Shown: positions 1-64,000 of the stretch, piece by piece
Position numbering within the stretch: the first letter of the stretch is position 1
Layout: the number at the start of each line of letters is the position of its first letter
Assembly (NCBI GenBank): GCA_051530055.1
Contig: CM121343.1
Coordinates: forward strand, 4,868,389-4,932,388
Length of the DNA stretch: 64,000 nucleotides
Source of the DNA: Neoechinorhynchus agilis
Lineage: Eukaryota > Animalia > Acanthocephala
Direction: 5' to 3'
Program-made: the position numbers and the translations under genes
Notes under the pieces: generated by a model
Told to the model about the DNA's origin: nothing
What the model saw: only the letters and a program-made list of their open reading frames with translations
The model's database searches: none

Positions 1-162
1 ATTTTCGTTTTTACTTTTCGCATTGAAGCCTCACTTGTAGGCGACAGGATGATTTTAAATTCTATTGCTGATTTTCCAATACTTATGATTTAGTTTAAGA
101 ACGGGATGTGCGTCATGGTAAACACTCGCTCATTTGAATAATTCTTTTGACTATTCATCTCA

Positions 163-948
163 GTGAAAAAAGCTAATCTAGACAACTTATTTAAGGTTGA
201 TCTTCTTAAACACTACCGAGATTTCGAAAATCTTCTGTTCAACTTTAAACTCTACACAGATCGTCCAGCTAAATCACATTTGGAGTTCGAGAAAAAACGT
301 GGTCGAATTTCAGACCGACGAAGGGCAAAGTTAAACCGGAGGTTGAAGAGTCTTACACTTGATCGAGATTCAGTTGCTGAATGTATGATGTTATGTATAG
401 ATTATTCTGATAATGCTGAACAGGTAATTGATATGATTATTGGCAATATGCTTGATTGCGGCGACGCAACTGAAACGGCCACTGCGATGGCGTTCAGAAA
501 GCTTGCCTATTTATTTCTGATCTGCGATGTCCTTTATAATTGCGGTGTTCGAATCGCAAATGCATCATATTATAGAAAAGGGCTCGAGAGAAGATTAGTT
601 GAATTTTTTGAGCATTTGGGATTGATGTACAAAAACATCTCAAGTCGAATAAGGGCTGAACAATTCAAGTATAAAGTGATGACGTGCTTTAAAGCATGGC
701 ATTCCTGTTGCGTTTATCCCAGTGATTTTCTTGCGCAATTGCAAAGTACATTCCTAAGATACGATAGGGGTTACTTTTCTTCATTATCAATGAAGGATAA
801 TGAAGACGATATCGATGGGAAACCCATAGAGGACACAAGAGAACAACATGGTGTTCGGTCAGTGAGCCACGAAAAACTGTCCTATGATTCCACCGAAGAA
901 GATATAGACGGGAAGCCGCTAGAGGAGGATATGCAAGAAAGGGAGTAA
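163..948 (+). CDS. U2SURP: U2 snRNP-associated SURP-motif protein (SR140)-like, CID-domain exon; 5' part probably outside the window
   Basis: KLAYLFLICDVLYNCGVRIANASYYRK...AEQFKYKVMTCFKAW...YPSDFLAQLQSTFL plus two EDIDGKP motifs match the SR140 CID and downstream acidic repeats. The ORF opens right after a possible acceptor (ctcag, AG 162-163). Confidence 0.8.
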   Translation: MKKANLDNLFKVDLLKHYRDFENLLFNFKLYTDRPAKSHLEFEKKRGRISDRRRAKLNRRLKSLTLDRDSVAECMMLCIDYSDNAEQVIDMIIGNMLDCGDATETATAMAFRKLAYLFLICDVLYNCGVRIANASYYRKGLERRLVEFFEHLGLMYKNISSRIRAEQFKYKVMTCFKAWHSCCVYPSDFLAQLQSTFLRYDRGYFSSLSMKDNEDDIDGKPIEDTREQHGVRSVSHEKLSYDSTEEDIDGKPLEEDMQERE

Positions 949-1932
949 GAAATGGTGTATTGTTAACAAAAATCAGCACGTCTCTAAAAGTAATGATTTA
1001 GCGGCGTCTTATGCGATTGTATCTCCAACAAAAACTTATCACCTTTTTCAACCGAAAAGGATGTACCTATTTTAAAAACTAAGGGACCAGGTTTACCCTA
1101 AAGTGCCGTTTGTCTGAGATGATATTTTGTAAGGAAAATTTGGTTCTAGATAAAAAATGGCGCGGTTTGTAGCCATGCAGTCAAGTCAGTAGGTAACATG
1201 TAGAGTGCAATGGATGCACAATTTCCGTGCACTTTAGGCATGGCTGCCGTTTCCCGCACCTGCATTGAAACAATGGACTTTGAGCTTGCAAGCTGCAGAG
1301 CTAACGACTGAAATCAGTTCAATTGTCTTATAGATGTCGGCCCGCAATGTAGCGCCGGTAACCCAATCGAGCCTTTTCGTCAGGCTGATGAAGCGCTTTA
1401 GCGAGTAATTGTGGTTGTGTAGCCCCTAATTTACGACGCATCACTTATTCGAGGGATTTTAAACGGCGAGCAGGTCTCTTGCACTAACTCGCTCAAAGCC
1501 ATTTTCGAACTTTGGTTCAAAATTCTGCGTGGTTACGTCCGTAAGTGCTGGTTGTCTGGAGTCGGCACAAGAACCAAAGAGGTTTCGGAATTCCTTCTCA
1601 AACCAAGTTCTGACCAACGTGGATGAAATCAGTGGTGCTTAGACATCGAGGTGGATTCAACTAATTCTAAATCCATGAAGGATTCTGACAGAATAGTTTT
1701 GGGTGCGGCCGCGTTCAACGAATTCAAACTTTTAAGCTGTTAAATTACAGAGCACTGCATAGAATCGAACCGTTCAATGAAAACAAAGGCACAAATTAAA
1801 TTTTAGTTGCCATCCGTACTTTTCACATGCTCTTAAGGTAAATACGAGGCAAAAAGGCATTAAAATGTCTTAAATAATAAGCCCAACTTGGGGAATGTTT
1901 AGGTTACAGCCAAACGTGTTTCTATTATGTTT

Positions 1933-2721
1933 TCAATCTTCGTCCATATCCTCTTCAATCTTAGGCGCCATAAAATACCGAATGTAGCCAATATCAGCGA
2001 TCTTATATTCGACCATTAGCGGTGTATCGGTGGACATGCACATGCTGACGGAGGTAGAGAGGGAGCTGGCCTTAGTGCAGTACATTAGGTATTTGAGCGA
2101 AAAGGTAAGAGTAATCTGTTCGTTTGTTTGAATAATAATAGAATCGTCATCTTTATCGATAGAGCAATTCTGAGCGAGAGTGATGTTCCCGCTGGCGAGG
2201 TCTCCTTTGCAACTATATCTTATCTTATCCTTCATACAGTCAATCTGAACCGTTTCGCCAACACTGCTCAAATCCTTGATGATTCTTGAAAACTCGGCAC
2301 TGGGCATTTTGACCTTGCATTGATATTTCTTATCGGGAATACTCAAGTGTTCACCGGCCAAGTCCATCAACTTTAACTCGTACTCACAGATCCGCTCACC
2401 ATTAGGAGACTCGAAAATGAACGTCACCGAGTCCTTCTCCTCGTCCGCACGAAGCGTAATAGCATCATCGGTGCCCGCACACTTCAGAATTTTTGACATC
2501 GAATGTAAATTCATGCTGAGGCTCATTCGACGGTCACATCTGTAATTCTCGAACCCATCAGAACGGAGCATCAACGATACCAACGTCGTGTGACAGTTAT
2601 CCATCGCTTGGAGATGAACGCCATTGGTCTCGCAATCCCAAGTTGCATCCGTGATTGGCGGGTGAATAGAATCCAGCAACTTCTTAAGAATCGAACCTTG
2701 TATCAAACGCGCCTCCAGCAT
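1933..2721 (-). CDS. PCNA: Proliferating cell nuclear antigen, intronless, 262 aa
   Basis: MLEARLIQGSILKKLLDSI...LQAMDNCH..LVSL.LRSDGFE.YRCDR...YFMAPKIEE; full-length canonical PCNA. Confidence 0.98.
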   Translation of the reverse strand: MLEARLIQGSILKKLLDSIHPPITDATWDCETNGVHLQAMDNCHTTLVSLMLRSDGFENYRCDRRMSLSMNLHSMSKILKCAGTDDAITLRADEEKDSVTFIFESPNGERICEYELKLMDLAGEHLSIPDKKYQCKVKMPSAEFSRIIKDLSSVGETVQIDCMKDKIRYSCKGDLASGNITLAQNCSIDKDDDSIIIQTNEQITLTFSLKYLMYCTKASSLSTSVSMCMSTDTPLMVEYKIADIGYIRYFMAPKIEEDMDED

Positions 2722-3544
2722 TATCTCAGCAAGTTAGAGAGTAGCGCGAATGGACATTGCTTGTTCAAGATTCTTTCGTTTAAGAACTGATGACATCATC
2801 AATCATGAAAAATATAGAAAGAATCCTTTGGAAATGCAAACTTGGAGCACAAATTATGATACTCGTTTCTTGGGAGTCCTCACGGTTATTCGTAGGTAGT
2901 TGTATGACTCCATTTTCACTGCCTCTGTTTATAATATAATTGAAGGGCGCAATGTCCAAATGTCAAAATGGCCTTTAGGGGTTGCCGTAAATTATTGTTT
3001 CTTAACAAGTATTTACATGGTTTAACTATTTTCTTCCCTAGAGTATCTTAGGCTGAATATTGCGGTAACCTTGATGATTTTCATCTTACTTTAAAGGAAT
3101 TCACATGTTCGTCTTTAAAATTATGGTTTTAAAGAGATTCGTGGTTTATTTTGAATCCGCAGGAAACAAAAACTTCCCGATCACTGGTTTTGGGTATTTG
3201 ATCAAACCCAAAGGAACACGAGTGATCATGCAGGTGTGCGAAGCATTCCGCACGGTGAAACCGACGACTGATAACTCAAACACCTGCCACTGTTGCGCCA
3301 AGATAGACCAACAAAATAGTTTAATTTCGATGAGTAAAATCCGATAGTTATTTTGGACCCATCCACGGTAACGAAACATTCAGAGATAAGACAAGGTTTC
3401 TCGACAAAAACTCTCAATTGCTTTCCATTTAGCGACCATCAAACAAAAGTTTAAATCAAATATTATTTCTCGGTCTCTGGCTTGCAGAGTGTTTTGCTTA
3501 AATATTTTTATCCTTAGAGCAATAGTCGAAGTATTTTCGTTTCC

Positions 3545-4500
3545 TCTCTCTCGTCACCGTCTACTCTCTCAACAAATCAATGAAGAATGAACGGGAATCG
3601 GCGGAGTATTCCACTCTTATTGATGTTGCACTAAAGAAGTGGTTTGAACGAGTCACTGAAACTCTAAAGGACTCATTAATTGAAGCGATGAGTCTGAGAA
3701 ACGGCCTTAGAGAATTCACCATTGCTGGCATCGATCGCCCTCCTGCCTCTCGTCCTGAGTCTTCTTTGCGCCAACTTAATTCCATGATTGAGCTCATAAA
3801 CCCTACAAATTCACACCATTTCTTAATTGCAGGGGACTACAATAATTTATTTCCTCTTCTACACTTCTCCGAGTTGCGTCAACTTATTGACTTTCCAAAT
3901 CGTCTTGACGCTCACCTTGACAAAGTGGTCACAAATATCGACGCCTGCTCATCCGCCTCTGAACTCCCTCCCCCCACGAAGTCTGACCACCCTTCTGCTC
4001 TTATTACTCCCTCCACCCACCTCAGCGTTTAAAATCTCCCCGTTTACCCGTCGGGGAGAAACGTGATCAGCACATCTACAATTTTATAAAATTGTTCAAC
4101 TCTAGAGTTCGCACATTCCACTCTGACAACACAAATGACCCTTCCTCAACCATCACTAACTTCGACAATTCCCAAGAAATTCATAATCAGACACATAAGA
4201 AATTTCCCCACCAATCAATAACTCCGTCTGAATTTCTCTAAATGCTTCGAAATGATCCCCTCATTCTCGCACATCCCACCCCGAGCATCTAAATGACATC
4301 CTACGAGTCACCTTCCTAAGAATTATGAGTCTTCAATTTCAATCAAACTTGAAATGGGACTCGCACATCACTCTCTCCCTCAAGCTAAACTCCTATAAAA
4401 TTTATCTCCTCAGACGCCTCCGACATTTAGTAACTCCTTCACCCGATCTCTACAAATTTTACTTCAGCCTTATTTTACCCTTTTACAACACGTCGTTCCC
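3545..4500 (+). mobile_element. Decayed L2/CR1-like LINE ORF2 remnant (APE endonuclease and RT C-terminal pieces)
   Basis: IAGIDRPP, LIAGDYN, QLIDFPNR...LDKVVTN and SDH are APE motifs. KLNSYKIYLLRRLR...FYFSLILP is typical of the post-RT region. Several breaks in frame. Confidence 0.75.
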
Positions 4501-4799
4501 TTTTCACACGAGCACAGCACTCGTTGTCCCAATTCGTTATATCCTCCTATAACCTCGCACCTCCCTTTACCTACGCTCCTTTTTCCATGCTGCCCAATCT
4601 TTTCGGATATCATAATCAGAAATGAATCTATGGAAAAACCAACTTTACATGCGCTCCTGCAAACAATATCCGCCAATTCCCACTATAATGGGCATAACAA
4701 GACCTGATATTCCCACCAGAACGGACATCCCCGACCGGAAATTCTCACTCAGACGGACACCATAGACCGGACATTCCCACATGTATGGTCACTCAAGAC

Positions 4800-5330
4800 C
4801 GGTTGAGTATCGGCAATCAGGCGGGAGGTACTCCAAACACGTCGAAGTGAACCCAATCCTTAGTCGTGCCCTGAATACTGTGAATGCCCCCAACATCCTA
4901 GAGCCGAGCAATCTTTACCGACTCGATTACCATAGACCCGACGGTGTCACAGTATTCCCGTGGCGAGAAGGAAAGTGCCTTCTCTGGGACGCCACGTGCT
5001 TGGATACGCTCACAGCCAGCAACATAAAATTCGCCACTATTAAACCAGGGGGAGCAGCAACCGGCGCTGAGGAACGCAAAAGGACGTCGAAATTATTATT
5101 TTGTTCCCTTTGGCGTCGAGACACTCGGGTCGTTTGGTATCGCGGCGCCCGACCTGGTCAAGCAAATGTCCAAGATATTGAGACGAATCGCTAGCGATCC
5201 TAGATCAGGAACATTCTTCCTACAAATAAAGTCGGGCTGTGCAACATGGGAGCGGTGCATCTGTCCTTTCGACCGTTACATCAGGACGGCAGCTGAGTGA
5301 TCTAGAGTGGTGATGTGAATGATTTTGCTC
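4800..5330 (+). mobile_element. 3' fragment of a CRE-type non-LTR element (restriction-like endonuclease), frameshifted
   Basis: RPDGVTVFPWREGKCLLWDATCLD matches the RLE domain of the 20.3-23.1 kb element. Confidence 0.85.
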
Positions 5331-5399
5331 CAAGATTAAGTGAACCTTTATAGAATAAAGAAATATCAATTAATTTCAAAAAAGTGTTTTTCTAAACGA

Positions 5400-5990
5400 A
5401 TTTAAGCATCTCTCGTATCAATCTTAACTTTTCTTATATGCCGACCATCTAACCATCATCATCGTCCCAACTCTCCCTCTCCTTAACCTCTAACGAAATC
5501 ACGCACATCAATGATTTTGCACCACCCACAAACTCTACCTGAACTTCTCTAAATGCTTCGAAATGATGCTTTCATTCTCCCGCAATCCCACATCCTACCC
5601 CGAGCATCTAAATGACATCCTACGAGTCACCTTCCTAAGAATTATGGGTCTTCAATTTCAATCAAACATCACGCATATGACATTTTCCCTCAAACGCAAT
5701 ACCTTTAAAATTTATGTCCTCAAACGCCTCCGCCATTTAGGAATTCCCTCGCCCGATCTCTGCGGATTTTACCTCAGCTTTATTTTACCCTCCCTCGCCT
5801 ACAGTTATCCCGTCTTTTGCAACCTATCGAAATCACAAATCCGTCGCCTTGAAATGTTTCATAGAAGAGCATCTAAAATTTGCACAGTTTATTTTCCCCC
5901 GCTCACCGAATGCCTTAATAAAATTTTCATCATAACCGCGTGTTTATGAGGACCCAAAGGTACAACACAAAAAATTATAATCTTTATTGC
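5400..5990 (+). mobile_element. Second decayed L2/CR1-like RT remnant
   Basis: Shares long DNA blocks with 4240-4480 (e.g. CCGAGCATCTAAATGACATCCTACGAGTCACCTTCCTAAGAATTATG). Has a degenerate YAD motif (tatgccgaccat) and LEMFHRRASKI. Confidence 0.75.
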
Positions 5991-6039
5991 TGTACTTTTA
6001 TCGAAGTATATTGGGCAGTTTGAGTTCACGCTTTGTTCA

Positions 6040-6305
6040 GTGGAATAAAAATATCGAATGCTTTCAGTAAAAATCTGCCGTCGTTGAAACGACACTCGGG
6101 TCGTATGGTACCGCGGCGCCGGATCTGGTCAAGCAAATGTCCAAGAGATTGAGACGAATAACTGGTGATCTGAGGGCAAGTGCATTCCTCCTGCAGAACA
6201 TAAATCTGGCTATGCAACGGGGGAACGTTTCATCCGTCCTTTCAACCATTACAACACCAGGACGGCAGTTGAGTGATCCAGAAAGGCGGTGGCGTGAATA
6301 TTCTT
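6040..6305 (+). mobile_element. 3' stub of a CRE-type element
   Basis: AACATAAATCTGGCTATGCAACGGGGGAACG...GGCAGTTGAGTGATCCAGAAAGGCGGTGGCGTGAATAT is near-identical to 23209-23312 and encodes a QRGN terminal motif. Confidence 0.8.
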
Positions 6306-6754
6306 AAACGCCTGTAAAAGTGGTGTGAGTTAATTTCAATTATAAGAAAAGTTTCATTGGATGCCAGGCGTTTATATTATCACTAATTTGGGAAAAGATT
6401 CCGTCAAGTCATTTTTTAAAGCAATTCGTTTATTTTTTCCAGCTTATAACTTTTTTAAACAGGTGAAAGACGAATAGCGCACTATGAATCCAAAAGCAGC
6501 CACTGCTTTCAGCACTAATCATCATGCAACGTTAAAACCCATTAACATCTAATTTCCCCTGGTGCAGAATGTTGAGCTTTCACGGTAACATAAAATGCCT
6601 TATAAAATCTCAGGTTCTAATTTGATCGAAACACACTTAAATTTGCGGAGAACTATCGCGGCAACGCAAGGCGCACAATCATTATTGGAAAGATTTCGTT
6701 TGTTCAACAACTGAACCGAAAATAGCCTATAATGCACAAACGTTAAGAGAACAC

Positions 6755-7322
6755 ACATAGAATCCAGTCCCGAGGAAACTTGGTGTCGGTCCCAAGCCCG
6801 GATAAATGGTGAGGGTTGGTGTCAGGAAGGGCATCCGATGCACCCATGAAACCAAAAATGAGCAGTTATGCGACGCGCGGAGAACTCATCCGATCTCTGT
6901 GAATAAATTATCAAAGGGACAAAGATCCAAGCGCGAACGAAAACTGAGAGTTGGATCTATAAACGTCGGAACAATGACGGGTAAATCGGTGGAAGTAGTG
7001 CAATGATGAAGAGAAGGATGACTGAATGTCTATATGTCCAGGAGTAAAAACTGAAAGGAGCCAAAGCACGCGATCTTGGAGACGACTTCGAGCTATTTTA
7101 TAATGGTTCATCTTCTGGTCGAAATGGAGTTGGAATTGCCTTGAGTGATAAACATGCAGATGGCGTCATAGAAGTCTATAGGAAAAATGATAGGATAATA
7201 TGGATGCTGATAGATCTTGGAGGGCAATGCTTGGTGATCGTTTCTTGTTATGTCCCACAAGCCGGACTCACGCAGCAGCAGAAAGACCAGTTTTGGGAGG
7301 ATCTATAATTATGTGATCCATG
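6755..7322 (+). mobile_element. 5' fragment of an RTE-clade LINE (5' UTR and start of APE)
   Basis: LRVGSINVGTMTGKS followed by frameshifted GRNGVGI and VSCYVPQ-like segments; the 5' UTR is homologous to 38040-38120. Confidence 0.8.
6760..6820 (+). ncRNA. Twister ribozyme-like core, degenerate, in the RTE 5' UTR
   Basis: GTCGGTCCCAAGCCCGGATAAATGGTGAGGG matches the type-P1 twister core GCCGGUCCCAAGCCCGGAUAAA..GGAGGG. The 5' P1/P2 strands look degenerate. Confidence 0.6.
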
Positions 7323-7655
7323 AAATCAAGAAGGAAAGTTGTATAATATGTATAGTCCCGACTCGCCAATAAGGTTTATGTTACTTTTGCAATCGCTAAA
7401 TGTGTGTAGGTCGCTATTATGTTCTAAATATATAGGTAGCAAAACAAGGAACAGTGTAAGTTGCAGATAAATGGCACGCGATAGCCACTGACCTATCCGC
7501 CGGATATAAATTCGAACATTATGTGTTTGTGTGAATTTATATTTTACAACGCGATTTATCGGTCACATAAAATACACTGTGGATACGAAAAAATGAACTG
7601 GCGAATGCGGCAGCGTTCTGGGATGTCAACAATGTTAGCTGTGCAGGTGAGGATT

Positions 7656-10468
7656 TCAGCACCTCATTCCGTATTTCTCGCTGTATTCGAAATGACCCTC
7701 AGCCCCGGTGATCATAACATCGACCCATATTCGCATCGCCTCAAGTGTAATCGCAGCCAGGTAGTATGGCCTAGTTGTTGTCTTGATAACAAACGTACTT
7801 CTAGAGTACGGACTCCTTACAGCATTCAGATGATCGACATATACTTCACATATTGATTTAAATGGAATGAGTCCTTTAGGCTGCTGTTTATGTTCCGCAT
7901 ATTTGTGAGCATAATAGAACAGCGTTCTTTGATTTCGATCAAACACAAACCACCTTTTATGCCATGTTCGGAACTTTCGCCCCATTTTCATCAAATATCC
8001 ACGGCAAGTGGTTTCATCGATATCTAAACATTGGAAATCACCACCAGAACGTTCGATAAAGTGTCCGGCGTTTTCAATATGTGTTCTAAGATCGAAATCT
8101 CCTGCGTTGGCTGCAATGGGTAAGTATCGTGTCAATGGTCGGTCCTAAAAGAAATGAAATACGATATTGATCGATAGATAAAGAGGTAGATAGGAACATT
8201 TAAAAGTTTTCAGACCTGTTTTTTCCCCTTATTTCTACGAAAATGTACTGTATTTAGCAGTCCATGGTTGTTAATAACGGGCGAGTTGTCTTTTTGGTAG
8301 TGAAGATAGTGATCGGGAATATCTGAGCAAATTGAATTAAAAGCAGCAGCTGATTTAGTGACTGCCATCCGGTGTGCGTTAATTGACGATGAAGATGACG
8401 GTGGCGAAGATGATATTGAGGACGAAGAGCACGAACACCAGTATCGTCCATCGTTGACGTGTGCTTTGCGAGAGTGGTTCATGATAGCGGTAGCGAAAGC
8501 GTGCGATTGAGTCGTTGTTGCGGCTTCCGAACCCGAATGAGCCGCACTTGCGGTTAGTGATGGAATGGTTACTACCGAGTCGCTTGAGATAACAGCCGGT
8601 GCAAAAGCTGTGCCAGAATTCACGGGAGCGGGGTTAAAGCCTTCACAAGTAGTTTGGTGTGCGCTGTTACATGAAGAATGGTTACTGTTAGATAACAAGC
8701 ATTGTATTAACTGCGTATTTTATGGCGCCACGTAAGATAAAAGTTTTACTGAGATCTAAGACCTACCATGTTTTCATATGTGAACTTGGAATTTACATCA
8801 TTTGTTCTAAAGCAAGGCAACTAAGAAAACAAGGACGAACGCTGGAGACTTACTCGAGATTGACCGGACTCGATTGAGAGATCTTAGCCAAGGAATTGTG
8901 GGAATAAAGGTGTTTACTGCTCGATTGTTGCTGTTCTGTGGAAGATGCAGTCAATTTTTGAGTGGAAGCAGAAAGTGCCACACTGCGGGTACGAGATCCT
9001 TTTCGGCGAAATAAATCAACTGGCATAGCTACCAATGATGCATATCGGATTATATACATATTGTCTGCATAGGCACAAAAGCAAACTTACGTCTGATCAG
9101 ATTACAGCCAGTGTAGTCGCTACTAACGTTACAAGTACCCATACCAATCGTAAGTGGAATATTCTGCTCTATGCGGTCATGTTGACATGGGGCTGAGGAG
9201 CCACCTGAGGACGAAGCCACCAATGGACAGCAGTTGACCAAACTTTTTGAAGAGAGCAGTTGCCTAAGACAGTTGCTGTTGTGCTCGCATAAATTCGAAG
9301 TGCCAATTGTTGCAGTTGGGTATGCAATCTTGTTTTTTTTATAGGTTGCATCAAATGAACCTAATTTGTAGTATCCTTTAGCCGGGCAGCTTTCACCGGT
9401 CACCTATATACAATGAATATCGCACTTATGACTTCGAAAAGCTACACTTGCTTCATAATTTAATGATCGTTCATTCGGACAGAGTTGTTCCGTTGAATAT
9501 TGCTCATGTAAATTCTTGATCTTACGATTCACACTGATCAACTCGGCGTGCTCCTATTTTGTTTCTCTTCATTTACTATTTTCATCCAGAACTTACGTGG
9601 CTCAACTCATTTATTAGACGATCCCTTTCGCTTGATAACATTTCCTGTTTTTGACTGAACTGACACGGTGGAAGAGCGTATATTTCATCCGAATTGCCAG
9701 TTCCTCGACGATTCAATATACTTCCACAATCCAGTTGTTGAACGTGGCGTAAAGAGGAAGGAGCAACCGTTCTATAGAGGTCGTTCTCACAAGATTCATA
9801 GCACCTTTTTTGTGAAATACAATTTCCATCGTTCTCATAACGAGCTTGAAGCTCAGCCAGGCTAAATTCTAGATCCTCAAATCTCCGCCTTGTATCATCC
9901 AAAAGTCTTGCCTTTCTAAAATTAAGGCGTCGAAAGTGCATGTTTGAAGCAATTAGCATACTTATAGAATACATCCATATTACAAGAGTCCTTAGAGCTG
10001 TTTATTGTTGATAGATGCTCCTGCAGCTGTACGATTTGCAATTCTAATCTTTGTATTGATGCTTTCGTCAATTCGACTTCATGGTTAAGGAGCTTTAGGC
10101 ATCCAAGATGAACACCATTGTTCGAACAATTAATAACACTAGTGATGCTCTGATTTGATTGATGACAAGGTATACACCAATTTGATTCTTGGTGAAAACC
10201 TCTGTTGTGATTTCCAATCAAAAGTTCATGATTTGATTTTGACAATGTCAGCGATAGCGATCCAAACACATTTTTGGGCTGGTACATCGATAGATCACCG
10301 TTCATTCTGTTTTCTTCGACATTGCAGGTCTTCGGGGTGCAGTTAGGAGAAAGCGATAGGCTATTGACGCCTTCACATGATCGATTATTTCGAAAATCAC
10401 TTTCGCAATTGAATGTTCGTCGCTGGTTAAAACCCTCCATTGAAATCTTTGGTGATAAATTACACGGC
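7656..10468 (-). CDS. PHLDB: Pleckstrin homology-like domain family B (LL5)-type protein; multi-exon, coiled coil plus C-terminal PH domain
   Basis: The last exon CRGYLMKMG...WHKRWFVFDR..RTL.YY...EVYVDHL..VRSP...TF.IKT..RPYYL.A...EAMRIWVDV.ITGAEG is the PHLDB PH domain. Upstream ORFs (RRRFEDLEFSLAE, coiled-coil segments) are collinear on the same strand. Confidence 0.85.
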
Positions 10469-11250
10469 TAGAAATAGATGGAGGCATAAATCATTAAAAG
10501 AGGTTGACATTGCGGATGTGAAAGTAGCATTGAATGCAACATTCAATGGCCTTGTAGTTAGCCTTAGCATTATTGCATTGCCTACATTTCGGGGTTGTTC
10601 GTAGAAAGACATATTTGAAATTGTTTATAGATTTTGGGTACATAAGTATACGGACACACGCAATTGTATGATTTACGCGTTTGGGATAGCTTTAAGGAAT
10701 GTTAAATAGCTAGTGGCACAATAAAAGCATGCCATCTTTGACTGCTATCAGGGCAGAGGTGCCTATCCGCAAAGTCAACACACGAAACGAGAATTGTGAT
10801 AAGATGGAAATCTGTTATATAGGACTATCTTGCCTCAGGTAAGCGTTGGACGAAATAGGTAAGTTAAATTAGCGGTGGTGGTGGTGGCAAATGATGAGCT
10901 AAGCGCTTTCAATTTTGCGATCAACAAATAGCATTCTAAACTCAGGGTTTTAGAAAGCGAATTGGGTGATTAGCGTTTCCTTGGGATAAGTGGTCAATGC
11001 CCACATTTTGATGAATGATAGGTAATGAAAAAAAATAGACAGATTAAAAACCAGTAAATTAAAAAATGTTCAAAACGTGTGATCTTTAGGTCAACATGAT
11101 CAAAATTTTACACTGCTTACCATTGTAAGGATGCCAAGTTCCGTTTCCTTTTCACGCAAATGATGAATTATTTGCTCGATTTTGTATATTTTAGATAATT
11201 TGTCGCTTTCCAGTGAGGCAATCTTACGAAGTAGGCATAACTCCTAAAAA

Positions 11251-12615
11251 TCAAACAAATCTAATATAAACTAAAAATTGAAGTGAACTTTCCTCTTCAT
11301 AGGAACCGTCATCTTTATTTAAGGTTTGTCCATCGTGACTACCGCAACAGTTGACTTCAACATTCAGTTGTCCACAATAATGAGAAATCGCATTACATTT
11401 GATTGGCTGGCTTATCAAACCACCACATGTGGAGTAACGACATTGCCGTTGCGGGGAGTGAAGACGGCTACAATCGTGATTCATTGGAAAATAAGTACAA
11501 TCGCAAGGGTATGAATCACCAACAATTGAAACACATCCATCAGTTTTGGCTTCCATAAGCTTATCTGGAGAATTGTATTTACAGTAAGAAGAATACGGAG
11601 ACGAACTACACTCTGGAAGGTACGAGGAAGGTATAAGTGGCACTGTCTGGAGAATGTAATGACTTGAATCTAAGTGTGACAACTGCGGCTGGTCAGCACT
11701 AGTCCATGTTTGGTTATATTGACTTCGGATTGGATGGATAATTTGCGGGATGGTTTTGTCTTCGTTTGTTCGATCTTCGGATGTCGATCTATCGCTATGG
11801 TACTTAACATCTAGATCAGATTTAATTAAATCCGCGTCGCATTTCAGCCATTCCATGCTGAATTGCGATAAGTCAACTTCATTATCGTTTACTTCCTTGC
11901 GTGTAGCTGTTTCCGTTAAACAAGTGGACTCTTGGATTGATTCCGAAGTTTCTACCGCCATTTTTAGATCTGTTCTTTGCTTCCCATTAGGCTTAATTAT
12001 ATCATCATCGTTTTCATCCATAAGCTCATTACAAAACAACCCTGAAGATAGATCGACATTGAAAACAAATCCATTGGATCGATTACCGAAATTCGCGGTA
12101 CCAAAGTTATCGAAGCTGTCAAAATCTTCGTCACTCATCCAGTCGAAGCGTCGTACGCATTTTTGTCTGATATAATCAAACGAACTGATACTACTTGGAT
12201 CCGAAAACCAACCATCTTCATTTCCATCATCCGACAGTTTCACGGCTACATGTCGCACAGCTGCCCTGCTTCTCCTTCTCCTCAATCTCCGTTGCTCCAC
12301 GTTCACGACGAGAAATGCGTCCAAATCATAAAAATCGTTCACACAGGAGATTGTATGTGCATGACGTAATTGCTGTGAATCCACTTCGTAAGGACGATGA
12401 TGATTAAATCCACGATTGGCTTTTAACTTTACAAGTCTCGCTCTTTCAGCCTTTTCTAGTTCAGAAAGTCTAGTTAGCAAAGCCAACGAGCTAAGATTGC
12501 CTTCGAACTCCGATGTTATTTTATCCATATCATGGCGATCGCTGCAACTTGCAGCCAATGACTCGGTGGCGGCGGCGGCGGTGGTGGTGGTGGTGGTGGT
12601 CACCATGAACGGCAA
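11251..12615 (-). CDS. Large low-complexity exon, probably the upstream part of the PHLDB gene
   Basis: 454-codon open frame with a short coiled segment (LLTRLSELEKAERARL) and acidic/Ser-rich disorder; same strand and directly upstream of the PHLDB exons. No family motif recognised. Confidence 0.55.
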   Translation of the reverse strand: MPFMVTTTTTTTAAAATESLAASCSDRHDMDKITSEFEGNLSSLALLTRLSELEKAERARLVKLKANRGFNHHRPYEVDSQQLRHAHTISCVNDFYDLDAFLVVNVEQRRLRRRRSRAAVRHVAVKLSDDGNEDGWFSDPSSISSFDYIRQKCVRRFDWMSDEDFDSFDNFGTANFGNRSNGFVFNVDLSSGLFCNELMDENDDDIIKPNGKQRTDLKMAVETSESIQESTCLTETATRKEVNDNEVDLSQFSMEWLKCDADLIKSDLDVKYHSDRSTSEDRTNEDKTIPQIIHPIRSQYNQTWTSADQPQLSHLDSSHYILQTVPLIPSSYLPECSSSPYSSYCKYNSPDKLMEAKTDGCVSIVGDSYPCDCTYFPMNHDCSRLHSPQRQCRYSTCGGLISQPIKCNAISHYCGQLNVEVNCCGSHDGQTLNKDDGSYEEESSLQFLVYIRFV

Positions 12616-15600
12616 ATCGGTTTCGCTCGCTACGTTAAGCCCTGTAAAGTCTAAAAAAGCCCTGTAGAGATCAGTGGTTCATTGAAGTATGTGGGTAGCA
12701 AGCGCCATCTTCACTAAGACGAACTACTGTCGTCCGGCTGACTTTGTGTGTTTGGGCGTAATTTGCCGCGGCGGTGGTGGTGGTGTTGGTGGACCATGAG
12801 GGCATTGGCGCCGTCAGGTGTATGCCAATGATGTTATTATATTACCGCATACGTAAACACATAGTCGATACAATTAATGAAGTCATGCACGAGACGACGG
12901 AAACTATTATCCCAAAGATCAGAAGGCCACGAAGCAACTCGTTGGTGTCATACGAACGCCAGTGAGCGGCCGGTTGGCCTAAAACTGTATCCGCTTTGTG
13001 CGACTGACGCACCAATCGCTCTCCCAATTCGATTTGTAGGAAAAGGTCGTGAGTAGTTGAGGCGATGTGGTATTGTCACTTCGGGTGAAGGCAAAAAGCG
13101 ACGTTACATTGTCTCTTTCTCTCTGTTGCGACACCTTACACGCACAAACGAGCACAAAGTGGGTCTAGGGGGTGAAATCCCGAACCCATTTAGCAAAACA
13201 AAAAAGGAAACAACAATCTTGTGCCTTTTTGACAATGGCACTTGGTATCTGATGCCATAATACATAATTTACACGGTGAAATTTCGTTTTCAAGAATATC
13301 CCGTCTTAAATGAATACTCAATTTAACTCTCCTTGTTTTAAAGAAAAAGGAAGTGTTTTTGTTTAATTCAGTTGCCGTTAGGCTACGTACTGCCCCGTGC
13401 GGTTAATACCAGAAATTTAATTCAATCTCGCCGCAATGGCAAATTTTGTGGCTTTAGGAAACCTCGAGGTTTATATTTAAAATCCTTCTTCTATTTCGGC
13501 AATATTCAATTAGGAATATGAAGACTATTCATTTCTATTCTAAGGTGCCTCGGTTAGACAATTGTGATCGTCAGAATGAAATTCACACGTTGACGATTTA
13601 ATAGGCCTAGACACCAGTGATTAGCATTCTTGGCGGTTAAATCATCATATGATTATACTCCTGGGGAATCGACCTTCAACATCGCTGCTTCTTCGCTCAG
13701 GTTGTTACTAGAGCAGTAAAGGTATTTCTACGGTCTGACAGCTGTCATAGCTAACCATTTCTGATGTGATAGGGATAATCTCCTCCTGCTCGTGAGCTGA
13801 CACTGATTAGACCCTGAGGAAAATGCCATTTGTAATAAACCGGTCGGTTTCTTTATATGCTCAAAGCAGTAACTAGGAATAAAACTAATCGAAAGTGATA
13901 CAACACTGTAAATATTTATTAACTTAAAACGCTGGTCTATCTCTTCAGATTGCAAAAAATCAAATTTGTTGGTGCAAAATTCTTTATCTAATCATAATAA
14001 GTAATCCGAAAAATAATGTTTCCCCTGTTATCAACATTTCCCAATGGTCATTTCGCTTAATTTTGAGCTTATTTAATAAAGATAGAAAAATTAGAACCTG
14101 GTTAGTTTGGCATTGGTAAAGATAAAAAACGGTTTACAAAAAGGCATTTAACTCAATTGTTGGATGAATTATTTTCACATTCGAGAGAAATTAGGAATTT
14201 TGTAAGAATGTTAAAGATTGTGCGATTTGCCGTTCACGATAAATTGGTTCTTAGTGGATGCAAAGAATTACGACGTGATCAAGGGAACTTCGAAATTATT
14301 AAGCGCGATTGATTTTGCGTGGAGGTCACTCGACTGATTACAGTGACTCAACAGATTCGTGAATTCATCAGCCATTCCTAAAATGATGTTTTTTCATTAG
14401 CTCACCTCTATCCCCTACTTAGTAGATCAAGTTACTCATAGACATGAAGCAAGAGTGCACGAGATTTCCATCCCGGGGAGAGGTAAAAGAATGAGGTATC
14501 TCTCGGCACGTGCTTGGCAGCCATACGATAGTAGGAATCAAGTGTGGTCCACTGAAAAACTATAAAGACCATTTCGACTTTTAAGGGAAGTGATTAGTGT
14601 TGAAGCCTTGCAGAGTAGCCATCTTCTGATTGTGAGCAAACTCAACACTTATCGTTCGTCGCGGTATAGTCATTGCCCTGTAGTACAGCGATCGAGCACA
14701 GGCGTCATTTGTTCACAGAGAAGATTTCAACGGTGAATGATTCTGAATAAAAGTAAGTAAAATGGTATGGCTTTTTAAATATTAACCGACAATTATGACC
14801 AGAAGACAGACCCAAAGTTGGACGTTTACTTTTTCAAGTTTACGTGGTGCATTCAACTCTTCTTTTTGATCGCCTCTTAAGTAATATAAAGAAATTAAGA
14901 CCGGGGTCACATGAGCGTTATTGCTAGTAAATGGTTTTGAGAAACTATGATAATAAGAATTAATTTCGCACGCTGCTGAAAACTATAAACCACGAAGGAT
15001 GCAGAATGGTTAATAGCAAAAGAGAAAACGTTACTTATTGATGACTCCAAGTAGAATACATTCTGAACTGTATAGATATATCTTCTTCGAATATCCCGAG
15101 GTTAATTTCCACAATGCTTTTAAGACGTGGAATCACAGAATCTTATAATAAGATCATCTGGTCGATAACTCTAAACACGAAATTGATAACAGAATGCGAC
15201 GTGTCGATAGCGGTTTTGATCGCTAACCGAGACCAGGCTTCTATTAAAATGTTACCAAATTTGTAAGGATCTGACGCATTACCTGCGTTTCATCAATCAA
15301 ACCAATTCATATTATAGAAAAGTTAATCGAAAGTGTCATCCTTATCCTTACCACGAGAAGAAATATTATACTGAAGCTTTAAATATTATTCCAGCTAAGA
15401 ATTCAATAGGAACCGTGGAAACTTTGCGGACGATGGTGAAAAACGATTACTGACTTATATGTCTCATGTATACAAGGATCATTAACCTACATCTAAATCG
15501 AATGCTCCATTAAATTCAATGGTTTAAATTTCACATAGCAAATATGTTGCCTGGGCCGAAGAACTACACAATGAACCTTTATCAACGAGGTAGAACGATG

Positions 15601-18414
15601 TGAGACGAAATGACACCGGAAATCGAGATGCCGAGTGTTGACATGTGAGACCCACAAGGTATCACAATGCTATATATTCAATCAACGGTGACTTTTAACA
15701 ATAAATCGAACAATATTGGACTTCATAGTTATTGTCTTATGAACATTCGCCAATGTACAAATGGTTTTACAAATGCTCATAAGTTTTGTCCAAGGTGATC
15801 TTTTTTGGCGTTCACAGAGGTGTCCAAAACTAAATAACAATTCTTATAAGAGATGTGTGTTCATCAATCCAATGCAACAGCCTCGCTACAATTCTCGTCG
15901 ATTACATTCATTACCGTGCCTTCGGAAAATGGGACCTTCTTTATTCAACGAATCAATAAACCATCTAAGTGTTCCTTTGATCACATTTGGAACTTGTTTA
16001 GGTTCATAAGATTATGCCCACAATTTAGATAATGTTGTTTAAACTCATTCGTTTTGTCCCTTAGCTCAATAATCAGTTTTAACGATCTTGCAGTAATGAT
16101 AAATCCTATAAACGCTCCGTATATTCAACTGTGTTCATATTTCTACTGACGATTCACCATAATTGGCCAATTTTCTTCGCTTTGTGTATCGACTGTTAAT
16201 TGCTGTTTGTTTCAGCGAAACACGCTCGAGGATATTCTCTGCAGATTTGCTATTAAAACATTTTGCTCGGAGTAAATTGTTTGGATAGGAACCGGCGATA
16301 ATACCGTTGCTCAAAACTATTACATTTTCAAATAAAAATCTTAAAACTCACATTCAACGTTCGATGTAAAATATTTTACGTTATGCAATATTAACGGCAT
16401 GAAAAACAGTCCTACAGGCCGTCGAACTAAATTTACAAGTAGTTGGAATAATAAAGACTGCAAGCAACATTTTTAGCACTCCAAAGGGTTTGAAAACTTA
16501 AAGCAATTAAATTGCGGTACGGTTAAGCACATTTTGAATAAGGAACCAAGGATCTAGGGCAAAAAGTCGTTCATATAGATTTCTCCCTCATTTGTAAATA
16601 AAATATGCAACCAGGTATCAGCGGTCTATGGAATAAGGACTCAAGGTTACGATGTAGATGCGAAAATTGCTGCATCAAAGAGATCCACCCATGTTCAGCG
16701 CTAAATAAAAGTAGAACTTAATTATTGATGCATATTTAGAACTGAAATACTATCATTGCTTTGCTGAATACTCTGAATAAACATCTTATCGTTTCTCCGA
16801 ACGATGTAGAGTGCATTGCTAGTACATGCGATTGGAGCGTAAAAATTGCCTAATAGATTAATGCCCAAGTATGTTCCCTTCAAAGGAGTACTAGCATCTC
16901 TTGCACACTTATTTTTTTACCGCCGGTAGCAAAAAGTTCAACGGCTTTTAAGTGCTCACTCATCTAAATGCTAAAACTAGAGAGTATACAGAGAGCGTTC
17001 CTAGTTTTTGAATTTTTCAATCTTCAAACATAATTCAAATTTTATATGTTATGATTCAAACAAACAAAATTTAGAAATACAAGAACGAATTCTATAAACC
17101 GCCTACATTTGAATCAGCCTTGCTTTGATACTCAATAAGATCGATGATGTGCGTAGAAATCGAAAACCAAAGTTGATATTTATTGGTTTAAAAATGCCAT
17201 CACGACATATTTGAATCTAGAATCAATATGGCTATTGAACGATAGTACATAGTGCCTTTGGGAGTGCTCTCGTGGAGTTAAAATGGACCAGAACGAGACT
17301 GCGAACAGAAATTATGTAGCTTTTTAATACAGTGTAAATTCATGCAACAAGTTTCAACTACCACTTGCACACTTCTGAGAGAAGAGTGCTAAATGTTACT
17401 TACCGCATAACAAAAATGGAACTTTTGTCCCCTAAACCTTTTGATTTCAGTTGTTAGCTAAATAATTATCGTTTCTCACTTCTTCTATAGTATAAATTCG
17501 CATAAAGATTTTCTGAAATCCCTTTTTAAAAGACGCTGTCATTGATTTGACTTCGATGCATCTTGAAAGACTTTAATTACTTCCAGAAGACGTTTGAAAA
17601 ATGTTTGACGTTGAGTACTCCCATGAGTGCATTTATTTTCTCTAAGGGATTATTTAAATTACATGGTTTTATGTCCTTTTAGTATAGAATGTTCGCCATT
17701 GAACTGCAACAAATAATAGGCAAGTATACAAGCAATTATTTCAAAAAGGATAGTTGACTGCAATGTGCGTGTACGGCATAAGGGATAATCGTTACTATTA
17801 CTTTATCCCTCTTTTATACATTTACCCAATGGCCTGCATAGATAGCACAACGATCGATTGTAGGCAGTCGAGGAGCAGCAGGGTGTACCCTTTTTAGGAT
17901 TCAGATGTAAACCCTGCGATAATGCATAAATTTTCACGTAAGTTATTTATTGGAGAAATAAGGTCCCATTAAATAATGCCTCCAGCAGTGACAGGTTAAT
18001 TTGAGATCCTTTGATGAATAAGCTGGCAAAACAATGTGAGGATATAGTTAGGGCGCTGAGAAGTAGCTTACCATTGCGTCCATAATCAAGAGCATTGGTA
18101 TTTTCCCACTTTTGAGAACAGTATATCGTGATTATAGCGGATACCTGCTGCTGCTACTGCTTGGGTCGCGAATGATATTATGACTCGATAAGTAGAAACA
18201 ATCGCAGGCAATAACAGTGATTAGGTTGATTATAAAAGGCTGCAGGCAAATGCTCGATTCCTCTATGTCTCTTGCACTTCGTTTTGCAATTTTGTTTTGA
18301 CAACGAATGTACCGCCACTTGTGGGGGCTTTTTTGCCGGTAGAAGTTTTTCAGGCTGGATTCCATTTTAAAAGTATTTTTCATCTTCTATATGGATTGTT
18401 TCGACATTTTTTAG

Positions 18415-19469
18415 AGAAGGAATGATAATCCTATATGTCAATTTATTACTGAAGTTGATCGGGATACTTGTAAGTGAAATCTTTCCATATTCATTGGCTT
18501 CTCAGTTGACTTTTGACTAACTAATTTCAGCATGCCCTTCCACCAGATGAAATTTTTATTGAGTATGAAAACGGTTACACAGAAGTGGAATCAAACGGAC
18601 CAATAGCAAGTATGATATCGAGACCGTCTTTTCACTTTATCGTAGCTCCCTTTAAAAAGGATCATGCGATGATTTAATTTGCGATGAGGGAGAATTTTGT
18701 GATATCAATGACGACGGTGAAGCCAATTGTCATTGTATTCAGGATTGCATTGATGTTAATGATGAGAGACAAAAGGTTCAATTTTTAATGGTTAACATTT
18801 AAATCGCAAAATCAAAAGATATTTAGATTTGTACAAAAAGAAATGTGACCTATCTGTCCGATTGTGAACTGCATATGAAGCAATGTAATTGCAGACAAGG
18901 CAACCTTAACTGCCAAGAAGATGAGATAATCGACCAGATCAGTTATTACGGCAGTTGCAGGCGTATCTACGAAAGGCAAGCCCCCTCCATAGTACCAAAA
19001 GATTAACTTTAGATATCCCGGATTGCATCGACGACAATCTAGATGTATTTAAATTGCGCATAAACAAGTGGATACGCGTATCAGTCACTCCCTGGGTTTG
19101 TTCTATAATAGTGTAAAAGCAGGCTAATCACTGAGTTCTTAAAGATTGAAAATATGGCACGAAAAAAGAATCCCGGCGTTCTAAATGCAAATTTAACTAG
19201 TTCACACAATGCCGCTCTCACTCACTTTTGCCTACTTGATAGGGATAACAACCAGTACAATGCTCTAAGCTAAATTTGTACCCGTTTCTAGAATTGCACC
19301 TAGGATACTGGACAAACATGAACTTGACAAGTTTGCCGCTACTTTGCTTTGGAATGAGCCGTGTATAGTAAAGTTCCTTAACGGCTGTGACACCGATGGC
19401 GATCAAAATGTTGACAAAATCGAGTGGATGTACTGTAGTGGGTTTTACGAAGAAGGAGGTTCAAACTAA
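18415..19469 (+). CDS. SPARC: SPARC/osteonectin homologue, multi-exon; signal-peptide exon unresolved
   Basis: Manual splicing gives an acidic segment, a follistatin/Kazal domain (SCDDLICDEGEFC...ANCHCIQDC...ICTKRNVTYLSDCELHMKQCNC...ISYYGSC) and an EC domain (IPDC...FKLRINKW; HFCLLD; EPCIVKFLNGCDTDGDQNVDKIEWMYC). Stop TAA at 19467-19469. Confidence 0.85.
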
Positions 19470-20278
19470 TCTCTCTGAATTCAAAAACGATCCTTCATTT
19501 GTAGATATCGACACCTTACTTGAGCATATTTGTGACGAATAATCTCAATAAGGATGCATGCTCGTCTAATTAACACAAAATAAAACTATTTTACATATTG
19601 AAAATCAAAATAAATTCCTTTGCGGTGTGCGAGGAAGTTCTATCTTGCATTATTATATCAGTTGTCGAATACGGCGATCGTTAAGACCATCAAAATTAAA
19701 TACAGTAGAACGTCGTTTATCCGAATTAATTGGGACCGGACACCATTCAGATACGAATGTTTTCGGATAACCGAAAACCCTATGTGCTGTATCCAGTTTT
19801 TAAAGCTAGACTACAGATATCAAAGTTCTCAACATGCAGGAGGAGTGGTTCAAAAAGCAAAATTAGCGTAGAATAATATAATTTTAGCTTTATTTTTGAA
19901 AAAATCACTTATTTTTTCTTGTACCATTGGACACCTTCGTATCCTTGTCGCAAGATTACTAAGTTGTTAAACTCTTGAATTCATTCTAATTTAATTATCA
20001 ACATATCTGATAATTGCGAAAAATTAGAAAAATCGACTTTGATACATTAAGCAAGTGATTTTTTGAAGACAACTTAATAAATCTTGAATTTAAAGGGCAA
20101 AGATGTCCAACAAGTTAATACCGGAATTAAAAAGTAGATTTTTTGAGCACACAGAAATGTAAACTTGAGATCAAAACTTAAAATCAGAAATATTCACAAC
20201 ACAATGTACAAATTTTTCCAAACCAAATACTCTTCTCGGTTCAATTAAGTTGAAAAAACTTGCAAACAATCCGTGAGT

Positions 20279-23160
20279 CCTCAGTAATGGAGGCAGATCT
20301 CTTCCCTCAGCCCACTTCGCTTCGATTTCGACTCGCTGTACTGTATGCGATCGCGTCATAGGCGTGACGATAAGTGGGCTCATTCGAAAACATGGCCCGG
20401 TACGATCTCGATGCCCTGGATCTTCCCTTCCACCAGTGTTGGACAAACCTTTTATCATCGACAGTCTCGAAACTCAAAATGTGATGAAGCGCCTCTTACA
20501 ATATCTTCCAAAAACGGTCTTGAAGAGGATTCCAAAAGGAGCCAGGAATGGCTGCTGTGAAATGTTCTCGAAGCTGCTGGCAAACTGCCTATCTGAACCG
20601 ACGAATACAAACTATTCACGTTTATTCGCCTTTCCAAAATTGGTTCTGAGTACTAGCCGTGACCCCGAGTCCAACCTCACGACCACCATCAAGCAGCGGA
20701 TAACCAATTTTGATCGACTTTTTGAGGAGGCTGTGACGAAAAGTTACAATAATCAAACTCTTGCCAAGAAACGTCCAGAAGGACCCTTCGGCCGTCCTTA
20801 TAATTTGAGTAATAGGATTTCTGCCAAATTGGCAGACGCAGATGTCCGTGGAGCGGTCAGGTTACTCAGTTCCACAGCTACGTTTGCGGACAACGACCGC
20901 TCGACACTGGAGGCGTTGAGAAGTAAGCATCCTTCAGCTTTGCCACCGATTTTGCCCCCGATACCGGAAAAGTCGCGTCAATCGACGAGGTGCACGCGGG
21001 AGGAACTTAGATGTGCTGTATCCTCGTTCCCCAATGGGTCGGGACATGGACCCGACGGACTTCGACCCCAACACATCAAGGATATGTTGGGATTTGGAAC
21101 GGGAGTGATGGGAATGAAGCTCGAAACCGAACTCGTTAATGTGGTCGACGAAATCATAAATGGACCTCTCCCACTTGAAGCAACGAATTTTCTATTCTCG
21201 GCATCTCTTTGCGCCCTTTCCAAACCAAACGGAGATATTCGTCCGATAGCTGTGGGCTGCACTCTAAGACGTTTGGCAGGGAAGATTTTGTGTAAGCGAC
21301 TGAGCGAAAGGGTAAGTGAGCAACTCAGACCTTTTCAGTTGGGCTGCTGTACTCCATGTGGAGCAGAAGCGATAGTGCACTCCACACGTACCTATATCGA
21401 CGCCTCTGCCACCCCAACGGTTGTCCTAAAAGTCGATTTTTCGAACGCCTTTACAGTCGATCGAACAGCCTTGCTAAGTACCATTGCTCGAGAATTACCT
21501 GAAGCCTATGAATACTTTGTGAAGGCGTATGGTTCTAAGACACCTCTACATTTCAACGAGCACACCATTTGGTCCGAAACAGGCCTGCAACAAGGCGATC
21601 CTCTCGGCCCCATAGGATTTTCCTTGACAACCAATGGAATATCTCGTAAGCTCAAGGCAAGTTTGAACGTCTGGTACTTGGATGACGCGACATTGGGCGG
21701 TGACCCAAAGACGGTTCTAGAAGACCTGCAATCCCTGCTTGTTTCTGCTGCGGAATTGGGCCTACGTGTCAACCCCGCGAAGTGTGAACTATTGCCACTA
21801 AATATTTCACATTCTCGCATGGCGGATATAATGCAGTCCTTCGAATCCGTTGCCCCAGGAATCCGATTAATCAACCGGCAAAGCTTCACTCTTCTCGGCA
21901 GTTGCGTCCTGGATGCGAACATAGATCGCGAGATTGAAGAAGAGCTCCCTAAACTGGATCTTTTGTGCTCCCGTGTTCAAGAATTGAATGCACACGAAGC
22001 TCTCTTCTTGGTGAGAAACTGCCTATACATACCGAAGCTTATGTTCAAGATGAGAGCAGCCCCGTACTTCCGACACACCAAACGTCTCCTTGACTTAGAT
22101 GGTTTGATGAAAAAGCATCTTGAGAAGGTAACGAACTGCGCCATCACTGATGAAGCTTGGCAACAAGCTGCCCTTCCGATCAAATACGGAGGTTTAGGCT
22201 TACGAAGTGTGGCTGGTTTGGCCCTTCCGGCATTCGTATCCTCGATGCACAAGACGGAGGAATTACAGGGGGAAATTCTTTTAAACAGAATGCTGAAGCC
22301 ATGCAAACTATTGAAACAGGGAGTCACATCATGGCTCTCGCAGACCGGTCTGCAACAAGCTCCAACCAACGCGCACGAACAATCTGCTTGGGATAACCCC
22401 TTAATCCTGACGGCTCACAACAAACTAAAAGGCCAGATGGACGAGATGTCTCAAGCTAGACTTGTGGCCAGTTTCTCGAATGAGTCAGGCGCATGGTTGA
22501 ACGTTTTGCCAATTGGTACTTTGGGAACTTTGCTGGACGACGAGACAGTTCGAATAGCCGTTGCTCTACGTTTAGGACTTCCAACCTGTGCCCCACACCA
22601 GTGCCGATGTGGAATAAAAGTTGACGTGCTCGGGAGACATGGACTCTACTGCAAGAGATCGAGCGGTCGTTTCCCAAGGCACGCAGAGCTCAACGCGATC
22701 ATTAGCAGAGCTCTGAACTCGATACACGTTCCAACCATCCTGGAGCCCAATCACCTCTGTCGCTCGGATGGTAAGCGTCCCGACGGTATAACCGTTTTCC
22801 CTTGGAAAGAAGGGAAGAGTCTAATTTGGGACGCAACATGCGTGGACTCACTCGCCATGTCCAACCGGCAAGATGCTTTAGCGGAGACGGGAGGAGCAGC
22901 GAGTGCCGCCGAAAGGAGGAAAGCGGAGAAATACAATGAGCTCAAACAAAATTACATTTTCCTTCCTTTCGGCGTGGAAACACGAGGGGCGCTGTTATCT
23001 TCGGCACGAAGCTTTTGTGCCGAACTCGGACGACGACTTGCAGCACAAACAGGGGAGCGACGCGAGAGGATTTTCCTGATACAAAAAATAAGCCTCGCAA
23101 TCCAACGAGGAAATGCGGTCAGCGTCCGGGGGACGATTTAATCATTTTAAAATAAAATAT
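20279..23160 (+). mobile_element. Near full-length CRE-clade non-LTR retrotransposon; single ORF with Zn finger, RT, CCHC and RLE
   Basis: Open frame 20364-23141, extending upstream to CTVC...KHGP..RCPGS. RT motifs GPDG, IRPIAVG, LQQGDPLGP, WYLDD; CCHC (CRCG..VD.LGRHGLYC); RLE RPDG..PWKEGKSLIWDATCVD; terminal QRGNA. Confidence 0.92.
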
Positions 23161-23164
23161 TCTG

Positions 23165-23315
23165 TAGTAAAAAAAATTAATCCAAAGGCAAGAGCTTTTT
23201 TCCAGCAAAACATAAATCTGGCTATGCAACGGGGGAACGCTGCATCCGTCCTTTCGGCCATTACAACACCAAGACGGCAGTTGAGTGATCCAGAAAGGCG
23301 GTGGCGTGAATATAA
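23165..23315 (+). mobile_element. 3' stub of a second CRE-type element directly behind the full-length copy
   Basis: FFQQNINLAMQRGNAASVLS; near-identical to 6195-6300. Confidence 0.8.
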
Positions 23316-23451
23316 TGCGAATAGGTGTTAAATTAGTAAAAAAATGCAAGTCTATGAAAAAAATTAAATATGTATTAAAAATAAGTATATTTTGATGTTC
23401 AATATGCAACTTCAACTTCTCAGTTTTTGATCTTTCAGTTGCTGTTCTGAG

Positions 23452-23520
23452 GTAATGGTCGAAAGCACCGTTGCAGCGTTTCCCCGTTGCACAGTCAAGC
23501 TTCAGAAATTTGTCCCAGTC
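23452..23520 (-). mobile_element. Short CRE-type 3' stub, opposite orientation
   Basis: The minus strand reads ACTGTGCAACGGGGAAACGCTGCAACGGTGCTTTCGACCATTAC (TVQRGNAATVLSTI). Confidence 0.65.
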
Positions 23521-24400
23521 TCTTTAACGATGATTTATTGACTACTCAAGGTAAAGTATAAGAAAATAAAATTTGATAAACAATCGAAGCAAATGTTCAT
23601 ATTTGGACACTCACCAAAAGGACTTATAAAGTACAAGATTTAGCTGCCCATCCCATAAATCTACATAATTGACCGAATTAGCGATTTTTTTGCAGTGAAT
23701 ATGCGCACAATATCCCTTATTTACGGCAATGATATTTCGAGCAGATTTTTCTTCAAGCACATAAATCGTTTAGACCAGGTTTTAGAGCACTTCTTCGACC
23801 TTTACCTAAAGATGGAAGGAATTTGTACAAGTACAAGAATGAAAGCGACTTGATCGAGCTGGATTCCTTCAGAGGACTGCCTAGGAAATTCTTTTGCTTT
23901 GAGGTCAGCAATAGACTGTGTTGACTATGCTTAATGGTTAATCCAAAAGAAACAATTTCAGTCAAATGCAAGTCCACTGTCAATGGCATCCTCAAATAAA
24001 AATCAATTGAATTTTGGCTTCGTAGGTAAAAGTAGGCGAACACTTTAATACCGATTAAAGATCAAAACGGAAATATTTGATCGTGGTAATTTAAGAAATT
24101 ATCAGCCTTACAAAATAATGTTAGTTGGAAAAGTTTAAAAAAGTCATTTGGTCAACGTATTGCACTTTTGATCATCATCAACAGAGAAAATCATTCGGGA
24201 TAATCAAATTTGAATTGTAATGAGCATACTCTCGGGCATGATATTTCAAATAAAATATATCATACCCGAAAGTATGCTCACCATAATTCTAGTTACAGTT
24301 TCAGTTGAACTAATTGTCATAGAATCGATAACCACCAAATCAATACACTTCGCTTAATTTATTCTTGCGATCACAGCGGCTTACTCCTTATCCCATAAAT

Positions 24401-24930
24401 AATAACACGTTTTGTTGTTCAAAGGAACCACGCACCCCGGATTCTCTTGAACACTCCAGTTCTGATGGGTTCCTTGAACGTGGTTATTTATTTTGGAGTG
24501 TGGATGACGGTTTCGATGAGGTGGGAATAGGAGAGTTTGTGAGGTTGGATCTTTCCTCTCTCTCATGAACACTCGAACAATATGATAGGTTCAATGAATG
24601 TGGCTGTTTATTTTAATTATTGATGGAAGGCATCTTTGTTGCGTACTCGCATTGTTATAGATTTTTTTTGCTAAAACGTTCCCGACTACGATGTTTTTAT
24701 TTTGTCCGAATTTTCGCCGCTTCACGGCTTCTTCGGGGACTCTCCCTCACTCTGAAAGGTCAGAAAATGGATAAAGTGTCGGACAACTCATCCTTCCGAT
24801 TAAGTAACCCATCAGTTCGGTCGAATGGGAAAGTTGGTGATTATTCGCTTCTCGGGTCTTTTTTCTCAGTTGTAGTTTTTCCTCAGGTTCATACCTAGAA
24901 CTGGAAGAATACGGGAATTTTATGAACACT
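24401..24930. repeat. Diverged copy of the core/spacer repeat family
   Basis: Left box AATAACACGTTTTGTTGTTCAAAG; core GAACACTCGAACAATATGATAGGTTCAATGAATGTGGCTGTTTATTTT at 24567; right part similar to 49870-49945. Confidence 0.75.
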
Positions 24931-24959
24931 TACCAGCAATTGAGAAAGTTTAACATTTT

Positions 24960-25423
24960 ATTGGAATTATTGTTTAGAAGCTTACACCCGCGGAAAATGA
25001 CTATTTCGATAAAAAAGGCGTTCTGCGAACCTCGTCGGCTTCATCATCATTTCTAAAATATTGTACGTTGGCGAATCCTGTCCAAGGTGTTGTCGTTACT
25101 CATTTATTTGAGAAATATTTCGCAAAGTTTTCCTTGCCTCTTGAGTCGCTATTGCTTGTAAGTTTTTAAATATTCGAGTCAATAGCGACTGAAGAAGCAA
25201 GGTAAACCTTGCGAAATATTTCTCAAATAAATGAGTATCGATAACACCTTGGACAGGATTCACCAACGTACAATCAAATTCACCCCGAGGACTATGATAT
25301 ATGACAGTTCTAAAATACAAGCCTAGAACTGATGATAAACCCCCTACGAGGTTCGCAGAACGTCTTTTTAATCGAAATAATCATTAACCGCGGGTGTAGA
25401 CTTCTAACCATAATAATTCCAAT
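24960..25423. mobile_element. Foldback/MITE-like element (~460-bp imperfect hairpin)
   Basis: Arms pair along most of the length, e.g. ACTCATTTATTTGAGAAATATTTCGCAA with TTGCGAAATATTTCTCAAATAAATGAGT; termini ATTGGAATTATT and AATAATTCCAAT. Confidence 0.8.
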
Positions 25424-26081
25424 CACATTCCCGCCAGTACCTCCTTTCACATATCGACATTTTTAACATTTTATTGGTTCAACTATCATTTTCGGGGTGT
25501 CTACACTAGAAATTTTGCTTAAAATCGCAGAAATGGTCTTTGAGAAAGTTATCTCAACGGTCTCACAAGTAGAACTCTAATGGATTGGCACATAAATCCC
25601 GCTTGTATTGTTTATTTCCTCGAATGTTCATCATAATTTGAGTGAGCGGTGTTATTACTGCGAAAAGAAGATATTTTCTTTATTGACGATCGATTTATAT
25701 GGTACCTTTTCCAATACTTAGTTCTTCTTTATATTTATTATATTTTTGCAATCTGTAGATTTCAAAATCATCGATTCTTTTTTGTTATGTGGATATATTC
25801 AGGCTACTTAGATAACGTTTATTCTCTTCCGGCACCTCGTCAAAAACTTAAGGATTTACTTTCCTCCAATTTTGACAATTAAACCATTAAACCAGAGACT
25901 AATCCCCACTTTGGTATTGTTACTATATTAATATAGCCCTTCTTTGTGTCATGACTCACATCTTCCTGATATTTTAGTCTGCACAAAGAAATCCGCCGCG
26001 AATTCATCTTCCCCAGCTTGTTTGTAAAGTGTTCTTTTCGTTAGTTTTTATCGTACATTTTAGATTTCATTTAAATTCGTT

Positions 26082-29000
26082 ATGAGTTCCAAACAACACA
26101 AACACGTTTATGTTGACTCCTGCACAGTAACCAAGAAATTTCGGCTTAAAATGTAATAAGCAAAAAACTGCTAAATTTTATCCTATTTTTCCTAGTTTAT
26201 TTGTTGAGCTTTTTTATATGAAAGGCGATCAAACTCCGTTTGCCGATCAAATAGAATCGCCGCAAAGATCTCTGATAAATATGCACAAATTGTACGTAGT
26301 AACTCAACTTTGGTGGAGGAATACACCAATGTCCGCTCCGATGCGGACATCGAGCAAGTCGTTTTTTTCCAAATGGAAGTTAGTGTACGATACTACATTT
26401 AAGTCTTATAATTTATTTTTAGTTATGAAGAGTGGATCGAATTTCCAATAGGATACGATGAGCTGCATCGAAATACTGTACTGACTTTTGATCTGTACAG
26501 CAATCACGGCGCTAATAAGGAACCAATGCACATTGGCGGATCAACCGTGACCCTATTCGACGCTGAAGGGTTTGCATCTTTACTACCGAATTTCTTAAAC
26601 TTATTTCTGTATTTCCTGCTTCTGAGATTTTTCTACTGTTTTTATTAAGACTCCTCCGAAACTGAATGCAGTTGGGCTGGAAAGTCAAGCCTAAAAGATA
26701 AATTTCGCATTTAACATCAGAAATTCAGGCCTGTTTCAACATTTTTCAGCCTTTCGTTGAAAATAATTATGGACCTAAATGCGACTTTTACCATGAAGTT
26801 TAGATCATTCTAATTAACTTAATTTTCGATGAAGCTTTTACCAAAATTCGCTAAACGATCTAGATGCCTTCATATGGGTAATGTTGATCTGAAAGTGTGG
26901 ATTGGTCAAAAATCAGATGGTCGTAGTAAGATCGACAGTATCAAAACTCCCGGGCGTCCATTCGAACTTTTGAACACTGCCGGGTTGGATTACAAAGAAC
27001 TGGTAAAAGAATCGAATCTGATTGATAAGGAAACCAGCAAGAGAATGCCCAGTGCGCACGAATCGGAACTCAAGTCTCTCAATAGATTAGACCGTATTTC
27101 AAAAGTATCATTATCGAATATTGTAACGTGTATCCAAGTGTCTAATTTTAGCTCGTTCGAAAGTACGAGAAATGCATGCTTTCACAGAATTCTTATTTCG
27201 ATGAGCAAATACTGACACGTATAAAAGAAATATTTCAAGATTTTTATCGACGATTCAACTATTTGATATTGACTGTACGATTCGAGCGTTTCGTTCATCC
27301 ACATTCCGAAAAAACATCACTTGTGTATTCACTAAAAGTAAGTGAGGTTGAAAAAATTTCGCTCAAAATAGCATGGAATTTTAGGAAGGAACCGAACTTC
27401 AGACGCCTTACGCGTATGCCGAATCAGTACTTGGATCTCCTTTTCGAGCCTGTTTTGACGGCGAAAGGGATTTTGTTTGTTTTTGGGCTTCTAGTTGGAT
27501 TTATAATGCATTGCGAGTCGATTTAGAACAACTGTACCCAAGAGATGCACTTATTTCTTAATCGATCATCCGGTATGCAGGTCGACAAGACGTCTAAACC
27601 AGATCTACAGAAAAAAGAGATGCTAACGGTTTTGTCCTTTAAACGCTTTGCTGCCCACCAATTGCGCCATATATTTATATTAGTCGATTCTTAAATATCC
27701 ACCGGGAACTATTCTTAAGTTTGATGAGCAAGAACTTATTTGGGAATGTCGACATTATTTGGCATCAATCGAAGAGGTTTACTTGCATTTTTGACTAAGT
27801 TCCATTAAAAAGTTTTTAGGGCATTTGTAAGCTGCTCCAATGTGTGCGGTGGTCAGAAAATGAGGACATCGTGGATATCACATCCATACTCAGATCTTGG
27901 ACAACGGTAAATATAGATGATCTCTTAGTATTGCTTGGACCAAACTACAAGGCTAAATTAGTCAGAAAGTTTGCTGTTGAGCAACTTAACAATTTTAAGG
28001 ATGATGTCAGTATAAATTATTTAATTTAAAAGAAAATATTGAAGTCATAGGAAATGATCTTATACTTGCCACAATTAGTTCAAGCATTGCGCTATGAGAA
28101 TAGTTATATAGAAGATGATGGAACTTCAGCTCAAAAGAGTGTGCAACAGTCTCTCAGTGAGTTCTAATGTTGTCTTAACACAACCAAATTTTGATTAGTC
28201 CAGAATACGTGCTTAAGAACCTTCCTATCGAATCGAGCAGCAAAAAATTTAAAATTAGCCACTTTTCTCTATTGGTAAGTATCCTGGACCATTTTAGAAG
28301 ATAAAAATTATTTCTAAGAGTTTGTGAGTCTATCATTCTTTGCTTGAATCAGATATTCTACTCGATTCCAACTAAACTTTAATAACGATATCCGAATCAA
28401 TGTTGTCCAAATTCGATGAGTAAGCGCAGTTTATACCTGCCAATGATCATTTTTAATGTGCCTTGTTTGATTTGATGCCTAAAAAGGAAAATAAGCCGAG
28501 TAAGGGATGTTCTAAAAGCACTGCATTGAACGAGTTGACTTTTATTGTTATTATTTGTTTTTCGTCAAATCTCGCTACTCATAAGGACCACTTTCCTTGG
28601 GCTTCGTGTATCGCCGTTGTGACGTGTAGATGATCATCCATGAGTTTAGTTAACAGCTTAAATTCATTTCAGAACAATATAAAAAATAATGATATTTGGC
28701 TTTTACTGGGCCTAAATGTGGCAGAATTGTTGCGTACACAAACTAACTCATCTTTAGGTACTTAACAGTGGAGGTCGTAAGCGATGAGGAGATTCACAAG
28801 GTTTGATATCCACTCATGACTTTGTTTTTGCTCCGCTATCAAATCAATATTACAGAGGCCATCGCGATTCTAACCATCTTTATAGTTCATTAATTTCTAA
28901 AATTGAAAATAGAGACTACGATTCGCATCTTTTTTCAAAAATATGTTCTGCGTAAGTGGATTTTGCATGGCATTTTTTAAGCCTTCATAAATATCTTCCA

Positions 29001-31447
29001 ATTCAAGAAAATATTTTTTTTGTAGTTTTGCCACCCCATATTTAAATTCACTAATTTATTTCCGTTATATCGTCGGATAATATTTCGACATTATCAAGGT
29101 TTGTCATTTTTTGTTGTTGTCTTGAGTATCTGCAGCAAACACAATGACAAACTTGATAATGTCGGAATATTATCCGACGATATAACGGAAATAAATTAGT
29201 GAATTTAAATATGGGGTAGCAAAACTATCAAAAGGACGTATCTTTTTCCCCGAAGACTATAATCCAAGGCATCAATAAAATATGCCTACAGAAAAGTTTA
29301 CCTAACTTCTTGTTAGATGTTACATTTAAGAAATCCTAATGAATTGTCGACCTAGATTCAACTTTAGGAGTAATGGTATACTCACTAACTTTTAACGGTC
29401 ATTTTTAATTAAGATTTGCAAGAATGCGAACAGAACCTCATCACTCTACAAAGAAGTTCTTAGGGACTTCCTAAAAGCTTTAAAGACCATAAGTGGAACT
29501 GGTCGTCAAATTCACGACCACATTTGCGCTCAGCAAAGCTTCGTTAGTAAACTGGAAAAACTGTCGGAACTATTAAAAAATGAATCTGGGTCAAAGAGGA
29601 AACAAGAACTCTTGCATTCCATACTTAGAAAAGAAGATAACCCGCTAAAGTATAACTTTATGCACTTTACAGAACCATTTCCACTACCCCTGGATCCTCA
29701 CAAAATTGTTTGCGGAATCGAAGTTGATTCTGCTCATGTATATCCGAGTGTTCAGTCGCCTTTCAAACTCGTTTTTAAGACGATGGACGGTGGGAAATAC
29801 ACTGCCATTTTTAAAAACGGGGATGATTTGAGACAAGATCAATTGGTTCTGCAGTTGATTGTATTGATCGATAAAGTAATGCAAAGGGAGAACATTGATC
29901 TCAAATTGACTCCTTACACGGTGCTTGCCACAAGTACCCATCACGGTTTCGTTGTAAATTTGTTTATAACAACCTATCGACTTCCAATAGGTCTTGTTCA
30001 ATATATTGACGCAATTGGTTTAAGAAATATAAAAGCTCAACATCAAAGCATTTATTCTTACCTCGATATAATTTGTGAGAAATCTAAGTTAAGTAAATCT
30101 CACATGATCGATAATTATGTTAAAAGTTGCGGTTTGTCTTCTTTTAAATTTTTTCCAAATGATACTTAAACTTTCATATAGCCGGTTACTGTGTTATAAC
30201 ATATTTACTGGGGGTTGGAGACAGACACATGGACAATCTAATGATAAGACCAAGTGGTAAAATCTTTTTTTACTTTACAGTCTACTAACGATATTGGCTA
30301 GGTCATTTATTTCACATAGATTTTAGTTATTTATTTGGCCGAGATCCAAAACCTATGGCACCTGTAATGAAGCTTAACAAAGATATGATTATATCCATGG
30401 GGAATAATGTTGGTGATTTTCGAAAGTATTGTTTTACGGCGTTTCTTCATCTACGAAGGTGAGTAAGCAATGACAAAGAGAAAAATTCAGAATCCATAAT
30501 TTACCAAGGATGTTTCCAAAAGACATCCTTTTGTGGAACTTTAAAAAAATTGGTTTCAAAACTCACAAGTCATTACATGTCGAACTCATTTCAACAACTC
30601 TCGTTTTATCTCACACTTTTCAAAAACGCTTGACAAAGAAATACACGTGGTAAAGTTAATTGATCATATTTCTTTAATTCACAATACTTCGAGATTTTAC
30701 CCCAGAAATACTATTATATTTAATCGCTTATTGAAGCTTGATTTATTTTTGGGTAATCGATTTCCGTTATTTAACGTACAATGCAGTGCATTATAGATTT
30801 TACGAGATACTAATCTTTCAAGTTTGATTAAATTAACACTCATGGGGTTCAGAAAATAAAAGAAACTTATAGCATAAGCATTCGTCAAGTCTTAATTATT
30901 CAATGCCTAGGCTTAAATGTATTTCTCTCACTTTCCAAACTGAGATCTGAAATAAAATATCCACTGAATCAACGAACGTGCTCGTAATTTTTTTAATATC
31001 CACCGCGTGAAAAAAATCGTACGAACATTAATTGCTAAATAGTTTTGAATAAACCCACATCTTCAAGTCCATTTTCTTATTATAACATTTCTACTACTAA
31101 TTAACATACTGTCCACGTTTACAGACATGCGAATATGATTTTGAACGTTTTGTCTCTCATGTTAGACGCAAATATCCCCGATATTCAGTGTGAGCCTGAT
31201 AAGACGATTCACAAGGTTTGCTTTCGAAAATTCAATTTTCAAGCATTTTCCTCAAAGGTTCACACAAGATTCCGGTTAGATTTGGACGACGAAGCAGCCG
31301 TCCTTCACCTTCAGAAAATGATAGATCAATCAATAAGTGCCCTTCTACCACAACTGATGGACATTCTTCACAACATTGCTGCTGTAAAGTATTGCTTTAT
31401 CAATCGACCTTATTAAAATCCTCGTCTCCATTTAGTCGGTAAGATGA
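26082..31447 (+). CDS. PIK3C3: Class III phosphatidylinositol 3-kinase Vps34, many short exons
   Basis: C2 domain ([17 protein letters not shown]...IGGSTVTLF; DLKVW...KTPG), helical domain ([13 protein letters not shown]), kinase domain ([16 protein letters not shown]..; [14 protein letters not shown]; FHIDF) and C-terminal DANIPDI..EPDK. ATG at 26082; predicted stop at 31445-31447 after a 52-nt intron. Confidence 0.93.
29023..29227. mobile_element. MITE-like palindrome inside a Vps34 intron
   Basis: Two near-perfect arms (CATATTTAAATTCACTAATTTATTTCCGTTATATCGTCGGATAATATT.CGACATTATCAAG and its reverse complement); TA at both outer ends. Confidence 0.85.
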
Positions 31448-31682
31448 GCTACGCTGACGAAGCAACAAATAAATGTTCTCTTATTTGTGTGGGAATTTAG
31501 GGCAAATTGTACTTACTCCCTTTAAGATCGAAGGTAGCGGAAAGTCCGTTGATTAAAGACGCAAATATTGTCACTGTAGGTATTTGGATATAAAATATCT
31601 CTCTAACGTTCAGTGAAACCATTCGGACAGAATTTGTGAAATTGCTCATCGTTTTATCTGCTTACGATTGAAACGAAAATTT

Positions 31683-32650
31683 TAATAACACGTTTTATTG
31701 ATCAAAGTAGAGGATCAGTATACCTTTGGGTCCTCGTGAACACTCGAACAATATAATAGGTTAAATGGATGCAGTTTTTATTTCGGAGTGGATGACTGGG
31801 AGTCTGCAATGTTAGACCTCTCCTTCGCCTCCCGAACGCTCGAACAATATGATAGGTTCAATGAATGTGGCTGTTTATTTTAGGGTGGATGTAGGGTCCG
31901 GCCGAGTGCAGGGGAAATTGTGGTATTGTGGCTTTTCTCTGCTTCGTGAACGCTGGAACAATATGAAAGGTTCAATGAATGTGGCTGTTTATTTTAGGGT
32001 GGATGTAGGGTCCGCCGAGTGCAGGGGAAATTGTGGTATTGTGTCTTTTCTCTGCTTTGAACGCTGGAACAATATGAAAGGTTCAATGAATGTGGCTGTT
32101 TATTTTAGGGTGGATGTAGGGTCCGGCCGAGTGCAGGGGAAATTGTGGTATTGTGTCTTTTCTCTGCTTCGTGAACGCTGGAACAATATGAAAGGTTCAA
32201 TGAATGTGGCTGTTTATTTTAGGGTGGATGTAGGGTCCGGCCGAGTGCAGGGGAAATTGTGGTATTGTGTCTTTTCTCTGCTTCGTGAACGCTGGAACAA
32301 TATGAAAGGTTCAATGAATGTGGCTGTTTATTTTAAAGTGGATGTAGGGTCCGGCCGAGTGCAGGGGAAATTGTGGTATTGTGGCTTTTCTCTGCTTCGT
32401 GAACGCTGGAACAATATGAAAGGTTCAATGAATGTGGCTGATTATTTTAGGGTGGATGTAGGGTCCGGCCGAGTGCAGGGGAAATTGTGGTATTGTGTCT
32501 TTTCTCTGCTTCGTGAACGCTCGAACAATATGAAAGGTTCAATGAATGTGGCTGTTTATTTTAGGGTGGATGTATGTTCCGGTCGAATGGAAAACCTGTT
32601 GGCTATTGGTGTAGGAGAGTTTGCTCGTTTGAGAAATTCCTCTGCTATTC
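31683..32650. repeat. Tandem array of the core/spacer family: one 96-bp unit plus six 114/111-bp units and a partial seventh
   Basis: Cores (GAAC(A/G)CT(C/G)GAACAATAT...AGGTT(C/A)AATG) start at 31738, 31834, 31948, 32059, 32173, 32287, 32401 and 32515; left box CACGTTTTATTGATCAAAGTAG at 31689. Confidence 0.95.
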
Positions 32651-33189
32651 AGTCCTAAATATGTAAAAGAAAAGAAAACGATTCAGTCAATGAGTGAAAT
32701 ATGAGGCATTTTACCGATATCTCAACGTAAACACGGCCAAAAAAATGGTTTTAACGTCTACTTAAAAATGCGAAAAGAGAGCGAGAGTGAGATATCTTTC
32801 CGCGTCATCCCTAGTTTTGCTCGAGAACTTTCGCACAATATTCATCGTTTATCCGTAGGACTGCCCTACATTTCAACTAATAGTAAAAAATATTTAGTCG
32901 TTACAGAATTGCGGTTGCATGCAAAGTTTCTTTTCGTGGACGATTTTTAGCAAAATTATCTAAATGGGAGGTGCGTGTTCAAGGAAGTAATAGCCCGGCG
33001 GGTACATAGAAGATTGAATGCACCTAATTTTCCAGCAGCATTATAGCGCGAAAAAAATATTAGCTGGTACGGCACCGTCCTCGTTTGAAATCAGTGGTTT
33101 CGATGAGCGGTCGTACATTAAACGATAAATTGAGTCACAAATAATCGATTTTTTCTGACGATCAAAGGTGATGATCGTGAACATGAAGG

Positions 33190-35857
33190 TTATATCGCTT
33201 TATATCCGCCAGGAGTGTTCGCAGGATAGTTTTCGGAAACACCGCCGTATGTTTGCCGTAGTTCATCAAAGGACTGCATTCCAACCGACTGCAGTTCGGT
33301 GATCACGTCAGAAGACGGTTTCATTTCAAGGTCGCATAAAAACTGACTCGGTGTAATGATGTGATCTGAGCCTGCACAATTATGAGTGCGCCTATATTTG
33401 TTTTAAGCTAGCAAAAAACTAACCGATAATGATCTCCCATTTTCTATTCGCGGTAGTAACTTCATAAGCGCATCGCATTTCTGGATAAGTCAACCCACCG
33501 AGAATAAAAACTATTAACCTCGGACCACTTGATCTGTACTGTCCGCTTGCTCCTTGACCCACTCTTCCTTGTCGATGCCATCCATAATCCCGGGCACTTG
33601 AAAATTATAAGCAAATTAAAAAAGAAAACATGGACAAGTAAACCTCGTAAAGTTTGCTGAGAATTTTTGTCCGAGAAAAGGAAACGTTCTGGTATCGAGT
33701 TTGTCTTCGATAACATTCTAAAATGATACAGAGATATCGCTACGCTGCCGGCGTTGATAATTCGTCACCTCCATAAGATCTTTTACATACGGAATCCATC
33801 TTGACGTGTGATAAGTAGGTTCGATTCGTTCTTTCCGTGGTGATGGTAGGTTTCGTTTTCTGGCACTCTGGTAAAGATTTAAGAGTGATTTTTGACAAAG
33901 CTTACAACATACCCATCCAGCGGTGTCCTGTATGATTTGCAAATTTAACAATTGAAGATTCATAACAATTTGGCGTCGATCATTGGGGATGCTGGCATGT
34001 GCGAGGAGCTTGTCCAAATTTTCCTCTGTTATCCCGTTCTTGTGCAATATGTAAAGCATTATGACTCGGAGTTTATTGTCGACTGAAATCGACGGATCAA
34101 GGAGAATTGGAACGATAAACTTCATATGGTCCTTAATTTTCTCGCCTTCGTGATCTGTACCCATAACAAGATTCTTCGTATTTTCGGTTGAGCGAAGCGA
34201 CTAAAAGATTCGAATACCTGCTCAACGATACAGATTTTATCCAATTTTCCTTGATATCGCTTCATGCAATCCTCTGCGAGATGCAGGTGAAGAGAATAGG
34301 CGCCTATTTCCTTTTGGTACTGTGGAAGTTTCTTCACCATTTGAGACAAATCGCGGATGGTTGATTTTTCACCGTCTTTGAGTCTCTTTTGAACTGCGAA
34401 TTCCTTTAGTTTGCGTGTAACCAACCTGAAGGAAAAAGGCAAAATAACTCTGACAAGGATGCATTCGATAAGTTGATATAAACGAAAAACTGATGAAAAC
34501 CCTTTTAAGTGTGGATGTGTGTGTTGCGAATTCGATAATGTTATCATTTAATAACCTTAGGTTTGATTTTCAAAATGCTTACTGTGAAACAGTGGCAATA
34601 TGTTGATGTCTTAATTCGAGCCATAGATCATCAGAATCATTTAGGACAACTTCCTTTTCGCGTTCATCACTACCACTCTGACACACATTTGCAGGTAAGA
34701 GCGGCTTGATGGCCTCGCTAGCATTTCCAAGATCACCTCCGCAGGGGGCATCCTGACCGTCGCCACCAGAACTCTGCGAAGCATAACGGTACACATCGTT
34801 GACAATAGGAATAAGATCGTAAGCCATTGCTTGAAACGTAAGATCATGAACAAGCGGAGTCACAGAATCGAACCCCCGATCTGCAACGTGAATATCACAC
34901 AGTCCCGAAGATATCCACATCTTAAAATGAGAAGGACGCTCTTGGATTTATCTGGTCCTTCACCCATTGAGGGATCCTCGGCTTTGTATTTATCCATTTT
35001 AGATTGCAAAATATGGGCAAACTCAATGTTCCTGATGAACTCAGATCTGTACCGTACATAAGGGTATTCCTGAAGACTGGCACACAGTGTCGCTATTTGT
35101 TCAGCTAAAACTTCAAAATGACTGGATCTCATTTGATTGTTTGCAGGATTATATGTAATATCCAAAGTATTGGGTGAACCAAGAGTGAACACCTACGATG
35201 CCTCCTTAAGCCCAACAAAGGTTTCTTCGCGTCTTACTTGTTTTTCGTACGGTATAAAAGCAACATTCAATTCTCGCAAAGTCTTGGTGTATTGAGCCAA
35301 TTTACTGCGACTTAATCTGCTGAACAATTCGTCGTTGCATGCCTCTGTAAAGAACACATGAGCCGCCTTGTATTTCACGTCCTCTCGGCTTGCTGAGCCA
35401 CTCGATGGATGACATTCAAAGTCACTCAGGATTCGCCCAACTGACTAGAACAAAAAGCGACGAACGACGTCCCGGCCAGTGTTTACGAACAAAGTACCTG
35501 TTCGGTCGGTGTCACAAAATATATCGCCTCAAGTTGAGGTAGCGGCTCTCGATTCTTATTGACATCCTCGACAACTACACAAAGGCTCATCTTACGACTA
35601 GTCACCCGAAACTCACTTGTCACTCCCTCAGCCATGACGTCATGCATACGACACGAAGCAGACACAATCTGCGTCCCGAGCCAATCCATCACCAATACTT
35701 TCCAATCATTCTTGTCCTTACGCTTCACCGTGTCACATCGCAACATATCATTCAGTATTCCTTTATAGTACTAAGATCATGGACCAACACCCAAAAAACA
35801 CTTACGTTGACCTACAATGTATTTCAGGCTACCACCACCGAGGGAAGCCGTAGACAT
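33190..35857 (-). CDS. STXBP1: Sec1/Munc18 protein (unc-18/Rop/STXBP1), multi-exon
   Basis: [14 protein letters not shown]; WKVLVMD....[17 protein letters not shown]; [15 protein letters not shown]; [10 protein letters not shown]; [20 protein letters not shown]; [23 protein letters not shown]; [14 protein letters not shown]; GSDHIITP. Confidence 0.95.
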
Positions 35858-35974
35858 CCCAAGAATACACTAATGAACGCAACACGACACCTAAGACGAT
35901 CCTGCACTCAAAAATTTAAATTAGACAAAAAATGTGAAGAAACAAGAATTCTTCTCAGTCATGTAGCGCAAACT

Positions 35975-36245
35975 AGTTTAGCAATCACGCGAATATTGAT
36001 TTCATTTTTATCTCTAGGAACAAATAAGGGAGTCTCCGGACAGATCAACGTTTCTAAAGTTCTACGTTTTTTCAATTGTTGTGAAAATTTAACATTTTTA
36101 CAAACGGAATTTTTGTGCTAAGAGCGATACTTTAGTGCAGTTTAGCAATCACGCGAATATTGATTTCATTTTTCTTTCTAGGCATAAAAAAGGGAATCCT
36201 CGGGCAAATCAACGTTTCTAATATTCTACGTTTTGTCAATTGTTT
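35975..36245. repeat. Diverged direct duplication (period 164 bp) just upstream of Munc18
   Basis: Identical 34-nt block AGTTTAGCAATCACGCGAATATTGATTTCATTTT at 35975 and 36139, followed by similar sequence. Confidence 0.75.
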
Positions 36246-36429
36246 GTAAATGGTCAAAACTATTACAAAATTCATATTCAATCAATTTAAGATTTTAGCA
36301 ACAGAAATTCTTGTGTTAAGAGCCGCATGTTAAACATGCTGCCCAAATATTTGAAGATCTTTTCGATCTGAGTTCCTTGCGTATCGAGGTTACCCGGCTC
36401 CATGTTTTTTGTTTTGCACTTGTTCACAA

Positions 36430-38121
36430 TCAATCCGTCGCTCTCCAATCGCTGTTCTACAGCAAATTCTTGAGCGTGTCCACGTCCCTAGCTGTGAGCA
36501 CCAAATAGTCCGCGAATAGTATCGTCCACGGTGCGTTCATTTCTCTTTCCGCATTTCCTAGGACGTCTATCACGATCGTGAACAAGAAAGGGCTCAGGGC
36601 CGAACCCTGTTGCAGACCCACGGAGACTAGTCGGTCGTTCCGTTGTGGCATTGCACGCAGGTATAGCATTCTCGATACATCGCTCGAATCGCGGTGACAT
36701 AGTGTTCAGGACAATTCCTTTTCCTGAGGAATGCCCACACCAGATCTCGAGGGACTGTGTCGTACGCCCCTTCCAAATCGACTAACACACACTGTGCAAC
36801 GGGCACTGCATCTCACTGAACCTCGCATGTTTGTAGTCGTCTGCATTCGAGGCTGAAGCGTCAAAATCCAATCTTTTCCTGGCTGACTTTTTCAGACTGA
36901 TTGCGTCCTTGACGAATGGATTCCACCACCATCCCCCTTTGTTATGGGGTGGGTTTACTCGATGTCATTCCTAGGATGTTCTTTGCTTGACTACGAATCG
37001 ATTCGGCTGTCTCATTCCACCATCGTTCCAGTTCAGCCGAATTCTCGCTCAATTTCTGGGTTAGCACCATTTTCATCTTTTCCATGAGTATGGGATCCTT
37101 TAGCCTCCACCACTTGATTTTAGGTGCAATGCTCGTTGTCGGCTGTTTGACTCTCCCTCGAATATTGAGGCCCATCACAAGCACTCTATATTGCGTGGTG
37201 CACTCCTCTCCTAATATTATCTTTACATTCTGAACTTCACCCCATCTCTCTATCGGATACAAAATGAAATCGATTTGGCTTGATCTTCCACCGCTTGAGT
37301 ATGTATAAAGGTGTCGTGGGTCTTTTTTGTAGTATGTATCGGAAATACGCAGCTCCAACGCTGCTGCGTAATCCAATAGTCTTACACCCTCGGCGTTCCT
37401 TGATCCTACACTGTGTCCTTCATGAATTCGCTCGTATCCATCTCTCGGCCTCACGTGCCTGTTGAAATCGCCGGTTTATTCCGCATCGACCCTAGGCATT
37501 GTCACTTCCAATAAATCTAGCCAAAATTGCTTCTTCTCCGCTTCACTACAACCGACTTGTGGGGCGTACGCAGAAACTATTGTCGTGGCTTCGCCGTTAA
37601 CGCTTACCTTCAGCACCATTACCCGATCGCTTGTTCGTGTCACCTCTACGACGTTGTCCACTAGGTCCTTTGATACTATGACGCCCATTCCGTTTTTGCC
37701 ACTTGCTCCTCCACTATAGAATAGTTTAAATCCGTCGCCTAATTCTTTAACCTTCCCTCCTTTCCATCTGATCTCCTGGACGCCAAGAATTTCGATTTTT
37801 CTCCTCATCAATTTGGCCACTTCCCTGCTTCTCCCGGTCATTGAACCTACGTCCAGGGTGCCGATTCGTATTTTGAAAGCGACTCGCTTCTTTAGTCGAA
37901 CCCGTCGTTGATCCGGTAACCCCGAATAATTTTTCACAAACCCCGGGGCGCCGGGTCTGCGCGTCGCATGAAGGGAACGCCCTAGCCCGATTGATCGGAG
38001 GTATTAGACTTGATATTGCTGATGTGTTTTTGGCTCAAGGTTTTACGGTCGGATGCCCTTCCTGACGCCAACCCTCCCCAATTGTCCGGGCTTGGGACCG
38101 GCACCGGGTCACCCCGATGGC
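36430..38121 (-). mobile_element. RTE-clade LINE with 5' end present, internally deleted, frameshifted and 3' truncated
   Basis: APE motifs (IGTLDVGSMTGRSRE, ILGVQEIRWKG, SAYAPQVG, SQIDFIL) and RT fragments (VGLQQGSALSPFLF; LFADY in place of FADD). Confidence 0.9.
38068..38120 (-). ncRNA. Twister ribozyme core at the RTE 5' end; 5' P1/P2 strands missing
   Basis: The minus strand reads GCCATCGGGGTGACCCGGTGCCGGTCCCAAGCCCGGACAATTGGGGAGGGTTGG: a hairpin followed by the conserved twister core. Confidence 0.7.
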
Positions 38122-38869
38122 TCACGTTTTATTCATCATAATAATTTCTATATTATGATGAATAAAACGTGTTATTAATATAATAAAATTGCCACATTGC
38201 TTATATGTCGATGGTTCAACGCCACCGGTCGCTGGGTCCCAAAAGTGGGTTGGCCCTGTCCTTTCGAGTGCGGCTGAGCGCATCTGACGTGTGCAAGTCA
38301 GCCGAAAGGCTCCCAAAGGAATATAGCCGAGAGGCCCAAAAAAGGAGATGTCGTAAGACCAATCAACTAAAATCTGAAGAAAACAAATCATAAACTAACC
38401 TTGCTCGCTTTACGTGGTGCAGTTAAGTGTTTTATTTAAAAGTGCAAGTTATATGATTCGGATATCATCTTAAAAACAATTTCTTGTCGCATGATGGAGT
38501 CTTAAAGGTATATTTGGCATCCGGTCGGGTGTATCTAACTTCATGGATACGTTTGCAACCGAAAATAACGCGGATTAAGGGACCAAGTGTAAATCTATCG
38601 GATCGATCACAGGGTTTGCCAGAGAGTGCGAAACGTTGTTAAAGGCACAATATTGTGCCGATATATCGGACGTAATAAATTACTTCAATTTTTCCGCCAT
38701 ATAGAAGCAGTTCGATTATGCCGGACAGACATCGTAACCACGAAATGGTAAGTTTTCATAAAAGCAAGTGTTGTACATGATGCGCGTATGAATTTTTTGC
38801 GGATCTGATCAAATGCGTCAAACGAAAGGAATCGCTTTGTCCAGGGAACCCAATTGAACCAAGAGAAGT

Positions 38870-39250
38870 GCTTTTGTTGTTGAGGGCAAATGCCTTCTCT
38901 GGGACGCCACGTGTGTGGACACCCTCGCAGCCAGCAACATTCGCTACTCCCTCGAAATCGCCGGTGGTGCCGCCAGTGCAGCGGAAGCTAGGAAAATACG
39001 GAAATATATTCAGCTATCGAGGGCTCACTATTTTGTCCCCTTTGGGGTAGAGACGTATGGAGCGCTCGGCAGCCCGGCACTCTCTCTGCTCCAGGATGTC
39101 TCGAAGAAATTGATAGAGGCAACCGGAGACTCAAGAGCGGGCGTATTCCTTCGACAAAATATCTCGCTAGCAGTACAACGGGGCAATGCTGCCAGCGTGA
39201 TGGCGACGGTCGAGGAAGGACAAAAGCTGGAATTTGGCGGGAGGTGGTGA
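38870..39250 (+). mobile_element. 3' fragment of a CRE-type element, distinct subfamily
   Basis: EGKCLLWDATCVDTLAASN...AEARKIRKY..L...YFVPFGVETYG...LAVQRGNAASV. Confidence 0.88.
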
Positions 39251-39479
39251 GTGTGCTTCAAACAGATTGTTTGAATTGTTAAAAATATATTATGTTTTTC
39301 AAAAAAATTTTTTTTACAACTGAAAGATTTATTTACATTTGATGCAATTTAGCGAGTTCAGTAAGATATACCGGATCTTCGAGAAAGGGAAGGAAACACT
39401 TTTCAATTTCTGGATCTTCGTCTTCCAATTCCTTATTCAATCTCACCAGACGTATCCTTTTAAATAACGAATGAACAGT

Positions 39480-41743
39480 TTAAATTAGCTTTACAAAGTG
39501 CTTACCATGTAGTGATGTCCGGATCCTTCTTACAGAGTGCGTGATCCAGTGGATCCTTGCCATCGTTATCGCAAATATATGTGGGGGTATTACGTTTTAA
39601 TAACAAAATAACCAAACTAGAAATGGAAGTTCAGAGATTTTCGGCTCGGAATAAAGAAGGGTTCGATGTACCATCTGTGTGCACCCGAATGTTGAACAGC
39701 GTAATGTAATGGCGAACAACCATTGTTGTCTATTTGATCGGTACGAGCACCATTCTGAAGTAGGAACTCGCATATTGGCAAGCATTTTAAGCGGATTGCG
39801 AGACTTAAAGGTGACTGATTGTCATGTTTGTCAAATCTTGCATTACGGTCTGCACCCAATCCTAATGCCAAAAGGACTGCTAGCAAATTGCACTCTGTAT
39901 CTGCTGAGTTCTCAATTGACGACCTCAGCAAGTCGTCGGGATTCGCCTCGTTTTTGCTTGAAAGATATTCATAAATCCATCGAAGACGTCTATCATCATT
40001 ACCAAAGAGATCCTCCTCTGCTTTTTGTACTATGAATTTCTTTTGAATATACTTAGCATCGATAAATCGTTTCCTAGTATTCACAGCAGACGATGGATAA
40101 GGTTTACACGACTTTACATCTCGTCTATTGGCTTCATAAATTGCGTTAAATGCTTGATTACCAATCTCGGTCATCATTATCAAAGTCTCGATATCCCACT
40201 CATCAATGTGAAGGGACCGGATCTTAGATGTGTTTACACCCAGACCGCTAATGAGGTGTAAGCAAAGTTTATCCATCAAAAGTTGAACGTACCGGTGAAT
40301 CCCAGAGCATTTTAAGCATAAAAGAATTCCAAGGTTCACTGATGCCCATTCTGGTCTTAAAGCTCCACAGTCGCAGCACTCGTTATTTCCGGGCAGTGAT
40401 TGAATTGCTTGCTTTCGTTCACGAATTCTATTTTCACGCCACTTAAAAGTTATCCAAAAGCGGAATTTTAAACTTACACTGCTGACCTGACCTCGACCTC
40501 CGTACTGCTGCATTCATTCGAACAATGAACATGACCTAGCGACTCCGACACATTTATATCCTGCAATAAAAAGTGTAATAATGTAAGTTCAGTTTAATTT
40601 TTTTGATTGGTTAGGAAAATGTAATTTCTGTGAAAATAAAGAGATGCGTAATTGCGTGTGTTGGGTCGTGCTCATTTTATTCGCCACCTCTTGGATATTT
40701 CTCATGTAAATAAGGAGAAATTAAAGTTGTGGTGATTTTATTGAGCAAATCGAAATATTTCTTAACAATAAAATGCGTTTTAGCCTCAAGTTTAACTTGG
40801 TCGTTCCGAAGGATTTTCTTTATAAGAAAGGAGAAATGACGATGTTCGAAAAATAAAAAGAAATTCCAAAACTAAGGGTAGAATCGAAAATGTGTGTGCT
40901 CTGATTTACCTGAAGCGAAGGCGCCGTTTGAATGCCACACATAATGGCTTGTCGCATAGCGTCCATCCAGCGCTCACGTTCCTCGGCGGAATCGGCTTGT
41001 AGGTAGTAGTGACTGAAAAATAGTTTATTTGGTAGCAGTTACAAAGGAACCATGCTCACAACGATGGCGATTGTATCTCAAAGACGAAAAGACGATCAAT
41101 GTTAATACTTTCCCGAACGCTGCATAGTTTAATATCACTGATCAGATCGACTGTGCTTAGCGCGTTTGAATCGAAATGATTGTTTCTACGAAGCCAATGT
41201 TGGTAGAACGAAAGGGTTTGCCGTTTGCGTCCACCAAAGTGAAAATTGGTATGAAAGCCAACGGAACTATCGGTAAGATAAACTAGTTTTTTATCGGTTA
41301 GAATGAACCACTTCCTAGTTATGGAAAAGCGGGATTATTAAGAAGGGAATACAAATCGTGGAAACGTACTTCGACCAAGATTTGAACCTGCCTTGAGATT
41401 TTTTGAGTAGATACCCTTCATAGTAGCAGGTGGACGGAGTTCCGGTGAGAGATGAGTCACAGATGGATAGTTTGGTTGCGATCGACGACGACGACGAATG
41501 GGTGCCGCCATCACGTTTACATTGGATCGTTGATGGAGCCATATTGATTGCCTAAACGAGAGATAGAGCGAATGTTTTACATTGACCACAATCCGGATAT
41601 TTTACGTTTATACCAGCAGCAGCATCGATTTCGCCCAACGACATTGACGTGTTGCAAAATCGTTTTGCACTTTGGTGATCCTTGAGGGAGTTATCGTTGC
41701 AGCGTTCTCTTGAACTGTACATGCGTGCTAAACAAAGGCACAC
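39480..41743 (-). CDS. ACAP: Centaurin-beta/ACAP-like ArfGAP (PH, ArfGAP, ankyrin); ends approximate
   Basis: PH domain (YEGYLLKKSQGRFKSWSK; YYLQADSAEERERWMDAMRQAI), ArfGAP Zn finger (PGNNECCDCGALRPEWASVNLGILLCLKCSGIHR) and ankyrin repeats (SPLSLAI...CEFLLQNGA; SPLHYA). Confidence 0.8.
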
Positions 41744-43092
41744 GCGATGCGTTCATAGTACCGCATAAAAACATTAAGGAGGTGTAAAAGCACAACAGAT
41801 CTTTAGAGCATGGAAGCACAGTTGCGACTCTCGTCTTCTGCTGATCTTATGAGTGCTATCTGGACGATGTCATCATCGAATGTCTGGAACTTGCGTAATC
41901 TGCCATCTCTCCCTCTCAGAGTGTATGCGCCAGGAGGGACTATTCGGACCAGGACGAACAGACCAACCAAGAATTATACATTGAACGTGTAACGACCACG
42001 GATCACGTGAACGTTACACAATTGTTTTAAAAGAAATACACTCCCCCGACGAAGAGCCAAGAGGTTTCATGGGAATCAACCTGGCGGAATAATGCAATAT
42101 TCGACCTTTTGTCGTCTTTCTTAAATTGACAAGTGCTTGAAAAATACTTCTTAAAACATCGCCCAACAACAACATCCATCAAGTTTATTTTTTTCATAGA
42201 AATCAACGTGTTTTTGTCGTTATTATGAGAAAGTTTCATTAAGGAAATCCATCACAACTTGACTTCGAAGGTAAGGTTTCACAATTTTCCATGTTTCAGT
42301 TCTTAATTGTTACGTAGCTTTTAACTCAAAAGCAAAAAACCTATTGGTCTTCTTTAGATAAAGCAAATACGACTGAGAAATAAGGCCTAAGTTGAAAACA
42401 GTGTTTAAGCTAAAATAACTCAAAAGCATAGTGCATTTTGTGTTGGCGATACTTCTTAATCTAAAATACTTAAAGGCTAAATGGGAACTCGTTTGCTTTA
42501 AAACACGAAAACAACAATGAATCTGCTTTAGGTTCCTCTGGAATTCTCCTATTTATTTCGTGGTCTATGTAGTGGTTTGGTGTGATTTTGACTTGGTAAA
42601 AGTTAACTTCAATCCGGAAAATCAATAGCTTCCTGCATTATCAACTGATAATGTCAAGATTGAGAGACGTACAACACTACCGTTCCAAAGGTAATGTCTT
42701 TGTCAATATTTAACCCAACTTTTTGAGATTGTTTGCTTGGAGTACAATGGCAATGCAATCAAACCAATGTGTTAACAATATCGAATCAACTATACAAAAA
42801 GGCTCACCATAATCATGAGCAATTTAAGCTGATGGGGAATCGATGCAAACTAAGCTGCATGCGTTGATTCACTTGGGAAAAAAAGAAGCAACGTTCCCAG
42901 GACATTTTAAATCTCTTCTTACCAGTAAGCAATAGGAACTCGTTAGTAATAAGTTTTTTAGTTCGCTGCCTTTAGTTAAATTTAATCTTCACCCGGTAGC
43001 TTCTACGAAGTGCAATAGCCGGAGAATCAAATATGAACTCTTTTCTTAATAGATACAATATGCACAATGGGAGATATTATATAAACTTTCAA

Positions 43093-45247
43093 TTACACGA
43101 AATCAGTTGTGTAATAGACACTGCTGTTCCTTTTGAACAAAACACTCAGGGGGTTTGGAACAGAAACCTGATCGGTTGTCATCGGAACAAGACGTTGCGA
43201 AGATATTTCTGGTTTCTCTGCATATCTAGTGTTCATTCGAACTCCTTGCTCAACCGTTGGTGACTCGTTGACCATGGAACAAGATCTACTACCAGAATCG
43301 TGGGTAATGCTGTCAGCTGCGCCTTGGGGACTCATAGCCTTTTTTACCGAGTGGGTTTCGGCTACAGCCGTAGGATTCGACGTTTTGGATTGAACCTCCG
43401 TTGACCGTTGAAGTTCATCGATGGATGAAGAAGCGCCGTATACCTCAGTTTCTAACAATTCCTTCGATATTGGCTTAGTGAAACACATATCTTCAACGTT
43501 CAAAATCCGCTCGGGTATTAATTTCTTGCGTTCCTTTGTTTGATGCAGAGGCTGAATAAGTTTGATATTTGTATGTGTCTTTGAAATGTCTTCAACCTTC
43601 ATTTCTTGCCGCTGGTCAATCTTTTTATGACAAGTAGCGCTGCAGCATACAACATTATGATTTCCTCTGCGTGAGTGCATTAACTTTGTTGGCCAGGTAA
43701 TCCTCACAGACCTTCTTTTAAGAATCACGAAAAGTAGCGATGCACCAAGACTAGTAAGCAATATTGGCAAAAGAATTGCCAATAATAGCTTCTTGGTTCT
43801 CAAGCCTGTCATAACGAAATGAATACAAGTTCAGTAGATTATAGATACCACCATTGCCTTTTGAGACCTTCGTGGAAACGTTCTGCTCCGCCATAGTCAG
43901 TTTTCGATCTATCTTGGTAGTAGCGTTTGGCCCCTTTTTTTCGCCACAGATACTCGCCGATCTTCTGTTCCTACTTTCACCTTGGAAAACTCGCAAAAGT
44001 ATTTAAATTCGATGCACGAAAATAACTAACCCCAAAATCGAATTTTGAAGATACTGCCAACGTCATTTCTGTAACCTGATTGTGTTTGAGACGACAGATT
44101 ATTATAGTTGATCGCCGTTGCAAGGACAATATAGAGATTGTTAGTACCAGTTCTTACAGTACTGGTCGGCGGGACGTTTCGATGTGAACCGTATCTGTAT
44201 GGCCGATAAATTTCTGAATCCGTAGATGAGCTGGTATGTTTGACTAGCCTTCCACACCATATAAACAATTGAGTCCAACTTGCTGGATCATTGACTCTAC
44301 CTCTTGATTGATCAGTGATGAGTTCCAAGTATTGACTAACACATCCGATTGAATACATTAGGGAGAACTCATGAACTTCAATAACAAGCTCGAGATCAGA
44401 TGCCGGGAGACTGATGTATAGCTGACAAGATGACTGGGCAAATTTTGATGGATAGTATGGACTAACAACAAATCCATCCAGCCCAACATAGTCCCTGTTG
44501 GTTGAGCACATTTCAATCACTAAAATGTTAAGTGCAAATTTAAGGATGACTGGAGCTCGTTAATAATGACAATATGCGAAAATGTGATAGTCCTTATTAT
44601 AAACCTCGCTGAAACATGGAGAATTATAATTAAATTTCTAAGCCTTCATCGGTAACCTGCAATTTTGAATAAGGATGAAAATTAATTTTAAAAATCCATC
44701 AGTACCACCACCACTTGGAGCTTATATAAGAGCGTTCAATGTCACTTGTAAGCACCATGCCTTTCTTAGCCCGCATCAAAACGAATTCAGCGACTGAAAA
44801 TCGAATATTAGAATCTGGAGTGGGTGATTCAGTAAATACACAAAATTCGATAATCGGAAAATGGAGAGTTACATATATTTTGATCGTACCATGAAAGCAG
44901 TCGATTGCGACTTCATAGTGATCGATAACACTGTTTTGAATAGTTTGAGGGCTACCAATGGAGATTCTGCATTTCTTAAGACCGATGCATTTTTGTAGAA
45001 TGGTTGCTCGACTGGCTTCTACAATTCGATTATCAGCGGCTTGATTTGGAATGCAAGGTCCAGTGTTAGATTTGAAGACACGAGCGACGATCGTAGCGTT
45101 GCCGATGATTTGTTCAGGGTGTGTACACATGATTGTTTTTGTTCCTTCTTGATTAGCGCAATAGAAATGTCGATGGATAGTTGTTTGATTCGGAGTGGGC
45201 CAAACAAATAACAGTATACTTATGAGAACAAGACTACCATAGAGCAT
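43093..45247 (-). CDS. Type I membrane protein: signal peptide, Cys-rich SUEL/Gal-lectin-like domain, CUB domain, TM helix, cytoplasmic tail
   Basis: Hydrophobic N-terminus; C...ILQKCIGLKKC.I resembles a SUEL lectin; GFVVSPYYPSKF...CQLYI...FSL...CVSQYLE..WCG is CUB; LLLAILLPILLTSLGASLLFVIL-KRR is a TM helix with a stop-transfer. Joining the three ORFs into one gene is inferred. Confidence 0.65.
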
Positions 45248-46619
45248 TTGTAAGATCGGAAATAAGATATAAAGGATATTATGTGGTTGGTCCTATAATC
45301 CATGTACACGGATTACGCTGGTGAGTGTGCGTGAACAAGATCGGTTGAGACTTAGAAGCATCGGCAGTACATAAAAGCTGGCTTGTGAAGCACTGCATAG
45401 AATGGGATCATGTCAGCGGATCCACGAGGCTCGTCCCTGATGAATATTTTTGGTAGTGTTGACATCTACATGAAGATGAGAATGGAGAAACACTTGCACA
45501 ACATAGACACGTACATTGTTGTTTTGTTCACTACCGCGAGCACACACACACACTGCCGGCGACCGACATTATGTTCATTTTCGCTCTCTTTCAAAGATGG
45601 AAATACACGCAATTAGCCGGGGAAGGCTTCCATTTGGTGCGAGACAACCACTAAACCCATGTCGCTATCATCTAGTGCTTAAACTTCCTGCACACGTCGT
45701 TTGTAAGACGAGAACGTATACGAACATTCAGTAGTTCTCGAGGCAGCATTTTTTGCCTAGTTTGTGTCGCTCTTGGTTCGGTTGTGTGTGTTTGAGGAGA
45801 AAATGCTCTGAGTTTCCTGCAATGAGACACCAATGCAGTTAATCATTTACACCACCACCACCAACACTCCATTCAAACTATTTGGTCGTCGGGCAGTGTG
45901 CACCCGAACGACTAACTTGTTCCCACGAAGCATAAAACAATTTTTAACAAACAAAACTCATCCGGGAATGCACACAAAAGCGTTGAACCGAAACAATCCA
46001 GAGACACTAATGAGAATATTGCGAACAAAAACCATACAAATACGTGAGGAAGCCTTCGAAAAACAAATGGAAAAATCAAATTAACTATCATTTTGACACA
46101 AAGATTGCCGATTAAGTTATCACTAAACGCCATCGATGCAAAACATCAACTTATGCTTTTAATTTAAACTCATCGCAGTCGCTACTAGTTCATTCGTCGT
46201 ATAAATCACTACTAACACTTCCAAAGTTATAAAAATTGATGGATAATGTTTTGGTATACCTTCAAATTCGCCGCGTACCATCACGTTTCGAATTGCAAAC
46301 GAGTCAACATTTTTAATCTCTCTATTCTCACGGGAAATATATTTTGGCAGTTTTAGTCTTCAAATGCGATGACAGTATAGGCAATCGTATTTCCTTTTGT
46401 TTACGATGAGGAATTTTAATTAATATTATATTTACAACTTCGAACGCTCAAAATTCCGATGGTAACTACGAAACATATTTATCAGCCTTCGCCTCGAGGA
46501 CGCATCTAGCATTCCCTCTCGCAATCACTCACTCTCCGACAAAAATAGTTCACTCGGAATGGCGATAAGTTGGAAAATGTAGAGCGATTGATCGAGACAT
46601 TTGTATTTCTCCCTTCACT

Positions 46620-47330
46620 CGTATTCGGGCAGGTGAAGTCCCAAGAAGACGGTCTCTTTCCCACGGCACTGTTGATACGCAGTCCGGTCTTTTCCCGTCA
46701 TCTCTGCTTAAACCAACCGGCTCAAGAAGAGATGGAATGCCGTCGCCAAAGTGAACAGCGGTTCCATACCGATCCTAAGAATTCTATTTGTTAGTGAAGA
46801 ATTCACAAGTGACATCAGGAGGCTCTTAAAAGAGACAGATATTGAGATTCGATTAGTCCGCAGGAGTGCTAGAACATTACACCGGATCACAACAAGAACA
46901 GCCCACCACAAGGAAGCGCCGCAATACCGATTTCGTGCCTCATGTGCAAGCAATCGGGTGGCAATGTCCAAAAACGTTGGACGACTCCGTAGAGGTCAAT
47001 TTGCACGGGGAGTAATGTCGTCTATAAGACAATCAGTCTTATAAGAAAAGATCCGGGTCGTCTACATTGGGAAGACAGCGAGGCCTCTCCATGTGCGTAT
47101 TTGTGAGCACGCACGTAACGCACTGAACCCACTCGCTGCTTGCATGGGCCAAACACCACTCAAGGTTCCACCCAGGTCAAGAACAATACTTTCGACGGTT
47201 GTGAAGTACCTAGCGAGAGGGCATGGGAAGTTTCAATTGCGGAAGCAGTGCTCATCTCGAAAGAGGTGAAGAGTGGGATTGAGCGGGGTTATCGAAGGAA
47301 AGAGATGGCCAACGGGACAAGTTGATTTCC
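46620..47330 (+). mobile_element. Penelope-like element 3' remnant (GIY-YIG endonuclease)
   Basis: 47057-47135 translates VVYIGKTARPLHVRICEHAR, and later EVSIAEAVLI; frameshifted. Confidence 0.75.
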
Positions 47331-48149
47331 TCACTAACTTAGTTCTGACTTCCTTTGTAGATCACGAGTGTTTTTGAAGCCCCCAGGAAAGAGCAAAACT
47401 CCGAAATATTGGTCCAAAATAAACATTTATTTTCAAACGCGTAAATAGCTAAAGTAATGATAATTGAAAAGATAACCCGCGGTTGGGAAATCAGTCGATA
47501 ATCCACCAAATTACTTATTAGAGTATTCACAGTGTTGTGACGATTGTTCTTTGAACACGTTTTATGCACCATAGTGGTAATTGTTTAATAAATCACGCGA
47601 GCTAACTGACTCTGCAATTTTAATGCGTTGCAGATTCACTTCTATTTAAAAACAGCAATTTTAAGTGCACTCACATCGTTACTAAGCGAAATGTCAATTT
47701 CAGCGATAATTGAATTTCCACTCAGTAAATATCTCTATAAAAAGGGACAAATTTCCTTAAATCTACAACACTGCAGATTGAATAGCGGGACAACTGAGCC
47801 TCTCTCCGAACAATGCTCACTGTTCTTCGGAAACAACTGATTAAATAAAAATGGATTGTTATACGCCATGATTCACCACAAAACGAATGTTGTTTAAGTC
47901 TTGAGTTGTCTAAAAAGGATTTCGCTGCGGTACACTATCGACTCGTTTTCGCCGAAAACCAAAAAATCACTGCAATGTTCTAAAAATTGCGAGATAATGA
48001 TTGCGGGCTTATATACAAACTAATTTGAAACCATCAATTAACAATCTTCGTGTGCTCTTTATAGGTATGATCGATTTTTTAATTCTAATACTTTTAAGTG
48101 CTTTTGCAAGCTTTCCATCGTTCTGCACAAATCATCGAGCAAGAAATAA

Positions 48150-50140
48150 TAAAAGCACGTTTTATTGATCAAAGTAGGGAAAACATGTACCTCTGAGTCC
48201 TCGTGAACACTCAAACAATATTTTAGGTTAAATGGATGCAGTTTTTATTTCGGAGTGGATGACTGGGAGTCTGCAATGTTGGACCTCTCCTCCGCCTCTC
48301 GAACACTCGAACAATATAATAGGTTCAATGAATGCCGACGTTGATTTCGGCGTGGATGAAGAGTCCATTGAATTGGAAAGTTGGTGGTTATTGGCGTGGA
48401 AGAGTTTGTCAGGTTGTGTCTTTTCTCGGCCCCGTGAACACTCAAACAATATTTTAGGTTAAATGGATGCAGTTTTTATTTCGGAGTGGATGACTGGGAG
48501 TCTGCAATGTTGGACCTCTCCTCCGCCTCTCGAACACTCGAACAATATGATAGGTTCAATGAATGCCGACGTTGATTTCGGCGTGGATGAAGAGTCCATT
48601 GAATTGGAAAGTTGGTGGTTATTGGCGTGGAAGAGTTTGTCAGGTTGTGTCTTTTCTCGGCCCCGTGAACACTCAAACAATATTTTAGGTTAAATGGATG
48701 CAGTTTTTATTTCGGAGTGGATGACTGGGAGTCTGCAATGTTGGACCTCTCCTCCGCCTCTCGAACACTCGAACAATATGATAGGTTCAATGAATGCCGA
48801 CGTTGATTTCGGCGTGGATGAAGAGTCCATTGAATTGGAAAGTTGGTGGTTATTGGCGTGGAAGAGTTTGTCAGGTTGTGTCTTTTCTCGGCCCCGTGAA
48901 CACTCAAACAATATTTTAGGTTAAATGGATGCAGTTTTTATTTCGGAGTGGATGACTGGGAGTCTGCAATGTTGGACCTCTCCTCCGCCTCTCGAACACT
49001 CGAACAATATAATAGGTTCAATGAATGCCGACGTTGATTTCGGCGTGGATGAAGAGTCCATTGAATTGGAAAGTTGGTGGTTATTGGCGTGGAAGAGTTT
49101 GTCAGGTTGTGTCTTTTCTCGGCCCCGTGAACACTCAAACAATATTTTAGGTTAAATGGATGCAGTTTTTATTTCGGAGTGGATGACTGGGAGTCTGCAA
49201 TGTTGGACCTCTCCTCCGCCTCTCGAACACTCGAACAATATGATAGGTTCAATGAATGCCGACGTTGATTTCGGCGTGGATGAAGAGTCCATTGAATTGG
49301 AAAGTTGGTGGTTATTGGCGTGGAAGAGTTTGTCAGGTTGTGTCTTTTCTCGGCCCCGTGAACACTCAAACAATATTTTAGGTTAAATGGATGCAGTTTT
49401 TATTTCGGAGTGGATGACTGGGAGTCTGCAATGTTGGACCTCTCCTCCGCCTCTCGAACACTCGAACAATATGATAGGTTCAATGAATGCCGACGTTGAT
49501 TTCGGCGTGGATGAAGAGTCCATTGAATTGGAAAGTTGGTGGTTATTGGCGTGGAAGAGTTTGTCAGGTTGTGTCTTTTCTCGGCCCCATGAACACTCAA
49601 ACAATATTTTAGGTTAAATGGATGCAGTTTTTATTTCGGAGTGGATGACTGGGAGTCTGCAATGTTGGACCTCTCCTCCGCCTCTCGAACACTCGAACAA
49701 TATAATAGGTTCAATGAATGTCGACGTTGATTTCGGCGTGGATGAAGAGTCCATTGAATTGGAAAGTTGGTGGTTATTGGCGTGGAAGAGTTTGTCAGGT
49801 TGTGTCTTTCCTTCGCCTCGTTAGCACTCAAACAATATGATAGGTTCAATGAATGTGGCTGATGATTTTGGAGCGGTGGGAGAGTTGGTAGTTATTCGCG
49901 TCGAGTAAAGTTTATTAAGTTGGGTCTTTCTTCAGGTTCATTTCAAGTTCTGATATCCGAGAGAAGATTGGACAGCATGGAGAAAGAAGCGGAAGTAGAG
50001 GGAGGTGTGAGGCATAGAATGATGAAAAGAATTGGGATTAAGAGTGTTGTGCTCGTTTGATTCTGGTGTACGTTAGAAACCCAACTTTTCTTACCCATAG
50101 TTGGAAACCATGCTGATTGGGAGCTCGGGACCAAATCTCA
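48150..50140. repeat. Tandem array of the core/spacer family: seven 231-bp units (96+135 dimer) with unique flanks
   Basis: 15 cores from 48205 to 49822 with alternating 96/135 spacing; the same 22-nt left box at 48156; the 96-bp subunit matches 31738-31833. Confidence 0.95.
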
Positions 50141-50666
50141 GTAACACTCGTGGGAGCCTAAGGTCCTCCCACGTAGGAATACATTGACGACGACTATGAC
50201 GAATGTTCGAATCTCAGGCGACCAATGACGAGCCATGCCGGCTAGGACTTGCGATCCTTCGCCGTTACGGTTGTTGGACAGATATGTTAGGAATCTTGAA
50301 CATTAGTAAGCTAAAGGAGCTCTCGTAGAAGCCCTCAACGGTGATCTATAATGAGCGGACCCCGAGGGATTTTCTCCATATTAGTTTTCGAAATTTCAAC
50401 GATGCCATAAGGAAAACTACATTACAGTTGCCATCGCCTAACTTTCAACAAAGCAATCTATTAATGAGTTGGTGAGTGTAAGGAAAAACCTTATTATCTG
50501 ATGGCACGTCAAACCATTAAATTCAAAAAGTTATTGATCTGGTTGATTAGTTTTTAATGTTTCATCATTAACGTGAACTTTGTTCAAATTTTTCGCATTT
50601 ATTACCAGTTTTCTGAAAAGGGTAAATCGCCTTCCACAACGGTTTTCACTACTTTCAATACTAGTG

Positions 50667-51533
50667 TTACTGATGTTTTAAATGATCCGTATTTTTTTTA
50701 TCGTCGTTTCCTAAATGAGCCAGTTTGTTTAGCATAGCAGAAGACTTTAAGAAGCTCATATTGCCATCGTGAGCACTAAGAATGCCTTTCTTTCCATTGA
50801 TGAGTGGTGGATAATCTTTTCTGTCATTTGCACCAGCATTACCTTTAATATAGGCTCTAATGAAGAAGTGACCAAATAGGATGAAGTACGTAAGATATAT
50901 AATGAACGAGTATTGGATGTTCTCATCGCTGATGGCACAAGGTCTCTGTTGCTTCACGTGATAAGCCACATAGTTAATAACACAGCCGACAACCATTTGT
51001 AATATTTGCAATATCGTAATGACTTTGCTAATAACCAATGGCACCCTAAACTTTAGTGATTTAAAAGCATAATAAGAGTACATGATCGAATGCACGCCCA
51101 TGTTCATTATGACAAACCAGCGCCCTGAGGCGGCGAAATCGTGGTATGAATACCAACTATAAATCAGTACTGTAGAATGATGGAACCAATGAAGAAATAT
51201 CAAACGTTGCTTCCTGAGTACGATGAATACCGTATCTACGAGCTCCACAACTTTGCTGAGAATAAACACCCATGACCAGTAACCAGCCACGCCGTACGCG
51301 TTACTATTATTGCACACTGAATATTCGACGCCATAATTTTTAAGAACGAAAACGAATTCGGGTAGAACACGGACGAATCCAGCAATGCTGAAAATAGCCA
51401 GAATGCAATTCCAAACGGCCAATGGTAAACGCAACTCAAACTTCGGTCTATTCCTCATTAGACTTTGACCAGTGAACGTAAAGAGAATATAAAGCGCTGC
51501 AAAGAGGATACTTTTGTTCCAGTTTGCATACAT
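50667..51533 (-). CDS. ELOVL6: Very-long-chain fatty acid elongase, ELOVL3/6 type; frame extends upstream to a probable acceptor near 51674
   Basis: LSKVVELVDTVFIVLRKQRLIFLHWFHH (histidine box), MNMGVHSIMYSYY, ITILQILQM; upstream in-frame FQFEENF. Confidence 0.92.
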   Translation of the reverse strand: MYANWNKSILFAALYILFTFTGQSLMRNRPKFELRLPLAVWNCILAIFSIAGFVRVLPEFVFVLKNYGVEYSVCNNSNAYGVAGYWSWVFILSKVVELVDTVFIVLRKQRLIFLHWFHHSTVLIYSWYSYHDFAASGRWFVIMNMGVHSIMYSYYAFKSLKFRVPLVISKVITILQILQMVVGCVINYVAYHVKQQRPCAISDENIQYSFIIYLTYFILFGHFFIRAYIKGNAGANDRKDYPPLINGKKGILSAHDGNMSFLKSSAMLNKLAHLGNDDKKNTDHLKHQ

Positions 51534-52015
51534 CCATCCTTGTATTTGTCGTACATAATCAGAGCTGAAAAAGTTTTCTTCGAATTGGAAAACCCGGGAA
51601 TATATTTGTTTGAGAGCCTTGTAGCAAGGAATATCATATTTTTGAGGTTGCCACCATCCAAATATGAGACCCCTGCAATGTAGTGCTTTCTTTTATTCGA
51701 GAGTCCCTTCCCGAGCAGAGAGCTTGAATGAAGTCAGTTGGATGAGAATCCATCGTGGTGGAGACAATGTTTCTGAAAAGGTTAGCACAAAAATGAAATA
51801 ACCATATAAGGGGAAGAGATGTAAAAGGCAAACCAAAGCTCCCCATTCTTCAACGAAGGATATGAGTAGCTTTGACGAATGTAAGAACCTTGTACACAAT
51901 TGTGCCGCTGCACCGAAACACACCGTTTCGATGACAGACCGTCTTGTGCCATGCGTACACACACACTTACACTACCAATTTGTTTGCCTTTCAAATAAGC
52001 GTAAATTTTTATCAC

Positions 52016-55000
52016 TCATAAAAGTTTTCTGCTCGGGCGTGGTCCCCTCTTATACACACTCTTCTTCGACCGAGACTTCCATTTATCGCGAGTGAACTTA
52101 CGCTTCCTCTGATTAAATTTACTGGCACTCGGATTGTAGCAGCATCTCGATAATGGCGACACTGACGAACTCAAACGCAATCGCTCACTCCCAGGTTTCA
52201 ACGAAGCGAATTTCGACGTTACTCGCAGTAATGCATCGCCCCCATATTTATCATACTTCTCCTGAGTCATCCCATCTATGCCACCAATCATCTCACCTTT
52301 CGTCTTCGGGAGTTTTACTGACATTTCCTTCAACGTCTCTTCAGTGAATACCTCACACTGCATGGATTCCGAAAGATCAAAACTAAGCGTGCCTATTCGT
52401 TGCTTCAACACTCGTTTCAAATCCTTCATACAGTCACTTTTCAGCTTGTGCTCACGGACGTTCAACGCACTGGTCGGCATAGTGTTACTATTTCCAGCTC
52501 TTATCTTCATAATTAACTTATAATCGCCTTTCAACACATTCTTGCCCAGTTCAATATAGGCCACGGTCGTGTCGTGGCTAGTGGTTTCGATCTGCTGTCT
52601 CAAATATCCTTCAAGTAAAAGCCTTAGCATAATTCGTTCAATTGTATGGCGGTTATGTTTGCTAGCACATCCATAGCCATTCGTCTCAGACGACTCAACC
52701 AACTTGCTTGAACCTTTGAATATATCGACTAACGTCGGCAGGGTAAACCGCCGATTATAGGAATTTGTCAGCACGGGGATCGCATTGAGGATTGTGTGTG
52801 ATACCTTGGTAATATCCACTTCTTCTGTTTTCGTCTTATCAGAACAATTATCACATTGGAAGTCTAATGTAATAGAGTGATCATCGCCGTGCTCAATCAA
52901 ACCGCACTTTGCCTCATCAAATGACTCGCCAAAATATGCTAATATCTGCTTACGCCTACAATCGACACGATTCTCACAATATTGAACAACCCTATGTAAA
53001 TTATCCACAGTTCGAGCAGCACTAGATGATGCAGCGAGTCTTTTTATTTTACTCATATCTCTATAGGAATAAAAAATAACGCAATTCGCGAGGCCGCCAT
53101 CACGACCAGCTCTTCCTGATTCCTGGTAGTATCCTTCAATGGACTTTGGAATTGTTAAATGAAATACAAACCTTACATCCGGTTTGTCAATTCCCATTCC
53201 AAATGCTATCGTCGCACATATCACTTTATAAACGAACACGCTGATATGTGCTTGATTTCTTGGAACAGTCGAAAGTATTTTGTGGGAAAAACTTTCCCCT
53301 TTATCAACATTATAATCCCTACAAGTTCAAAAACCTATAGTTCATTTCAATTGCTGCGCTCAAAGTGGAATTTTTCTCACTTTACGACAGTGTGATGGAA
53401 CGTTTGTGTGTGTGTGCATCCGGTCTTAGGTAGGTACTATCACTATTGTCTACAAAAGTAAAAAGCCCAAAATGATGAATTTAGCCATCGAGGGGTTAAG
53501 GAAGCAGCGCAGCCGTGATCGATTTACACACGTCATTAATCCAATTGAGTTGCACACGAACACGGTCGCTGTCGCTCATTCCAGCGTGATAAGGTTCAGA
53601 CGAGATTCCATTAGATTGTAGAAAACGACATGTATTTTCACTCTCTTTCCTCGAAAAGCAATAGACGATTCCAGCGGACTGTCTACCGTCCTCAGTTACT
53701 TCACTTTTGACCATTTGTAGTAGCATTCGAAGTGCTGCTACATTGCCAGGTTTCGAAACAACCTGGTATTTCAAATTGCGGCGATTAAAACTCTGCAAGA
53801 ATAACTTAAACTCATTAGATGCTTCTTGGGATGTAGCCTTTCCCGATATTTGATGAAGAACATCCTTACGGACACGTTCAGTTGCTGTTGCGGTGATTAG
53901 CATAATTGGGACAGAAGGAAATTGTCGACGCAATTCACCAAGCTGTTTGTAGTCTGGTCTAAAATCATGACCCCATTCACTGATGCAGTGGGCTTCATCA
54001 ATTACGAATCTGCATAACCTATTGACGGTGTATAGGTGCTTCAGAGCTTTTGACACTTGGGTAGACATAGAAAGTTTCTCGGGTGTAAGGTAAACGATTT
54101 GTAGTGGAGGCATTATCGATCCAACAGTTTTCTTTCCTATTCCAAATAAGGCAGATAAAACAGCTGATGGTGGCTCAGAATACCAAGATCGGCACATAGG
54201 TGGTGCACTAAAGATATCCAAATGTCCCATTTCCTTGCAGAGATGAGCTGCTCCTACGCCCAGTAGTGTTAGTTTCCGAACCTGGTCGAATATTAACGAC
54301 TTGAGTGGAGAAACCACAAATGTAATCCCTTCTTGTACCACTGCGGGGATCTGATAACATAGACTTTTTCCAGCGCCCGTAGGCATAATCACGAAGCAAT
54401 TTTGTTTAAGTAGAGCAGCATTAATAACTTCAAGTTGATTGTGGCGGAAATGTTTAAGACCGAAAATTGAATGGAACACGTTAGCAACCTTACTCGAATG
54501 GTCGTAGGCGGTCCCAGTGTACGTTTCGCTGTCATCGTGGACATCAGTCGATAACCAACGAATATTTGTATCAATCTTGTTCCGTTTTGAAGCGAACATT
54601 TCAGAATGTTCACTCATTGAACATACCATTGACGATGATGTTTGTGGCTTTTGTGTAGAGGTGCAAATCCGGCAACCATTGCTTTTCGAAACGCAGTCTA
54701 AGCAAAAACTATGACCACAAATTTCAGACACTCTTCTCTTCGAAGGCACAAATTGATCATAGGAAGAATTACAATGACTGCATTGGAGAGTACCAATAAC
54801 ACTTATTTCAGCACACTGATCGCCACAATCAATATGTGAAGCCGGCTCGTCTTCCTCGCAAATATAATTCAAGCGAAAGCGGCAAGATGCATTATTATCC
54901 TGGTCATATCGATTTGCACCATTGATTGCACCCGTTTCGTCGCTTTTAGCGAATTCCCTGAATAAAGAAAAATCCGTAAAACGAATTATTATACACCGTC

Positions 55001-56249
55001 AGCATTTAGAAGTGATCAATTATCTAGTCAACCATAATAACAGGGCAACAAAATTCATAAGAAATGAACATTATATCCCCTGATGGGGAAAACTTCAGCA
55101 AAGTATGATCCAGCGATCGATTCGTTTAGAAGTTAAAAATTTATAATTTAGGTCGAAAAATGAGGAGCATAGGTGCTCAAACATTTTTCCGAAGGATAGA
55201 TTTTTTTCTGGATTTTTCTTACGTCAATTTGATCTGAAAAACCTATAAATGTAGACGAATTCATTGAACGACATTTTTTATTGTTTATGATTTCAACAGT
55301 TTCCATCAAAATAGCATGATTTCTGAAGTGGTTAATTTATATTTGCTAGGCTAGAATACAAATGCTTGATCATCGATAGAAAATCCTTCGGTTTAATTAA
55401 AGCGAATAAAACACTTTAACAATGATTGAGGAGCCGAGGTTACCTACCGAAATATTTCCAATAAATAAAACATGTGATTACCGGGATTATTCTCATCCAA
55501 AAGTATACAAATGCTTCAAATTTAAACATGATAAAAATTTTATGATCTGTGTAAAACTCATGAGTACGTTTCACTATTTTGTTCATTTGGGCAGAATCAA
55601 ACGTTTGAGCAGTTCTCCAAAATTTATGGACCTAAAAGCTTTATATCAAAATCAAATTTATGACTTTAGCAACCGAGATTTTTTAACCGAATGTAAAACG
55701 ACGTCAAAAATTGTCAATAGTTCCGGAGCAAATCGCCAAAAGAAGCAATTGGGCATGAACCGAATTCAAAAAGTGCATCGTCAAATCAGAATCAATAAAG
55801 TAAGGATGGAATAAGAAATAATTATTCGAATACCTCAGAAATTGCTTATTTGTGCACTCTATTTTTGAGCACGGTTCTGACGATGGCACAACATTGTCCT
55901 CATTATAATATTTGGAACTTTTATGAATTGGTTGAGCGTTGTGGAGTCCGTCCGGATGAATATCCCTGGATTTCTTGTAGACATTAAATATTGATTCATT
56001 TTGCCTTTTATTTGTTGGTAAGGAAGCCGTACAATCTAAGGCTCTACCTGACGACGGCAGAATGGAAACCTTCGGGATTCCTTTGAGAACATTGACATAA
56101 GATGAAACTCCATCAGTACACTGATGAACGGCTAATTCTTTAATAAATTGAAATCGATCTTCACGTCCAGATTCAAGTAATTTAATCCCATTTTCAGCTG
56201 CCCGGAAGGAAATCAAGTAACCGCTTATATTATTCTTGGGTTTAAGCAT
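52016..56249 (-). CDS. BLM: BLM/Sgs1-like RecQ helicase (N-terminal region, RING, helicase, RQC, HRDC); predicted exons 56249-55834, 54957-~53526, ~53224-52016
   Basis: [81 protein letters not shown] Zn motif (CRR...YFGE...CDNC), HRDC-like region and basic tail. The phase-2 donor at 55833 matches a phase-2 acceptor (AG 54959-54958). Exon 1 starts MLKPKNNI, reminiscent of BLM/Sgs1 N-termini. Confidence 0.85.
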
Positions 56250-57569
56250 TAATATCTCCCTGGTAGGTTAATGGAGAACGAAATGTACTAGTGACGTAAT
56301 ACAAATTGGATTGAGAAGAATTCACTTCTAATTAGTCAAGACTTTTCAATGTCCAACAAACGATCAATTCTTTCGATACTTTGGAGCTATGACGTTTCCC
56401 ATTTGCTTCAAAGGAAATTCTTCCTAAACTGTCTTTCCTGATCCGCCGCTCTTCATTGTCCAACTTATCGCCATTGCGATAATTAGTGTCGTTGGGCCAT
56501 CCATCGCAGAATTTCGAGCACCAAAATTCGAAAATGACCAACAGCTTTTATCAGATAATCAACGATTCAAAACGTTCGAAACTATAATTTGCTATTTTGC
56601 ATTAATTGTCGTAAGAAGCGAATATTGACTTCCAATATCCATTGAAATTCACTGCACGCAGTAAAACTGCAATTAGGTACTTGTTGCGATTCCGCTGTGA
56701 CCCGAATAAAATGATCAATCTCATTAAGTTTTGAGACTCATCGCAAATGGTCGTACCTCGAACGAACTCATGATTTTTACAAAAAAGGCTCCTAAGGAAT
56801 TGTTTCGCTAGCATCGAATCCGTCCAAAAAGGAGTAAATGGCACGGAAGAACACTGAGCTTCTAACGTACTCATGAGTTTTACACAGATCATAAAATTTT
56901 TATCATGTTTAAAATTGAAGCATTTGTATACTTTTGGATGAGAATAATCCCGGTAATCACATGTTTTATTTATTGGAAATATTTCGGTAGGTAACCTCGG
57001 CTCCTCAATCATTGTTAAAGTGTTTTATTCGCTTTAATTAAACCGAAGGATTTTCTATCGATGATCAAGCATTTGTATTCTAGCCTAGCAAATATAAATT
57101 AACCACTTCAGAAATCATGCTATTTTGATGGAAACTGTTGAAATCATAAACAATAAAAAATGTCGTTCAATGAATTCGTCTACATTTATAGGTTTTTCAG
57201 ATCAAATTGACGTAAGAAAAATCCAGAAAAAAATCTATCCTTCGGAAAAATGTTTGAGCACCTATGCTCCTCATTTTTCGACCTAAATTATAAATTTTTA
57301 ACTTCTAAACGAATCGATCGCTGGATCATACTTTGCTGAAGTTTTCCCCATCAGGGGATATAATGTTCATTTCTTATGAATTTTGTTGCCCTGTTATTAT
57401 GGTTGACTAGATAATTGATCACTTCTAAATGCTGACGGTGTATAATGATTCGTTTTACGGATTTTTCTTTATTCAGGGAATTCGCTAAAAGCGACGAAAC
57501 GGGTGCAATCAATGGTGCAAATCGATATGACCAGGATAATAATGCATCTTGCCGCTTTCGCTTGAATTA
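54865..57569. repeat. 706-bp inverted repeat pair (54865-55570 and 56864-57569) around a 1293-bp spacer
   Basis: The arms are reverse complements from TAATTCAAGCGAAAGCGG... to ...AAACTCATGAGTACGTT, with only two mismatches noticed; both arms encode the same MIEEPRL...VKLMST peptide. Confidence 0.95.
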
Positions 57570-59262
57570 CGAATCTTGAAGGCGTTTTAAGCAGTCTTTC
57601 TTGGCGACCAGCACTCACCGTTTTCCATGATCAAATTTAAAGTCAGTAGTATTCAAAAGCTCGTTAATAATCGCGCGCAAGTCCGGCTTTTGCCACAGTG
57701 TCGCTCTCAATGAAATTCATTGAACGATCCATGAGATATTTTTCTCCGTGAGTCTACTTCGATGATAGATTTCACATATAGATGCTTATTGTGTACGAAA
57801 AGAGCGTTTGAATGTTTTTTTAAATCGCTTTAAAAGTCGAGTATTTATGATGACTTGAGAGTAAAGGAACAAAAGTAGCCGTTGGTGCTATTGTATTTTC
57901 TTGCCATGGCTGTTAAGTAATATGTCGCATTCCTCTACGGTAACAAATGAAGGTAAAACTTGATTCCTGCTCCCAAGTGTGACAATTGTGATAGGAACAT
58001 TTGTTGACAAAGGTAAAAATGGTTCAATAGAATGATGAGTGGGTATGATTCTGCTATTTAACAGGAACGCATTGTTACCATGATGTGAATCACCCGTCCT
58101 CAGTTGTCCCTTTAGTCCTGACAACCAGTGAGCGTGCCGCACTTGTAAAAGGCACACCAGGAAAGGCAACAGCGCCACCTTCGCCCGCGGCATAAAGCAC
58201 AAAAATGCTGTCCTTTCTACCTAATAAGATGATCAACGAATCAGATGAAGATTATTTCGAAAGAACGAGAAAGGTAAGATAATAATCATAGAAAGGTCGT
58301 CTGAGGTCTCCATGGCTATTTTACACGCCGCTTGAAATGCACTCACTTTTTTTACTTCCGAACACTGCATAAAAAATGCATTTCTGTGTCTAACATCGTT
58401 AACACTTTTTCTCTGTCCCAGTTGTTTAAAAAAAGGAACCCAGTGAGGTTTGTGTATCTCAGTATCATTCACTTTATTTCTTGTCTCCTAGCTTATATTT
58501 TAGTTTTCGACCATAGACACTTCTAATTTCTCTACACATTTGAATCATTTTACAGCTTACCACTAACGAACATCCAGCGAACTGTCAATTAAAAATTTGA
58601 AAGGAAAAAGAAAACGCCCATCGTAATCCACGAGTATTTGCGAATCCTTGCGTATTATCCGAAAATCTGCTTGGCAAACGTTCATCCTTTCAAATGAATG
58701 TGAACCAAAATATGTGCATTTTAGCAGTAGGTGTGACTATTTTGTACGTACGCTCAAAAGTCATTTCATTTTAAATTTGAAGCCAGTTTGAGCTCAAAGA
58801 AAACCAACCGATCAAATCGTTCAGTTGAAGAGATCTGAGAATCAAATGAAATATGTCTTTCGAAGTACCTAAGAGCATTTGTTCCCTGCTAAAAAAATAG
58901 ATTGGCGAGTTCAGATGTAGCTTCTTCAAATCTTTTAAAAATAACCACTTTAAGGTAAAACATCGGCGACTTTAAAATCTCCGTTGTGGAATTTTATTAA
59001 GAAGAAACACTCTAAATGTTTATACGAGTTGCGTAGTGGCTTGAGTCATCAAGGTTTCTTCATTTTGCACACCTAAACTGAGCCAGAAAAATTGGGTTGC
59101 ATCCATTCCCTGAGCTCCTCCAATGGTATTCTCGTTGAAAGCGTGTTGGCCAAAATTCTATTAAAAAGCTCTTTAATCAAATCAATAGATGTTAGATTTT
59201 CCGCTCATCCTTCATTTTATTCCATTGCGATTCTGCAAATAGTGCTTTATAACCAATTATAT

Positions 59263-59396
59263 TTTTGGTCTTCGGTGAGCTGTTACCACCCCGAGAATTA
59301 AATATTTCGGAACCTGATGGAACTCAGGTTCCGAAATATTTAATTCAATAATTAATGTTTAATTCTGGGGTGGTGACAGCTCACCGAAGACCAAAA
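59263..59396. repeat. Nested hairpin, MITE-like
   Basis: Outer arms TTTTGGTCTTCGGTGAGCTGT.ACCACCCC and GGGGTGGTGACAGCTCACCGAAGACCAAAA; inner arms GAATTAAATATTTCGGAACCTGA and TCAGGTTCCGAAATATTTAATTC. Confidence 0.85.
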
Positions 59397-60980
59397 TTAG
59401 ATCAAAGAAATTATATTTTTATCGAGAATTTCAGCATTCGGCGTTTATCACAAGCCGATTTTAGATGGTACTGGAAAGTTTGAAGAGCAATAACATCGAA
59501 ATGGAAACCCAAGCTCAAAAAACATTAAAAAGCATCCCCATTGACCTCTCTGAAGCGCGGATTGCATTACAATTGACACGCAGAAAATTTACCCCATCTT
59601 GATTCCCCGACTTTATGGAAACCAGGGTGAGGTAACGGTGACGAGGTGACCGGCCGATTTTCTCATTTGCATATGGAATCTTTCTTGATTTTCTAAGAAT
59701 ATTTCTAGCGATATTGGATCTGATTGAGTATATTTTTATCCGCTTCATGGAATTATTCCGAAAGGATTTGCCGGCTGATGATAATCGATTACCAAAGACA
59801 ATTGCCGTGATTTATACCGAGATGTACGATACTATAATGAACCCAATGGTTTTCCTGCAATCGGCAACATGTATTTATAAATATTTCCAGGCGCTAAAGG
59901 CTGATAAAATAATGTACTACGCCGTTACGGGTCAGGATCAACTTTTCATTGTGATTTGTTAAGTTACATTTTTAGACGAGATTAAATCTTTAGCAACAGT
60001 GTTCGGCACGAATGTCGTCACTTCTGGTTCAACCTCAGTTACGTTTCTCTCTTATAAAGACACGCTCAAGGGATTAATCCGAATTCAACCGGGATTGAAA
60101 AACCCTTGTAACGGTCTGTCGGAAAGTAGAACGGATATCATAAGAACTCTTTTTGAACGTAAACGACTTTTTCTCTACTAAAGTGTGACATTCCAGCCAA
60201 AAAACAATTTAGTTAACTTCCCAGACCGTCCACAGCCGCAGCTCGCTTTGGTCATAGGACATACAATGACGACTTCAGGATTTGACCCATTGCTCATTCC
60301 GTTCACAGAATTCAGGTAGATTTTCTGTTTGCATTTAACTAACCTTCAAAAAAATACATAGGCTCATTAAGTCAAGTGCTTTTGTTTGCTCGGCAACGAT
60401 AAGAAACGCTGTTCGTTCGTACTGTGGAGTCCAGCAGAATTACGGGAAATGACAGAGCGTAATAAATTATATAGTTTTGATTATTACGTGGCTCATTTTG
60501 ATTTATATGTACATTTGCGCGATGCAGCAAGGCAGTTACACGCACCGTCTAAGGATTGCCATTTGAACGAGAAGTTTTAACTTAGTCTCTAATGGTAGTC
60601 AATTGGGAAATATTCGAAGAATACTTTGGTTAAGAATGAGCGATTGACTAAACAAACGTGTTCAACCAGTTTCATTCTTAAGCAGTTAAAAGAAAGGTGA
60701 AAATCAAATAATTTGGACTGAGATCAGTACTATCTGTTTGAATTAATTCAAAAAGGAATACTTTAACAGTTCCGATGAGAATGGAGAAACATGCCTCGAG
60801 GAAGCATCCAGCATTCCCCCTCTCAATCGCTCACTCTCCTATAAAAATAGTTGGCTGCACGGGTCAAAATTCTGCGATGTTTGGTCCGCTCACATTGTCG
60901 CCAAATATAAAACAAAATTATGAATCTATTTTAGTGTTCATTATTTGCGAATATATACTCACGCCTTTTATTGACGATTG

Positions 60981-63375
60981 TTAGACGAACGAAATGTCCC
61001 TTCCGTCACTGGTTATTTGAATCACATCCAGTTTTTCATACTCCGCAATGGCTTTTTTGAATTGCTCTTGATCAAAACCTCGATTGATCACTCTTTCAAG
61101 CGCGTCATCGAATTTAATGGTTCTTAGCAAGCTCCTATCTTGGCGTTCAATATTCGCAGGTATGGATTCCTTCAAAAGTTCCCTAAGAATTGCGAATATC
61201 TGATCGACGTCGTTAAGTTGATTTATTGGATCTTCCTGTCCGGTAACGAGCGATTGTTTGCTCATGTCCATCAACCGTATAGCTTCTTCTACATCCTCGC
61301 GCTCAATCGATCGACTCAGGCGAACTCGAGCATGAGCACTAGAAAGACGGAGAATGGCCAGGAGTGTACGAGCCGAGGTATATCCCCTGATTTTCTTATT
61401 CCGTTCATTTCTAGCTTCTTCCCTCATTTGAACATACGCACTGATTATAAAATTAAAAAGATCCGTAGATACACTCGTCTCTACTCGCTTACAAGCATTT
61501 ATGTACTTCCTAAAAGTTACCATATCCAGTGGTTGACGTTTCAGTGACCAATGATCTCCTGAAGGCTGCCGTTCATACTGATGAACATGTACAATGTGCT
61601 TAGCCAACCTGTAATCCGCGTCATGGTCAGCCCTGTCTTGCATGACCCATAGAAGGTCGAATCTGGACAAGAGAGCGGCTGGAAGCTGGACATTCTGTGC
61701 AACTGTCTTTTGAACATTGTAACGGCCGTATGCTGGATTAGCGGCTGCCAGAATGCTCACCCGGGCGTTAAGACTCGTCAATATACCCGCTTTTGCCACG
61801 CTTATCGTCTGTTGTTCCATCACCTCATGAATAGCAGTTCGGTCCGTTTCGGTCATTTTGTCGAATTCATCAATACAACAAACACCGCCATCAGCCAAAA
61901 CAAGAGCGCCACCTTCCAAAATCATTTCGTTTGTAGTTGGATCTCTTAAAACGGCTGCTGTTAAACCAACACCCGATGAACCACGTCCTGTCGTATACTG
62001 ACTTCTTTGCGCTAATCTGGCTATATAAGACAACATTTGGGATTTGGCTACTCCAGGATCACCCATCAAACATACGTTTATATTCCCACGGATTTTCATC
62101 CCTTTAGAAGCGTGGTCTACACCACCGACCAACATCAATACCAATGCCTTCTTTATATCTTCATGACCGTAAATCTCCGGAGCTAAACTTGAAGCTAACG
62201 TTTCGTACATGTCGTCGCCGTATTCTTCACGCAGTCGACTAATTTCCTCTCTCGTAATTTGAGAATCTATCAGAGAGGTTCACATGACGGCGAGAAAATC
62301 AAGGCTTATTTTCACGAATTAGTGTCGATCTACACTAGGAAATTTAATAAAGATCAAAACATCTAACTTATGAACCCCATATGTTTACGTCATCGTCTGA
62401 TTTATTGACTTTGATCAGTTGATGAGCCACCAACGCTACATCCGTAAGAAGGCCCTGCATCATTTGTTTGTAAGGAGTATTCTTTTGAACGGGCATAAGA
62501 ACGCCCGTTATTTCAACGATCTCTCCTGGCTTACATTGTCTTGTGTTTTCACCTATACACCAAACGACTAAACTGCTGGGGATTCCACCAACCGGTACTT
62601 GTTCGCTAAGCTCTTGGACCCGTATTTCCTGGAATTTCAGGAACTTTGATCCTTTCGATTGAAGTGTGAGAGTTCCCGTGGTTCTATTAACCATACATTC
62701 TTTACCGGGACAAGCGGTCAATGGCATAAAAGTAGGTGACGTGATCGGCTGATATGTTTCGATACCGCATCGATCGCAAGTGTACGTTGCGACAGCAAGC
62801 ATTGGTTTCACCTCAGATATTCTTGTAACTATCGATTTTATCCATATCAAGCGGCCAATACTGCTGGATTTTATGTCTCGAGTCGATAATCGTTTTGTGT
62901 GCGATGGAGGATGAAAATAAATGTCGAAACGTAACTTCAACTCGTCCGGAACACTCGGCATCAATTCCGGCTTCCGTGCATATCCGCCGATTTGTCGTTC
63001 TTGTTCGACTCGCTGAGCATATCTTTGAGCATTTAAATATTCACAAGTCTCAATGTATACATCCAGAGCGTCCTTACGACCAACGGGTATGTTTCCACCT
63101 TCTAAAGCAGAATCCTTGTACTTATCAATCAAATCACCTATGACTTTAGCGAACAAGCGCACATACCGAGGACTGTTGACCATCATGAATGAAGCCAACT
63201 CGGAGTCGACCGTTTCGACATCGTCCAGGAAAATGGTGACCGATCGCTTACTTCGAACCGATACGCGCTTCACCTCATCGATATACTTCAGATCGCCTTG
63301 TTTTGATTTGAAATTTTCGAGAAAGTGTCGAATCTTCTCCCTATCAGCTTCATAATCTCGAATCACAGTCGTCAT
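60981..63375 (-). CDS. MCM7: DNA replication licensing factor MCM7, one intron near 62267-62375
   Basis: [43 protein letters not shown]...[64 protein letters not shown]. Confidence 0.97.
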
Positions 63376-63465
63376 CTACGAGAAAGAATCCAACACGAAT
63401 TATTTTTTGCTTGTAAAACCACTTCCAGCGCGACATTCATACAAAACGAATAGAGATTCCGTCAA
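63376..63465. promoter_or_regulatory. Very short head-to-head intergenic region between MCM7 and UBE2M
   Basis: Divergent ATGs at 63375 (-) and 63466 (+) are separated by 90 bp. Confidence 0.55.
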
Positions 63466-64000
63466 ATGTTTCACAAAAAAAGGAAAGAAGTAAACAAGCA
63501 AGAGACAGTGAAATCGTCCGCTTATTATAGAATCCAACGAGACCTGGCGGACTTGAGGGACCTTCCGGCTGGATGCAAACTTAAATTCGACAACACAGGC
63601 GACATCATGAAATTCCAAGTCCTAATGAACCCCACCGAGGTAGGTCCAAGATTTGAACCTTCGCCAACTAACAATTCCATCAAGGGTTACTACACTTACC
63701 AGAATATCAAATTTACAGTAACCATCCCTCCCGATTACCCATTCGATCCTCCCAAAGTAAAATGCGATTCACCAATATATCATCCAAACATAGACACAGC
63801 GGGCGGCGTTTGCCTGACCATCCTGAGGTTCGAAATTTGCAGGGCAGGGGGTAGCACTGTTTTAAATTCTTTCGTAGTAATAAATATACAAAATTAGTGA
63901 CGTAACGATTACTATAGGGAAGAATGGAGGCCAGTACTATCTATCTTGTCGGTTATAATTGGACTTTTTCACGTTTTGATTGAACCGAACGCCAATGATG
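63466..64000 (+). CDS. UBE2M: NEDD8-conjugating enzyme Ubc12, with introns; runs off the window end
   Basis: SAYYRIQRDLADL-DLP, PPDYPFDPPKVKC..PIYHPNIDTAG.VCLTILR, then EEWRPVLSILSVIIGLFHVLIEPNAND. Confidence 0.85.

Follow-up and report, generated by a model that had tools for sequence, protein, structure and literature searches.

A BLM gene with an N-terminal RING finger

Examining a 64-kb stretch of the genome of Neoechinorhynchus agilis, here called the window, we found on the minus strand a gene that, judged by sequence, is the BLM (Bloom/Sgs1-type RecQ) ortholog of this syndermatan animal and that encodes a RING finger in frame upstream of its helicase core (Table 1). The proposed gene has three exons and codes for 1,017 residues, with exon 1 and its splice to position 54957 being putative. 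All five domains of the RecQ set score over their Pfam cut-offs, including the DEAD, Helicase_C, RQC, and HRDC domains that the original prediction had named for a search. DEAD lies in exon 2 (about 54440-53871, Pfam 5.8e-23), where Helicase_C also begins, and exon 3 encodes the rest of Helicase_C (1e-8), RecQ_Zn_bind (1.4e-14, about 53065-52844), RQC (3.7e-13, about 52828-52496), and HRDC (2.1e-5, about 52351-52235). The reading frame is open from 54998 to a stop at 53496 and continuous from the RING into the helicase, confirming the earlier reading that the RING sits some 70 residues upstream of the helicase core in the same ORF; counted from the last RING cysteine, helicase motif 0 (FGLKHFR) begins about 66 residues on and motif I (MPTGAGKS) about 93.

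Table 1. Features of the BLM gene and of the inverted repeat at the locus (window coordinates)
Feature	Start	End	Strand	Description
Proposed exon 1	55834	56249	-	Inferred; ATG at 56249; BLM N-terminal motif with ...RFQFIK
Proposed intron 1	54958	55833	-	Inferred; 876 nt; acceptor ttattcag/G at 54957; holds most of the left inverted-repeat arm
Exon 2	53528	54957	-	Continuous frame: pre-RING segment, RING, 66-residue linker, helicase lobe 1, part of lobe 2
RING-HC (C3HC4) zinc finger	54663	54782	-	Residues 198-237 of the proposed protein; from sequence reading and homology
Intron 2	53224	53527	-	304 nt, GTAAAT...AAAG; same position as a P. laevis intron
Exon 3	52016	53223	-	End of Helicase_C, RecQ_Zn_bind, RQC, HRDC, basic C-terminal tail, stop codon
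Inverted repeat, left arm	54865	55570	.	Perfect, 706 nt; 93 nt of exon 2 start and 613 nt of intron 1
Inverted repeat, right arm	56864	57569	.	615 nt upstream of the proposed ATG

At the proposed exon 1 the gene strand is open for 187 codons, and the N-terminus encoded there can be aligned to the PxNNLxxxL ... GFTFKK motif in BLMs of Pomphorhynchus laevis, Seison, and the deuterostome type. Given the putative splice, the protein would have a BLM-type N-terminus, with PxNNLxxxL followed about 28 residues on by FxFKK, and the donor GAG/GTATTC at 55833 has a phase that fits joining to 54957. Low-stringency tblastn of rotifer N-termini against positions 54800-61000 gave only noise, and residues 1-170 of the P. 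laevis protein had no tblastn match. The string KKSFTFKKSS at about 60170-60140 was considered as the BLM FTFKK motif, but it comes without an in-frame ATG; we prefer the exon at 56249, since there the two N-terminal motifs are both present and correctly spaced. In the inverted repeat, the left arm stops 83 nt upstream of the RING, and the right arm duplicates, in antisense, the beginning of exon 2 together with a portion of intron 1. An Rfam scan of the window matched nothing.

Between helicase motifs Ia and Ib the protein has an insertion of about 22 residues; no credible donor was found for a small in-frame intron at this place.

The RING domain and its nearest relatives

The RING runs from CSHC to CRIC with the spacing C-x2-C-x17-C-x-H-x2-C-x2-C-x6-C-x2-C, so that all eight zinc ligands fall within canonical RING-HC spacing (x17 and x6 loops) and the complete C3HC4 finger claimed at the outset is borne out. 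When the pattern C-x2-C-x(9-39)-C-x(1-3)-H-x(2-3)-C-x2-C-x(4-48)-C-x2-C was applied to all six frames of the window, the BLM-gene RING was the sole stop-free match, and none of 300 first-order Markov resamples of the window contained one.

Taken as a single sequence, the domain stays under the curated Pfam cut-offs, both for zf-RING_UBOX (20.6 on the full exon, range 20.6-23.1, against 25.2) and for zf-C3HC4 (20.8 on the isolated domain, against 21); its significance is reached at the profile level only, and the RING profile hit proposed as a check came from the family and not from the window sequence by itself. Searched against the PDB, a profile of 15 RINGs placed RNF4 first (E 2e-8, 36.9 bits), and hhalign aligned the RING to that of RNF4 over the entire domain (97.8%, E 7.8e-13). 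The lead of RNF4 over TRIM RINGs is about 3 bits, with TRIM32 (E 1.8e-7, 33.8 bits), TRIM31 (32.5 bits), and TRIM21 a few bits behind. By sequence, then, the nearest RINGs are RNF4-type and TRIM-type, and the loop R-x-[LIV]-x2-CGH-x-[FI]-C, which the original prediction had taken as RNF4-type, is not specific, with these TRIM RINGs scoring nearly as high. An RNF212/Zip3-type RING, with its short loop 2, was also tried as a relative; hhalign gave 70% over the second half only, using an approximate query, which is far below RNF4.

A RING-like fold is predicted for the domain. In the zinc-free AF2 model the RING core has a pLDDT of 85-91, and the top 50 Foldseek matches are nearly all RINGs, led by TRIM23 and TRIM32 (probability 0.99, best rmsd 0.8-1.2 Å), with E-values of at least 0.15 owing to the small size of the domain.

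Conservation of the RING throughout sampled Syndermata

An exhaustive HMMER search, with the RING and the start of the helicase as query, recovered BLM orthologs that carry a RING in the same place in the acanthocephalan P. laevis (KAI0988344.1), in Seison nebaliae (KAI3379888.1), and in Brachionus plicatilis (RMZ97470.1 and RMZ97471.1), as well as on metagenome and Logan rotifer contigs. A RING-only alignment used in a word-index protein search returned seven candidates, none of which scored. A fungal or amoebal origin, suggested by AT-rich, poly-Asn hits in JGI and ENA data, was set aside when the clusters proved to be named for Pomphorhynchus, Seison, and Brachionus; closest similarity, too, makes the animal most probably an acanthocephalan. 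The P. laevis gene matches the window by tblastn with 47% identity over 54557-53505, E 2.6e-7 in the RING, and 43.6% identity in exon 3, and its model has the RING exon immediately 5' of the helicase exon, with a 42-nt GT..AG intron between them. This best match is named just "hypothetical protein" and shares its architecture and intron position with the window gene, while close relatives are named "Bloom syndrome-like protein" (RMZ97470.1) or "bloom syndrome protein" (P0125); for the window gene we advise the annotation BLM ortholog with N-terminal RING. A second RING ORF on the rotifer contig L001 (275-159) had been a candidate for a stand-alone RING paralog; it is in fact a second, head-to-head BLM paralog of a Brachionus-like rotifer, and its exon 1 reads MNREFKFKIS.

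Loss of ligands in related species had been named as a point to check, and all eight are invariant in 15 divergent syndermatan orthologs. Besides the ligands, one arginine in loop 1 and one aromatic residue four positions after the second cysteine (C2+4) are conserved in these 15 sequences, whose aligned RING segments are only 20-28% identical. The domain is genuine, lies in the reading frame of the helicase, and has been maintained by selection while the remaining N-terminus diverged past alignment.

Outside this group, the RING pattern was found in none of 47 non-syndermatan long BLM homologs, and it is absent from the 8 kb upstream of BLM in the cestode Hymenolepis diminuta. The window gene otherwise resembles human BLM, yeast Sgs1, and Drosophila Blm in its RecQ core of DEAD, Helicase_C, Zn-binding, RQC, and HRDC domains, in its PxNNLxxxL and FxFKK N-terminal motifs, and in its basic C-terminal tail.

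A RING on a BLM-like helicase has been described before. Hecox-Lea and Mark Welch (2018, BMC Evol Biol 18:177, PMC6264785) reported that Blm-like helicases of the bdelloid Adineta vaga carry a RING-Ubox, perfectly conserved between two Blm copies whose flanks have Ka/Ks >1, and that the genes are expressed; the domain was described for A. vaga alone, and no function was proposed (PMC6264785). By that description, the A. vaga genes are like the window gene in having a strongly conserved RING within a fast-evolving N-terminus, and both species belong to Syndermata. In contrast, A. vaga has five copies, with HRDC detectable in one, whereas the window has a single gene, its domain set complete through HRDC. 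Thus, of the suggestion that the architecture might be new, the helicase-RING fusion stands as real and the novelty does not: the architecture is already published, it is general in the Syndermata sampled here, and what we add is its extension to the sampled syndermatan lineages.

We regard it as very nearly certain, from these alignments, that the RING-BLM architecture is present and conserved in the sampled acanthocephalan, seisonid, and monogonont species. Because it occurs across the sampled syndermatan lineages, including the parasitic acanthocephalans and Seison, the fusion is ancient. It has outlasted the move to parasitism and is bound neither to the asexuality of bdelloids nor to their tolerance of desiccation.

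Possible roles of the RING

The reading that we favor, tentatively and at a little short of an even chance, is that the RING gives the BLM helicase a link in cis to the ubiquitin system. The RING would bring a charged E2 to the sites where BLM loads, namely, stalled forks, D-loops, and double Holliday junctions, either acting directly as an atypical E3 or by RING-RING pairing with itself or with a partner, and BLM or its neighbors would be modified and turned over locally. Elsewhere, the counterpart of such coupling acts in trans, through RNF4 or RNF111 in other animals and Slx5-Slx8 in yeast. BLM is a known substrate of RNF4 and RNF111, and Slx5/Slx8 were found through synthetic lethality with sgs1 (PMC8633118, PMC10542384, PMC8161396).

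The surface through which such a RING would contact its E2 leaves room for another reading, in which the RING is a zinc-stabilized interaction or oligomerization module without ubiquitin transfer, as in BARD1, BMI1, and MDMX. It could then replace the helical-bundle oligomerization element of vertebrate BLM N-termini, or equally well dock BLM onto a partner, be it Top3/RMI1, a second RING protein, or, by way of its conserved basic loop, nucleic acid. Reportedly, work by Plechanovova et al. in 2011 and 2012 established the roles of the E2-contact and linchpin residues of RNF4. Compared with RNF4, the window RING has His for the Ile of CPIC, Asn for the Met after C2, and Arg for the Pro of CPTC; these aligned positions are not conserved across the orthologs and are polar or charged in the window. 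The linchpin Arg after C8 is Thr in the window, and Arg or Lys stands there in none of 14 BLM-fused RINGs. In the window, as in P. laevis and Brachionus, loop 2 has only six residues, and the central helix is shortened accordingly. The residue before C2 is mainly Ser, His, Gln, or Lys, much as in inactive partner RINGs, for example, that of BARD1. Over the 15 orthologs, then, the E2-contact and linchpin positions are polar or variable while the ligands, the C2+4 aromatic, and the loop-1 Arg are kept, and loop 1 bears a basic motif (K-R-R or K-K-K-R-R) of the kind that docking might use. However, many active RINGs are without an Arg linchpin, the closest relatives by sequence (RNF4, TRIM32, and TRIM21) are all active E3s, and some orthologs retain hydrophobic residues and Pro at the E2 contacts, with CPVC..L in L004, CPIC in P0147, and CPTC in P0123 and P0124. 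With its variants taken together, a non-catalytic RING is plausible, though we lean against it.

More specific, and in our judgment improbable, is the view that the RING acts as an RNF4-type STUbL in cis, with RING-adjacent SIMs reading poly-SUMO on fork or junction proteins that the RING then ubiquitinates. It has in its favor that RNF4 is the top PDB match of the RING profile and that BLM/Sgs1-STUbL biology is established (PMC8161396, PMC8633118). Like RNF4 and Slx8, the window RING is of the RING-HC type, its first loop is long and has an aromatic at C2+4, and R-[LIV] precedes CGHxFC; on the side of RNF4/Slx8 there is the functional link to BLM/Sgs1. RNF4 itself, in contrast, is small, with four SIMs in tandem and its RING at the C-terminus; the aromatic tail and linchpin Arg of this RING are needed for its dimer-dependent activity (for the tail, see PMC8161396). 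The window RING is internal in the protein, precedes a linker that is rich in Ser, Thr, and Lys and has no conserved aromatic residue, and is without the tail, the linchpin, the Met, Ile, and Pro of the E2 contacts, or a tandem SIM array. The advantage over TRIM RINGs in the profile search is also slight. Hence, of the proposed likeness to SUMO-targeted ligases, the position of RNF4 as the nearest solved RING by sequence holds, and its E2 contacts, linchpin Arg, and dimerization tail have no counterpart here.

The SIM reading fares no better. The strings YICEEDE and EISVIG, which had been read as SIM-like, are present, but they are short and of low information, and the window has a single SIM core (ISVI) ahead of its RING. 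Among 14 orthologs, 3 have a strict SIM core in the 25 residues that precede the RING, against 2.8 expected by chance, and P. laevis, the closest relative, has none in the pre-RING position. Acidic-hydrophobic patches, SIMs included, are ordinary in BLM N-termini. A poly-acidic motif with [ILV]x[ILV][ILV] does occur in the linker between RING and helicase in 8 of 14 rotifer orthologs, as an RNF4-type ligase might have it, but it is missing from the window and from P. laevis.

That the RING stretch might lie outside the mature protein altogether, with translation starting at a Met 12 residues downstream of it or with the fusion arising from rearrangement or misassembly, would agree with the lack of an in-frame ATG upstream of the RING in exon 2 and with the perfect inverted repeat that ends in this exon, but we consider it scarcely credible, since no stop interrupts the frame from the RING to the helicase, three out-of-frame ATGs upstream in exon 2 argue against a 5' UTR, a plausible exon 1 with the BLM N-terminal motif supplies an ATG, the sense arm of the repeat joins the gene without a break, and independent genomes have the RING in the same position, some of them with RING and helicase encoded by one ORF.

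A motor and a RING in one polypeptide have precedent in Uls1/Ris1, Rad5/HLTF, SHPRH, and Rad16, which like the window gene combine a DNA-dependent ATPase with a RING. These proteins are SNF2-family translocases with the RING placed between the two motor lobes, whereas the window gene encodes a superfamily-2 RecQ helicase whose RING lies in the regulatory N-terminal region. Of the SNF2 proteins, Uls1 also bears SIMs and shows a genetic interaction with sgs1 (PMC8161396).

Implications for BLM in Syndermata

The conserved positions of the RING (ligands, C2+4 aromatic, and loop-1 Arg) and its non-conserved E2-contact positions are now defined, so that both sets offer concrete targets for mutants. 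The practical yield is modest while ligase activity is only predicted. Normally, BLM/Sgs1 is under control in trans by RING ligases, such as RNF4, RNF111, and RNF8/168, and genetically by Slx5-Slx8. A helicase that bears its own conserved RING is thus a natural experiment on this control. A stronger version, which we think rather unlikely, would have the RING as an active ligase that internalized STUbL-type control, ubiquitinating BLM itself or its junction and fork partners, with a single origin in the rotifer-acanthocephalan ancestor. If it is true, the RING might play a part in what is unusual about recombination and repair in Syndermata, including the gene conversion and radiation tolerance of bdelloids.

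RING finger in frame with a BLM-type helicase

As originally predicted, a complete C3HC4 RING, its loops 17 and 6 residues long, is encoded ahead of a RecQ helicase in the same stop-free frame, and the strings YICEEDE and EISVIG are both found in the sequence. FGLKHFR starts about 66 residues, and MPTGAGKS about 93, past the last RING cysteine. A regular-expression scan of six frames found this as the sole stop-free RING-HC match in the 64-kb window, and the pattern arose in none of 300 first-order Markov resamples of it.

Pfam assigns DEAD (5.8e-23) and Helicase_C to the first large ORF and the remainder of Helicase_C, RecQ_Zn_bind (1.4e-14), RQC (3.7e-13), and HRDC (2.1e-5) to a second, 53239-52016. 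Aligned homologues indicate an intron separating NWINDV from ICATIAFG; the only frame-consistent splice for it joins GTAAAT at 53527 to AAAG at 53224. Exon 2, headed by a good acceptor (ttattcag/G at 54957), has no in-frame ATG upstream of the RING. Some 750 nt ahead of exon 2, again on the minus strand, lies a 187-codon open frame, whose product, its first residues running to RFQFIK, aligns to the PxNNLxxxL ... GFTFKK N-terminal signature of Pomphorhynchus laevis, Seison, and deuterostome-type BLMs; its donor (GAG/GTATTC at 55833) is in phase for joining to 54957. From this agreement we infer that the candidate exon 1 and its splice belong to the BLM gene. The three-exon model encodes 1017 residues and has one stop, at its end; the RING occupies residues 198-237, and motif I lies at 330. 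The P. laevis orthologue has 1066 aa with the RING at 172, and that of Seison 1068 aa with the RING at 161.

The helicase also carries about 22 extra residues between motifs Ia and Ib relative to P. laevis and other BLMs, for which no credible in-frame intron was found.

Coordinates of features (window positions unless a contig is named)
Feature	Position	Strand	Description
Exon 1	56249-55834	-	candidate, as is its splice; starts at ATG
Exon 2	54957-53528	-	RING, DEAD, part of Helicase_C
Exon 3	53223-52016	-	Pfam domains to HRDC
RING	54782-54663	-	C3HC4, 40 residues
Stop-free frame	54998-53496	-	RING into helicase
Ia-Ib region	54251-54072	-	holds about 22 extra residues
Inverted repeat	54865-55570, 56864-57569		706 nt, 100% identity, 1293-nt spacer
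PCNA	1933-2721	-	single exon
PCNA copies	CM121343.1 4861207-4863995, 4869321-4872109		2788/2789 identical over 2.8 kb
RT ORF	20364-23141	+	925 aa, RVT_1 7e-20
Tandem array	31834-32586		114-nt unit, 6.6 copies, 96% identity
Array ORF	31849-32658		269 aa, repetitive, open throughout array
Short ORFs	36942-37937	-	two; by eye, resembling fragments of another retroelement
Tandem array	48202-49855		231-nt unit, 7.2 copies, 98% identity; between ELO and neighbour
ELO elongase	50667-51533	-	fatty-acid elongase, single exon, by eye
MCM7-like	60981-63375	-	two large ORFs, by eye
E2 fragment	63466-63897	+	ubiquitin-conjugating, UQ_con 9e-18
BLM paralogue	L001 3-731	-	Brachionus-like rotifer contig
BLM paralogue	L001 1001-4570	+	same contig
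BLM region	L004 2190-7958		Brachionus-like rotifer contig

Locus surroundings

The locus holds many genes with few introns, and the reverse-transcriptase ORF is read as a non-LTR retrotransposon. The spacer of the 706-nt inverted repeat contains the proposed exon 1; one arm stops within exon 2, 83 nt ahead of the RING, and the other sits 615 nt ahead of the ATG. Either an inverted duplication of very recent date or a fold-back artefact of assembly accounts for the repeat. The PCNA gene occurs twice, in inverted orientation and about 8 kb apart, with the second copy just beyond the window edge; the pair forms a second near-perfect palindrome in this region of the assembly.

Conservation and spread of the RING

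The initial helicase search gave hits of just 41-45% identity; one of them, on a metagenome contig as a single 762-aa ORF, has the same RING 220 residues ahead of the helicase, and a Logan contig likewise has it. Exhaustive HMMER searching with an alignment from RING to motif I, followed by a regular-expression scan and cluster look-ups, recovered a clade comprising P. laevis (Acanthocephala; KAI0988344.1), Seison nebaliae (KAI3379888.1), two Brachionus plicatilis proteins (RMZ97470.1, "Bloom syndrome-like protein," and RMZ97471.1, "RecQ2B"), and several further rotifer-like sequences. The closest relative, P. laevis, is 47% and 43.6% identical over the two helicase exons (RING region, E 2.6e-7), has an intron at the same position after a common 10-residue region, and encodes its RING in a separate exon with a 42-nt GT..AG intron after it. 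The RING pattern occurred in none of the 47 non-syndermatan sequences among 49 long BLM homologues retrieved, nor did 8 kb of sequence ahead of the Hymenolepis diminuta BLM gene contain one. On the Brachionus-like contigs, BLM is present as two head-to-head paralogues, each carrying a RING; an SLX1 nuclease gene lies directly downstream of BLM on both contigs, a place taken in the window by the ELO elongase.

The RING-BLM feature is real. Its eight ligands are invariant across 15 sequences whose identity over the segment is only 20-28%. A loop-1 Arg is nearly so, and four residues past C2 (the second ligand cysteine) lies an aromatic. Pfam scores for the single sequence fall slightly under curated cut-offs, whereas the 15-sequence profile matches solved RING E3s significantly (RNF4, 2e-8; TRIM32, 1.8e-7; also TRIM31 and TRIM21), and hhalign matches it to the RNF4 RING along its full length (probability 97.8%, E 7.8e-13). 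AlphaFold2, given a 14-sequence alignment, modeled the core at pLDDT 85-91. The best Foldseek matches are nearly all RING domains, TRIM23 and TRIM32 with probability 0.99 and rmsd 0.8-1.2 A, at E-values that are not significant because the domain is so small.

Relation to RNF4 and possible function

The original prediction likened this RING, preceded by strings resembling SUMO-interacting motifs (SIMs), to RNF4-type SUMO-targeted ligases; that interpretation is supported in part, but its SIM and RNF4-membership features did not hold. In the hhalign alignment, four RNF4 residues whose roles are reportedly known from RNF4-UbcH5a~Ub work are replaced in the window: the Ile preceding C2 by His, the Met following C2 by Asn, the Pro following C7 by Arg, and the Arg following C8 by Thr. 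Across the 14 BLM-fused RINGs the residues at these four sites vary and are mostly polar, and none of the 14 has Arg or Lys after C8. Loop 2 is just six residues long in the window RING, as in P. laevis and Brachionus. RNF4 dimerisation is obligatory and needs a C-terminal tail (PMC8161396) without counterpart in the window RING. A SIM core stands in the 25 residues ahead of the RING in 3 of 14 orthologues, where shuffling predicts 2.8, and P. laevis lacks one there. Eight of 14 rotifer sequences carry, in the linker between RING and helicase, a poly-acidic plus [ILV]x[ILV][ILV] motif that is missing from the window and P. laevis.

Our best single guess, a tentative one, is that the RING would tie the BLM helicase to the ubiquitin system. 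Two points speak for it: every one of its nearest relatives is an active ligase, and RING ligases regulate BLM/Sgs1 elsewhere (PMC8633118, PMC10542384, PMC8161396). Nearly as likely is a BARD1-like RING without catalysis. An RNF4-type SUMO-targeted ligase acting in cis is weakly supported, given the changed positions, missing tail, and chance-level SIM cores.

The RING-Blm architecture was already known for a bdelloid, from a report on Adineta vaga Blm in which the RING is wholly conserved between two copies with flanks at Ka/Ks > 1 and the copies differ in expression around desiccation; that paper proposes no function and does not use the word "ubiquitin" (PMC6264785). We found no other treatment of it in the literature. 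New here are the failure of the SIM and RNF4-membership features on testing; a definition of the sequence logic of the BLM-fused RING domain; and the finding that RING-BLM is common to the sampled Syndermata lineages Acanthocephala, Seisonidea, and Monogononta.
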